A stretch of DNA of 64,000 nt from Thalia democratica (Eukaryota), in the NCBI GenBank assembly GCA_965202585.1, contig OZ241832.1, forward strand, positions 56,296,001-56,360,000. Direction: 5' to 3'. Shown here piece by piece: positions 1-64,000 of the stretch. The notes beneath the pieces were generated by a model. It did no database searches, was not told the origin of the DNA, and was given only the letters and a program-made list of their open reading frames with translations. The position numbers were made by a program, and so were the translations under genes. Each line of letters starts with the position of its first letter. Within the stretch, counting starts at the first letter, position 1.

Positions 1-1899
1 TAGCGCATGATAAACTTACTTTAAAAGATGCAAAAAGTAGTTTTAAGTTGTAATTTGTAATAAACGTTCTAATTTTTTTTTATTCTCATTGAAGCGAATT
101 ACCATGTTTAGAGCTTTAAATTGAGCTTTTCTTATTATATTAATTTTTTTTTATTGAGTGTTGAATTAATTGTTAATTTCAAGCTACTAGTTTTGTTTGA
201 AAAGTGTATATACTTGTCTAAATTAAAGTTTTAGCTAAAAGAGAACATGCTTAGTAAAAACTATGAAACGAATACATTTTTTAAATTATTAAACTTTAAA
301 AATTAAAACTAAATGATTGTCAAGACTAGCATCTTGAAATATTTTTTTCAAGTTTATATGACTATAAAGTTATTTAATAAATTCGAAAATGTAACCTTAA
401 TAAAGTTTGTTAAAAATTTTAGCTAAATTAATTTACAGAAGTTGAGGTTTATACATAAAAGCTTTAGATTTTAAAAACAAGTTTAAGCTCAAACTGGTAT
501 TGTATTGATAGTAAAACAACTGAGATATAACAAATATCTCATTGCATTTAGTACTATACGTTATTTAAATATTAAGTACTTAAACCTATAAAAGTCTTTT
601 TTACATTGTAACAATAATTTATTAAAATATTTTTACGTTGTTTAACTAAATATTTTTACGTTGTTGTTTAATTAAGTAAAATAAAGAAAACAGTAGCAGT
701 ACAATTAACAAAATTCAAAATAATGCGCAGTGTTCATCAATTACTCAAAAACTTTACACTGATTTCTTTTTTGTTCCATTTTTTTTTCTCTCAATTTGCG
801 GAAAAAAAACTAGTCATTTTAACTTTTTTTTCGTTTATAAGTTTATCTTTTGACTATTATTTTACCTTTCGAAACAACACTGATAGTTTTTGGTAGACTT
901 TAACATAAAATAAAAATTTAATATAACTAGTATGATTATACTTAATATTGTTTGCAACAACAAGGTCTGAGAAAGTCTTATTTTTCATAAATAAGTTGGT
1001 AAAATTATTAGTAGCCCTTTTTTGCTAACTTACAGAACAAAAGTCTTACAACTTTTAAAATACTTAATTGGAAAATAAAAATTTTATGTTTATACATTTC
1101 TAAACGATTTTTATGGTAGTTTTAATATAGTTTTAAGCTTGTTTAAGCCTATTCTTGATTTTTAATAAGTTTTTTATACTATACATCTTCTATGATTTCT
1201 TTTTTAACTTTAAGATTTTTTTTTTTGCTTAATACTTAACAATGTGTAAATTTTTTTACTGCATATTATTGAAAGACCAGAGAAGTTCCAAGTTTTAAAG
1301 TTCAATGTAATTGATAAACTTCTTTTTATTTTTTTTACTTTTATTTCCCGTAATTGGTTACAGTATAGCTCATAAACAACTGTAAATTTTCAAATACAAA
1401 CCAAACTATCGTTTACAAAGCTTTCATCAATTTATTGACATTTTCAGTGCAATAAAATAAACGGCTTTTTGTCGGTAACATTAATAGATCGAAAATTTCT
1501 TTCTATACGTAAGTAAATACGTAACTACATTTATTTTCAACTTAAACAACAAGGTTTTTTTGTACATTTTCTAAGTGTAATATTCTTCTAAGTTTTGTGA
1601 CGTGATTTACAAAAAACGTGTGTTCTTGTTTTTTTTTATACTCACTTAAGTAGAAATATCTAGAAGAAATGAAAATTTTAGAGTATATTTATTAATGAAA
1701 TTTCAAAAGCTCAACTTATTAGTTACTTGTTAACAACTATCAAAACTTTTTACAAAGTTTTAAATACAAATACAATAACTCAGTAGATATATTTACATAA
1801 GAAAAACAGTAAAATTATTTATACACTTTATTGAAAATGATAAATTTAATTTTTAATTTTAAAAAATCTGCTAGGAGAGTAAAACTATTTTACGAAGAT

Positions 1900-4800
1900 A
1901 CATAATATAAATAAACTTTTTTTTAATAATGAAATTAAAAACAAAAAGTTCTCAATTATTTTTTAGAGAGTAAATTTAACCAGACGTTTTTGTCAAAAGT
2001 CGTTTAAAAGCCGCGACTTATGAATATTTTATTTATTCTCTTCACACTTTAAAAAACTAAAGCGTAAAATTAGTTAGTTTTCTTGGAACTTATTATAAAC
2101 GTCAAAATAAAGCAGTTTAAAGGCTTTTAAAAAATACAAATTGCTCGCGACTGCTATACTTATCTACATTATTTGAAGTTTATTTCATAGTTAATAAAAA
2201 GTAAGATTAGATGTACAAGGTGTCATGTTTAAAAAATTTATTATATATTATTATCCATCAATACACTTATTATAGCACTAAGTATAATATTCTTAAATAA
2301 AACATTTAGTAATCAACAAAATTATTTACTGTTTTAAAAAATAGTACTTTAGTATAGTACTTAATAATACTAAAAAGTTTGCACAAACGATAGAACTTTA
2401 AAAAATATGTAGTAGTTTACTTTTAAGATTTAATATTTAATCTAAATAACCATTTTACAGGTTTTCAAAATAATAATAAAGAAACTGTTTTCAGCTAACT
2501 TATATTTTTTTTGTTCTATATAAATATAATTTTTTGTAGTTAACTATTGTGTTAAATATATTTATGTTGTGTGTTGATTTATGCTTTAATATTATAAAAT
2601 AAAAGCAATTTGAAATATGTGAATAAATCATAAAAACATGTAAAAAATGTAAACCTTTTAAAACAAATAATTAAATGTTTCAGTATTTTCAAAAAATCTT
2701 ACTAGATTTTACGAAGAGCATATTGAAGAATTATTTAAACTATTTAAAAGAGAAAATCAAGTTTTAAGTTTTTAATAAAATAAGAACAACTAGTACAATA
2801 TTGAAATAAAAATAATAAGTACTGTTTATATTCAATAGTTTTAAAAAATAGGTTAGTAAGTTATAATTTTATAGTCTTAGTTTTGTTGTAAACGTTCGAA
2901 CCAAACTTTCCAAATTGTTATTAAGTTTGGTTAACAAACTCAGAAAGTAGGAATAAATCTTATGTATAATATAAAGTAATAGATACACAATTTATTTCTT
3001 TAATATCTTCAAAACTAAAGTACTATTTTCATAACATCTAACTAACCAGACAAATGTTTAATTGAGTTTCAATATACTATTTGACTTAAAGATAATATAA
3101 AAAAATTAAACATCATAAAAATTTATTTAATAACTTAATAATACTTCTGTTATATTCATTATAACTTTACTGCTTTTAAGGTAAAAAATTGTTTTCTTAA
3201 TCTTTTTTAATTATTTTATGTTTATAATTATATTTATTTTTATTATCAATTATCTTTGAAAAAAAATTACTTTCAGATGAATAACAACAAAAAGTCACAC
3301 AAAACACAAATGAATTTTGTTCTGTAATTAGTAGGCAAAAATGAACAATTTACGGCTCACTTAACCCGTAATGGGCTGAAACATTTTTAAATATAAGTTT
3401 TTAACGAAAGTTCTTGTACATATATTTAAACCTTAATTACTGTAAAACTTCTCTCTTTAAATTAAACACTGTTGTAACAGTTTACATATAAGTTTTTTTG
3501 AAATATAATTTATACATTACTACACGGTCTTTAAAGTACAAAGTTTTAGTTTGTTTACAAACTTAAATCACGTAGAGGTTAGAATTTCTAATTTTCTGTT
3601 TCCTTAATTTTTGGTTACAAAGTAAATTTAAAACAATATATGTTTTTAATTAACTTAATTATACATATTAGTGTTCGGTTTAATCTTATAAAATTTCAAA
3701 AAAAGTTAATTTGTAACAATTATTTAGGGTTGTTATACTACTAAGGTTAACTAAATATTTAATCATCTAATACTTTTTAAACGTAAAAATCTGTTTTTTT
3801 TACTTAAATAGTCCTAAAATTTTAAGAAATTAACTTTAACTAAGTTTAATTAAGACCTTTGTTTAATTATAACGCCACAAAATGTAACTAACACTTAGAG
3901 TACTCCAAAATCAATAACATACACACATAATGGATTCTTATTAAAAAATAATATATAAATAGCTAACTGCTTTATTTTAAACTAATTTTATAAACATTAA
4001 TGTTACAAGTTTTTAGTTATTTTATGTTAAGAATAACTTCTAAATACACAACGATAAATCGGTTATATAAAATTTTATTCGTTAAACCACTAACAATAAT
4101 ATATTTTTATCACATTAATGAAAAAACAATCATGCCTTAATTTTGAAAAATAAAACACATCAGCTGTATAAAAAACCATTATATTAAAACATTTTTACAA
4201 ATAGAATATTAACAAGTTAGATTTAAAAGATTTAGCTGATTAGTCAGCTTTAAAAAGGCCCGAAGCATAGGCCAACAAGCGAAAAGATTTTAGAAATTTC
4301 AATGTTTGCCAAAAGTTATTCTTAAAAAGTTTTCGGAAAAATTTAGTTCAAATAGATAAACACCACTAGAAACATTTTTGGTTTAGTAACTTTATACACA
4401 AGAGCGTTATACAAAGCAAATTGTTTGATAGTTTGAGATTTTTTCTAAAATTTCTAGTTACAATTGCAAATTATAAACTAAATATTTATAAATAATTACT
4501 TTGTACTTTTTATTTGTTACGGTTTCGACGAATTTAATCTGTGTTGTTAGAGAGTACTTAATAAGATTCTGATAAAATAAAAAGCTTTCGTAGCATTTAC
4601 TTATATAAGTTTGTCGAAGTAGATTTGTACAAGTTTAATCTAGTACGCATATAAATAAAAATCTTAAATACAAAACAACTAAAATTTACATTTTTGTAAA
4701 ACTTACCTTCAAAATTATGTAAAAATGTTCAAAATATTTTAAAATTTAAATACTAAAAACTTAAATACTTTACGTACTAGCTTAAACATTATTATTGATA

Positions 4801-7300
4801 AAGTATTTAGCTATATCTAACATAAAGTATTATTTAAGGTTGGTTTTTTTAATTATTCATGTTTACATTAAAAAACCAAAATGTTTAAAAAAGTCAAGTA
4901 AACTAAGTAATTAATACTTATTCCTACTATGTAGACTAACACCATGAAGTTTTAAAGCTTATGCTCACAGTAAACAGTTTAATATTTTTTTACAGCTGAC
5001 AAGTATAAAAGTTTGTTATTTAGTTCAACATTTTTGATAGAAGTAATAGTATACAGACGATTTCAATCAAGATTAGTTTAAAAATAAAAAGATTAGTTTA
5101 AAAAATGTATGGCTTATAAACACTTGTAAACTTTAAAGCGAAAGTAACACTGTTTTATAAAAATTTAGTTTAAAAACTTTAAAACGCTAACTTTCAAAAC
5201 AAAAACAGCTTTAATGCTTGCAAATACAAACATTATTTATTTGCATCATTAGGAGCTCATTAGATAGTTAATGAGATGTAACATTGTCTGACATATATAT
5301 GTTTTCATGGTTTATGAACTTTTTAACTGATAATGTGCCACTTCATAAACGATCTTTTTACTACACTAGTTTTTATTTTATTTAGTTATACACATGAAAA
5401 TTTTATTATTTTACAGAATAGAAAATTAATAAAGAAAAAATATACATAGAACAAAACTTTGAATTTTTATTAACAACTAACTTTTTAACCAGTTTAACAT
5501 ATTTTCTATAGTTGTAACGTGTCTAATATTTATTATACTTAAATATAAATTTTTAGTAATTCGCCTTGACAACATTTAACACTATTATAATAATTAGATC
5601 AACATCAGGGTTAATCATACCAATTCGATCATCATACCACAAGCCTTTGGTGGACTGATATCGGTTTTGTCCTGATTAGAACTCATCAATCATTTACAGC
5701 CGAAAATTATAATAATAGTTATACTCTAATGTAAAAAAATAAAACATATGTGCTGTACAACAAATAAAAACAATATATTTTGTTAGCTTTAAAAATAAAA
5801 CATTAGCAATTTAAATAATAAACTTGTAGCTGATTAATCAGCTTTAAAATCCGAAAAAAGACCTACGATCACAGAAGTTTTTGAATATCAAAACTTGACA
5901 AACTTTATACATGACAAGATTTTTATAAAACTTTAAACAAAATTCATAAACACCACTAGAAATATCTGTTGTTTTGTAACTTTATATATCACAGTGTTTA
6001 AAATAGAAAAAAAAGATCTGTTTACATTTTTACATTTTTTTATTTAATTAATAGGGATGATTAACATTTACACTCTAGAAAAATTATTAAAATTAGCTTA
6101 CTTTGTACTTTTTTAGATGCTACAGTTTTGATAAAATTAACTTGTGTTGTACGAGAATACATAAAAAAGTTAAAATAAAAATTAAAATTTAAACTATATT
6201 TAATTATATACTTATCAAAATAGAGTTGTACAAAATTAATTTTAATACTAAAATAAATTAAAATTTGAAATAAAAACAACAAAATTTATTTTATTAACAA
6301 AACCTTATAGTTCTTTTTATGAAAAACTTTTTAAAATCTACTTTAAACGGTATAAAACAGGTTACTATAGATATATATACCATATTTTCAAGCTTAAACG
6401 CTATTATAAATAAAGTACTTAGTTATATATAACACATTAAAATGTTATTTAAGATTAGTTTATAAAACTTATTCTTTTATAAATTTAAAAAGCATGAACG
6501 GCAAAAAATAAAAAAGTAATCGAATCTCTAATATTCTATTGTATCACATAAACTAACAACATGAATTTTTGATTTTCGTGCTCACATTAAACAAATACAT
6601 ACATTCTCACAATGACGTAAAAAGTTACAAAAAAACTTGTTAAAATTTTTATTTAGTTGAACATTTATATACAAAGTAAATGTAAACAGATGTTTTTTTA
6701 ACCAAGATTCATTTACGAGCAGCGAACTATGAATATTTTAAAGTGTTTTTACACATTTTTAAAAACAGAAGCGTAAAGTGACTCGTTTTCTAAATGTTTA
6801 GTTAAAACGTTAAAAATAGAATTTCAAAAAAAAAAACAATTTTAGTGGTTGCAATGGCAATTTTTATTTACCACCATTAAAAAAAGCTCATTAAATATTT
6901 AATGAGGCGTAAGATTGTATTCGTATGAATAACTAATGAACTATAAATGACTTAAATTAGTTATGTGCCATTTCATAAACTAGCTTTTTTCTACATAAAG
7001 TCATTTTTAAAAAAATAATTAATGCAGAAATTTTATGAATTTTGTACGATGTAAATAAACTTAACAAAACTTATTTACCTGTTCTTTTTTAATGTACAAA
7101 CAATTTGTTGTTTCAATTAGCATAAAATTAATAAAGGTAAAAATGTATATTAAATAAAACTTTTAATTTTTATCAACAAATAACTTTCCTTTTAACAGCT
7201 TAGCATTGAAACTTTCATTAGTTGTAATGCATATAAGACTTATTATGATTAAATAAAACTAATAAACTCTATTTCAACTGCTAAGTTAATTTTTTCGTCT
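1900..7300. repeat. Degenerate AT-rich interspersed/locally duplicated repeats
   Basis: Diverged paralogous blocks: 4233-4400 vs 5828-5995 (agctgattartcagcttt...aaacaccactagaaa), 1975-2085 vs 6695-6790 (tatgaatattttt...aagcgtaaa), 5330-5380 vs 6960-7010 (atgtgccayttcataaac). No credible coding signal. Confidence 0.45.
5645..5695 (-). ncRNA. Decayed minimal hammerhead ribozyme motif (probably inactive)
   Basis: Minus strand reads TTGATGA-GTTC-taatca-GGAC-AAAAC-cgatatca-GTC. Compare canonical CTGATGA-stemII-GAAAC-stemIII-GTC. The deviations are C>T or CpG>CpA changes, and stem I does not pair well. Confidence 0.4.
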
Positions 7301-7671
7301 ATATTTATAAATATTTGTAACTTATTATCAAGATATACGCGTATTCATAAAACATAGGTGTTTGAAACACTTCAGAAGCAATAAAGACTTTAAACCATAA
7401 ACTTTAGAGTGGTTTTAACATTTTTTCAAACATAAGATTACATTACTAAAACAAACTTTACAAACTGTAGTAAATAACTAAATAAAAATATTTATGTTAC
7501 TACAGTAATAAATCAAGTATATTAAACAAAAAATCATTAAGACAAAAATAATGAGCTTATAACAGAAAATGAAAAGCAAATTTTTTATTTTAACATCTTT
7601 GGTTTTTAAATACATTGTATATAAACAGTTGTAATGACAGTGCAAAATTCCTTGCATTGTCATTGTGTTAG

Positions 7672-8128
7672 AGAGTCAGATACGCTTCAATGCACGAGCC
7701 AATGAGAGTCATCTGATGTAATGTTGAAACTAAATACTGATGCAACGGGGTGTCAAGGCGTGACAGGCAGTGTATTTGTAAGCAGTTGGAGTTGGTGGCA
7801 GCGGGAAGCAACAACATATTGGACTTGTTTTGTGATTGTGTATTGTAAGTATTGTTTTGTGTTAAAAGTGAATTTTTTAACTGGTATTTAATTGTTTAAA
7901 TATTAAAGCCAGGTTTATAGTTAATAGTTTATTCTTTTTCAGTTTCTTCTTTACTAAAAGTTTTATTTAATTTTTAGTTTATTGTTTAAAGTCTTTTAAA
8001 TAGATTGTAATTTCTAAAAAGTTTGTCATAGTAATTTATAGTTTTGTATATGCTATTATTTCTTGTTGTGTTTTATATAAAAGATTCATCACTTAAAACT
8101 GTCTGTCTGATTTATATAAAGTAGTCTA
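7672..8128. repeat. Interspersed repeat with an inverted copy at 18267-18730 (and a short piece near 20400)
   Basis: 8040-8128 (tgtatatgctattatttcttgttgtgttttatataaaagattcatcacttaaaactgtctgtctgatttatataaagtagtcta) matches the reverse complement of ~18267-18355. The GC-richer head (gatacgcttcaatgcacgagccaatgagagtcatctga) matches 18690-18730 inverted. It resembles a retroelement 5' UTR, but this is not proven. Confidence 0.7.
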
Positions 8129-8203
8129 AAGTAGCTTTAAGTGTTTTATATATATTGTCCACTGATAATTACAAATTAGCACTTATAAATTAGTTATAGT
8201 ACT

Positions 8204-8398
8204 ATGTCCAACTTAGAGAATATTAATGATAAGTTGCCTGCAGCGGGTCCTGAAAATAAGCCTGTTAGAAGGTCACCCCGCTTGCAGGAAAAGTCTGAAC
8301 AAAAAGGTCAGGTTGACTATCTGCCCACAGTAAGTCACCCTGACCAAACTGAGGCTTTAGATGTTGGGTCACCAACATCGGTAGCCCACACAGTTTAA
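8204..8398 (+). CDS. Short orphan ORF (64 aa, MSNLENINDKLPAAGPENKPVRRSPRL...), possibly a truncated retroelement ORF1
   Basis: ATG-started ORF, GC-richer than its flanks, immediately downstream of the 7672-8128 repeat and followed by an A-run. No domain recognised. Confidence 0.25.
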   Translation: MSNLENINDKLPAAGPENKPVRRSPRLQEKSEQKGQVDYLPTVSHPDQTEALDVGSPTSVAHTV

Positions 8399-11305
8399 AA
8401 AAAAATTGCAAAATCTTATAAAGGGTGGAATGATACATATACTATAGTTAATCTTAATGGTTATAATTTTTGTTTTAATACTTTTTATACCAAAAAAAAT
8501 ATTTCAATTTGCATAAACAGTTTTATACTTATTTTAACACTTTGCTTCTTAATAGAATTAAAACATTATCGTGTACATCAATAACAGCTACTTTTTAGTT
8601 TTATATAAAATATAATCTAAATTTTCAAAAATTTAATATACCTGTTACGACACTAAGTATTAGTTAGATAAATAATAAGCATAGTTTATAACAGATTTTA
8701 TTAAAAAAAAATTTAATAATATTTTAGATATTTTGTAAGATTTACAAGTTTGCATAAACTCAAGGTGTAGAAAATACTGTAAAATTCTGATTTTAATGTA
8801 AGCATGTTAAATTAAAAACCATATTACAGGTCTACAAAAAAGGTAGAAATAACAACCAAAAGCAATTAATCAAAATCTGCATGCAACACAAAATACTCAA
8901 CCACAGCACTCTATTTCCTTCTAAAGCCACTGTTGTGAATGATATCTATTATAATATATAACAAAACTCATAAATTAAAAAAATTGACACACTAGTTAAA
9001 CTAACTTTTAGTGGTGAGGCAGCCACTTTTCAGTAAGATCCAACAGGTGGAAAGGTAATGATTGTAAAATTAATTGGTACACTTGAGGAGAAACACCTAT
9101 CATTTCTTCACAAAGAAAACTTACAAATAGACTTTTTTGACCTTTAACCTCAGCGCTACTAATAAAAATTAAATTGGTAGCGCGGAGTTTTAAACAAGTA
9201 AACTAAATTATCACAGTAATATAATCGAAAAGAGGAAATATAAAACATTAAGAAAGTGTCTATTTTCAAGATCATGATCATTAAAGAAAGTATTTTTTAT
9301 AAAAAATCTTGAAGAAGATAACACGAACAAATTCTCACAAGTGTAAAACTAGCAGCTTAAAATGAAGTTAATGTCGTTAATTTCAAATGACTTTTTTTAC
9401 TTGATGTTTTTGTTTAGACTGTTAATAGTTTTTTTTTAATTTTATATTATACTCTGTTTTTGATAAAGAGTTGTTAAAAACATTTGTGTTGAAACAATCT
9501 TTTAAACTTTTTTATCTTTAAGTACTGTTAAAGTTGACCTGTTTAACGTTCATTTAGGTCTACTATTAATTTGTATTGATTTCTATATTAGATCAGTTTA
9601 TAGTATATTTCGTTGTTTACTAGCGTAAAAAGTAATAAAAAATAACTAAAGTTAAAAGAGAAGATTGGTATGGAACCCACAAAACTAAAACACTTTATTT
9701 GATTTTTTGTCATACGTTGCTAATTTGTGGTTATTTTCTTTATTACAAACGAAATACATAAATATAGTTAACCTTACACATTTAATTTATACTTTAAAAG
9801 AATGAGATAAATTTTAAAAACGTAAAAAACTATAAATGAGATTATTTCCTTGTGATGCTGAGCTAACTAAAATCATTTGTAAAATATATCTAATTAAAGT
9901 AAAGCATAAGTTTTATGTTACAGCTATTAAACGTGTCAGTGTTTTAAAACAGCATCAAAAAAGTATAGATAGTGAAACTGTATGTATATCTTTTTAGTAG
10001 AAAGGTATATTTATACAGTGTTTAATTGAAAATTAACTAGTTAAAAATGTAAAGCTATGAACAAACGAAAAAAAAATGATTAAGTGTAATGCAAAATTGA
10101 TTTCAAGTAGATAGACTTGAAAAGTTATTTGTATATATACTTTTATGTTATAGATTAATCGATATAGACCATACTGTTAGCTGAAACAACCAAATATTGT
10201 TTAAATTACTAAATAGAGATTTGCTGTATTTTTTTAAACTTTTTCAATTCAAATATTAAAGGAAAAAGCATGCTTGAACTTTATTTCTATATCCTTTTTT
10301 TTATGCAGGTTTAAAAAAATTCTATTTTGTTTAACTGTTCAAGTTACAGCTAAGTTCTGTTTTTTGTGTTATTATAAAAACTCAACTGTACTTTTATTTA
10401 AAATTTGTTATATTTATTATTATCGCAATTAATCAAAAATACAACAAAAATTTTATATTTTAGTAACAAAATGCTTATAATAGCATTTAAATAATAGTAA
10501 AACAGTTGATTTAATTTCTTTTTGATTTAAGCTTTAACAGTATTAATTTTTTTAGGTCTTAACATTTTTAGTTTGTTTCGAAATAATTGGTTTACGTCAA
10601 ACTCTGTAAGATGATTACACAATTTCTAAAGAACTTTAAGGTTTTTAAAACCTTCAACAAGCTCTAAGTTCGCTTAACACCAGATTTGGTAAAAAGCACT
10701 GCATTTAGTTATAAAAATATCCGGCAGTAAAACTTAAATTATATTTTTATTTTATTCAACCCTACTTTCGGCGATTTCTTAACACTTTTAACAGTGTTTT
10801 TTACCAATTCTGATGTGATAAGAAAATTCAAGAAACATTTAAACAGGTTTACCAAACTCATTTTCATAATCGCCATGTTAGCATATTATTTAAAAGTTAT
10901 TTCCCCTTTACTAACCAATGCTCCTTTACTAATTAATTATTCACTTACTTCTTTTTACTTTATTTGTTATAGCCAACTTTTGAAAGTATAGAACTAAAGA
11001 TAACAAATATAGTTTGAAATAACAACGTGTCTAAAAAATAAAGATAGCAAACAATGAAAAATATTGTTGCGAGAACATAACATATATATTACATACACTT
11101 AACCCTGTCTTCACAATCAAAACATGTGTTTTAAAAGAACAAAAACCACTAATCAATAGTAAAAATTACAATAAGATAAAACCAAATATAAGATAAAACA
11201 AAGCAAAAAATAAGTTGATTTGTACATAAGTTGTTTATAAGATAAGCTAACTAAAAATATTTAATTTATTTGAAACGTCATGTGTTATTTTGTATGATTG
11301 TTTAA

Positions 11306-11380
11306 AAATTTTGCTATGTACTTTATTTCGTTCTGAAGATACGTGTTAAACGTTGAAACTTAGTAAACTATACAAAAATT
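11306..11380 (+). ncRNA. Type I minimal hammerhead ribozyme
   Basis: gtt-CTGAAGA(11333-39)-t-acg-tgttaaa-cgt-t-GAAAC(11355-59)-tta-GTA(11363-65)-aac. Stem I gtt/aac is extended by tgta/taca and aatttt/aaaatt; stem II is acg/cgt. Confidence 0.65.
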
Positions 11381-11438
11381 AGTTGTTATTTTGTATTATA
11401 AAAATGTATATAACATATGTATATTTTCAAGTATTATT

Positions 11439-11967
11439 TTTTTTTTTTATTTTTATTTTTTTTTTTTTTTTTTATGGTAAAAAACATCAGTTTCAAACTC
11501 TACCCCTTGCAACGATAAACGTTTTCTGGGGAAAAGTGAGTGTGTTACATCATATGTAATTTTACCTGCCCCATTAATATTTAACTTTAACTATCCAAAA
11601 ATAAAATAAATAAAAAACTATCTTTTAAACAAATAAAAAGCCCTTGGTGACACGCCATTTGGAGAACACTCACAAGGCTAAAATCTCAACACTAAAAACC
11701 ACAAAGTGTGGGAAAATCATGAAGCTCAAATCCCCAAGTAAGTGTTCACCGGCGCTACAACAAAAAAATCACACCAACAATCCAATCATGTGATCACCGC
11801 CACCAAAGTGAACTCACAATCAGCTGTTGAGCAAATGCATAAAACTAGTATTATAATGAATACATTAGCATTAAATAACTATCTTAAAGCTTGATAATTA
11901 ACTAATTTACTGAAATGGTACTCAGAAAAAAAATCTAAAAATTAAGCTAAATTAGAAAAAAATAAAT
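11439..11967 (-). mobile_element. Poly(A)-tailed retroposed insertion (SINE or LINE 3' fragment)
   Basis: Long T-run at the left end (poly-A on minus). Absent from the paralogous site at ~31452 (caagtattattatctacaag). A 5-bp TTATT is duplicated (11434-38, 11968-72). A second short copy of its 3' end (caaactctaccccttgcaac) is at ~28725-28780. Confidence 0.7.
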
Positions 11968-12907
11968 TTATTATCTACAAGTAGCGGAACAGTTTTGGAG
12001 CATTAAAACCATTATTTTTTTTACTAACAAAAAGAATCATACAGGTTATTTAGACTAATTTTCTAATTAGTTCTACACAAATACATGGAAGCAATTTACT
12101 GTTCAAGTGCTTTTACTTTTAAGTTGACAATGCAAAAAACAGATAATTCTTTTCGATTAAACTTAGTTAAAGAGTTCAACGAACATAAAACAATAAATAA
12201 CCAAGCTTAAAAAATATAACACAGATAGAAAAAATATCAAAGTAAGATTAATAATGTCAATAACACAGTAAAACTGATCATTATGCCAATTCTAAGCATT
12301 CTTAACGTAAAATACACATAAAAATCAACGTAACAAATCTACGGAGTAAGAGTACTTTACAAAAATATTGTGCTTTACATCTGGTGTTATTACTATACTG
12401 GAATCGTTAATATTAATCCTTGATTAATTGTTAATATATCAATTTTGATTACTCTTGTTAACTTTTTAGTTAATTTATAAATCTTACAACTCAAAGTAGT
12501 TTGTTGCTACTCAGGTTAGTTTTTCTGCACTGAACTTTTTAGCTATATATATTTTACTTAAAAAATTGTGCCTGAATATTCTTTGGTTGTAATTACATGA
12601 TAATCTCTGTAAAAAATAGCCTTTTTTGATTAAAGTAATGTATTATTTTATGAAAACTGTGAACTTTTGTAAATGATAGTCAACTTTCTCAAGTCCATTG
12701 CATTTTTAAAATTTATCTATAGTGCCACTACCTATTTTCTATATTTTATTAACCAAAACTTTTTTAAGTAAAATAACTTTAAATATAAAGCAAGTAACCG
12801 AACTATGTTAATTTTTTTTTATTTAATTATATGATATAGTTTCCAACGTGTTTCTAAAATTGCATATATCTTAAAGCTGTATTGTATTATAAACAATAAA
12901 AGCAATA

Positions 12908-13738
12908 ATGTCTTTTAATGAAGAAAATACGCAGTTGGAATCTCCATCATCGTTAACCAAATTTGAAGATGAAGAAGATGCACAAGATGAATTTATTGAG
13001 GTAGTTTGGAAATATTTAGATTTTTTGCAAGAGATAGCAGAAAAATTAACGGTAGTAGATGAAAGCGAAAAAGAGAGAGAAAAGAGAAAATTCACAGCTA
13101 TAAAAAAGGAGTTGTTTAATTTTCTTATGGCACATAAGAAGTTTTACGACATGAATGAAATAACAGTCGAGCTAGAGGATGGTTCAGTTGTATACAAAAA
13201 AACATTAAATATCATATACCATGGCAATGAATTTATAAAGTTGGAAGACATTATAAAAATTAATGAAGTAACTGATGCAACTGAAGAAGAAACCATACGG
13301 ACTTGTATAAAACGTCACATAAGAGAAGTGCTTGACGCTATTAGATTAAAACAAGGAAAGTCAGTCTTAACAATGCAAGATATTCACCAGTTTTTGCAGA
13401 ACAATTTATTAATTGAAAAAGGCGATTTTAACACCAAATGCTCAAACTATGCAGACCTACGAGATTACATGGGACAAAGAGTTAAAGACTATTGCAATGA
13501 AGAAGTATCTGTTGAAAGTATAAATCAGATGTCCTTTAGGTTTCAAGGATCTATCGAAAACAACGAAGATGAGGAATCCTGCCCGATTTGCTTAAATGAT
13601 TACGAAACAGATCAAGAAGTTTGTCGTTTACCGTGCAATCATTTTTGCTGTAGAGATTGCACGGAGATAATGTTTTCGCCTAACGCAGGATTATCGTCAA
13701 ATTTTTTGTGTCCAATATGCCGAGATGATTGTACTTAA
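12908..13738 (+). CDS. Intronless RING-finger protein (putative E3 ubiquitin ligase), 276 aa
   Basis: Uninterrupted ATG-to-stop ORF with an acidic N-terminus. C-terminal CPIC-x14-CNHFCCRDC-x14-CPIC gives a C3HC4-type ligand pattern in an LPCxH context. Confidence 0.85.
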   Translation: MSFNEENTQLESPSSLTKFEDEEDAQDEFIEVVWKYLDFLQEIAEKLTVVDESEKEREKRKFTAIKKELFNFLMAHKKFYDMNEITVELEDGSVVYKKTLNIIYHGNEFIKLEDIIKINEVTDATEEETIRTCIKRHIREVLDAIRLKQGKSVLTMQDIHQFLQNNLLIEKGDFNTKCSNYADLRDYMGQRVKDYCNEEVSVESINQMSFRFQGSIENNEDEESCPICLNDYETDQEVCRLPCNHFCCRDCTEIMFSPNAGLSSNFLCPICRDDCT

Positions 13739-14639
13739 CTGTAATTTTTGTGAGCTTTTATAAAATAGCTAAAAAAGAAACTACATTTGTTTTACATAGA
13801 ATAGCCTCAAGTTTGTATTTTGTAAGAAAACTTAAATTATGTAAACATAAAAATTTTGATTATACAGTTTCGTTGTTTTCTTGAAATCTTTTATAAGTTG
13901 TTACTACGTTTTATTAAAGTTTTTAGGTGTATTGTAATTAGAAGTACGTCTGTATTGCTAATTACCCTTTACTCTATTATTACTTTTATGTTAAACACAT
14001 TTTCACTTTATAAACTAAGTTTAAAATTTTATATTAATTGCTTATTATTTATTTGATGAAATAAGCATGATATATACATTGTTCTGAAAATTTGAGTCCT
14101 GTGTATATTTTTTAAAAGAATTTGTTAAAGTGTCAAATAAATTTCTTTTTAATCTAAAAAAGATTTATATTTAAAATAATAAATTCTTTAGTTAACTTTG
14201 AATTTAAATTTGAAAAATCAATGTTATATAATAAGTACACAAATGAATCAAGTTACTTATATTTATGTCATTAAGAAGATACGATTTAAATAGGATTGAG
14301 TCTTTATAGTAGAGATCACTCGTGACATAATTTAAAAAGCATCAACATAAATGAATAACACTTATTTAAAATGAAAGGATTGAAATAAAACTAAAAACTT
14401 TTTATTGAGTAGTTTCTTCAAAATCTTCAAATAAGTACCAATTGAAGTTAATAACAAATAAAACTTTTACTACATTAAATATCAATGTGATTAGATGTAT
14501 TGTAATTTGGTACTTTAATCTAAAATTTAATATCTATAACTTAACAATCATACTGTTCTTAAAATGTTTTGTTGCTGATATAGAGAGTTGTAAAAATAAT
14601 TCTTATATAACTCCTAACAATTTTTCAAAATTTTTTCTA

Positions 14640-15006
14640 AGTTAATAGGTTTGATACCAACTCAAAATACTCAGGACACTAATGATATTTTGAAATTTAT
14701 GAAAATCTCTGGATTACTCAGTATAACTCAGTATATATTTGGAATTTGTTTTTTTCAAAGCTCAAACTCACTCAGGATAGTTTTGTTTTTAATAAAAAAT
14801 TCAGGATAGTTTTAAGACTTCTGAAATCTCAGTCCAGTTTTTCTATATATTGAATAAAATTTAGTTGCTTTTTTTTCAAAAATAGTTTTTTTCATAACCA
14901 ATTTTTTAAATAACTTTATTTTCTTGATTTGGAAACTAAGGGTTTAAAAATGAGTCAGTTTAAGGTCTATAATGACAGTATTTTTGACTCAAAGAGTGGC
15001 AACCTT
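14640..15006. mobile_element. Partial non-autonomous DNA transposon (CAGGGTTGCCAC-type TIR family)
   Basis: Ends in gagtggcaacc (~14994-15004) with repeated ctcag/ctcaa subterminal motifs. Its reverse complement resembles the left end of 35082-35808. Confidence 0.45.
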
Positions 15007-15101
15007 GGATTAATTATAAGTATTTGATGATTTTGTTGAAAAGCCTCATTGAGGGTAAATACATGTTTATAAAGTTTTTCATAGTTATCTGCAAACATAT
15101 A

Positions 15102-15465
15102 CAGGGTTGCTAAAAACCTTGGAATCCAGGATAAACTTAAAATCTAAGAAATTTTAAAAGAAACGTTGAATTATGAACAGAAATCGATATAAAACCTGGA
15201 ATTATAAGCCATTTTTACATGTAAAGTTATGAAATTTTTAATTTACACAACAAAATTATCTTTTAGATAACTTTCTTTTTTATTTATAATTTTTTTATTT
15301 TATGTAAAAACATTATCCAAGTGTCTTTTTAGTATTTTTATAAATTTTGTTTTACTATTAAAGACTGTTTTTCACCTTAAAGCTATTTTTATACTAAAGA
15401 TAGACCAACAAACTTTTACTTTTAAAAACTTTAACGATATTTTTAAAAAAATTTTGGCAGCCCTG
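15102..15465. mobile_element. MITE, hAT-like, TIR cagggttgc / gcagccctg
   Basis: TIRs at 15102-15110 and 15457-15465; flanks catata / cacata (degenerate TSD). Confidence 0.65.
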
Positions 15466-15617
15466 CACATATCAATTGTCATGACCTACACAAATATATT
15501 ATATGCAACTTTGTCAGAAAATTGTTTTTATTTTCTGTAAAATTATCTCAAAAATTTTGTCACTTTATGGGACCCATGCAAATATTTTGATCTATTTAAT
15601 GACTACTAAATGGAAAC

Positions 15618-17360
15618 GGGTCAAAATTGCACGAAGACAAAATTGCACATGGGAGTTAACTTGCATGGAAACAAAATTGCACAATGGTACAAAATTGCAC
15701 AAGGACATTTTTAAGCAAGGGTCATTTTTCTACGAGAGTAAAAAAAACAGAAAAAAAATAATACAAAACACAAAAAAAAACTAAAAGATGAATCAATGAA
15801 AAAAAATAAGTTACTGACCGAGGGAAGGAGCTAGGGACAACAGTTATAGTAAAAATAAAAAAGAAAATTATAATAAAAGTAAAATGAACCTATAAAAATA
15901 ATTTTAAAAAAAGTAACCGACCGCCGGTAAGGGTTAGGGGTAACAGTGATAGTGAAAATAGTTTTCTTTTTATTTTAAAACTTAAGATTATTAATAGAAT
16001 TATATTTAAAAAAATCAACCAATCTAAAGTGCCTTCGTGTAATTTTGTGCCCTCGTGCCAACTTAACTTTACTAAATATTAAAACACCTATGGGGTCTTT
16101 TGGTTTAAAAGTATAAACTTTTCATTTAATTAAAGATTAAAAATAGGATATTTAATTGTTTAACTAATTTCTTATAATTTTAAATTTAAGTTATATTAAA
16201 ATAGTAAGTTTAGAATTTTTACTTGAATAGAAGATAAATATCAAAACTTGCTTTTCAAAAAACCTGGAAGAAATTACTCAAGTACTTTTAACAACTCTAA
16301 AACTATCATTTAAGTATCTTTCAAATATTTTTATACAGTTTAAAGCAACTTTTTAACTTTGATTTTAACTCATACTAGAAATGGACAAAAACACTTGTAC
16401 TTTTAGAAATATGCAAGAAATTCAGAAAAACTTAAATAAATTTTAATAATATATTAGGCAATCCTGATTATGTTACGAATAACACAATAGCAGAGTTTAA
16501 GCTGACCTTAGTTTTAATAGTTGAAATTATAACTGTATCAGATATAACTAAGTTTTCAATTTAAGAAGTTTTCTTATGAACTTAAAATTTTAAAATATTA
16601 CTATTAAAAATTCTAAAAAGAAGCCATAAATGATCTTTATCGGATTATCGTAAAAAACATATTTTCTTGCTGTCAACTAGCCATTCTAATAACTTGAGTT
16701 CAGTTATTAGTATTAAGACGAACTCACATTTAAGTTTTGATTTACAGTTTTGTTTTTTTACAAAGAGTTAAAAGCATATAAATTCTTGGGTAGCTGTCTA
16801 AACTACAAAAGCCTACAAAATCGCACGAGGGAACAAAAATGCACGATTGCACAATTTGCACGAAGATACTTTTAAACGGGGCAGAAAATTTTGCACGGAG
16901 ACAATTTTTCACTAGTTAAATTTTTTTTTAATATTTTCTAATTTCTTAATTAATTTTAATCTTTTTTTTAGTTGTTTTTAACTTTTTTTCTTTTATTTCA
17001 ATGTTACCCTTAACCCTTACTCTCGGTCGGTAGTTTTTATTTTATTTTTATATTTTTTATTAGTTTTTTTTCAAATTTTCTTAGTGATTTTTTACTTTTT
17101 ACTATCTTTGTTACCCCTAACCCTTACCATCGGTCAGTAACTTTATTTTTTATTTTTTTTTGTTTGAAATATTTTTTTACAAATGTAACTCGTTTAAAAT
17201 TGTCCCTTGGTGCAAAATTGTCTTCTCGTAATTTTGTTCCCTCATGTAATTTTGTGCCCTTGTGCAAATTTGGCTTCGTGCAATTTTTTGCACTGGTGCA
17301 ATTTTGTTCTCGTTCACTTTAGTCCCCTCGTGCAATTTTGTCTTCGTGCAATTTAGACCC
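15618..17360. mobile_element. Foldback-like pair of inverted MITE arms with tandem AAAATTGCAC(R) subterminal repeats
   Basis: Left end gggtcaaaattgcacgaagac (15618); right end gtcttcgtgcaatttagaccc (17360). Arms 15618-16065 and 16815-17360 are inverted relatives, each with about 10 aaaattgcac-type units and a gggttagggg/cccctaaccc motif. Confidence 0.75.
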
Positions 17361-18266
17361 ATTTTTTATATCTATATTCCTATATCTTAAATTTAAAAAG
17401 TTCCAAAAGAGATTAAGGTCATTAGTCTGTAATCTTTTATACCTACTATTAATTTTCAATAGAAGTCAAATATCTTAATATGTTCTTAATATTTAGTTAT
17501 TTAATTAAAGAAATTTATATCTAATATTTAGAGCTTTAAAAACTTATTTTTATTTAACAATTTACCAACTAAAGACCAAGCCTAATTTATACTTAAGAAA
17601 TTAAATATCTAAAACTTAATGCTAGCTTAAAAATAGGACTATTATAATGTTAAAAATAACTAACTTGAGAAATAAATTTTGCTTTATATATAGGTTTCGC
17701 ATATAATTTTTTTTATGATATCTAGTTCAATTAATTAAACCCCAGCAACTTGTGTTACAGTACATAATTTTACTAAAACATTTCAAAAACATTAAGATAA
17801 ATCTTAAACAAAATTAAAATTTATTTTTTCTATACATTCAATCTAGTTTGAAATTACTATATCTTCGGCAAATTTTATTAATAAAAACAGTTTACTAGTA
17901 CAATTCAGTAACTTAAAAAAAATTATAATTAATTTATGATGTTTGTAAATTTGTTTGAAGTAATTAAAGTAAGATCTAATATTTGGACTTTTTTTTAAAG
18001 TTCCTACGACTTTTACCCTGGTTATAATTAAATTTGGGAAAAATTCCTGTTAAAAAAATTTCAACTATAGTTTTCTAAATAGCTAGTACAACATAAATTG
18101 TGTTTTACTACGCTTAATATATAATGTAAGTAGAAAGAATATAAATTTACAACAAATAAATACTACTTAACCACTATTAATAAAAATAATTATTGTTTAC
18201 TTGTAATCTAGATTTAGAAAACAAAAATAAAACTGGTAAAAGGTTAAAATTTGAAAGGTTGTGGAC

Positions 18267-18730
18267 TAGGCTACTTTATATAAATCAGACAGACAGTTTT
18301 GAGTGATAAATCTTTTATATAAAACACAACAAGAAATATTAGCATATACAAAACTATAAATTACTATGACAAACTTTTTAGAAACTAAAAGCTATTTAAA
18401 TCTATTTAAAAGACTTTAAACAATAAACTAAACATAAAAATAACACTTTTAGTAAACAATTAACTTTAAAAGGTTTAACAAACTATCAAAATATAAACCT
18501 GGCTTAAATGTTCTAACAATAAACCACCAGTTGAAATATTAACTTTAAAACAATACTAACAATAAACATTCAAAAATCAGTTCAAATATGTTGTTGCTTC
18601 CAGCTGCACACCAAACTAACTGCTTACATATATCTGCCTGTCATGTTCTGATGTTTAGTTGCATCAGAATTAGTTTGAAACACGTCAGATGATTCTCATT
18701 GGCTAGTGCAATGAAGCGTATCTAACTCAA
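18267..18730. repeat. Inverted copy of the 7672-8128 repeat
   Basis: Direct reverse-complement match, e.g. ctactttatataaatcagacagacagttttgagtgataaatcttttatataaaacacaac. Confidence 0.7.
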
Positions 18731-20559
18731 AATATTCTCTGAGCTCAAGTTTATACAATGAATAATGCACGTATTCATTACAAGGTAATATATTTTGTCT
18801 TATTTGGGTTTATCTTATACAAATAAACAATTATGAGTTTTACAGTGGATTTCTAACATTTATAAAGTAATTATGTACCATTAAAATTATTAATTTTTTT
18901 AATTTCATGAAGTAATTTACATATATCACATATTTGAGTCAGCTAATGCACTAAATTTAAACTAATGTTTTATTTAAAGAGTAATTAGTAGTTTCATTTT
19001 AATATAACTTTTTACTAAAGTAAAAGTTTAATTTTATTTTATACCAGTTTTATCTTTAAATGTATAAAAGTTTAAATATTAATAAAAATGTTATAAAAGT
19101 TCCGATTTTTTATACTTTAACTGTTTTGATTTAGCAACGAGTAATTTGTCAATAAACAATCTTAAACTACAAGATTTTACTCCATAGCCAGTTTAGTAAA
19201 AACTTACTTTAGTATTTAAAATAAGCCATTTTTATACACAAATACAGTGACATTTCAACGACATTCTCTTAAAGATCTTCTTTTGCATTTAGATATTTAT
19301 TCTTAAATCAAAAAGTTGTTTAGTTTTGAGTTCAACTTTTTATTAATAAAAAAAAAATCTAAATCTTTCAGTAAAATTAAATCTAACAATGTTCTAGTAG
19401 TAATAATGTACATAATTATTCGGATCAATATCATTTTATTTAGATGGTAAGATAAAAAAAAAGCTGTTTTATTGTGATTTTAGTAATAACGCGGTCAAGT
19501 TATTTAAATTACATGATAAGTTTTTAATGCACTATAACTAAAATTTAACAAGAAATATAAATTAAAATTATGCTTATAAGATAGCAAGAAATAGCTATTA
19601 TATAGCCAAATTAAAAACTCGTAATTTTTTAAACAAATAAAAATTTACGGCAAATATTTTGTTCTACAAGAAAGTATTATGGATAGATAGTGTATTTGAA
19701 TATAATTAAATTTTCAATCAACAATTTAAGTTGCAGTCCTTAGATGAGTTATTATTTTTCATCATCATGTGTTTATAATAATAGATAGACAGAATACAAT
19801 TTTTTATAATGTGATTAATTTTTAGAAATGTGGCACCCTAAAATATTTTTAAACTACATTTTGTACAATTATGTGATTTACTAACCAAAAAGTTACTTAA
19901 ATTTACGATAAGAAGTTTTATATTAACGATAAAATGCAATTAAAGGAGTTCTTTTTTTAAAGATAAAAATTTAACAAAAAAAAATTTTTTAAAGGAAATT
20001 AAAATTGATAAATTTTTTTTTTTAAGTTCTTGAAATACATTATTAATGTGTACATTTCTTTTATTCATTTAAATACTTAAATGGTAAGGTATTATTGTCG
20101 AATAAATGTTAAAATGGTAATGATTTTTGAGTAATTTTTTCTGCATCTCCTTTCGAAAATGCCTCAGAAGTTTACTTAGAACTTGGTTTAAAATATTTAA
20201 AAAACTATAGAAAACCTTTATGGCGCTGTATTAGGGGTGGGCGATGTTTTTAGACAGTTGATTTCACTTGCATCTCATTGCTTTAAATGTTGAATATTTA
20301 GTTTTTGTTATAAATGTCAATTAAATATATATTTAGTCATAATAAAATGCACACTCATTTACTTACTATTTATACTTACTAGATGCTACTTTAGTTACTC
20401 TATACAAATCAGACAGAGAGTTTAAGTTATGAATCTGTTCAAAAATATTAACCACAATAAAATAATTTAAGCACTATTTCTCACATACAAAATTTATTTC
20501 ACTTTATGTTCAAATTAAGTATAAGTTTATTTAGTGGATATTTAAAAATAATAACTAGA

Positions 20560-22150
20560 TAATTGTTTTTGAAAATGTACAAAATAAACAAGTTTCATCA
20601 GTTGCTGAATGAGTGCGTCAAGTCATTCCCGTACGAAGAAGAAGACTAATATTAGATTTTAGCTCAACAAAAAAAACCCTGATATCTAAAACATTGTAAA
20701 TAAATAAATAATTAGAGACAGCTCTGAAACTCAAAATGATGTTGAGTATTTAAACTCTAAAAACCTGGTAGTTGTTGCAGAAGAGGGAAATAAGCAGGTT
20801 ATTTTACCAGACCAACTTTGACTAATAGCGTTTAATAAATCCTGGAAAGTTTGGCTCAGCAAATGAAACGTTATGAAGCAAAGTGTGGCAGCTGTTTGAC
20901 AAACAGGATTTTCTCATCGACCAGCTGCACTTATAATCTACAACAAAAGTAAAAGAAAACTTGCTAAGTGGCTGAATATTAATAAAGTTTTAAATCGAAT
21001 TTCTCTATTGCAATCGTTGTTATAAAATTACAAAATATAAAGTAAAACTTCAAAAGAACAATTTAAAAAAATTAGGAGTTAGAAATGAAATAAGATTCCA
21101 AACGCTTTTATTGTTTTTATTTATCAATACAGGTCCTACAGAACTAAACTGCACCAAAAAATTAAACGTTGCCACACATACATGTTTCATAATACATATT
21201 ACACGAAAATAAAATAATGCTTCAAGCTGACATTATGTTGCACTGTTAAAGACAGTAGTGTGAAATAGAAAGGAGCTTTTAACAAAGAAGTTATTGAACT
21301 GCAAAGACTCGGTGTTCCAAACCACAAATACACCAATAAAAATAGGAGAACTAAACTTAGTCTAAAACAATCTGGTAATAGTTGTATAAAACTTAAATCG
21401 TAAATATCAATATGAATAACACTTTTTTGAACATATCTAAAATATTGAATTGCTGCTTATCAAACTTATGTTTAGGTAAATAATTTTCGAAATTTAATAT
21501 TTTAAAGCTATTAAAATGTTGCTTTTAAAACAAATTTTACTTAAAAAGAAACTATGGAACATCTGTTAGACGAAAACAGCAACATTGACTTCAGGACGCA
21601 CAGATGAGGAAGGTGGCACCGTTTCGGCTCTATAAGAATGCTTTAATAACATTGACGCATGTTATTGTTGTATTCATGTAGAAAAAACATTTCACACAAA
21701 CTTGAAAGTAATCTTAACTTAAAATTTTTGCTAACTAGTTTGACTTAATGTAAAATCATAGAAGAATTAAATGATAAATATGCTTTTATAATAAGCTCTG
21801 AATATTACATTAATAGTAATGAAAATGTTCAAGATTATGTAAAAAAGATCTATTCTAAACCTAAAATTTTGTAATATACCCACTAAACAAATTTTGTAAA
21901 TGCAGTAGTGTTCTGCAACAACGAACAATTGTGCACAGTCAGCCAATGCTAAAATAAAAAATCATTTAGAACTTGAAACTTTACCTCCTTAGAATTGATT
22001 GATAGTTTGAGAGAATTAAACAACCATCAACCACTTCAAGCAAATTTTGAATTGAAAAGTATAGATAAAGAATTTATAGATTGTTTGTATGAATAACTTT
22101 TTGAAAATGACCTTTTTTCTTATTCAGTTGAAGATAGTAATATCCAACCA
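20560..22150 (+). pseudogene. Older copy of the MULE-like mosaic module repeated at 41-60 kb; includes an EVE-empty site
   Basis: Shares blocks with 48970-49300, 53560-54060 and 44690-45260. Contains ttatcaatacaggtcctacagaactaaactgc (21121) without the viral insert, and an NNCAQSANAK-type MULE C-terminal remnant near 21920. Confidence 0.6.
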
Positions 22151-22979
22151 ATTAGAACTTTAATTAGAATTTAAAATTAAGAGGGGAAGCATCAGAATTA
22201 TGAACAATAAGGTTTACGCTTTGTCATCAGATAAGGTTAGTTTTTATCCTATATCAGCATTATCCACAGCTCATAAACCCTGCAACGGTAATAGGAAGAC
22301 TGTGTCTTCTGAGAAATGATAAATTTGTTTTATTTAACCATTTGAAAGAGCTTTATTAAATGAGGTAAAACTACAGTTGATGTAATTTAACTGATATTTA
22401 AACTGTAACATTTTTGTTGCATGGTAAAAGTTAACACTGATGTACTTTTGCTCATTTTTCAATACTTTACTTTCTCTTAAATTAGACATAAACTAAGTCT
22501 GATGAAGATATGAGCTGTTTAACATAGCAAAGTAGAATATAAAATTATTTAACAAGCAATAAGTGAAAATTTTAAGAAAATAAACTGATAACAACCTTTC
22601 AAAGTTTATTTAACAACAGTTCTTCAAATAACATTCCAGACCAACTTGAAATTTAATCGATAATAAAATGGATGATTTCTTATATAAAAAATTCCTGAGT
22701 TTAAAGTTGCAATCATAGTAATGAAATTAACAAAAACTCTTTAAAATTTTTGAATGAACAGTGACAAACAAGATATAAAAAGGGATCATATAAATAACAT
22801 CAAATTATTTATTTTTAGCTTTTTCAGTCAAACCATCTGCACCATATAGTAAAAAGAGAAATTTAGTTATTCTATTAGGATTTTCAGATAGATTGCTTAC
22901 CTCTTTAAAAGGTCTTTCAAAAATCCTTGACATTGTAAACCAGTTTGAATGTTGTTTTTTGAGTTGAGCTGTAATAAAA

Positions 22980-23378
22980 AAGGAATCTCATTGCTCTTTC
23001 AGCACTTGCCTGTGAGCTTTTTATGAAAACTATAAGGATATATCAACTTATACCACTGTATAGAGCTAGTGGCTCGGGGAAAAATTTGCTTGGTAACTTA
23101 TTTACTCCTGTATACACAGCAACTCTTCCACCACATGCTAGTTGAATTGGGAAATTTAGCTTGTCTGTATTCAATAAATGCATTTAAGTTGATGAAATAG
23201 ATTTTTTAATTAATACAAATACATTTTGATGAAAATTTGCTTCCACCAAGTGTAACGGAACTGGGAAAGTATGCTAATGAGATTGACCGCACTTTTAATC
23301 AAAACAAATGTTTGTGATCCGTTCGATAAAATAACATCAAACAAAGATGCAATAAGGAGATTTCTTCAAATTTAGATG
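22980..23378 (+). pseudogene. Decayed superfamily-3 (SF3) helicase fragment, small DNA virus / Polinton-like origin
   Basis: Walker A-like LYRASGSGKNLL (core 23068-23085), Walker B-like CI*VDEID about 35 aa later, ELGKY (motif B'-like), then in a shifted frame LLIKTNVCDPFDKITSNKDAIRRFLQI (motif C hhhxTN plus arginine-finger RRF). Contains stops and frameshifts. Confidence 0.55.
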
Positions 23379-23669
23379 ACAATAGTAATATTTTAGAATT
23401 CTTAAAAGGAATTTTGAACAACTGTAATTTTAAATAATTACTATATTACATAAATTATTTATATATGGTTGCACAAATTTCATCTTATAAAATATTAAAA
23501 AGTTTTAAATTAATTTAAATTAAATATACTTACTAAATAAAATTTAAATTTTTAAGCTTCATAGGTAATAAACTTAATTGTCTATGTGCCATACAGCATC
23601 AATAAGCAAACAACCACTTAATATTGAATAAAGATAAGTTTCTTTGCAAGATTTATTTAAATAATAATA

Positions 23670-23895
23670 ATTTAGTTAAAGACCATTTCAAAATTTTATT
23701 ATCAAAACAATGTTTCACTCACTTGAACCTAGTCTAACGAGATTATCAGTTGAAAAAATCTTATTCAAATAGAATTAGATTTTAGAATTAAACAAGTTTT
23801 CTATTTGAATAAAATTTATGATCTTGTTTGACTAGGTTCAAGCGAGTGAAACATTTTTTGGTAATAAAATTTAAAATTTTGAATTGATCATTCTC
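23670..23895. mobile_element. Small hairpin MITE with ~70 bp inverted arms
   Basis: aatgtttcactcacttgaacctagtctaacgag (23709-23741) is the reverse complement of cttgtttgactaggttcaagcgagtgaaacatt (~23824-23856), with further pairing outward. Confidence 0.6.
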
Positions 23896-23989
23896 CTTTT
23901 AATTAAGTTGAGAAATTTGATTTTTATCTTTAAAGTAAAAAGTAAACAATTAAAGATCCGCAACGAATCTAAAACCTTTGAGAAAACTT

Positions 23990-24560
23990 TATGATTAATT
24001 AGAGTTTCAATAAAAAATGTCAAAACTTGGCCGACGGGCTACAATTTATCAAAAATCAATTAAAATTAAGACAACTCAACAAGGAGGCGCTGCCAGTTGT
24101 CTACCAAAATCTAACAAATGCTTGGGTTGATCATGTTATTTTTCAAGAAAAGTTTCTTAGCTGGTTTTTTTCTGACTGAGAGAACTTGGACAAGAAGAAA
24201 GTGTTTTTTTATACTTAAAAAATTCCTCTAAACATCCGAGTGAGGAGGAACTAATATCGCCTGATGGCAAAATAACTGCCAAGTTTCTGCCTCCAAATGT
24301 AACTGCAATCTTACAGAAAATAGATCAACGTGAGCTTGTGTCTAACAGAAAATCGATTTTAAGAGATTTTGTTTTGCAATCAACTTTCAACATACAAGAT
24401 TATTAAAAAAGAATCAACATGATAAAAATTGTTGTTACCATCTGCTTGAAATATGGTACCACCTTCTGCAATAAAAAACTATGAAAGAAATTGTTGCCAA
24501 TACCAAACTCTTACATGCGATGTTTTTCCTTTGGATGAAACTAAATATAGCGAGTTTAAT
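23990..24560 (+). pseudogene. pogo/Tigger (CENP-B/DDE_1 family) transposase fragment
   Basis: LPVVYQNLTNAWVDHVIFQEKF...KHPSEEELISPDGKITAKFLPPNVTAILQKIDQ matches the Tigger LPVxY..NAWM...HP....DG.I...FLPPNTT.LQPxDQ signature; contains stops. Confidence 0.85.
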
Positions 24561-25199
24561 TTAAAAACTGGATTCTGACCCACTACTTGAAATTATTAAA
24601 TTTAAAGAAGAGTAACTATCCCAAAAAATCAATCACATTAAAGAAATTTCATGTGTCTTTTTAATATTTTTTAATTCATTAAGAAGCTTTAGAAATTATT
24701 AAGACAGAGTTAAGAAATGCCAAATTTATAAATTTTTATGTTGTTTGAAGCATTAGTTTAATCAACAAATAAAAAGTCAACATTTTACTACTCCATTTGT
24801 TTACAAAGTATAAAAATCCTTTTCAAATGACAGTGATCTCCTTGATACAGTAATTGATGTGATTTTAACTTATTATACCACACTCTCAATCAAAACTTTT
24901 CTAGGTAATTTACTTCAATTGCTAGAGAAACATACCAATAAGTCAAATCAAGTCAAAAAAGTACAGTGTAGTTATTCATGGGGTTTAATGAATTCACTTA
25001 TAAGAAAATCTAATAAATGTGACACCAAAACCTTTATTCAGCATTTTTTTAATCATTTTAATTCAGTGTTCTCTGCAGCAAAGAATTCTGTACAAAATTT
25101 TCACTTTGAAAAAACAAATGGTAAAAAGTTATTTATATTGTCCTGTAATATTTATATTTATATTTATAGGTTACCATTTAGCTTTTTTACCCATGTGGT

Positions 25200-26330
25200 C
25201 TGATGTTTATGAAGTTTATACTGTAAAGAACAATAACACCAAAGCTAAGTGTGGAAAACTAGTTTGGTGTTAAAAGAAATAATGTTTTTGAAAATAAAAT
25301 ATACAACTGCAAAATTGTTGTTTTAAAACTATATATAAATTGAAACCAGCAATGTATTCATAGAAAAATTACTTTATCTATGCAAAATGTTAGTAAGAAT
25401 CAAATTAAGAATGCTAAAAGATAATTAGATAACAGCAGTTCATCTTTAGCTGCAGAGATGTGGTCTAAGAAGGGAGCTACAAGTTATCCCAGATAAGACT
25501 TAAACAAACTATTATGTTTCACCTTTAAATAAGTCGTGTTTAATTAAGATAAATCTTGTTTAAATTTTTTTTACAAGTCATTATACAACAACCACAACTA
25601 CTTTGAATCAAAATAGTGTATCAAATCAAAGGCCATGTATGGAAAAGTTAAGTAGCTGGTAGTTTGAAAATTACAAAACATTTGGTAAACAAGAAACCTT
25701 CCACTTTATTGAAATGAAATATTAGTATTAAAATGTTTTTCCAAATATGCAGGTATCATTTTCATTTGAATAAGTGATACTTTATTTTTAAATTTTTATG
25801 TACTTTTGACTGAAAGATTGAATAGCAAAACTAAAGCATTGTACAAAGAATTGATAGAAAAATTTCGAAAGCATTTTGACTAAAAAGGGTAAAAAGATCA
25901 CATTAACAGAATGAAATTTTATTTGTTACATAAAAACTTTCAAAATTTATTAAATAATAGATTCAAACATTACTTTCTTGAAGAATTTGAAAATGTTAAA
26001 AAAGAACTGATAAGCTGATAAGACCTCAGAATTTAAGCAAAATATTATAGGTGCTACAAAGGAAGCAGAGAAGAAAGGTGCCAATACAGCAATTTTAAAA
26101 GAAAAGGAGTTTTATGTTCATGTAAATATTCAGTTTGAGAATCTACATATATCTTACAAAATATTATTTATATAATACTTAACTTGTATTATTCTACATT
26201 TACAGGATCTAAACTCCCATATGACACCATTATAGAACAAGAAGAATTTGATTTTAAAACTGTCAGCAGGGATTTAGAAATTAATATTAACACTTTTTAT
26301 GCAAAGTTAGTAAATAATTTTAACTGAGGT
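25200..26330 (+). pseudogene. Degenerate hAT-type transposase fragments
   Basis: SSSLAAEMWSKK (25435) resembles the SLTxDxWS first-catalytic-Asp motif, and the block recurs at 43025 and 54930. Downstream pieces look like a C-terminal region. Confidence 0.4.
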
Positions 26331-26339
26331 CCTTTCATA

Positions 26340-27190
26340 TTTTAAATACACTTTTTTCACAAAGGTATGTGAAGAACCACTTGGTGACCAAGAAAAGATC
26401 GGTGGTCCTGGAAAAAATTATAAAGATTGATGAGACCCATGTATCATTCAAACCAAAATTCAACAGTGGTAGAGAGTTGTTGAAAATTGAACATTTTTGG
26501 ACTTTTGGTAGAGTTGAAAGGTTTGGACTAAATTTAATTTCTTTAGTCATGCTAAATAGCCATCAACTTTAAAAATACATCGTACCAACCTATTTGTGGT
26601 AAGTTATAACAATGTACCTTTTTGTAATAAACCTGTTAGAATATCTTATTTAATGATAAGTTGTTAAACATTTTCAGGGAAGTAGGGCTAGATTTGGTGT
26701 TTAGTTTGGAATGGGAGGAAGGATGGATATGGACACCTTAGAACCACTAATAATAGTCCACATCAAGCCGGGTACAACTATAATGACGGATGGCTGGTCA
26801 TTGTATAACTCAATTGAGTTTTTAATTGACTTAAACGGCCAACTATTGAATTACAACATGAAGTTATCAACCACAACAAACATTTTGTTGATCTGGAAAA
26901 TAAAGAGTTCTACACCCAGAAAGATGAAAGGTTCTGGGGTGACCTCAAAGATAAGGTAATAAAATAAGGGGTAAAAAATTTTGAACTACATGTACATAGG
27001 TATCATTTTTGTTCAAACACTTCCAACAGCCATTTCACAATTTAATGGTAGAATCAGGCAAAGCCTTTCTTTTTTCTAGATTTATTGTTGAGCCATAGTT
27101 TTGAATTATAATTAAAAATTTAAAAAAATTTGTGCATACTTGACAAGGGGTGCGTACTTTAAGCGGGTGTGTACCTTACACCAGTCTCTA
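26340..27190 (+). pseudogene. Merlin (IS1595/ISXO2-like DDE) transposase remnant with subterminal repeats
   Basis: KIGGPG/KIIKIDETHVSFKPKFNSGRE...WTFGRVER and DTLEPLIIVHIKPGTTIMTDGWSLY...YTQKDERFWGDLK are Merlin/ISXO2 motifs. Repeated gggtg(c/t)gtac(t/c)tta at 27147-27180. Confidence 0.85.
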
Positions 27191-27719
27191 TTATTAAGGC
27201 CTGTGTGTGTGCATTATTTAAACTTAAATACATAAAAACTAACTTAAAAATTTTTTAAATAAAGTAAAAATTAGTGCTACCTTACGCAGGGTACGTACGC
27301 TGATACATACTTCATAAGTTACAATTCTAAAATTAGGGTTTTTTATAGATTAAGAGCTTTTCAATATCAAAATAAAACTATTTTTCACTTTGATATTGGT
27401 GCAACATCATAGGCAATTACCAAGATACAGTACATTTTTTTATATGATACTTTTTACAGAAGAGACTGAATCTTAAAAAGGATCAAAAAAATTATATATT
27501 TTACACAACTATAGGATTCATTGAATTTTGTATAAAAAGAGTTTACCCAGATGGCCTAGAAGTCTAACAGTGATACAACCTGAGGTACTAATTAAAAATA
27601 TTAGATTAATAAAAATGTCTACTTGACATTTTAAGAATAAATTTTCTTTACTATTAAATGTTTCTTTAACAACTTCAAAAAAATATTAAGGTAGAATTCT
27701 TCAAATTAGCAGATTACAA

Positions 27720-28126
27720 CAGGGCTGACACTTGTTTTTTCAAAAACTTTTCCAGGTTTTTAAAAGAACACATTTTTGGGTTTATTTTTAGTTTATAGTT
27801 AAATTTGAAGTAAGAAACAGTGTTAAATAGTATAAAAAAATTGAAAAGATACTGTAAAGCTACTTAAAATGTGATTTTTAATAAAAAATTGTGATGACAA
27901 ATCTTTTTTATCTATATGATGAATTTTTTGAGTCAAACCGAAATTTTACTACTGAACATGTTTAAGTTCTTAAAAGTTCCAAGTTTTTCCAGGTTTTTTG
28001 TTTGAAATTCCAGGTTTTTCCAGGTTTTTTTCAAAATTTCTTAAATTCCAGGTTTTTTCAGGTTATTTTTGCCTAAATTGTCAAATTCCAGGTTTTTCCA
28101 GGATTACAGGTAAAGTGGCAACCCTG
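27720..28126. mobile_element. MITE (CAGGG-TIR family), empty paralogue of the element that hosts the Penelope insertion
   Basis: TIRs cagggctgacac / gtggcaaccctg; exact 6-bp flanks TTACAA/TTACAA; internal ttccaggttttt repeats. Collinear with 37113-37338 plus 40163-40349. Confidence 0.8.
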
Positions 28127-28326
28127 TTACAATATTTAGGGATTAATAATCAGCTTAATTATCTAAAAGAATTTAACTAAATTAAATTGTTAAAACAGTT
28201 ACGCATAATGTACTTATAAAATTCTAAGGTTAGTATATAATTGTGCAGGTAGACACAGATTGTTAAAAAATTAAGTAATAAGTAAATTGATCCCTATAAC
28301 TGAAAATGAATAAACATAACATTATT

Positions 28327-28574
28327 TAGAATCACCACTTTTTAAGACAAAAAAAAGTCAGCCTGAGTGAGCAAAAACTAGCCTGAGTAGACTTAATTTC
28401 CATTTAAATAAGGCCTTATTGTGAGTCAAAATTTTACACAACATACCAAGCTAAAATATCTAAAATTACCATAAAAATAACTTATGAAGTTAACAACTAA
28501 CATAACTTTTAATATTTTTGAGTTTTAAAATAATTTTTAATTAGCCCAAGTAGACTTAGTATGTGGCAACCCTG
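28327..28574. mobile_element. Short member of the CAGGG-TIR family
   Basis: Right TIR gtggcaaccctg at 28563-28574. The left part (ccactttttaagacaaaaaaaagtcagcctgagtga) resembles the left end of 35082-35808. Confidence 0.5.
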
Positions 28575-28942
28575 TATTATCAGGCAAAATTTAACCTGGT
28601 ATTTCTGATGAATCTCAACCATTTAAAGCAACCTTAATTTAAATAAGATAAATTGAATTTTTATTTTTTACTGTCAAACAACATTCAAGTAAAACAGTAA
28701 AACTATTCCACTTTTTTTATATAGTGAAAAAAACATCACTCTCAAACTCTACCCCTTGCAACAATAAACATTTTCTGAGGACTTCAGTTATTACCAAATC
28801 TAACTTTCATGAAGTATTTAGAAATTACTTCATCTTAATTACAGATTAAAAAAAATTTTAAGCTTTTAAAAACTCAATTTAACTTATTACAAATTGAAAT
28901 AATTAACTAGTTAAGGACTTTAAAATTTAAACTGATTTTTTA

Positions 28943-31900
28943 CTAAAGCTACTGTTGTGAATGATATCTATTATAACATATAACAAAACTCATAAATTAA
29001 AAAAATTGACACACTAGTTAAACTAACTTTTAGTGGTGAGGCAGCCACTTTTCAGTAGGATCCAACAGGTAGAAAGGTAATGATTAGAAAATTAGTTGGT
29101 ACACTTGAGGAGAAACACTTATCATTTCTTCACAAAGAAAACTTACAAATAGACTTTTTTGACCTTTAACCTCAGCGCTACTAATAAAAATTAAATTGGT
29201 AGCGCGGAGTTTTAAACAAGTAAACTAAATTATCACAGTAATATAATCGAAAAGAGGAAATATAAAACATTAAGAAAGTGTATATTTTCAAGAACATGAT
29301 CATTAAAGAAAGTATTTTTTATAAAAAATCTTGAAGAAGATAACACGAACAAATTCTCACAAGTGTAAAACTAGCAGCTTAAAATGAAGTTAATGTCGTT
29401 AATTTCAAATGACTTTTTTTACTTGATGTTTTTGTTTAGACTGTTAATAGTTTTTTTTTAATTTTATATTATACTCTGTTTTTGATAAAGAGTTGTTAAA
29501 AACATTTGTGTTGAAACAATCTTTTAAACTTTTTTATCTTTAAGTACTGTTAAAGTTGACCTGTTTAACGTTCATTTAGGTCTACTATTAATTTGTATTG
29601 ATTTCTATATTAGATCAGTTTATAGTATATTTCGTTGTTTACTAGCGTAAAAAGTAATAAAGAAATTACGAAAGTTAAGAGAGAAGGAGATTGGTATGGA
29701 AGCTACCAAACTAAAACACTTTATTTAATTTTTTGTCATACGTTGCTAATTTGTGGTTATTTTCTTTATTACAAACGAAATACATAAATATAGTTAACCT
29801 TACACATTTAATTTATACTTTAAAAGAATGAGATAAATTTTAAAAACGTAAAAAACTATAAATGAGATTATTTCCTTGTGATGCTGAGCTAACTAAAATT
29901 ATTTGTAAAATATATCTAATTAAAGTAAAGCATAAGTTTAATGTTACAGCTATTAAACGTGTCAGTGTTTTAAAACAGCATCAAAAAAGTATAGATAGTG
30001 AAACTGTATGTATATCTTTTTAGTAGAAAGGTATATTTATACAGTGTTTAATTGAAAGTTAACTAGTTAAAAATGTAAAGCTATGAACAAACGAAAAAAA
30101 AATGATTAAGTGTAATGCAAAATTGATTTCAAGTAGATAGACTTGAAAAGTTATTTGTATATATACTTTTATGTTATAGATTAATCGATATAGACCATAC
30201 TGTTAGCTAAAACAACCAAATATTGTTTAAATTACTAAATAGAGATTTGCTGTATTTTTTTTAACTTTTTCAATTCAAATATTAAAGGAAAAAGCATGCT
30301 TGAACTTTTTTTCTATATCCTTTTTTTTTATGCAGGTTTAAAAAAATTCTATTTTGTTTAACTGTTCAAGTTACAGCTAAGTTCTGTTTTTTGTGTTATT
30401 ATAAAAACTCAACTGTACTTTTATTTAAAATTTGTTATATTTATTATTATCGCAATTAATCAAAAATACAACAAAAATTTTATATTTTAGTAACAAAATG
30501 CTTATAATAGCATTTAAATAATAGTAAAACAGTTGATTTAATTTCATTTTGATTTAAGCTTTAACAGCATTAATTTTTTTAGGTCTTAACATTTTAGTTT
30601 GTTTCGAAATAATTGGTTTACGTCAAACTCTGTAAGATGATTACACAACTTCTAAAGAACTTTAAGGTTTCTAAAACCTTCAACAAGCTCTAAGTTCGCT
30701 TAACACCAGATTTGGTAAAAAGCACTGCATTTAGTTATAAAAATATCCGGCAGTAAAACTTAAATTATAATTTTATTTTATTCAAACCTACTGTCGAAGA
30801 TTTCTTAACACTTTTAACAGTGTTTTTTACCAATGCTGATGTGATATGAAAATTCAAGAAACATTTAAATAGGGTTACCAAACTCATTTTCATAATCGCC
30901 TTGTTACCATACATTTTAAAAGTTATTTCCCCTTTACCAACCAATGCTCCTTTACTAATTAATTATTCACTTACTTCTTTTTACTTTATTTGTTATAGCC
31001 AACTTTTCGAAATATTTAACTAAAGATAAGAAACATAATTTGAAATAACAACGTGTCTAAAAAATAAAGATAGCAAACAATGAAAAATATTGGTTGCGAG
31101 TATATAACATATATATTACATACACTCAACCCTGTCTTCACAATCAAAACATGTGTTTTAAAAGAACAAAAACCACTAAGCAATAGTAAAAATTACAATA
31201 AAATAAAACTAAATATAAGATAAAACAATGCAAAAAATAAGTTGATTTGTTCATAAGTTGTTTATAAGATAAGCTATTCAATTTTATTTGAAACCTCATG
31301 TGTTTTTTTTTTGTATGATTGTTTAAAAATTTTGCTATGTACTTTATTTCGTTCTGAAGATACGTGTTAAATGTTGAAACTTAGTAAACTATACAAAAAT
31401 TAGTTGATATTTTGTATTATAAATATGTATATTACATATGTATATTTTCAAGTATTATTATCTACAAGTAGTTGAACATTTTTGAAGCATTAAAACCATT
31501 AACTTTTTTACTTACAAAAAGAATCATACAGGTAATCTAGACTAATTTCAATTTATAGCTTATAAGTTTGATGTGAAAAATTTTACTTATGTTCAAGGTT
31601 TTGATTTTATGCAGCTTTTTATTGATATTCTTAATTTTTTCATTTAACATGCGAGATGAATTCTACACAAATACATAGAAGCAATTTCCTGTTCAAGTGC
31701 TTTTACTTTTAAGTTGACAATGCAAAAAACAGATAATTATTTTCGATAAAACTTAGTTAAAGAGTTCAACGAATATAAAACAATAAGTAACCAAGCTTAA
31801 AAAATAGAACACAGATAAAAAAGATATTAAAGTAAGATTAAGGATGTCAATAACACAGTAAAACTGATCATTATACCAATTCTAAGCATTCTTAACGTAA

Positions 31901-31954
31901 AATACACATAAAAATCAACGTAGCAAATCTACGGAGTAAGAATACTTTACAAAA
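28943..31954. repeat. Segmental duplication, copy 2 (of 8921-12364)
   Basis: Near-identical direct copy lacking the poly(A) insertion. Confidence 0.95.
31327..31401 (+). ncRNA. Type I minimal hammerhead ribozyme (paralogue of 11306-11380)
   Basis: gtt-CTGAAGA(31354-60)-t-acg-tgttaaa-tgt-t-GAAAC(31376-80)-tta-GTA-aac; the stem II change keeps a G.U pair. Confidence 0.6.
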
Positions 31955-32799
31955 TATAAATGCAACATTGTTTATACAACTAGGTATTAACATTATCCAC
32001 ATTCAACTGTGCTATTACATGCAGTACAAAAATGTATTTCGACACATCTTCAACATAAGAGCTCTGCTACCAATATACTCTTCAATGACGGCATGCAAAT
32101 TTTCAACTCCGTAGTGCAAGCCTTTCTGGTCAAAACAGCTCAAAACGAATGTTTGAGCGCTCAGCTGGTGGTGGTCACATGTCAAGTACAGCTCCTTCAC
32201 ATTGGTTAAATACTCGTACATTGATCTATACTAGTGCATTTTGAACCTGTGTCGGTCCGCATGTAAATGTTTGGGTGTCAACTTGGCCGATGGGGTACAT
32301 CAGGGTTGTTGTTAGATTGGTTTTGAAGGTGTTACGCCCTTATAAAAAGTTCATGTAAAAAGAATAAACAACATTACAACTTGTAAATAGTTTATTCAGT
32401 AATGTATCACTACTTAAAACTTTAAATTTTGGCATATTAATTTATCTTAGAACCATTTAAAACATACATATAGCAATTAAGGCTGAAACTTATTTATATA
32501 TATTTTTTTTATTCATTATTTTACTTAATTACTTCTGGTACGCCAAACCATGAAGTAACCAAATTTTTTATTAAAATAAATTAGGTTGCAGCTTTTCTAA
32601 AAGTTCAATGTAACAATGTTATTTTCATCTAAATAAGTTAGATATCTGAAAAAAGTGTAATTTCTCACATTTGCAAAATTTGAACTCGGATCATAGTTTC
32701 TAATAAATTCTCAAATAGAAGCATTTTGAACAGCATAACAATTAGTGCTGAAATTTATTTATATATGTGTATTTTCAAACTTAAAATTTGTCTTAACTA

Positions 32800-33575
32800 A
32801 AATAAAATTAGATTCGGCCAAATCCGAAACTTTTATTTAAGCTAGAATCCGACAGAATCGGGATCTCGGTTTAAAATCAGTATCCAATCAGATCCGGTTA
32901 ATTTAAAAAAGCATTATCCAGATACTGGATCAGGTAAATCACTAACCCTAAATGCTCCGTACTCCCAATGACAAAAAATTTCCGGATCCGGCCCGATCAA
33001 AAACGTTGCCCAACCTTAGCATAGAACCTTCTTTTTCGAGCCTCTCCTATGTTTTTGGCTAAAATTTTACAAAAATTTGATAGTTCTTCTGAATTTTCAT
33101 TAGTGTTAACAAACTTCGTCAGTGATCTTGCATGCGGCATCACGCTTGAGAGCAATGTATTTTTTTTACTTCACTCCTTTGTTTGAAAAAAAAGGTTCGA
33201 ACAGTAGAATGATGTGGTGATCCAGTTGCCATTCTTTAGCTGTAATAATCGAATCTTAATCGATTTTTTATTTAGCAGGACCGGACACCTGATTTTAGCT
33301 TTTAAGTCTCTGTAGCATAAGATATGATGAGATCCGCCTTGTAGCCTCATATCAAACAAGAAGCAAGGTTTTTTGTTTTGTTTGTGCTTTTTAATGTTTC
33401 TTGCATTGTCTCGCAAAAAAAAAACGTGAACATGATCCAAGGTAATATTCCAATTGATAAGCATATCCCGAATGTAATTACAAATGTTTCGGCCAGAGTG
33501 CTCACCCTTGATTTCCCTTCAATGCCAAACACGGTATTTGCACTCAAAATATTCATTCAACTAATGCGCAGTTAA
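32800..33575 (-). pseudogene. hAT (Ac/ZBED-type) transposase remnant with ggatcc-rich subterminal region
   Basis: Minus-strand WNITLDHVHVFFLRDNARNIKK resembles W.I....V..hhRDNA.N of ZBED/Ac transposases. 32810-33000 has many atccg/cggatc motifs and an end-like ggtaaatcacta (32933-44), echoed by ggtagatcacta near 34778. Confidence 0.6.
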
Positions 33576-35081
33576 AGAAATATATGTTTTAAAGATAAAT
33601 AACAATTAAAGGTCTCTATGTTATTGCTAAAGAGAATGGTATAACTTCAGCTATTTTAAGATTTTGTTTTCATAACAATCTTTCACTCCAAAAATTTAAA
33701 CATCAAAAAGGTTAAAATCTGTTTTAAACTAATTAAGGTATTATTACTGGCAGTTTTTTTTCTTTAGAACTTTGTTTTGAAAATAATGTATCAAAATGAT
33801 AGAAGTTATAACATATATGTCATAAATTAATATTATTAGTTAAATATATATAAAAAAATAACACATAAGTATATAGCTAAAAGTATGCAAGCATCTGTTT
33901 TGATGTTTAGTGTTACATATTTAAGAAGGACTTTTTTATTATTATAAATAATTGAGCTTTATATAAAAACCACTAAACAAAAAAACTTTGTTGTAACTAA
34001 GATTTTTATTTTGTTTTACAGGCTTTTCAAAAGAGACACAGTAACATGACTTATTTTTTAATTAGGAAAAAAGTAAAACTTAATATTTAAGTCCTACAAT
34101 CCTGGTCTAAAATCGTTTATAACACAATTAAATAAATGATCAATTACATCTAAATGGAGACTGAAAACAATATTAACCAAGCAAAAAAACTTTTAATAAC
34201 TCCATACTCTTTGTAAACTAAACCTCCCTTTTAAAAACTCCATAAATTTATATATATCATAAGTTTTCAAGATAATCTAAATAGAGATGTTTAAAAAACA
34301 AATCATGGTAAGGCCTGAGCTTTGCAGATAAGATTTCACTGAACTGAGGAAAACCTTATTAAAATTAAATAAAATAAATTACCTACAAGTATATTTATTT
34401 TATATACTGGTAAGCGAAAAGCCAAAGTTTTATTTGAACTGAAATATGTTCACGAGCAAACATGAAAAAACTTACGATTAATAAGTAAGAGCGGTTATCC
34501 AAAAAGCTGAGACTAAACGCCTTAACTATGTGATAAATTTTTTTTGAGAGTCTAACAAAAATAATCTATTATAGATTTTAAACTGTGTGCAAACTCTAAA
34601 TCAAAACGGCCTTTGTAGGTGTGAAAAAGCAATGTTTTATCTACTCAAGCGTGAAATCATTAATTAGATTTACATTTGACAAACAACTGAGTAAAATTTA
34701 ATAAGTTTAAAGTGGCCGGATCTGAATCCCTTTTTTAAATTAGGGTTCAGCAGAATTCGTATCCGAGTCTTGGGTTCGGTAGATCACTACCAAAATTTTC
34801 ACAAGTTTAAAAGTGAATAAAAGACGATTTGTACAAAATTTAATTTGTGCAAAAGTGACGATTGACTTGGGTGGGAACTGATTTAAGTTTCTTTTCATCA
34901 TGTGGGATCAAGCTCTATGCAAAAAATATTCTTGTTTTTCAAACAGAAGAAATTAGTCTTAATAACATTTTTTAAAGCCTATTCCACATATACTTATTTA
35001 TGCTGAACATAATTAACTAATTTGAATAAGTAAAACATTGCTGGTACTTTACAATTTACTGAGAAATTTAACTTTTAGATA

Positions 35082-35808
35082 CAGGGTTGCCACTTTTTGA
35101 ATCAAAAAAACTTCTCTGAGTGACCAGAATCTTCCCTGAGTTTTTTTCAAATCTTTTTTTTTTCTGGCGCAAACAATACCTCATTTTTCTTCTTTTATAA
35201 TAAAAGAAATGTTCTATGTGTATGCTTCTGCGTTAGATGCTTATTAAACTTAGAACTATTTTAAAAAAATTAAAGATACTTTAAAACAAAATTTGGGCAC
35301 AACTTTGTGTAAACATGTTAGTTTACTTTATACATAATAATTAAGTTTTTATCGGTTTTTAATTATTTTTTACTGAAAACAAGTAGTTGTTAAGCTTATT
35401 TAAGAAATAATGACCTACAGTACAATATAGTTTTATATAACTACATAAGTAACTAAAAATTAATAGCTTGTTATAAATTTTCAATGAAAAGTTAACCAAA
35501 ACTTTTATATTTCTTAACTGTTTGTTTTGGTCAACATTAGTCAAGACAAATATTAAAAAAAAAACTACATTATTAATTCTAAGAATATTGAAGTACTATC
35601 CTGAAAAATTTCTGATTAAGCACTTAAAATCAATTTTTGAGTAAAATACTGAAACTGGATTAACCAAATCTCATTCTAGTAAAATATTTCCCTGAGATTT
35701 ATTCTAAAACTTTTAGAAAAAGTCAAAACTGCATGAGTTTAAAAATAATCAAAATTTTATTGAGATTTTCTACAAATTGAAAATTACCTTTGGTGTGTGG
35801 CTACTCTT
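35082..35808. mobile_element. MITE (CAGGG-TIR family)
   Basis: TIR cagggttgccac (35082) / degenerate gtggctactctt (35797-35808); flanks tagata / aagata; many ctgag subterminal motifs. Confidence 0.6.
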
Positions 35809-36339
35809 AAGATATACCATTAAAATATTTAAATTACCTTGTCACATGACACTAATCTGATTTTTCTGATAAACTATTAGATTAGGTATGAGGCTCAATA
35901 AATTTTCTATAGAATTGTTACTTAAAACCAGCAACGATATATTTTCACTGTTTAAAAAACCCAAATCAAAAAAAACTTTAATATTAGAGCAATTAGTACG
36001 ATCATTAGAAGTGACTAAACGTGTTTAAATCTTATGTGATCTTTTAAAACATTATCTAGGAATAATTGTAGTAATCTATTTTTAAACAGCTACTTATGCA
36101 AGTCATCTCCTGATGGCTAATTTGACATAATTTTAGTATTGATTTTTTGTCTAATTTAGACCGTCTTAGAACAATTAGTAACCTATTCTTTAAGGCTTTT
36201 TCCTATCTTACATAAATATTTGTATCTGATACCTATGCGAGTAAAATAAAACAACTACTCAGTGTACTCAGTTTTATAAAAATTAACAAAATTGATACGA
36301 ATAAAAATAAACAGTTAAGAATGTAAAACGTTCACATTG

Positions 36340-36480
36340 ATTTGTTCAGTAGTCAAAATCTCGCTTAATGTGATTGGTACATATCTGATTGCCGGCACGT
36401 GATTGGTCGAAGTTCCCGTCGTTTAAACACTTCCCTTGCGTTCTGAAGTTCCTTAACCAAAATTAAATTATTTCAGTTAA
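36340..36480. promoter_or_regulatory. Promoter-like GC/CpG-richer island
   Basis: Two ATTGG (reverse CCAAT) at 36373 and 36402, CACGTG E-box at 36396, and ttccc motifs downstream, all in otherwise very AT-rich DNA. No linked exon was identified. Confidence 0.3.
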
Positions 36481-37540
36481 TACACAGAAATATGTCGTAA
36501 TAAATAAATAAAACTGTTTAAATTTGTTAATGTTAAATATTACATGATTTTATTAGAAAAACTCAAGTTTATATTATGAATAGTTAAACTGTAGAATAAG
36601 TATTTACTGAATTTTATGCTTTGATAACATTTATACTTTTAAAACTTATTTAAAAATTTATAGTATTCTGTATTATTAAAACAAAATAGGTTTTGACTTT
36701 TTATAATTTAATTTTTGAGTTTTGTTAATGTTTTGTTGGCATTTGGTTAAAAATCTAATTTTATATAGTATTTAATTCTAAATGAAAGATTATCAGATAT
36801 TTTTTTTAATAATTTTACATAGTTCTTAATTCCATTCAAATTATGACTTGTTTAATTAATTGAATACAAATTGCTTTAATATCAGTACAAATTATAACCA
36901 ATTATACACTTGAATTTTTCGAATAAGCAACATTTTACTTTTGTTTAGATTTTCATGATAAGATTATAGATAAACAACATTGTTAAGACTTGACAAGGCT
37001 GTATTTTTTTGCCACCTAAACTTTGCAGTGAATAATTTATTAAATTTACATTAATATAATTTTTTAGTATCATTAAAACGTTTACAATTTTATTTGTATT
37101 CTATCCTGTTGTCAGGGTTGCCACTCGTTTTTTCAAAAATTTTTCCAGGGTTTTCAAATTTCTTCCAGGTTTTTAAAAGTACACATTTTTAGGTCTATTT
37201 TTAGTTTTAAGTTAATTTCTTTATAAGAAACTGTGTTAAATAGTATAAACATTGAAAATTTATTGTAAAGTTACTTTGAAAATGTTTTTTAATAAAAAGA
37301 TTTTTTGATGATGACAAAAAAATCTTACTTATATGATATGATTTTTAGACTTATATAAATTTTATGTTAATTTTTACTAATTAAACATAATAAGTTTTTA
37401 TAAAGTTATTAATTAATTTCACTTAAAAACATCTATAAATTACTTAATTACTAATTTATGTCTAATTAGTACTGATTAGTCTAATTAGTGCCAATTCATT
37501 TAATTATTTTTTTCTATATATATCAGTGTGCTTCATTTTT

Positions 37541-37600
37541 ATTGCTACCTAGACTCTGAAGATCCTTTTTTAGGTGAAACCGGGTTAGTAAGGTTGCAAT
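37541..37600 (+). ncRNA. Type I minimal hammerhead ribozyme in the 5' pseudo-LTR
   Basis: attgc-t-acct-ag-act-CTGAAGA(37556-62)-t-cct-ttttt-agg-t-GAAAC(37576-80)-cgg-GTT(37584-86)-agt-a-aggt-t-gcaat. Stem I is extended (act/agt, acct/aggt, attgc/gcaat), stem II is cct/agg, and stem III is near-palindromic (aaccgggtt). Confidence 0.85.
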
Positions 37601-37722
37601 TTTGTCAATAAATTATTAATTAATTTGGCTCTCTGTTTCAAGATTGAGCACTCATTTGGTTTCCAAATTGTACAATTAAGCTTCTTATCTATTTAAGATG
37701 GGCGCTCATATCAAACCTTGAA

Positions 37723-39822
37723 ATGAATTCAAATGACATTTTGAAGCACATTGTAATAAATTATTCACTTAAAAACATACCTATAGCGAATGAACTTACA
37801 TACAGGCAAGCAATTTATCAGAAACTGCATAAATTTATTCAGAACCTTCGCTGGAAGGCCTTTTGGTACTAGAAACATGAGGACAGCGCAATTAATTTTG
37901 GCAATGAAGACAATACTTCCTTAGGATTCCCAACTAGAAATTCTGCACCTGATTGCGAAGACCTTAAACATTTAGAGCATGATCTTTACCTTTTAGTTAA
38001 GTCCATAGAATTCAGAAGATATAAATCACCTTTCCAAAAAAAAAAAGTTTCTGATATTAAGAAGATAAAATCTTCAAATAAAGTCATTATTTCTAGCGAC
38101 AAAACAGATAATCTCTATTCTATTGATAAAAAGGATTACAATCGACTTATGAAAAACTGCTTGATCAGCAACTATAAGATAGCTCCAAAAAATTGCATTG
38201 AACATATTAATTTATACGCAGCATCTATTGTTAAGGAATTAAACATAAGAGGAAAAGTAAAAAAAATGTACCCAAAAGAGAGCTTTTTTGACAATCAAAG
38301 ATCATAAAAAAAGTTTCCCAAATTCAATAGAGTGTAGATTAATAAATACGATGAAATCAGATATAGGAAGAATTGCTAAAAAGATACCTGATAAAGTTAA
38401 TTTCGACATCAAACTCAAAACCAGCCTCACTCAATGGAAAAATTCATTTGAGGTAATCGACTGGTTTAATAAAATCGAAAACAAAAAGAAGCTGTGCTTC
38501 TTGAAATTTGATATCGACAAGTTTTATCCCTCAATATCAAAGAATGAATTAATTTAGGCATTGAAATTTGCTGAGACATATACTAATATAACTCCTCAAG
38601 ATATAAATATTATATTACATTCCGGCATGAGTGTCTTATCAGATTCTTAAGGTGTAGAATGGGTTAAGAAAAATGACACTAATAACTTCGGTGTGCCTAT
38701 GGGCAGTTATATGGGTGCAGAAATTTGCGATCTGATAGGATTATATATTTTGTCCGATTTATCTTCAATTGACACTTTAGTTTCATTTGGGTTATACCGG
38801 GACGATGGTCTAACGGTTTTAAATAAATCCAAATGTGAAAATGAAAGGGCAGCAAAAACAATCAGAAAGATTTTCCAGAATCATGGGTTTAAGATAATTG
38901 TGGAAGCAAATTTAATTCAAACTGACTATTTAGACATCACGATGAATTTACCAAATAACACATATGCCCCATTTCGAAAAGAAAACTCGCATATAACATA
39001 TATAAACAACCAATCAAATCACCCTAAACTAATAAGAAAGAGCATAGGCCCAATGGTTAGTAACAGATTAGGTAAACTTTCCAGTAGCGAAGAGATTTTC
39101 AATAACAACAGAAAAGACTACAATGAAGCCTTAGCTATAAGCGGATACAACAAACTCAAAAGCTACAACGAAACTATCTCAAAGCCCAAAAGAAAGACCA
39201 GAAAGTCCAGGAAAATTATTTACTTCAACCCCCCATTCTGCAATTCTGTAAAAACAAACATTGGTAAAAAATTCTTGGATCTTGTACGACTTCATTTTCC
39301 AAGAAATAACAAACTTCACAAGATCTTTAATAAGAACACCATTAAAATTTCATATAGTTGCCTTCCAAACCTAAAAAATGTAATAAATACCCATAACAAA
39401 AGGATTTTAGACGACTCAAACAAAAAGATAAGAATTGCAACTGTAGGGACAAAACCAACTGCCCTTTTAAAGGAGAATACTTACTAAAAGGTATCTATAA
39501 GGCTTCTATCAGGAATAAGGAATACATAGGATCAACAGGGGTATCTTTCAAAAAAAGATGGCAACAACACAAATACAGCGTACTCAAGAAATCCCAAACA
39601 ACTACTCTATCCAAATTTGCCATTTCAAACAATATCAATTTTGCCGAAATCAAATGGCAAGTGCTATACAAAGTTAATAGCTCAGTCCCGAAGAAAGCTG
39701 ACAACTGTTTAATCTGCAATCTGGAGAGAATGGCTATAGCCGAAGCAGATAGAATTAAATCATTAAATATCAGAAAAGAATTAACCGCTATGTGTCCCCA
39801 TTATAAGTCTTGTTATTTTTGA
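37723..39822 (+). pseudogene. Penelope-like reverse transcriptase + GIY-YIG endonuclease ORF, disrupted
   Basis: YSLKNIP...LRWKAF, SDKTDNLY, TIKDHK..RLIN..KSDIG, QWKNS..VIDWF, FDIDKFYPSI, PMGSYMGAEICDL, GLYRDDGL, then CNC..CP..GIYKA..YIGST..FKKRW..CLICNLE..LN.R.E...CPH. At least three TAG/TAA stops and a frameshift near 39425. Confidence 0.92.
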
Positions 39823-40083
39823 TTTATTGTTTGTTTGTTGTTTCTTATTTTTACCATCTTATATGTTAAACTTAATCTTTAATTTTTTTAGACTTTTATA
39901 AATTTTATGTTAATTTTTACTAATTAAACATAATAAGTTTTTATAAAGTTATTAATTAATTTCACTTAAAAACATCTATAAATTACTTAATTACTAATTT
40001 ATGTCTAATTAGTACTGATTAGTCTAATTAGTGCCAATTAATTTGATTATTTTTTTCTATATATATCAGTGTGCTTCATTTTT

Positions 40084-40143
40084 ATTGCTACCTAGACTCT
40101 GAAGATCCTTTTTTAGGTGAAAACGGGTTAGTAAGGTTGCAAT
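40084..40143 (+). ncRNA. Hammerhead ribozyme in the 3' pseudo-LTR (stem III variant)
   Basis: Same as 37541-37600 except GAAACCGGGTT is GAAAACGGGTT. Confidence 0.7.
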
Positions 40144-40830
40144 TTCGTCAATAAATTATTAATTACTTATATGATAGATTTTTTGTGTCAAATCAAAATT
40201 TTACTACTGAAAATGTAAAAATTGTTAAAAGTTCCAGGTTTTTCCAGGTTTCTTTCAAAATTTCTTAAATTCCAGGTTTTTCCAGGTTATTTTTGCCTAA
40301 ATTGTCAAATTCCAGGTTTTTCAGGTTTCCAGGTGAAGTGGCAACCCTGTTTTGCTTTTGTGCTATTAACATGTTTTATTTTTACGTATTAAAATGTAGG
40401 TCGTTGTATAGTTTATGTGTTAATTAGACTAAATAACAAACATTTAAAAAGTTTTTAGAAAATGCAACCATATTAAACTAGCTATCTCCTTTAAATTAAA
40501 TTCAAGTAGAAAATTTACCTGCAGAAATTTGTGCAAAGAGGCGAAGAAACTGATGATGTAGCTTCTAAGTGGCTTTAAAATTAAATTGAGTTAGGAGTAA
40601 TTCACACATCAGGTACTTTCCCTATGATGAGGACTCACACATCAGGGTTTCCAACTTGATGTTAATGCCATCTCTGATCGTTTTCTTCAGCTTGGTCAGC
40701 TTCACTCAAATTACTCGCAGCAAACTGTTAATTATTTTATCAATTAAAAAAAAATATGTCTAAATTAAAATAATAATATATTTAAATTAAAAAAGCGCAT
40801 AAATTAAATTAAATTAAAAAGCGCATACGT

Positions 40831-41449
40831 AAAGAAATGGAACAAAAATTGGCAAACCAAATGTGATGAAGCTGAAGCTAAAGTTAGGACCAATAAAGAT
40901 ATTATTTACTCATTGGAAGCTGATGTAATGCCTGATAGACAGAACCAGGGTTATGTAATAGTCCCAAATGATAGTAATGTGGGCAATGTGAAGGAGTATG
41001 TAAAGCAAATTGATTCAGGGACAGCATCCACATCACAGCAAGTTGCTATTAGAGGGACTTTCACTTTGGAGGAGTTCAAGGGTTTGCATGACAGTATAAG
41101 TAAAGACATGAAGATGACTGAATATAAAGGCACAATTACCATGTCAGACATAGAATTTTATTCTTATGATAGGGTGCAGGTATTCAAGAAAATTTTCGAA
41201 TGTGCTCAAAAGGACTCAATTACTGGGAAAATTTTAAAGGATGATTTAGGAGCTGATATAACAGATATCTGTTTTATCTGGTTAATAAGGGGAACAAATT
41301 TCGATAAAATTAAGGATGGCCTAAGTCAAGTTACCAAGAAACGCATTGAGACCCTTATTAGCAGATACAGTTTTAAGAACCGTACGATAGATGCGGACAC
41401 AAAAAATATGACAAGATTACAGAATGACACGTTAACTGTATCCAGATTT
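40831..41449 (+). other. Endogenous viral element, Phenuiviridae-like nucleocapsid, copy A (5'-truncated)
   Basis: Viral part of ORF 40913-41608; near-identical to 50725-51310. Confidence 0.85.
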
Positions 41450-41608
41450 AGGTCCTACAGCACTAAACTGCACGACAAAATTAAACGTTACCAAACATAC
41501 AAGTTTCATTATACTTACTATACGAAAAAAGATAAATGCTTTAAGCTGACATTGTGTTGCACTGTTAAATACTGTAATGTGAAATGGAAAGGAATTGTTA
41601 ACAAATAA
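40913..41608 (+). CDS. Chimeric ORF: phenuivirus-like N fragment fused to a transposon-derived C-terminus (231 aa as tracked, TTG start)
   Basis: Residues up to TLTVSRF are N-like. RSYSTKLHD... onward matches repeat sequence also present at the empty sites 21121 and 53571. Confidence 0.55.
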   Translation: MEADVMPDRQNQGYVIVPNDSNVGNVKEYVKQIDSGTASTSQQVAIRGTFTLEEFKGLHDSISKDMKMTEYKGTITMSDIEFYSYDRVQVFKKIFECAQKDSITGKILKDDLGADITDICFIWLIRGTNFDKIKDGLSQVTKKRIETLISRYSFKNRTIDADTKNMTRLQNDTLTVSRFRSYSTKLHDKIKRYQTYKFHYTYYTKKDKCFKLTLCCTVKYCNVKWKGIVNK

Positions 41609-44600
41609 AATATTGAACTGCAATGATTCAATGTTCCAAACCACAAAAATACCAATAAATATAGGAGGACTAAACTTAGTCAAAAACAATCTGGTAATAG
41701 TTGTATAAAATTGAAATCGTAAACATCAATATAAATAACAACTTTTTAAACATATCTAAAATAGTAAATTGTTGCTTATTAAACTTATTATTAGCTAAAC
41801 ATTTTTTGAAATTTAATAATTTTAAAGCTATCAAAGTTATGCTTTTAAAACAAGTTTTACTTGAAAAGAAACTATGGAACATCTGTTAGACGAAAATAGC
41901 AACATTGACTTCGTTGCTTAAAATTTCAAAATCGGTTAAAAGAAATGAATTAGATAGAGGCAAACAAAACATATTTTGGAAAGAGTAAAAAAAGACTAGA
42001 TCTTTTCAAAAAGTATCAACTTTTCTATTGTAATTTACATAGCTATGTTTTTTATCACAAAGATTTTAATCAAAACCGAAATTACATAATGTACAATATA
42101 TCTTTATAATATCAGTTTATGGTAATAACTTGAAAACAGTTCATTCTAATATTGTAAATATACATCCAGAAATCAATTACAAAAATTTTATTTTGAAACA
42201 GGTTGTATCTGTTTTCAAAGAATACATAAAAAAATTGTTGTTGTTAGAGTTAGAAAAACGTATGCCAACAAACATACGCTTCATGATGTCTTTTAATGTT
42301 GTTTACCAAGTTGGTTATGTTGTTTAGTTGATTTGTGTTTAATGAGCTAAATATTTTATGATAAAAAAACATATACAAGCCGAAAACTGCACGTAATAAT
42401 AAAAATAAATGTAATGTAAACATTTAAAGGCTATAAAGGAGTCACATCCCTACATGGAGGATTTTTTGGAGTTGCCTAATGTAAAGTCTTTGTACTGTTC
42501 TGACCACAAGCAAGTTATAATAGATAAATACGAAGGGTTGATGACTTATGACTGTTTGATTAGTTAGTTAAATTGGTATTTATAAAGATAGACCAAACTG
42601 TTGAATAATGTCAACTGTTACTTTATTATATCTGTCATAACATATTTATCATCCCTGTTAATTTTTTGTTCATGTTAACTCAAAAAGCAAATTTGTACAG
42701 TAAATATTTTTAAAAAATAATAATACTTAGTTGACAGTAAAGATTTTTTTGTTGTTTTAGTTTTTTGCTATAAAAATTTCTTCATTATATAAAGCTAATA
42801 GAGTAGGACAAATGATATCAACAATTACACCAACACTCATGTGGAAAAAATTGTGTCACAAAATAGGAAATAATGTTTTCAAAAATAAAATATACAGTTT
42901 CAAAATTTTTGTAGAATTACTATAAACAAATTTAAACAGGCGATATATTGATACAAAAGTAATTTATCTATACAAAACGTTTGTATGGATAAAATTAAGG
43001 GGAATCTTAGAAAACTAAATGTCAGCAGTTCGTCTTTAGCTGCAGAGATGCGGTCTAAGAAGAGAGCTGCAAGCCACGTTATCCCAAATAAAACTAAAAC
43101 TAAACATGCTTCACTTTTAAGCTAGTCACGTTCAAGTGACAATAAATCTTAACTAACTTCTTTTACAAGTCCTTATGTAGCACCACTTTGAATCGAAATG
43201 ATGTTTTTTTTTCACATTATGTATTGATAATATCTATGATAATATAATTGATAATATCTAATAGCTAAGCAGATTATAAAGGTTATACAAATCTAAAATA
43301 TCCTTGACACATTAAAAGGAGATCATTCACTTAAGGAAACATAGTAAATAGATATTTCGAAATAACTCGACAACAGAGCAAAAATAATTTTGATGGAACA
43401 TATCTCAATTGTTTTAAACAATGTAACATTGTAAAAGAACTTGAAGAATCTAACTTCATCTTAAACTTTACCACAAGTGATTTGACACAATGTAATTTAG
43501 ATAATGCTGCTGACACTTTTAAAAACCAGATGGCCATATAAGTGGAGTTAATGTTTGCCAAATTGCAAAATGTATTTCAAGGAGAGAGATTTGCAATCTG
43601 TCCATCTGATCTCCCAGCTATGAGAAAAAAGATGGTGGATAGGCTTGCTATTGGCTTTCTTTTTAATTACAACTGTTAGTAAGGTAGATATGCATAGATG
43701 ACAATATCCTAAGACACATACTGAAAAACAATTAAAAACGGAATCTACACTAAATCAAAGGTACAATAACAAAACATTTTAATATAATGATTCTGCCTAC
43801 GCCTACCCTCTATTTAAAACACATAAACTGGAAAATTCTAAAATAAGTAAAACAAGAGTGCTTGACATACCTGTACGCCTAGCACAGCATCTTTACATTA
43901 ATTTTTAGATAAGAACCAAATTTATATGAAAAATGTTACAAGTACTTTTTTTTCAAGTTCTCTTCAGAAAATATACGATAACAAACAGATATAAGATATA
44001 ACATAAATCTTATAAAGCTGCATGCAGCAACAACTTCCAGATGTACATATTTCACACAACAACACGTAAACTTGTTCAATTTATAGGTGAAAAACTAAAT
44101 AGTTCTAGTTGTAATTTATACGATAAGAAAATAAATTTTCTCAAAAATAAAAGTTTAACCCCATTCAAAAATTTTATTGAAACCCTGATATATATAGGGA
44201 CGCACAACAGGTGTCAAATATGAAAAGAAAATGTGCTGTAAATTATAGTAGTGGTAATAAATTTAGAATATTTAAAAATATTGCAGACGAATTTCAGTCA
44301 ATCAAAATTGAAAATTTCAAAAATCATTTAAGTTAATAAATAACACTAATGACAACTCAATTGATTGGATTTGCCTGCTGTCATATTAGATGACATTAAA
44401 ATACTTAAGAAAATGTTGTTTTTTTCACTAAGAGATAAATTGATTTTGTACTTTGACAAAACCTTAAACTGCTCAGTATATCATATCAGCACAGTTTCTT
44501 TTCTTTTAGAAAGGGTGATAAAAAAACTAGATCACAGACTCAGATATTAGGGGTCTATTTACTCGATAAATCTAGTAATAAAAGTATTTATACCTAATTT

Positions 44601-44689
44601 TATGATCATAAAAAGTAGTTATGATGTCCCTTAAAAATAAATATAGTTCAAGTTATTCCTTTGAGAATTTGTTTGTATTTTGCTCAGAT

Positions 44690-45303
44690 AAGGAAGGAGG
44701 CATTGTTTCGGCTCTAAAAGAATGCTTTAATAACATTGACACATTTTATTGTTGTATTCATGTATAAAAAACATTTCACACAAACTTAAAAGTAATCCTA
44801 ACTTAAAATTTTTGACTTAATGTAAAAAATAGAAGAGTTAAATGATAAATATGCTTTTATAACAAGCTCTGAATTGAATATGATATAAATAGTAATAAAA
44901 ATATTCAAGATTATGTTTAAAAGATGTATTCTAAAACCAAAAATTATGTAATATAACCACTATAAAATTTTGTAAATGCAGCAGTGACCTGTGCAATTGT
45001 TCTGCAATAATGAACAATTGTGCAGAGTCAGCAAACGCTAAAATACATAAAAAATTAGAACTTGAAACTTCAAATCCCTCCGAGTTAATTGATAGTTTGA
45101 GAGAACTAAACAATCATCAACTTAACCACTTCAAGCAAATGTTTTCTAACAATGCTGACTTTATATTTACTGGTAGTAGTTTTGAATTTAATAGTATAGA
45201 TGAAGAGTTTAAAGATTGTTTGTATGACCAATTTTTTGAAACTGACCTTTTTTCTTCTTCAGTTGAAGAAAATATTATTATTTATCTAAGAAGTACATTA
45301 TAA
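44690..45303 (+). pseudogene. MULE-type transposase C-terminal remnant (copies at ~21600-22150, 56600-57212, 59810-60000)
   Basis: MNNCAESANAKIHKKL...ELIDSLRELNNHQ resembles the Mutator TNNxxESxNxxxK motif and the helix that follows it. Confidence 0.5.
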
Positions 45304-45589
45304 TTTATTAACAATAGATAATACATTAAGCCCTTGGATGGAGAAAAATTATATACCTTAGGCTTGGCAGCAACAGCACATAAGCCTTATATTAGGCCAA
45401 AAGTTATCATATTAATTTCTAAGATAGTTTTTTATTTGTTTTGCTGTAAAAACAAACACTTAAAAAACTTGAACTAGAAGAAAGGCTATTTTGATCCTTA
45501 ACATAACAACTTAAACAAGCATGCAATAGAAAGTTCAGTATCATGCAGTTCTGAAGATGAGGAAGAAAACATCATATCCCTACCATACA

Positions 45590-46200
45590 AGTACAATGGA
45601 GCAGCTGCAATGATTGGAAGACACAAAGGATTAATTGCTTATATAAAACAAAAGAATCCCAAGTGTCAGTTTCTTCACATCATGTTACAATAGTAGCTAA
45701 AAAATGGCATGAAAAGAATCTGAACAACGTACTTTACTAAAAAAATTTTCTGACGTTGTGATGATTATAAATTCATACAACAAAAATTCTTTAGCAGAAC
45801 ACGACACACTTATCATTCATTCAGAAGTTCGATTTCTGCCAATACAAAAAGTCCTCAAAAGATCTATCGTATTAAAAGAAACAATAGAAAACTTTCTTAT
45901 TCAGAACAAAAGTGAAAGTGCAAATCACTTCAAAGATCTAGAGCGGCTTGGTGGAGATCACTAATTATTTTCTATTTTTTAGAACTGAACATACTAAATA
46001 CTTCACTCCGAAGTTCAGGTGAAGGTTTATTTTCATTGGAAAAACAACAACCTGGAAAGAAAAGTTATCACGTTGGGTTGACAAAAGTCAACACTGTAGA
46101 TATTTCCATGTTACCAGATCTTAGAACTTTTTTGAAAACATGCAAGTGGTAAACTGAACATCCTGATCTGGAGAGTAAATTAAAGAGATTTGTTATAAAT
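45590..46200 (+). pseudogene. hAT Buster/Charlie (FAM200/ZBED8-like) transposase fragment
   Basis: NGAAAMIGRHKGLIAYIK...HSEVRFL..QKVLKRSIVLKETIENFL...LNILNTSL matches DGAxAMxG..G.../HTEVRWLS.GKVL.R...L/LNxLNxSLQ. Confidence 0.75.
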
Positions 46201-46562
46201 TATATAAACCTTCTTTCTGACAATTGTTCTTTATATTTCCCAAAAATAATATCAGATGATTGTAAAAAAAATGTTAGTGGATTGTTAATTAATTTATCTA
46301 CAAGGATTATAATGATTACAATCTAAATGTGACCAGTGAAGTAATAATAGAGTTCAAGAAGCTAACTTCCATTGTTCAAAAATTCTTCTGGGTTAAAGTT
46401 GAAAATTTTCCTGACAGCAAAGTTTAGATGTCATATTAATATAAACATAATATTTAGTTTGAGAAAGTTTAATATGAGTTATTTACAGAAATCAAACATG
46501 AAAAGAAAGTTCAACAGTTTAATTCACTCTAAACATTTATTCAACTTTGCACAAATAAAAGG

Positions 46563-47590
46563 ACAAATATTAAACTAGCATTGATTTGCAAGTAACTCAC
46601 TGAATCTGGATCAAATCTACAGCAACCTATATCAAATCCTGGGTGCCAAACACAGGTTAGAATAAAATTAAGAATATTATCAATAATATAAAGTATACAA
46701 ACTAATGTTGCTACTGATAATGCTGAAAAGTTTACCTGTGCAAAGGTTTTGTTTAAAGCTTAACAACGATATTTTGCAAAGTAAAATGAACGCATACAAG
46801 GTTTCTTTAAAAGCTGAAACCTACAAAAATGCTAACATTATAGAACCTTGGAGTTCAAAGATATCTCTAACAACAGAAGATTTCATCACAAAGTTTTTGA
46901 AGGATGGTTTGAAAGAGCTGTAACCAGCTCAGTGGACAATGATTAAAATAGAATAACAAACTCAATATTTGAACCTTGGTTCAAAGTGGTAAAACACAAT
47001 ATTTTTTCCTGAACAAAAGAAACTCCAAATAACTAAATTTATCACCGATATGTTTCAACAGTCAAACGGGAAAAAATCGAGTACAACACATTTTCAAATA
47101 GCAGAAAATTTACACGAAAAGCTAGAATGGATATCGATAAGTAAAATGAACAACAAAAACAGTAGTTGTTCGACGAAAGTAAGGCTGAGAAGAATATTTC
47201 AAAATAATCAAGTTAGTTTTTTGAAGCACCTGTAATATGAAAATATGTTATTTACAGTGTACAACAACATCCTTGTAGACGCCAACGGGGCGTCGATGGA
47301 TTACTGCCATTATACAGTAAACCATAGTGTCAGTTTCGTCAATCCTTTTACCGTTGGATTCATACCCAAACCGTGGAAAGGTGTTAGGGAGACCTGAAGG
47401 ACCACATAAGTGGTCGTGGCAAAGGGATGAAATTAGAATAAAATGTGTTAAGATATTTGTTTTTAAAAATGCACAAAATAAACAAGTTTCATCAGTTGTT
47501 GATTGAGTGCGGGAAGTCATTCTTGTACGAAAAATAAGACTTATGTTCAATTTTAACTACTAATTAGTAAATAAATAATTAGACACAGCT
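46563..47590 (+). pseudogene. Mutator/NOF-like transposase remnant (direct duplicate at 48033-49110; piece at 62425-62510)
   Basis: ~1 kb direct duplication. Translation includes TDNAEKFTCAKVLF and RITNSIFEPWFKVVKHNIF...ITKFI (TNxxxExWFxxxKxxhF motif). Confidence 0.45.
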
Positions 47591-49559
47591 TTAAACTCAA
47601 CAATACATATTTTTTTGTAATTAGTTACAATTAAGGGAGATAATAAAAAGCATATGAAAACAATTTTGACCAAAATAAAAATAAATTTGTTGCTAATCTT
47701 ACTAAGAATGTTATAGTAAAGAATATTAGACAATCACGTCCTTTTCGCAAAGATGGTGCTCTCACAGACACATCTGGAAGAGTACAATCACAGATGATGT
47801 TAGTAATAGAGCAGCAGTTAAACTACATTACACCAAAAAACACAAAACATCAAAAAAGATTTTAAAGAAGTTTTTTTAATTATCTTTTTAGACACCACTA
47901 ATAATTATTCAGACTTAGATATTTATAACCCTATGGTAGAGTTCACTATTTATTTTCTATTTTTATAGAACTGAGCATACATATATTTCACTCCAAAGTT
48001 CAGGTGAATAATTTTTAAATTATTAAAACTCAAAATATTAAACTAGCTTTTAATTTGCAAGTACCACACTGAATCTGGATCAAATCTACAGCAACCTATA
48101 TCAAATCCTGGGTGCCAAATACAGGTTAGAATAAAATTAAGAATATCATTAATAATATTAAGTATATAAACTAATGTTGCTACTGATAAGGCTGAAAAGT
48201 TTACCTGTGCAAAGGTCTTGTTTAAAGCTTGACAACGATATTTTGCAAAGTAAAATGAACGCATACAAGGTTTCTTTAAAAGCTAAAACCTACAAAAATG
48301 CTAACATTATAGAACCTTGGAGTTCAAAGATATCTCTAACAAAGAAGATTTTACCACAAAGTTTTTAAAGGATGGTTTGAAAGAGTTGTAGCCAGCTCAG
48401 TGGACAATGATTAAATTATAATAACAAACTCAATATTTTAATTTTGGTTTAAGGTGGTAAAACACAATATTTTTTCCTGAACAAAAGAAACTCAAAATAA
48501 CTAAATTTATCACCGATATGTTTCAACAGTCAAACAAAAAAAAATCAAGTACAATCTCTTTCTAACAGCAGAAAATTTACACGAAAAGCTAGAATGGATA
48601 TCGATAAGAAAAATGAACAACAAAAACAGAAGTTGTTAGACGAAAGTAATGCTGAGAAGAATACTGTTAAAGAAATTGATTAGACCTATTTTGACCAAAC
48701 ATGATGATTTCAAAATCATCAAGTAAGTTTTTTAAGCACCTGTAATATGAAAATATGTTATTTAACAGTGTACAACAACAAACTTTGTAGACGCCAACGG
48801 GGCGTCGATGGATTACTGCCATTATACAGTAAACCATAGTGTCAGTTTCGTCAATCCTTTTAACCGTTGGATTCATACCCAAAGAGTAGAAAGGTTTTGG
48901 GGAGACCTGAAGGACCACACAAGTGGTCGTGTAAAAGGTATGAAAATTGAATAAAATGTGTTAAGATATTTGATTTTAAAAATGCACAAAATAAACAAGT
49001 TTCATCAGTTGTAGATTGAGTGCGCAAAGTCATTCTCGTACAAAGAAGAAAACTAATATTTAAATTTAGCACAACAAAAAAACCTGATTTTTAAAACATT
49101 GTAAATAAATAATTAGAAACAGCCCTAAAGCTCAAAATGATGTTGAGTATATCCACTTTTTTGGCAGTTGTTGCAAAAAGGGGAATAAGCAGGTTATCTT
49201 ACCGGACAGTAAACAGTGTCATTTACGTAACAATCATTGAATAAACTTAACTACTCAAATTTTCAACTTTTTCCAAACCAACTTTGACTAATAGTGCTTA
49301 ATGCGGCTCACCAGGTACTACATTTACAAATAGACAAGTCTATACTAGCTGTCGCAAGAATTTATTAAAGACCGTCTCTAAAAATGTATGTGTAGCAATG
49401 CGCAAGATCGTTTCTAATATGTGAGGCAGTGAAAGCTGATTCAGTAAATACAGATGATGGTTACTAAAAAAAAATTGATGCAAAGATCAGTTTAATGGAA
49501 AGTAGACGCGTATTAAGCTTTCCTAATAATTCTGTTAGGATAACTATAGAGAAATAGTT

Positions 49560-49801
49560 ATAGAAAATAACTTAAGAAAAAGTAGTTTAGACAATTGCAT
49601 GCTTGCAATGTGACAATATCATACATAAGCAGATCAAATGAAGATATTGTTTCTACATTTCTTCATTTACAAACAATTAAAACAAAAACTGCATTAGATA
49701 TAGCATGTGGCTTCAAAAAAGTGCTAAATGTGTGTGGAATAGACTTGAAAAACGTTGTTGCAGATGTAAGTATTATGTTCCTGAAAAACTTTAAATGTTA
49801 A
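49560..49801 (+). pseudogene. hAT (Ac-type) catalytic-domain fragment (paralogue ~52600-52830)
   Basis: VTISYISRSNEDIVSTFLHLQTIKTKTALDIACGFKKVLNVCGIDLKNVVAD resembles the hAT GVT.H/Y.....L......TA..I......+GI....V.D segment. Confidence 0.5.
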
Positions 49802-50403
49802 TTTTTTATTAAAAACTATGTCTGATCACTTAAATAATAGATAATAAATTTGAACTGATGCTAATTGCAATCGAAGAAAACTCTGGTCACATGAAGTGGT
49901 ACAAGTGACTTTGTGGCACAAGTTTACGCCAAAACGGGGAAAACATAATTTTCCTTAGGCTTGACAGCAACAGCACATATGCATTACATATGGAGCAAAA
50001 ATTATCGTAATAATTTGCAAAATTGTTTAATATATTTGTTTTGTTCCTAAAACAAATAGCTTAAACAAGCATGCAATAGAAAGTTCAGAATCATGTAGTT
50101 CTAAAGATATGGAAGAAAATTTCATATCCCTACCAGTTTCAGAAGAGGAGTGTAAACTTATTTATAGTGAAAACAGTAATTTAACTGGAAAATGTATTAG
50201 GTTGACTAAAAATGATTTCACCAATGTAAGTATGTAACTTGTTTCTTAATCTTAATAAAGTTTTATATCGAACTTTTCTATCACAATTGTTGTTATAAAA
50301 TCAGAAAATAGTAAGTAAAACTTAAAAAGAACATTTAAAAAAACTTAGGAGTCAGAAATGAAATAAGATTCCAAAGGCGTTTATTGTTTTTATTTATCAA
50401 TAT

Positions 50404-51310
50404 TTAGACGCCAGTTGGTGAAAGTAATTATGTCTTATTTGGAATTAGAAAGTACTAGGGAAATTTTGAGACCTATGCCATGTCAAATGATGGTAGCTCT
50501 GCACACTGAGCTTCAGATGACTGAGGACAGACTTGGGAGAGAAGGGGAATCAGATGCAGATGATCCCCGATTTGCAGATGTTTTGACCCTTGATTTGGCT
50601 GTAAGAGAAGAAGTTGTTACGAGAGAAAACATCGAAATCATGAGGAAGGAAATTGAGCTTACTAAAAGAATTATGAGATTCGATGCTCATAATTCTGGGA
50701 AAACAAAAGCACAAAAGAAAGTACAAAGAAATGGATCAAAAATTGGCAAACCAATAAAGATATTATTTACTCATTGGAAGCTGATGTAATGCCTGATAGA
50801 CAGAACCAGGGTTATGTAATAGTCCCAAATGATAGTAATGTGGGCAATGTGAAGGAGTATGTAAAGCAAATTGATTCAGGGACAGCATCCATATCACAGC
50901 AAGTTGCTATTAGAGTGACTTTCACTTTGGAGGAGTTCAAGGGTTTGCATGACAGTATAAGTAAAGACATGAAGATGACTGAATATAAAGGCACAATTAC
51001 CATGTCAGACATAGAATTTTATTCTTATGATAGGGTGCAGGTATTCAAGAAAATTTTCGAATGTGCTCAAAAGGACTCAATTACTGGGAAAATTTCAAAG
51101 GATGATTTAGGAGCTGATATAACAAATATCTGTTTTATCTGGTTAATAAGGGGAACAAATTTCGATAAAATTAAGGATGGCCTAAGTCAAGTTACCAAGA
51201 AACGCATAGAGACCCTTATTAGCAGATACAGTTTTAAGAACCGTACGATAGATGCGGACACAAAAAATATGACAAGATTACAGAATGACACGTTAACTGT
51301 ATCCAGATTT
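50404..51310 (+). other. Endogenous viral element, Phenuiviridae (Tenuivirus/Phlebovirus-like) nucleocapsid, copy B (longest)
   Basis: TLEEFKGLHDSISKD..IEFYSYD..DDLGADITDICFIWLIRGTNF..TLISRYSF..DTLTVSRF parallels tenuivirus N as recalled (TLADLQKAINDISKD..IEYAGYD..DTLAKDM..VRGTGF..TLVSRYGI..NAITLGRL) and phlebovirus N (RGN..LINKY.LK..DELTLSRV). The insert is GC-richer than its flanks and absent at paralogous sites. Confidence 0.88.
50415..50789 (+). pseudogene. 5' ORF of the viral insert; probable frameshifted N-terminal part of the same viral gene
   Basis: Open from the left junction; overlaps the N frame, which is itself open from 50693, across an A-rich stretch. Confidence 0.5.
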
Positions 51311-51469
51311 AGGTCCTACAGCACTAAGCTGCACGACAAAATTAAACGTTGCCAAACATACAAGTTTCATTATACTTACTATACGAAAAAAGATAAATGC
51401 TTTAAGCTGACATTGTGTTGCACTGTTAAATACTGTAATGTGAAATGGAAAGGAATTGTTAACAAATAA
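50774..51469 (+). CDS. Chimeric N-like/transposon ORF, copy B (231 aa as tracked, TTG start)
   Basis: Same structure as 40913-41608 with five amino-acid differences. Confidence 0.55.
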   Translation: MEADVMPDRQNQGYVIVPNDSNVGNVKEYVKQIDSGTASISQQVAIRVTFTLEEFKGLHDSISKDMKMTEYKGTITMSDIEFYSYDRVQVFKKIFECAQKDSITGKISKDDLGADITNICFIWLIRGTNFDKIKDGLSQVTKKRIETLISRYSFKNRTIDADTKNMTRLQNDTLTVSRFRSYSTKLHDKIKRCQTYKFHYTYYTKKDKCFKLTLCCTVKYCNVKWKGIVNK

Positions 51470-54400
51470 AATATTGAACTGCAAAGATTCAATGTTCCAA
51501 ACCACAAAAATACCAATAAATATAGGAGGACTAAACTTAGTCAAAAACAATCTGGTAATAGTTGTATAAAATTGAAATCGTAAACATCAATATAAATAAC
51601 AACTTTTTAAACATATCTAAAATAGTAAATTGTTGCTTATTAAACTTATTATTAGCTAAACATTTTTTGAAATTTAATAATTTTAAAGCTATCAAAGATA
51701 TGCTTTTAAAACAAGTTTTACTTGAAAAGAAACTATGGAACATCTGTTAGACGAAAATAGCAACATTGACTTCGTTGCTTAAAATTTCAAAATCGGTTAA
51801 AAGAAATGAATTAGATAGAGGCAAACAAAACATATTTTGGAAAGAGTAAAAAAAGACTAGATCTTTTCAAAAAGTATCAACTTTTCTATTGTAATTTACA
51901 TAGCTATGTTTTTTATCACAAAGATTTTAATCAAAACCGAAATTACATAATGTACAATATATCTTTATAATATCAGTTTATGGTAATAACTTGAAAACAT
52001 ATCATTCTAATATTGTAAATATACATCAGGAAATCAATTACAAAAATTTTATTTTGAAACAGGTTGTATCTGTTTTCAAAGAATACATAACAAAATTGTT
52101 GTTGTTAGAGTTAGAAAACCGTATGCCAACAAACCTACGCTTCATGATGTCTTTAAATGTTGTTTACCAAGTTGGTTATGTTGTTTAGTTGATTTGTGTT
52201 TAATGAGCTAAATATTTTATGATAAAAAAACATATACAAGCCGAAAACTGCACGTAATAATAAAAATAAATGTAATGTAAACATTTAAAGGCTATAAAGG
52301 AGTCACATACCTACATGGAGGATTTTTTGGAGTTGCCTAATGTAAAGTCTTTGTACTGTTCTGACCATTGAATAAACATTAGAATAACTACTCAAACTAT
52401 CATTTTTTTTCAAACCAACTTTGACTAATAGCGTTTAATGCTGCTCACCAGATACTACATTTACAAATAGAGAAGTTCATACTAGCTGTCGCAAGAAAAT
52501 ATTAAAAACCGTTTCTAAAAACGTATGAGTAGCATTATGTAAGATCATGTCTAACATGTCAGGAAGTTAAAACTGTTTCAGTAAATACAGATGAAGGTTA
52601 CTAGGATAACTATAGAAAAATAACGATAAAAAACTGGTTTGGACAATTTTATGTTTGCAGGTGTGAGCATATCATACATAAGCACGTTAAAAGAAGATAT
52701 TAATTCAACATTTCTTCATTTACAAAAATATAAAACAAAAACTGCATTGGCTATTGCCTAGGGTTTCAATCAAATGGTTAGTACGTATGGAATAGACTTA
52801 AAAAACGTCATTGCTGTTTGTAAGTGTTATGTTCTTAAAAAAACTTTAGATATTAGTCTTTATTGAAAATCATGTCTAGTCACTTAAATAATAGAAGATA
52901 AATTTGAACTGATGCTCATTGCAATCGAAGAAAACTCTGGTCACATGAAGTGGTACAAGTCACTATGTGGCGCAACTTTAAGCCAAAAAGCAAAGTAATT
53001 TTAAAACAAAATATGGTACAACAACAGATATTACATTTAGTCCTCGAATGGGGAAATTATAATATCATTTAGGCTTGACAGCAACAGCACATAAGCATTA
53101 TAATGGACACAAAATTATTGTATGATTTCCAAGATTGTTTTTTATTTGTTTTGTTCCTAAAACAAAACAAAGACTTAGAGAAGTTGGACAAGAAGAAAAG
53201 GCTATTTTGATCCTCAACATAACAACTTAAACAAGCATGCACTAGAAAGTTCAAAATCATGCAGTTCTGAAGATGAGGAAGAAAATATCATATCCTTACC
53301 AGTTTCAGAAGAGCATTGTAAACTAATTTATAGTAAAAACAGTAATTTAACTGGGAAATGTATTAGATTGACTAAAAATGGTTACACCGATGAAAGTATG
53401 TAATTTGTTTATTTGTTTATTAATCTTAATAAAGTTTAAATTGAAGTTTTTTATTACAATTGTTGTTATTAATTGACAAAATAGTAAGTTAAACTTCAAA
53501 AGAACATTTAAAAAAGTTACGAGATAGAAATAAAATAAGATTCCAAAAGCGTTTATTGTTTTCATTTATCAATATAGGTCCTACAGCACTAAACTGCACG
53601 AAAAAATTAAAGGTTGCCACACATACAAGTTTCATTATACTTACTACACGAAAAAAGAATAATGCTTTAAGCTGACATTGTGTCGCACTGTTAAATATTG
53701 TAATGTGAAACGGAAAGGATTTTTTAACAAAGAAACGATTGAAATGCAAAGATTCGATGTTCCACATCACAAAAATACCAATAAAAATAGGAGGACTAAA
53801 CTTAGTCAAAAACAATATGGTTTTAGTTGTATAAAACTTAAATCGTAAACATCAGTATGAATAACAACATTTTTTAAATATCTAAAATAGTAAATTGCTG
53901 CTTATTAAACTAAAGTTAAGCTAAATATTTTTTGTATTTTAATAATTTTAAAGTGCTGCTTTTAAAACAAATTATACTTAAAAAAGTATGGAACGAACAT
54001 CTGTTAGACGAAAACAGCAACATTGACTTCATTGCTAGAAAAATGTTAAAATCGGTTAAAAGAAATGACTTAGAATTTAAGCTCTTAATCACCGTCTTTT
54101 TAAGTCGTTGTGTCAAGATTATGGTAGTAAACTTTCAGTTTTACTTTTCCATACGGAGGTCCGCTGGTTATTACGTGGAAGAGTTTAACGCGATTTTTTG
54201 AATTGAGAAAAAAAGTAAAATCTTTTCTTAAGGAACGTGACTATGACCATGTCAAAGATATGGAGTCAAAAAACTTGTCAAAAAGCCGAAAACTGCATGC
54301 AATGTTAAAAATAAATGTAATGTAAATATTTAAAGGCTTTAAGGGAGCCACAACTGTACATAGAGGAATTTTTGGAGTTGCCTAATGTAAAATCTTTGTA

Positions 54401-57400
54401 CTGTTCTGACCACAAGCAAGTTATAATAGATCAATACAAAGGGTTGATGACTTATGACTGTTTGATTAGTTAGTTAAATTGGTATTTATAAAGATAGACC
54501 AAACTGTTGAATAATGTCAACTGTTACTTTATTATATCTGTCATAACATATTTATCATCCCTGTTAATTTTTTTTTCATGTTAACTCAAAAAGCAAATTT
54601 GTACAGTAAATATTTTTAGTAAAATAATAATACTTAGTTGACAGTATAGATTTTTTTGTTGTTTTAGTTTTTTGCTATAAAAATTTCTTCATTATATAAA
54701 GCTAATAGAGTAGGACAAATGATATCAACAATTACACCAACACTCATGTGGAAAAAATTGTGTCACAAAATAGGAAATAATGTTTTCAAAAATAAAATAT
54801 ACAGTTTCAAAATTTTTGTAGAATTACTATAAACAAATTTAAACAGGCGATATATTGATACAAAAGTAATTTATCTATACAAAACGTTTGTATGGATAAA
54901 ATTAAGGGGAATCTTAGAAAACTAAATACCAGCAGTTCGTCTTTAGCTGCAGAGATGTGGTCTAAGAAGAGAGCTGCAAGCCAAGTTATCCCAAATAAAA
55001 CTAAAACAAATTACTATGTTTCATCTTTAAGTAAGTCATGTTTAAGTAACGCTAAATCTTAAGTAATTTCTTTTACAAGTCATTATATAGGACCACTTTG
55101 AATCGAAATGATGTTTTTTTTTCACATTATGTATTGATAATATCTATGATAATATAATTGATAATATCTAATAGCTAAGCAGATTATAAAGGTTAAACAA
55201 ATCTAAAATATCCTTGACACATTAAAAGGAGATCATTCACTTAAGGAAACATAGTAAATAGATATTTCGAAATAACTCGACAACAGAGCAAAAATAATTT
55301 TGATGGAACATAGCTCATCATATCTCAATTGTTTTAAACAATGTAACATTGTAAAAGAACTTTAAGAATCTAACTTCATCTTAAACTTTACCAAAAGTGA
55401 TTTGACACAATGTAATTTAGATAATGCTGCTGACACTTTTAAAAACCAGATGGCCATATAAGTGGAGTTAATGTTTGCCAAATTGCAAAATGTATTTCAA
55501 GGAGAGAAATTTGCAATCTGTCCATCTGATCTCCCAGCTATGAGAAAAAAGATGGTGGATAGGCTTGCTATTGGCTTTCTTTTTAATTACAACTGTTAGT
55601 AAAGTAGATATGCATAGATGACAATATCCTAAGACACATACTGAAAAACAATTAAAAACGGAATCTACACTAAATCAAAGGTACAATAACAAAACATTTT
55701 AATATAATGATTCTGCCTACGCCTACCCTCTATTTAAAACACATAAACTGGAAAATTCTAAAATAAGTAAAACAAGAGTGCTTGACATACCTGTACGCCT
55801 AGCACAGCATATTTACATTAATTTTTAGATAAGAACCAAATTTATATGAAAAATGTTACAAGTACTTTTTTTTCAAGTTCTCTTCAGAAAATATACGATA
55901 ACAAACAGATATAAGATATAACATAAATCTTATAAAGCTGCATGCAGCAACAACTTCCAGATGTACATATTTCACACAACAACACATAAACTTGTTCAAT
56001 TTATAGGTGAAAAACCAAATAGTTCTAGTTGTAATTTATACGATAAGAAAATAAATTTTCTCAAAAATAAAAGTTTAACCCCATCCAAAAATTTTATTGA
56101 AACCCTGATATATATAGGGACGCACAACAGGTGTCAAATATGAAAAGAAAATGTGCTGTATATGATAGTAGTGGTATAAAATTTAGAATATTTAAAAATA
56201 TTGCAGACGAATTTCAATCAACCGAAAATTTCAAAAATCATTTAAGTTAATAAATAACACTAATGACAACTCAATTGATCGGATTTGCCTGCTGTCATAT
56301 TAGATGACATTAAATACTTAAGTAAATGTTGTTTTTTTCACTTAGAAATAAATTGATTTTGTACTTTGACAAAACCTTAAACTGCTCAGTATATCATATC
56401 AGCACAGTTTCTTTTCTTTCAGAAAGGGTGATGAAAAAACTAGATCACAGACTCAGATATTAGGGGTCTATTTACTCGATAAATCTAGTAATAAAAGTAT
56501 TTATACCCAATTTTATGATCATAAAAAGTAGTTATGATGTCCATTAAAAATAAATATAATTCAAGTTATTCCTTTGAGAATTTGTTTGCATTTTGCTCAG
56601 ATAAGGAAGGTGGCATTGTTTCGGCTCTAAAAGAATGCTTTAATAACATTGACACATTTTATTGTTGTATTCATGTATAAAAAACATTTCACACAAACTT
56701 GAAAGTAATCTTAACATAAAATTTTTGCTAATTAGTTTCACTAAATGTAAAAAAATAGAAGAATTAAATGATAAATATGCTTTTATAATAAGCTCTGAAT
56801 ATTATATTAATAGTAATAAAAATATTCAAGATTATGTAAAAAAGATGTATTCTGTAATCAAAAATAACGTAATATACCCACTTAACAAATTTTGTAAATG
56901 CAGCAGTGATCGGCAATAACAAACAATTGTGCACAGTCAGCAAACGCTAAAATAAACAATCATTTAGAACTTAAAACTTCAACTCCCTTAGAGTTAATTG
57001 ATAGTTTGAGAGAATTAAACAATCATCAACTTAACCACTTCAAGCAAATGTTGTCTAATAAGGTTGACTTTATATTTACTGGTGGTAGTTTTGAATTGAA
57101 TAGTGTAGATAAAGAGTTTATAGATTGTTTGTATGACCAATTTTTTGAAACTGACCTTTTTTCTTCTTCAGTCGAAGAAAATATTATTATTTATATAAGA
57201 AGTACATTATAATTTATTAACAATAGATAATACATTAAGCCCTTGGATGGAGAAAAAATATATACCTTAGGCTTGGCAGCAACAACACATAAGCCTTATA
57301 TTAGGCCAAAAGTTATCATATTAATTTCTAAGATAGTTTTTTATTTGTTTTGCTGTAAAAACAAACACTTAAAAAACTTGAGCTAGAAGAAAGGCTATTT

Positions 57401-57499
57401 TGATCCTTAACATAACAACTTAAACAAGCATGCAATAGAAAGTTCAGTATCATGCAGTTCTGAAGATGAGGAAGAAAACATCATATCCCTACCATACAA

Positions 57500-58130
57500 G
57501 TACAATGGAGCAGCTGCAATGATTGGAAGACACAAAGGATTATATAATTGCTTATATAAAACAAAAGAATCCCGAGTGTCAGTTTCTTCACATCATGTTA
57601 CAATAGTAGCTAAAAATGGCATAAAAAGAATATTAACAACGTACTTTACTAAAAGTTTTTTCTGACGTTGTTAGGACTATATAAAAATCTTAAGTCATTA
57701 CAAATTTTTAGCAGAACACGACACACTTATCCTTCATTCAAAAATTTGATTTTTGTCACAAAGAAAAGTCCTCAAAAGATCTATTGTATTGAAAGAAACA
57801 ATAGAAAACTTTCTTATTCAGAACAAAAGTGAAAGTGCAAATCACTTCAAAGATCTAGAGTGGCTTGGTGGATTTCACTATTTATGTTCTATTTTGATAG
57901 AACTGAACATACTAAATACTTCACTCCAAAATTCAGGTGGAGATATTTTTTTCATTGCAAAAACAATACAATGAAAGAAAAGTTAATACGGTGGGTTGAA
58001 AAAAGTTAAGTCTGGAAATTTCCCCAAGTTACTAGATCTTAGAAACTTTTTGAAAACATGTATAAGGGAAACTTAACACCTTGATCTGGAGATTAAATTA
58101 AATAGATTGGTAATAAATCATCTAAACCTT
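57500..58130 (+). pseudogene. hAT Buster/Charlie fragment (paralogue of 45590-46200)
   Basis: NGAAAMIGRHKG...SQRKVLKRSIVLKETIENFL...LNILNTSLQNSGGDIF. Confidence 0.75.
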
Positions 58131-58719
58131 CTTTCTGACAATTTTTCTATATATTTCCTAAAAAGTGTGTTAGATATAAAAATTTAAGTGGATTATGAAT
58201 CCATTTATTTATAAAGATTACACTCTAGATGCAACCAGTGTAGATTTTCTTATTGGGATCAGTAACAACGGAGTTGCTCAACGCTTAAATGAAAAGAAGG
58301 TTAGCAAAACTATGACTTGATTTAACCGATTGTAAAGAAGTAAACTTAATAAAATATGCCATACTAAAAGTAAAAGGAAACTTTCAAGTAAACGACTAAG
58401 AAACTTTTTGGTCACTTTCTGTGTACTGCTAGATCAGAAACTTGTATATTTCTAAAAAAAATAACTAATAAAACAAAATTTTGATAACTTTTAATTTCAA
58501 CTAAACATTTAAGATAGTTGTTTATAATACTAAAATTGTATATTGTATATATAAGTTTGAATAAACACTTTAAACATGTATTTCAACACATTTTAACTAC
58601 AATTGCAAATGTACTTTCTCTTTTCTAACAATTAGAAATAAAAATGTTATTCACATTGTAATGCAATGTTCCACAATTGAATATTAATATTGTCAAATCA
58701 ACTTGCGAAGCCATGGAGT

Positions 58720-59480
58720 TTTGGGAAGGAAGTAGCTTGGACTAAAACTGGCTTTAAGAACATTTCTTACATATCTGCAAGATGCAAAAGCCGTGAAAAT
58801 TCACTGAGCCATAAAAACATCATGGTCTAACTTACTAGGAAAAATACTATTAATAACTTTGTAAGTCAAAGCTATAAGGACAGTATTGAAAAGCACAATG
58901 CTAAAAGTTCAAAAAACAGAAAAGTTATGTTAATAATTATTGACAGTTTTCTTTTTTTTTGTGGTTTGCAAGAGATTGCACTAAGAGGTAGTAATGAAAA
59001 AAGACTCATTAAATCCATGTTGTTTAAGATCTTTGCTAAATTTTACAGGCATTCTAGATGAAGATACTAGTGACCACCTGGAAAACAGTACAGTGTTTAA
59101 AGGAAATTCAGCAACAATACAAAATGAAATACTTAAATGTGTTCTTCAAACTTGTAAAAACAAAGTTATTGCTCAAGTCAGTGAAACACCTTTGATAAAT
59201 ATATTTCCTGATGAAACCACAGACGTTTCTGTCTGTAATAAATTATCATTATACAATAGATATATACATAACTGCAATAATGTATGTAATAATAACTGTA
59301 AGTTGTAGAGAGATTTTGGGGCTTTTTTCAGCCAGACAGAGTCAATTCTGATAGAATAGCAAATGTTATTCTGACAGAGCTAGAAAAAAATAGAGGATAA
59401 AAATAGTTGCGCATACTTATGGTAATGCTTCAATTTGTGCGTTCAATTAAAAATTTAAATCTACAGCTTAAATATATTCG
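58720..59480 (+). pseudogene. hAT transposase fragment of ZMYM1/DUF4371 type
   Basis: WTKTGF...ENSLSHKN, FCGLQEIALRGSNE, VFKGNSATIQNEILKC, IFPDETTDVS match the A+RGHDE / S..IQNE+I / DETTD+S signatures. Confidence 0.85.
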
Positions 59481-61099
59481 TATGATGTTTAGTGATTGTA
59501 GAATTTTTCTATTTATTGATTTGAGTTAATCTTTTACAATTCATGATAAAGATTTATTAGAAACACTTTGAAACATATTTTCTTCTGATTTTTTTCTGAC
59601 GATATGGTGCAACCATAAGCCAAAAGGCAACGTAATTTTATAACAAAATAGGCTAGTACAGTTGTATTTATTAACAATAGATATTACACAATGTCCTTGG
59701 ATGGGAAAAAATTATATCCCTTAGGCTTGACAACAACAGCCCATTAGCCTTATAATAGACCAAAAAAAACTAAATATTTTCAAACCAAATATCTTTAAAC
59801 TTTAACTCCCTTAAAGTTAATTGAAAGTTTGAGAGAATTAAACAATCATCAACTTAACCACTTCAAGCAAATGTTGTCTAATAAGATTGACTTTATATCT
59901 ACTGGTGGTTGTTTTGAATTGAATAGTGTAGATAAAGAGTTTATAGATTGTTTGTATGACCAATTTTTTGAAAATGATCTTTTTTCTTCTTCAGTTTTTG
60001 GAAAATGTCTGTATTTCACCGATACTTCCTAGTAGTAGTAACCCCATGCATAACTCTTTATTTTTGAAATTAAAGCCAAAGCAAGCTTTAAATCTAATTT
60101 AAAATTTTAAAACGTTTTATGATTTAAATGAAATTTCAAGTACTGTTTTATCTAACAAATACTTTTTAACATAAAATAACTTTGACCTTAATCATATTGT
60201 TTGTGTCTGGAAAAATGTAAGTGCAGTACATCATAAATTTTAAGTTTTTCACAATACTGAAACAAATTTTTATTCTGAATTTCGTGTAAAAAAATCAAAT
60301 TTAATATCTGTAAATGAAACTGATAAAAAAATAACAATTTTACTATAAATATTACAAACTCACTTATCTAGAAAAACAGGTGCTTCAGCCCTCATGTCAG
60401 CTATATTTTTGTGGCATTCAGCTGATGAAGGAAGGTCCCTTTTCGACATGTACGGATAAGACATCACCTTTGAACGGCTTGAACAAAACCTCAATGATGT
60501 TTGCCCAGCTACGCACCATAGAAGAAAAAACGTGTACCATGCAATTTTGGATTTAGATGAGGAGGGGGAGACTCAAATGGCAAAAGTGGAAAGTTTGAAT
60601 TTCAGGAAAACCAAAAAAAAAAGAGAACTATGAAAATTTCCAGTATAAACAGTACAGTCAGCTTAAACAGCTGAAAAGGGACTTTTAAATATTTTCCATA
60701 ATGTTAAAGATGTCCATCCAAAAGTATACTCCGGATAAAATCAAAAAGTGGAGTGATAAACATATAATAAAATGACACCAACGAAAGATACAATAACAAG
60801 GAGATATTTTTAATTTCCTTTAACAAACAATGACACCCTGACTTTTCCTTTTTTAATTAAAACAAGCGAAATGTTTTACCCCACCTTCTTTTTCAATATG
60901 TTGCAAATAAATATCCTTTAAACTTTAATTTTGGTCTTGGTGTTTATAACCAGAAAAGAAACGATGTTGAAAAAAAAATTGAAAAATCTTATTTATAGTT
61001 AACTAGTTTGCTGTAAGTAAACTAGATAAAAACTTTGGTAAGGAAGAAACATCTTAGTTTTCCGAAGAAGGTTTTGATGATGAACGTTAAGTTTTGGTT

Positions 61100-61470
61100 T
61101 TAGAAAGTTATAAGTCATAGGAAAACCATTATCAACGTAACATATCCACAAAAGAATATGGAAAATCAAGAAAAAGCAATATCCGACCAATGGGGGGCTT
61201 ACAATGACATTGAAAGATTAGTAGATAGAAATGGTGAAGTAATGAATTATGAACACCACACGGTTAACCATAAAGTAGGCTTGTTAACTTCGAAAACCCG
61301 TGGATACACACCCAAACCATTGAGCGGCTCTGGGATGAAATGAAGGAAGTTATCAATAAAAGAGGGGTGAGTAAGAAGGTTGAGCAACATTTGTATAGGT
61401 ATAAATTTTAAAAAAAATATTTGGTGAACACGCTTCACCATTTAATGGTTGAAGCTGGAAAATCATTCCC
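61100..61470 (+). pseudogene. Second Merlin (ISXO2-like) transposase remnant
   Basis: ISDQWGAYNDI...YEHHTVNH and, after a frameshift, IHTQTIERLWDEMK. Confidence 0.85.
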
Positions 61471-61815
61471 TTATTCTAGGTTTATGAATACCCCATAATA
61501 CTTCCATAACATTTATATGATCAAAAATGGTTTGGGAGAAATATTGAGAAAAGAAAATCCTAGGCTCATTTCGCTTTTTAGCACTTTGCAAAATGCTTGT
61601 TTGAATGCAACGAAAAAACTTGTTTTGGTGTATTTGTAAACTAATGTAAAGTTAACTAATGTAAGATTTACTATTTGAAAAACGTTTCAAATTTTCAAAG
61701 CTAGGCATTGCAAAACAAAGTTTACTTTAAAACTTGATTTATAATTACGTCATCATATACTTTTTTAAAACTTTTTATATGCAAGAAAATTTTGAATTAA
61801 TTCAGTTCTTATTTA

Positions 61816-61859
61816 ATTGCCTACTGAAGACGAATTTTTTTGAAAGTACTTTAGGCAAT
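61816..61859 (+). ncRNA. Solo minimal hammerhead ribozyme motif
   Basis: attgccta-CTGAAGA(61824-30)-cgaattttttt-GAAA(61842-45)-g-ta-CTT-taggcaat. Stem I is a perfect 8 bp, stem III is the perfect palindrome AAAGTACTTT, and stem II is weak. Confidence 0.6.
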
Positions 61860-62719
61860 GTAAAGAGTACTAATAACTTTGTAGATTTTTTTGAAAAATA
61901 AAATACTTTTTATTTAAAACTAATCTTACTAAGAAAAAAGTTTTGTCTGATTAAATGAAGTGATTGTAAGATTGTCTTCAAAAAATTGTAAGATTAATGA
62001 AAATTTTAACAACCTGCAAAAATCGAAACAAATTTCTAGCAAAAAAAACTGTCATTTTAGTATGTGAGTCTTTTCTTGATTGCAACGCAACTGAGAAAAG
62101 GTATGCGTCTTCTATTTCAATCCTTTTTTAAACCATTTGTCTTGCCCCCGACTCTTTAAAGTTTTGTAACTAAACAGGCAAGAAATAGAAGATCATATAA
62201 ATATCATGGAATTTTGTTTGTTCGACAGAAGTTTTTTAAAATGTATTAAACAATAGATTTCAACAAAATTTAAAAGATAATTTGAAAACGTAGAAAATGA
62301 ACATTGATAAGACAAATATTATCTTTCTTGGTTTATTGATTACATAAATATCTACGATATGCGCATTTGTCCGTTGTCGACAAATATTTAAAGTTAAATT
62401 AAAAATAGATCAACTAACTCAATCTTTGAATTGTGGTTCAAGGTGGTAAAACACAACATTTATTCTGATCAAAAGAAACTCCAGATAACTAAATTTATCA
62501 CCGTTAAAACAAAACTTCACAAGTTATAAAAAAATAATATCTGACAAAATGATTCGTTGTGTTCTAGATTTTTGAAAAGTTCAGTTTTAAACAATGCTTA
62601 CAGAAGTAAACTGAAGCTTTTGTACTTAACAGTTTTTTTTTTGTAAATGTGTCAATCACTGGGTTTAAGCTTGAAATATTAATAAATCATTTTCTAATAT
62701 AAAAAAGATGCAAACTAAT

Positions 62720-62930
62720 AATAAATTATAGCTCCCAGAAGTTAGCCTACCTTTCTTATTGAAATTTAGAATCAGCATGTAAGGGTTCTAAGAAGTGAGA
62801 GAACCAACAATTACGCTGAAGCGGCTCATCGCGCCCTATACTGCGTGTTATATGGAACCAATCCTAATTTATGGAGCTTCGTACAAATGCTCAAAACAAC
62901 TCAAAATACAAGAGACCTTTTTGAATAATA
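62720..62930 (+). pseudogene. MULE transposase C-terminal fragment
   Basis: RTNNYAEAAHRALYCVLYGTNPNLWSFVQMLKTTQ matches RTNNxxExxH......HP.+W.F+..L+..Q. Confidence 0.75.
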
Positions 62931-64000
62931 AAGTTTGAATAATTACTATTTTACTAGTTTTCTACATAAATTCTTATATAAAGTTGCACAAATTTCATGT
63001 TATCAAATGTTAAAAAGTTTTAAATTAAATCAACTTCAAGAATTGTTAGCGATACTACGGTCTGATTCCATTATATTTTATGTGGTGCCAAAAGAAGCTC
63101 CCTAAAGAGAACATTGCAAAGAGAAAGACAAGCATGAGATAAAATTAGCTAGTTCTAGCATGGACAACAAAGTCTTATCTAACAAATGTAAACTGTAATA
63201 CTCCTAAAAAGTCCTAAAAGTAAATCAAGTTTCTCAGAAAAATCAGTCATCCAGTGTATGCTTTCTTAAACAACATACAGCAATCAAGGCTGGCTAATTA
63301 ACTTCAAAAAGACTTGAAATACAACAAAAGAGAACATAAGCAAGCCTGAACAGTTCTTTTTAAACCTATTAAAAATTTAATTCTTGAGCCTAGTAATTTT
63401 TTTAAAAACACTTTAAAAAATCTTACTATAAGTAGTCCTGCAATATTGTCTTCAATAGAAGTAATAGATTACTAAATACAGAGAAAAACACCTTTTACTG
63501 ATGCCCAAGATATATAAGTGATTGTCTTAAAAATTTTAAAACATACTTTTGGTAGATTTGCAGTTAAAAAACTGACACAACACCTATGTCTGACTCAACA
63601 ATAGATAGAAGATGCATGCTTGTAAATCATACCAGATATATTCATTGTAAAGCATAACAGATAAGGGGTCAATAATCATGAACGACTTCAGCTATGCATA
63701 CAATAACATTAAGAACCTAGTCACTACAAGGTTATACATCTTATTGGTTTTGTAAATTCTTTTAACCGTTTTTAATAGCCATATAAGAGGCAGGCGACAT
63801 AAAAATATTTAAGCAATTCTAACGCATTTTTACATTAATTTTTAAATAAGAAACAATTTTATATGAAAAATATAACAAGTACTTTTTTTCAACTTCTGTT
63901 AATAAAATATACAATAACAAACAGATATAAGATATAATATAAAACTTATAAAGCTGCATGCGGGAACAACTTCCACATGAACATATTTCACACAACAACA

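Follow-up and report, generated by a model that had tools for sequence, protein, structure and literature searches.

A phenuivirus-like nucleocapsid insert within the intron of a decayed Foldback/MULE-like transposon fragment of Thalia democratica

A 907-bp piece of a phenuivirus-like nucleocapsid (N) gene lies within the intron of a decayed Foldback/MULE-like transposon fragment on C8 of Thalia democratica (assembly GCA_965202585.1, contig OZ241832.1). The window, i.e., the whole stretch of DNA that was analyzed, comprises 64,000 nucleotides (C8:56296001-56360000), and positions are counted from its first letter unless given as coordinates of C8. Directly visible in the assembly are the two junctions of the insert, the intron that it occupies, the decayed condition of the host copy, the local duplication, the shared orientation of the surrounding fragments and the presence of other viral inserts. 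By analogy with known piRNA clusters, we favor an explanation to which we attach about as much belief as doubt: an N cDNA integrated once in the germ line into the intron of a dead transposon, and would have been kept and duplicated as a source of antisense piRNAs in a block of debris whose fragments run one way. The relevant features of the window are these:

20975-21593, plus strand: empty paralogous unit A, with its acceptor AG at 21131-21132
40814-42506, plus strand: second filled copy, 5'-truncated (N match from 40814), with an identical right junction; 98.9% identical to the first copy (18 differences in 1618 bp)
50069-50225, plus strand: remnant of an upstream transposase-gene exon, Foldback/MULE-like, ~80% identical at the DNA level to the internal region of the intact element on C5; its end is set by the conserved donor
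50226-50403, plus strand: 5' part of the transposon intron, from the GT donor at 50226 to the end of a T-rich tract at 50403
50402-50407, plus strand: left copy of the 6-bp direct repeat ATTTAG, whose AG (50406-50407) forms a new acceptor-like site directly after the host tract
50404-51310, plus strand: viral insert of 907 bp, one T being ambiguous, with internal deletions
50430-50789, plus strand: 5' N frame from the native ATG, matching residues 1-99, then out of frame, with a stop after 119 codons
50727-50754, plus strand: broken zone, with deletions relative to the protein relatives, the second copy and the public-run allele; it forms the gap between the matches to P0022
50789-51469, plus strand: fusion frame from the first internal ATG, with 174 N codons and 52 transposon-exon codons, then a stop
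51307-51312, plus strand: right copy of the 6-bp repeat ATTTAG, composed of four virus-derived bases and the original intron AG (51311-51312)
51313-51556, plus strand: decayed downstream transposon exon with a one-base shift at its start and a premature stop at 51467-51469; its translation is 76% identical to that of the open exon (81 aa) in the C1/C5 copies
53235-54074, plus strand: empty paralogous unit B, with its acceptor AG at 53576-53577 and a mutated homologous donor at 53392

The insert starts with a 26 nt leader, after which comes sequence that corresponds to residues 1-340 of a Tenui_N-like protein of 530 aa; the GC content of the insert (36%) is higher than that of its flanks (26-28%). 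Met1 of the database proteins P0001 (68% identity) and P0022 (79% over 99 aa) is matched by the ATG at 50430, and the downstream N frame shares 160 of 188 residues (85%) with P0022, its closest relative. By this homology to an RNA-virus-type gene, the insert is classed as a non-retroviral EVE; P0022 itself may be either a virus or an EVE. Non-retroviral EVEs in transposon debris are a known kind of element, and the insert is one of them. Its relatives are unnamed proteins of 517-571 aa from metagenome collections, which resemble the Pfam family PF05733 (Tenui_N) through weak yet repeated matches: relative to the gathering cut-off of 25 bits, the window ORF (19.9 bits, E 6e-4), P0001 (22.9 bits, E 7.6e-5) and P0003 (24.1 bits, E 3.1e-5) all remain below, and the genomic homologue at C8:63.72 Mb, alone among those tested, passes with 28.5 bits. 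Since the window ORF stays under this cut-off, we name it phenuivirus-like and do not treat it as a family member. The relatives differ from the family in their long predicted-helical N-terminal part, the solved chains of PF05733 (245-257 aa) having about half their length. An N-family profile matched PDB nucleocapsids at E 0.04-0.8, and the AlphaFold2 model of P0001 had a mean pLDDT of 44, too low for a comparison of folds. In the ESM Atlas, the N core gave leads below 0.9 only and the 1224-aa ORF gave no match; a profile search of the genome with PF04196 (bunyavirus L polymerase) gave no match, the control likewise; and a search for contigs of the N family, viral or from metagenomes, found none.

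Past the junction point, the 11 database relatives that reach it (11/13 rows of alignment A2) go on with a near-invariant Cys-Asp pair, and the full-length N relatives extend ~190 residues further. Since the relatives thus continue differently, and since the residues beginning with RSYSTK that adjoin the insert in the window match a transposon exon, RSYSTK... is not viral; the initial annotation, made from the letters of the window, was right to call the insert foreign and this segment a host transposon exon. It had also named a case that would speak against its own view, namely that the empty sites are deletion derivatives of a longer viral sequence; we looked at this case, which did not occur, and ruled it out on the same two grounds.

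At the filled site, the last host base is 50403, the AG of the old intron follows the insert at 51311-51312, and the exon begins at 51313, with zero host bases lost. The insert is positioned two bases before the AG of the transposon intron. The junction letters of the filled site and of the empty sites in units A and B are those reported earlier, and ATTTAG does stand at both filled junctions (50402 and 51307) and is missing from the empty sites (0/25). The letters of the left repeat are identical in those contigs of three public sequencing runs (X1, X2, X3) that cover it. In simulations, a junction-touching direct repeat of at least six bases arose in 211 of 20000 insertions (~1%), which places the observed repeat somewhat beyond chance. 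The repeat had been described as microhomology rather than a clean TSD; the absence of the 6-mer from the 25 empty sites agrees with this description, but the repeat may nonetheless be a TSD. One reading, compatible with those weighed further below, is that the repeat is a true TSD: target-primed reverse transcription would have started from four bases common to the target and the viral RNA, on an allele that already had two extra T's; alternatively, the right junction would have been copied during templated repair. We entertain target-primed reverse transcription as a tentative possibility that falls short of an even chance. It would account for a repeat of a length that is rare in the simulations, and it fits the sense orientation of the insert, the complete retention of host bases and the Penelope-like RT elements that are found nearby. 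It accords poorly with the 6-mer occurring in none of the empty sites and with a 3' junction that has no poly(A) tail and a 3' end internal to the N gene. Moreover, the left flank of the filled unit is 10-12% diverged from its closest paralogues, so that these do not show the pre-insertion letters.

The acceptor-like site noticed in the initial annotation is, by its conserved GT..AG, a genuine 3' splice site that belongs to a MULE/Foldback-like transposon. In the genome, 62 matches to the downstream exon were found, and AG is present at the exon start in 21/21 dispersed copies examined; 17 of these 21 also carry a match to the upstream exon, with GT at the predicted phase-0 donor in 17/17. The phase-0 GT..AG intron measures 97-187 nt in three dispersed subfamilies with 54-100% aa identity to the query. 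Because position, phase and GT..AG are conserved, the intron is real, and judged by this conservation the insertion site is a spliceosomal intron. The closest intact relative, on C5, is 8.6 kb long and has ~2.3-kb TIRs of tandem repeats, matching 40-bp ends and a 10-bp TSD. A copy on C1 has long TIRs with ends as in C5; a TSD was looked for in this copy and not found (TSD in 1/2 copies). The gene of the element is split into many small exons, the last of which is PHD-like (E 9e-5), and candidate D, D, C/H, and E motifs, read against the MULE-type DDE/CxxH-like pattern, are common to the exon translations of the subfamilies. The long tandem-repeat TIRs and the 10-bp TSD of the C5 relative agree with the MULE/NOF class that had been expected, but the Pfam MULE models matched none of the exons tested. 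A homologue search with the transposase first-D exon gave no significant hit (0/10 candidates). Drosophila FB-NOF is another Foldback/Mutator element suited for comparison. From such elements the window differs in holding only an internal, TIR-less fragment, and the gene in being divided into many small exons. In its long tandem-repeat TIRs and 10-bp TSD, the C5 relative resembles Tm1, which has composite TIRs and 8-10 bp TSDs according to the accessible part of the report on it (PMC3169594).

On C8, the units are an internal fragment only, up to ~850 bp long and of ~80% identity; the fetched C8 regions gave no match to the TIRs, and the remnant in the window also lacks the element's 5' end. 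All 12 C8 sites (10 empty, 2 filled) carry a one-base shift where the exon begins, which the C1/C5 copies do not have. Since the shift is common to empty and filled sites, the host copy was already dead when the virus arrived. The same shift is the cause of a mismatch between splice phases that the initial annotation had correctly registered as not clean. Of the two donor-like sites that it had listed, 50226 is right, but the homologous donor of unit B is 53392, which reads GA, and 53396 corresponds to 50230.

When the genome was searched at the DNA level with the empty unit as query, 31 matches were obtained, and those covering the site represent 27 distinct sites, of which 25 are empty and two have a filled right junction. 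This comparison of the genomic copies of the host unit had been proposed as a check, and its outcome amounts to one event. The second filled copy, not mentioned in the initial annotation, lies 9,861 bp upstream and is without the 5' third; insert DNA is present at only these two places in the assembly. From the letters of the two copies, we conclude that the second arose by local duplication.

The insertion was also followed in the public runs X1, X2, and X3, which come from at most two samples and two studies, are of unrecorded type (presumably DNA, none being recorded as RNA), and contain 68-72% of the words; no RNA run was listed for 50150-51650, a result with no bearing on expression. Contig 12 of X2 covers 50338-50726 and 50750-51367, with 73 and 57 host letters beyond the junctions, and contigs of X1 and X3 cover the left junction; the joint of an empty allele (50403-to-51311) was listed in none of the three runs. 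Over the broken zone the public-run allele is longer (162 letters in X2 contig 12 vs. 23 in the window), and it differs from the window at several sites, with the letter of the second copy at four, in both insert and exon. As the insert is found in independent runs, the insertion is shared between samples, and the window copy is a more deleted version of it. Contig depth was 128-176 over the insert and lower over unit B (34-50 in X1 and X3), values that do not represent copy number here.

The initial annotation had let the N frame run without a stop into RSYSTK... of the transposon remnant. No stop indeed interrupts the frame that crosses the right junction, which adds 52 residues before its stop at 51467-51469, but the N start codon lies in another frame. 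In the assembly copy this start gives no fusion, as its frame is broken and stops after 119 codons; since the native ATG frame ends at 50789, a fusion in this copy needs an internal ATG. An in-frame fusion arises by chance in 1 of 3 cases. The tail is open for 51 codons past the junction, longer than in 9 of the 10 empty C8 paralogues, and one empty C8 paralogue, with no virus in it, has 84 open codons.

Two further proposals, that the virus could be spliced out with the intron and that it could spread with the transposon, are not supported. To the left of the insert, the host tract (68% pyrimidine, as in the empty sites, and then TTAG) is now 907 bp away from the old AG, whose context is virus-derived and 58% pyrimidine, and the new AG precedes the old one. 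Acceptor choice favors the first AG after the tract (first-AG scanning). Splicing of the phase-0 donor to the old AG leads to a stop after 4 codons, and splicing to the new AG (50406-50407) to a stop after 16. Judged from these sites, plus-strand splicing, if it takes place at all, would more likely include the virus than remove it. Since the host copy has no TIRs and was already frameshifted, splice-out would restore nothing; a unit without TIRs is limited to passive duplication, as is seen once in the local duplicate that is the sole other copy.

The position of the insert at a splice site is probably due to chance; we estimate that landing within ~3 bases of an acceptor has a likelihood of roughly 2% per insertion, given ~15 exon-sized pieces in ~4 kb. 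Targeting of acceptors was considered and rejected, as a second N insert in a paralogous unit sits elsewhere and the acceptor of that unit is empty. A chimera that was trans-spliced or derived from processed RNA was rejected as well, the left flank keeping the intron and the right junction keeping the intron AG.

The block that surrounds the insert (~C8:56.30-56.38 Mb) is paralogous to C8:30.13-30.24 Mb and, in inverted form, to 29.98-30.01 Mb. With a small ORF library from the fetched loci, 49/52, 69/74, and 20/22 fragments were found on one strand in the three C8 regions; these counts are inflated, as the blocks are paralogous and several queries come from those regions, and for the 'U_' queries, the MULE pieces and three hAT-like ORFs the coding sense lacks Pfam confirmation. 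When families were counted once, by hand, 8/9 faced the local majority strand (p 0.02), in a tally from which a host BACK-domain ORF and a short minus fragment were left out. Viral inserts faced this strand in 3/3 cases in the C8 blocks (p 0.125) and in 6/6 cases at C8 and C6 together (p 0.016). AT skew follows the blocks: most block bins range from +0.06 to +0.11, and the inverted block ranges from -0.06 to -0.09; a large skew also occurs in two bins of the flanks.

Three independent viral inserts lie among the co-oriented transposon debris of the C8 blocks, which have caught genes of negative-strand as well as positive-strand viruses. The second N insert (42% aa identity) occupies a paralogous unit, where it lies in the interval that corresponds to 52974-53233 of the window, and the only RNA_helicase match of the genome (1/28 candidates) is found 22 kb from the insert, among paralogous fragments. 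By analogy, this arrangement suggests that the C8 blocks are a unistrand piRNA-cluster-like trap. A reovirus-like ORF was rejected as a private capture of the cluster, being also present on C4 and C6. The N-like insert at C8:63.72 Mb is surrounded by host-gene-like ORFs, presumably tubulin and dynein, and hence not all inserts lie in such blocks.

In the explanation that we favor, a cDNA copy of a phenuivirus-like nucleocapsid RNA, covering its 5' two-thirds, integrated once in the germ line, without loss of host bases, into a TIR-less and already frameshifted Foldback/MULE-like fragment, with the reverse transcriptase presumably provided in trans by a host retroelement. The fragment belongs to segmentally duplicated blocks of transposon debris on C8 in which nearly all fragments run one way. 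Following the analogy with flamenco-type and mosquito clusters, the block may be transcribed from the minus strand, and the insert would then yield antisense piRNAs against the virus; the retention of the insert and its later duplication would be owed to this output, and the plus-strand acceptor and the in-frame tail would be coincidences. The available text of an Aedes study describes unidirectional TE/EVE loci that give antisense piRNAs (10.1101/127498), and antisense 5'U piRNA-like reads from putative EVEs are given for a mollusc, a starfish and an anemone in the accessible part of another report (PMC6085071). The site was not hit repeatedly, which fits this explanation; against it stand the copies of the cold-shock-domain element at C6, which face the minus, minus, and plus strands, the absence of LTR-retrotransposon sequence at the borders of the insert, and the ~1% repeat, which a plain blunt insertion does not explain. 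The insert can also be read as a neutral fossil that decays, without useful expression, in gene-poor duplicated debris, the co-orientation stemming from one ancestral block that was duplicated. Both copies in the assembly are broken, in each case by separate deletions or by truncation, the three C8 blocks are paralogues that keep a single relative orientation, and acceptor position and frame are within the reach of chance. However, each of the two N inserts, like the helicase insert, is missing from paralogous blocks, and all three are nevertheless co-oriented; inserts that arrived after the block duplication cannot have been oriented by it. The presence of the insert, with no empty joint listed, in 3/3 runs also sits uneasily with a neutral fossil, which we regard as possible, at about one chance in three.

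Exonization or translation of a chimera is, in our view, unlikely. If the new AG at 50407 were joined to the donor at 50226, or if a transcript read through, a C-terminally truncated N with a 52-residue transposon tail could be made that might interfere with the cognate virus. The left junction does offer a good acceptor, with an intact 68% pyrimidine host tract followed by TTAG, the insert starts 26 nt upstream of the native ATG, the tail is open for more codons than in nearly all empty C8 paralogues, and the public runs carry a longer, less deleted allele; in Aedes, a translated nrEVE that limits its cognate virus is known from the study of Flavi24, as far as its available text goes (PMC13643977). 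However, the native ATG frame of the assembly copy and the donor frame via the new AG both end early (after 119 and 16 codons), the second copy has lost its 5' third, a paralogue without virus has a still longer open tail, and the remnant has no 5' end of the element. We hold it to be a shade more improbable again that the insertion was kept because its left end rebuilt a 3' splice site and thereby captured the truncated N, from its own start codon to the transposon tail, as a host exon. If this were true, the longer public-run allele would encode a host-made interfering N protein, obtained by a one-step hijack of the intron of a dead DNA transposon, in a locus built from DNA transposons that repeatedly traps RNA viruses. 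The version of the initial annotation, with the virus hidden in the intron, spliced out and copied along with the transposon unit, has very little probability. The insert lies wholly inside a genuine intron, the old AG survives and the filled unit was copied once; yet the old AG has lost its tract and the new AG sits behind the real one, a transcript spliced at the old AG would run into a stop within 4 codons, and the unit is without TIRs, with no dispersed filled copy found in the assembly.

In the favored explanation, the closest likeness is to the EVE piRNA clusters of Aedes aegypti, in which, according to the text available, partial genes of RNA viruses from several families, nucleocapsid fragments among them, lie between TE fragments of one strand in loci of tens of kb and have undergone local duplication (10.1101/127498). 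Unlike in these clusters, as that text presents them, the neighbors of our insert are mostly DNA-transposon debris (MULE/Foldback-like, hAT, ISXO2-like) together with a Penelope-like element, and no LTR sequence is found at the insert (10.1101/127498). The nrEVEs chosen in the Flavi24 study are, in its accessible part, complete viral ORFs outside piRNA clusters, whereas the insert described here is truncated, broken in the assembly copy and embedded in TE debris (PMC13643977). A literature search by titles, with partial coverage, found no nrEVE at a transposon splice acceptor. As a single junction, the insert is an ordinary viral fossil; its main interest lies in the duplicated debris region, where several viruses were trapped facing one way. 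Being young, as its 85% aa identity to an intact relative indicates, and accompanied by 25 empty paralogues, the insertion is useful for the study of how non-retroviral RNA enters a genome without a flanking LTR element, and if antisense piRNAs were confirmed, the mosquito model of heritable antiviral clusters would extend to loci built from DNA transposons. Elsewhere in the assembly, an LTR-flanked VP1/cold-shock element is located at C8:30.23 Mb.

The host transposon family of the N-like (phenuivirus-like nucleocapsid) insert is represented elsewhere in the genome by near-intact copies of a Foldback/MULE-like element:

C5:26.758-26.767 Mb, near-intact Foldback/MULE-like copy (L044/L045)
C1:98.908-98.918 Mb, near-intact Foldback/MULE-like copy (L046/L047)

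These copies share 95.7% identity, are intron-rich, possess tandem-repeat TIRs of 2.3 kb and end in a PHD-like final exon. At least two additional dispersed Foldback/MULE-like subfamilies are present; their near-identical members suggest that the family was active recently. On contig C2 (89.06-91.87 Mb), 11 diverged copies of the transposon exon and its acceptor, several of them spaced about 20 kb apart, are all empty of viral sequence; this array is another amplified remnant of the host transposon family.

Further virus-derived sequences were found on C8, the contig containing the window, and on contigs C6 and C5:

C8:56367633-56369054, picorna-like RNA helicase fragment (PF00910; L048), 8 kb to the right of the window
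C8:30150178-30151295, independent and more distant N-like insert (L037/L042), residues about 136-520, one frameshift
C8:30251113-30251337, additional N-terminal fragment of the N-like family
C8:63719271-63720062, N-like insert, 398-aa ORF, above the PF05733 cut-off
C6:67116245-67130777, viral cluster spanning at most 15 kb, with a nucleocapsid ORF of rhabdovirus type alongside two N-like inserts, all on the + strand
C5:14849820-14851188, N-like insert

The helicase fragment, which alone among 28 candidates genome-wide matched PF00910, is interrupted by one stop and resides, in identical strand orientation, inside a paralogue of the window unit 20556-24244. The N-like insert L037/L042 is located within a paralogue of the empty transposon remnant unit B, upstream of an empty acceptor. 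The 398-aa ORF is surrounded by what we take to be tubulin-like and dynein-like ORFs, not by TE debris. MULE and Penelope-like fragments lie close to the C6 cluster, whose rhabdovirus-type ORF encodes 461 aa (PF00945, E 2e-44).

A different type of virus-related unit is also present on C8 of this assembly (G000):

C8:30230697-30236749, VP1/cold-shock element (L129/L130), 6-kb unit flanked by direct repeats
C8:30161855-30170441, tandem derivative of this element (L123)

The flanking repeats (480 bp, 99.6% identity) have termini that are roughly TG..CA; no TSD was seen at the 6-kb unit. It contains a single open frame of 1502 codons, the mid-part of which matches the VP1 protein of PDB entry 7xr3 (E 2e-41), presumably a crab reovirus polymerase. 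The C-terminal 640 aa include a Y-box-like cold-shock domain and match a high-copy dispersed family (79-97% identity, 38 scored of 2321 candidates). Further VP1-like copies, with 94-98% identity, occur on C4 and C6. The unit looks like an LTR-flanked mobile element with a dsRNA-virus polymerase-like fusion, and it may be stranger than the N insert itself. Solo copies related to its direct repeat are found at window positions 7673-8128 and 18267-18782, mutually inverted and about 82% identical.

Within the window, the 5' N frame ends in a stop that shares bases with the fusion frame's first ATG (50787-50791), a stop-start overlap that is most likely a deletion by-product. Other features are:

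37342-40168, Penelope-like element bounded by 284-bp direct repeats (97.9% identity)
38651-39487, its RT-like ORF
39397-39822, its GIY-YIG-like ORF
12893-13738, ORF of 281 aa without introns, carrying a RING finger at its C-terminal end (PF13639, E 3e-8)

The Penelope-like element is positioned 650 bp upstream of the second filled copy (40814-42506); its two ORFs show RT-like and GIY-YIG-like motifs, and a Pfam search of the window yielded no match for either ORF. The RING-finger ORF adjoins a segment of 2.5 kb that is present in duplicate, at 8913-11438 and at 28935-31459 (96.5%).
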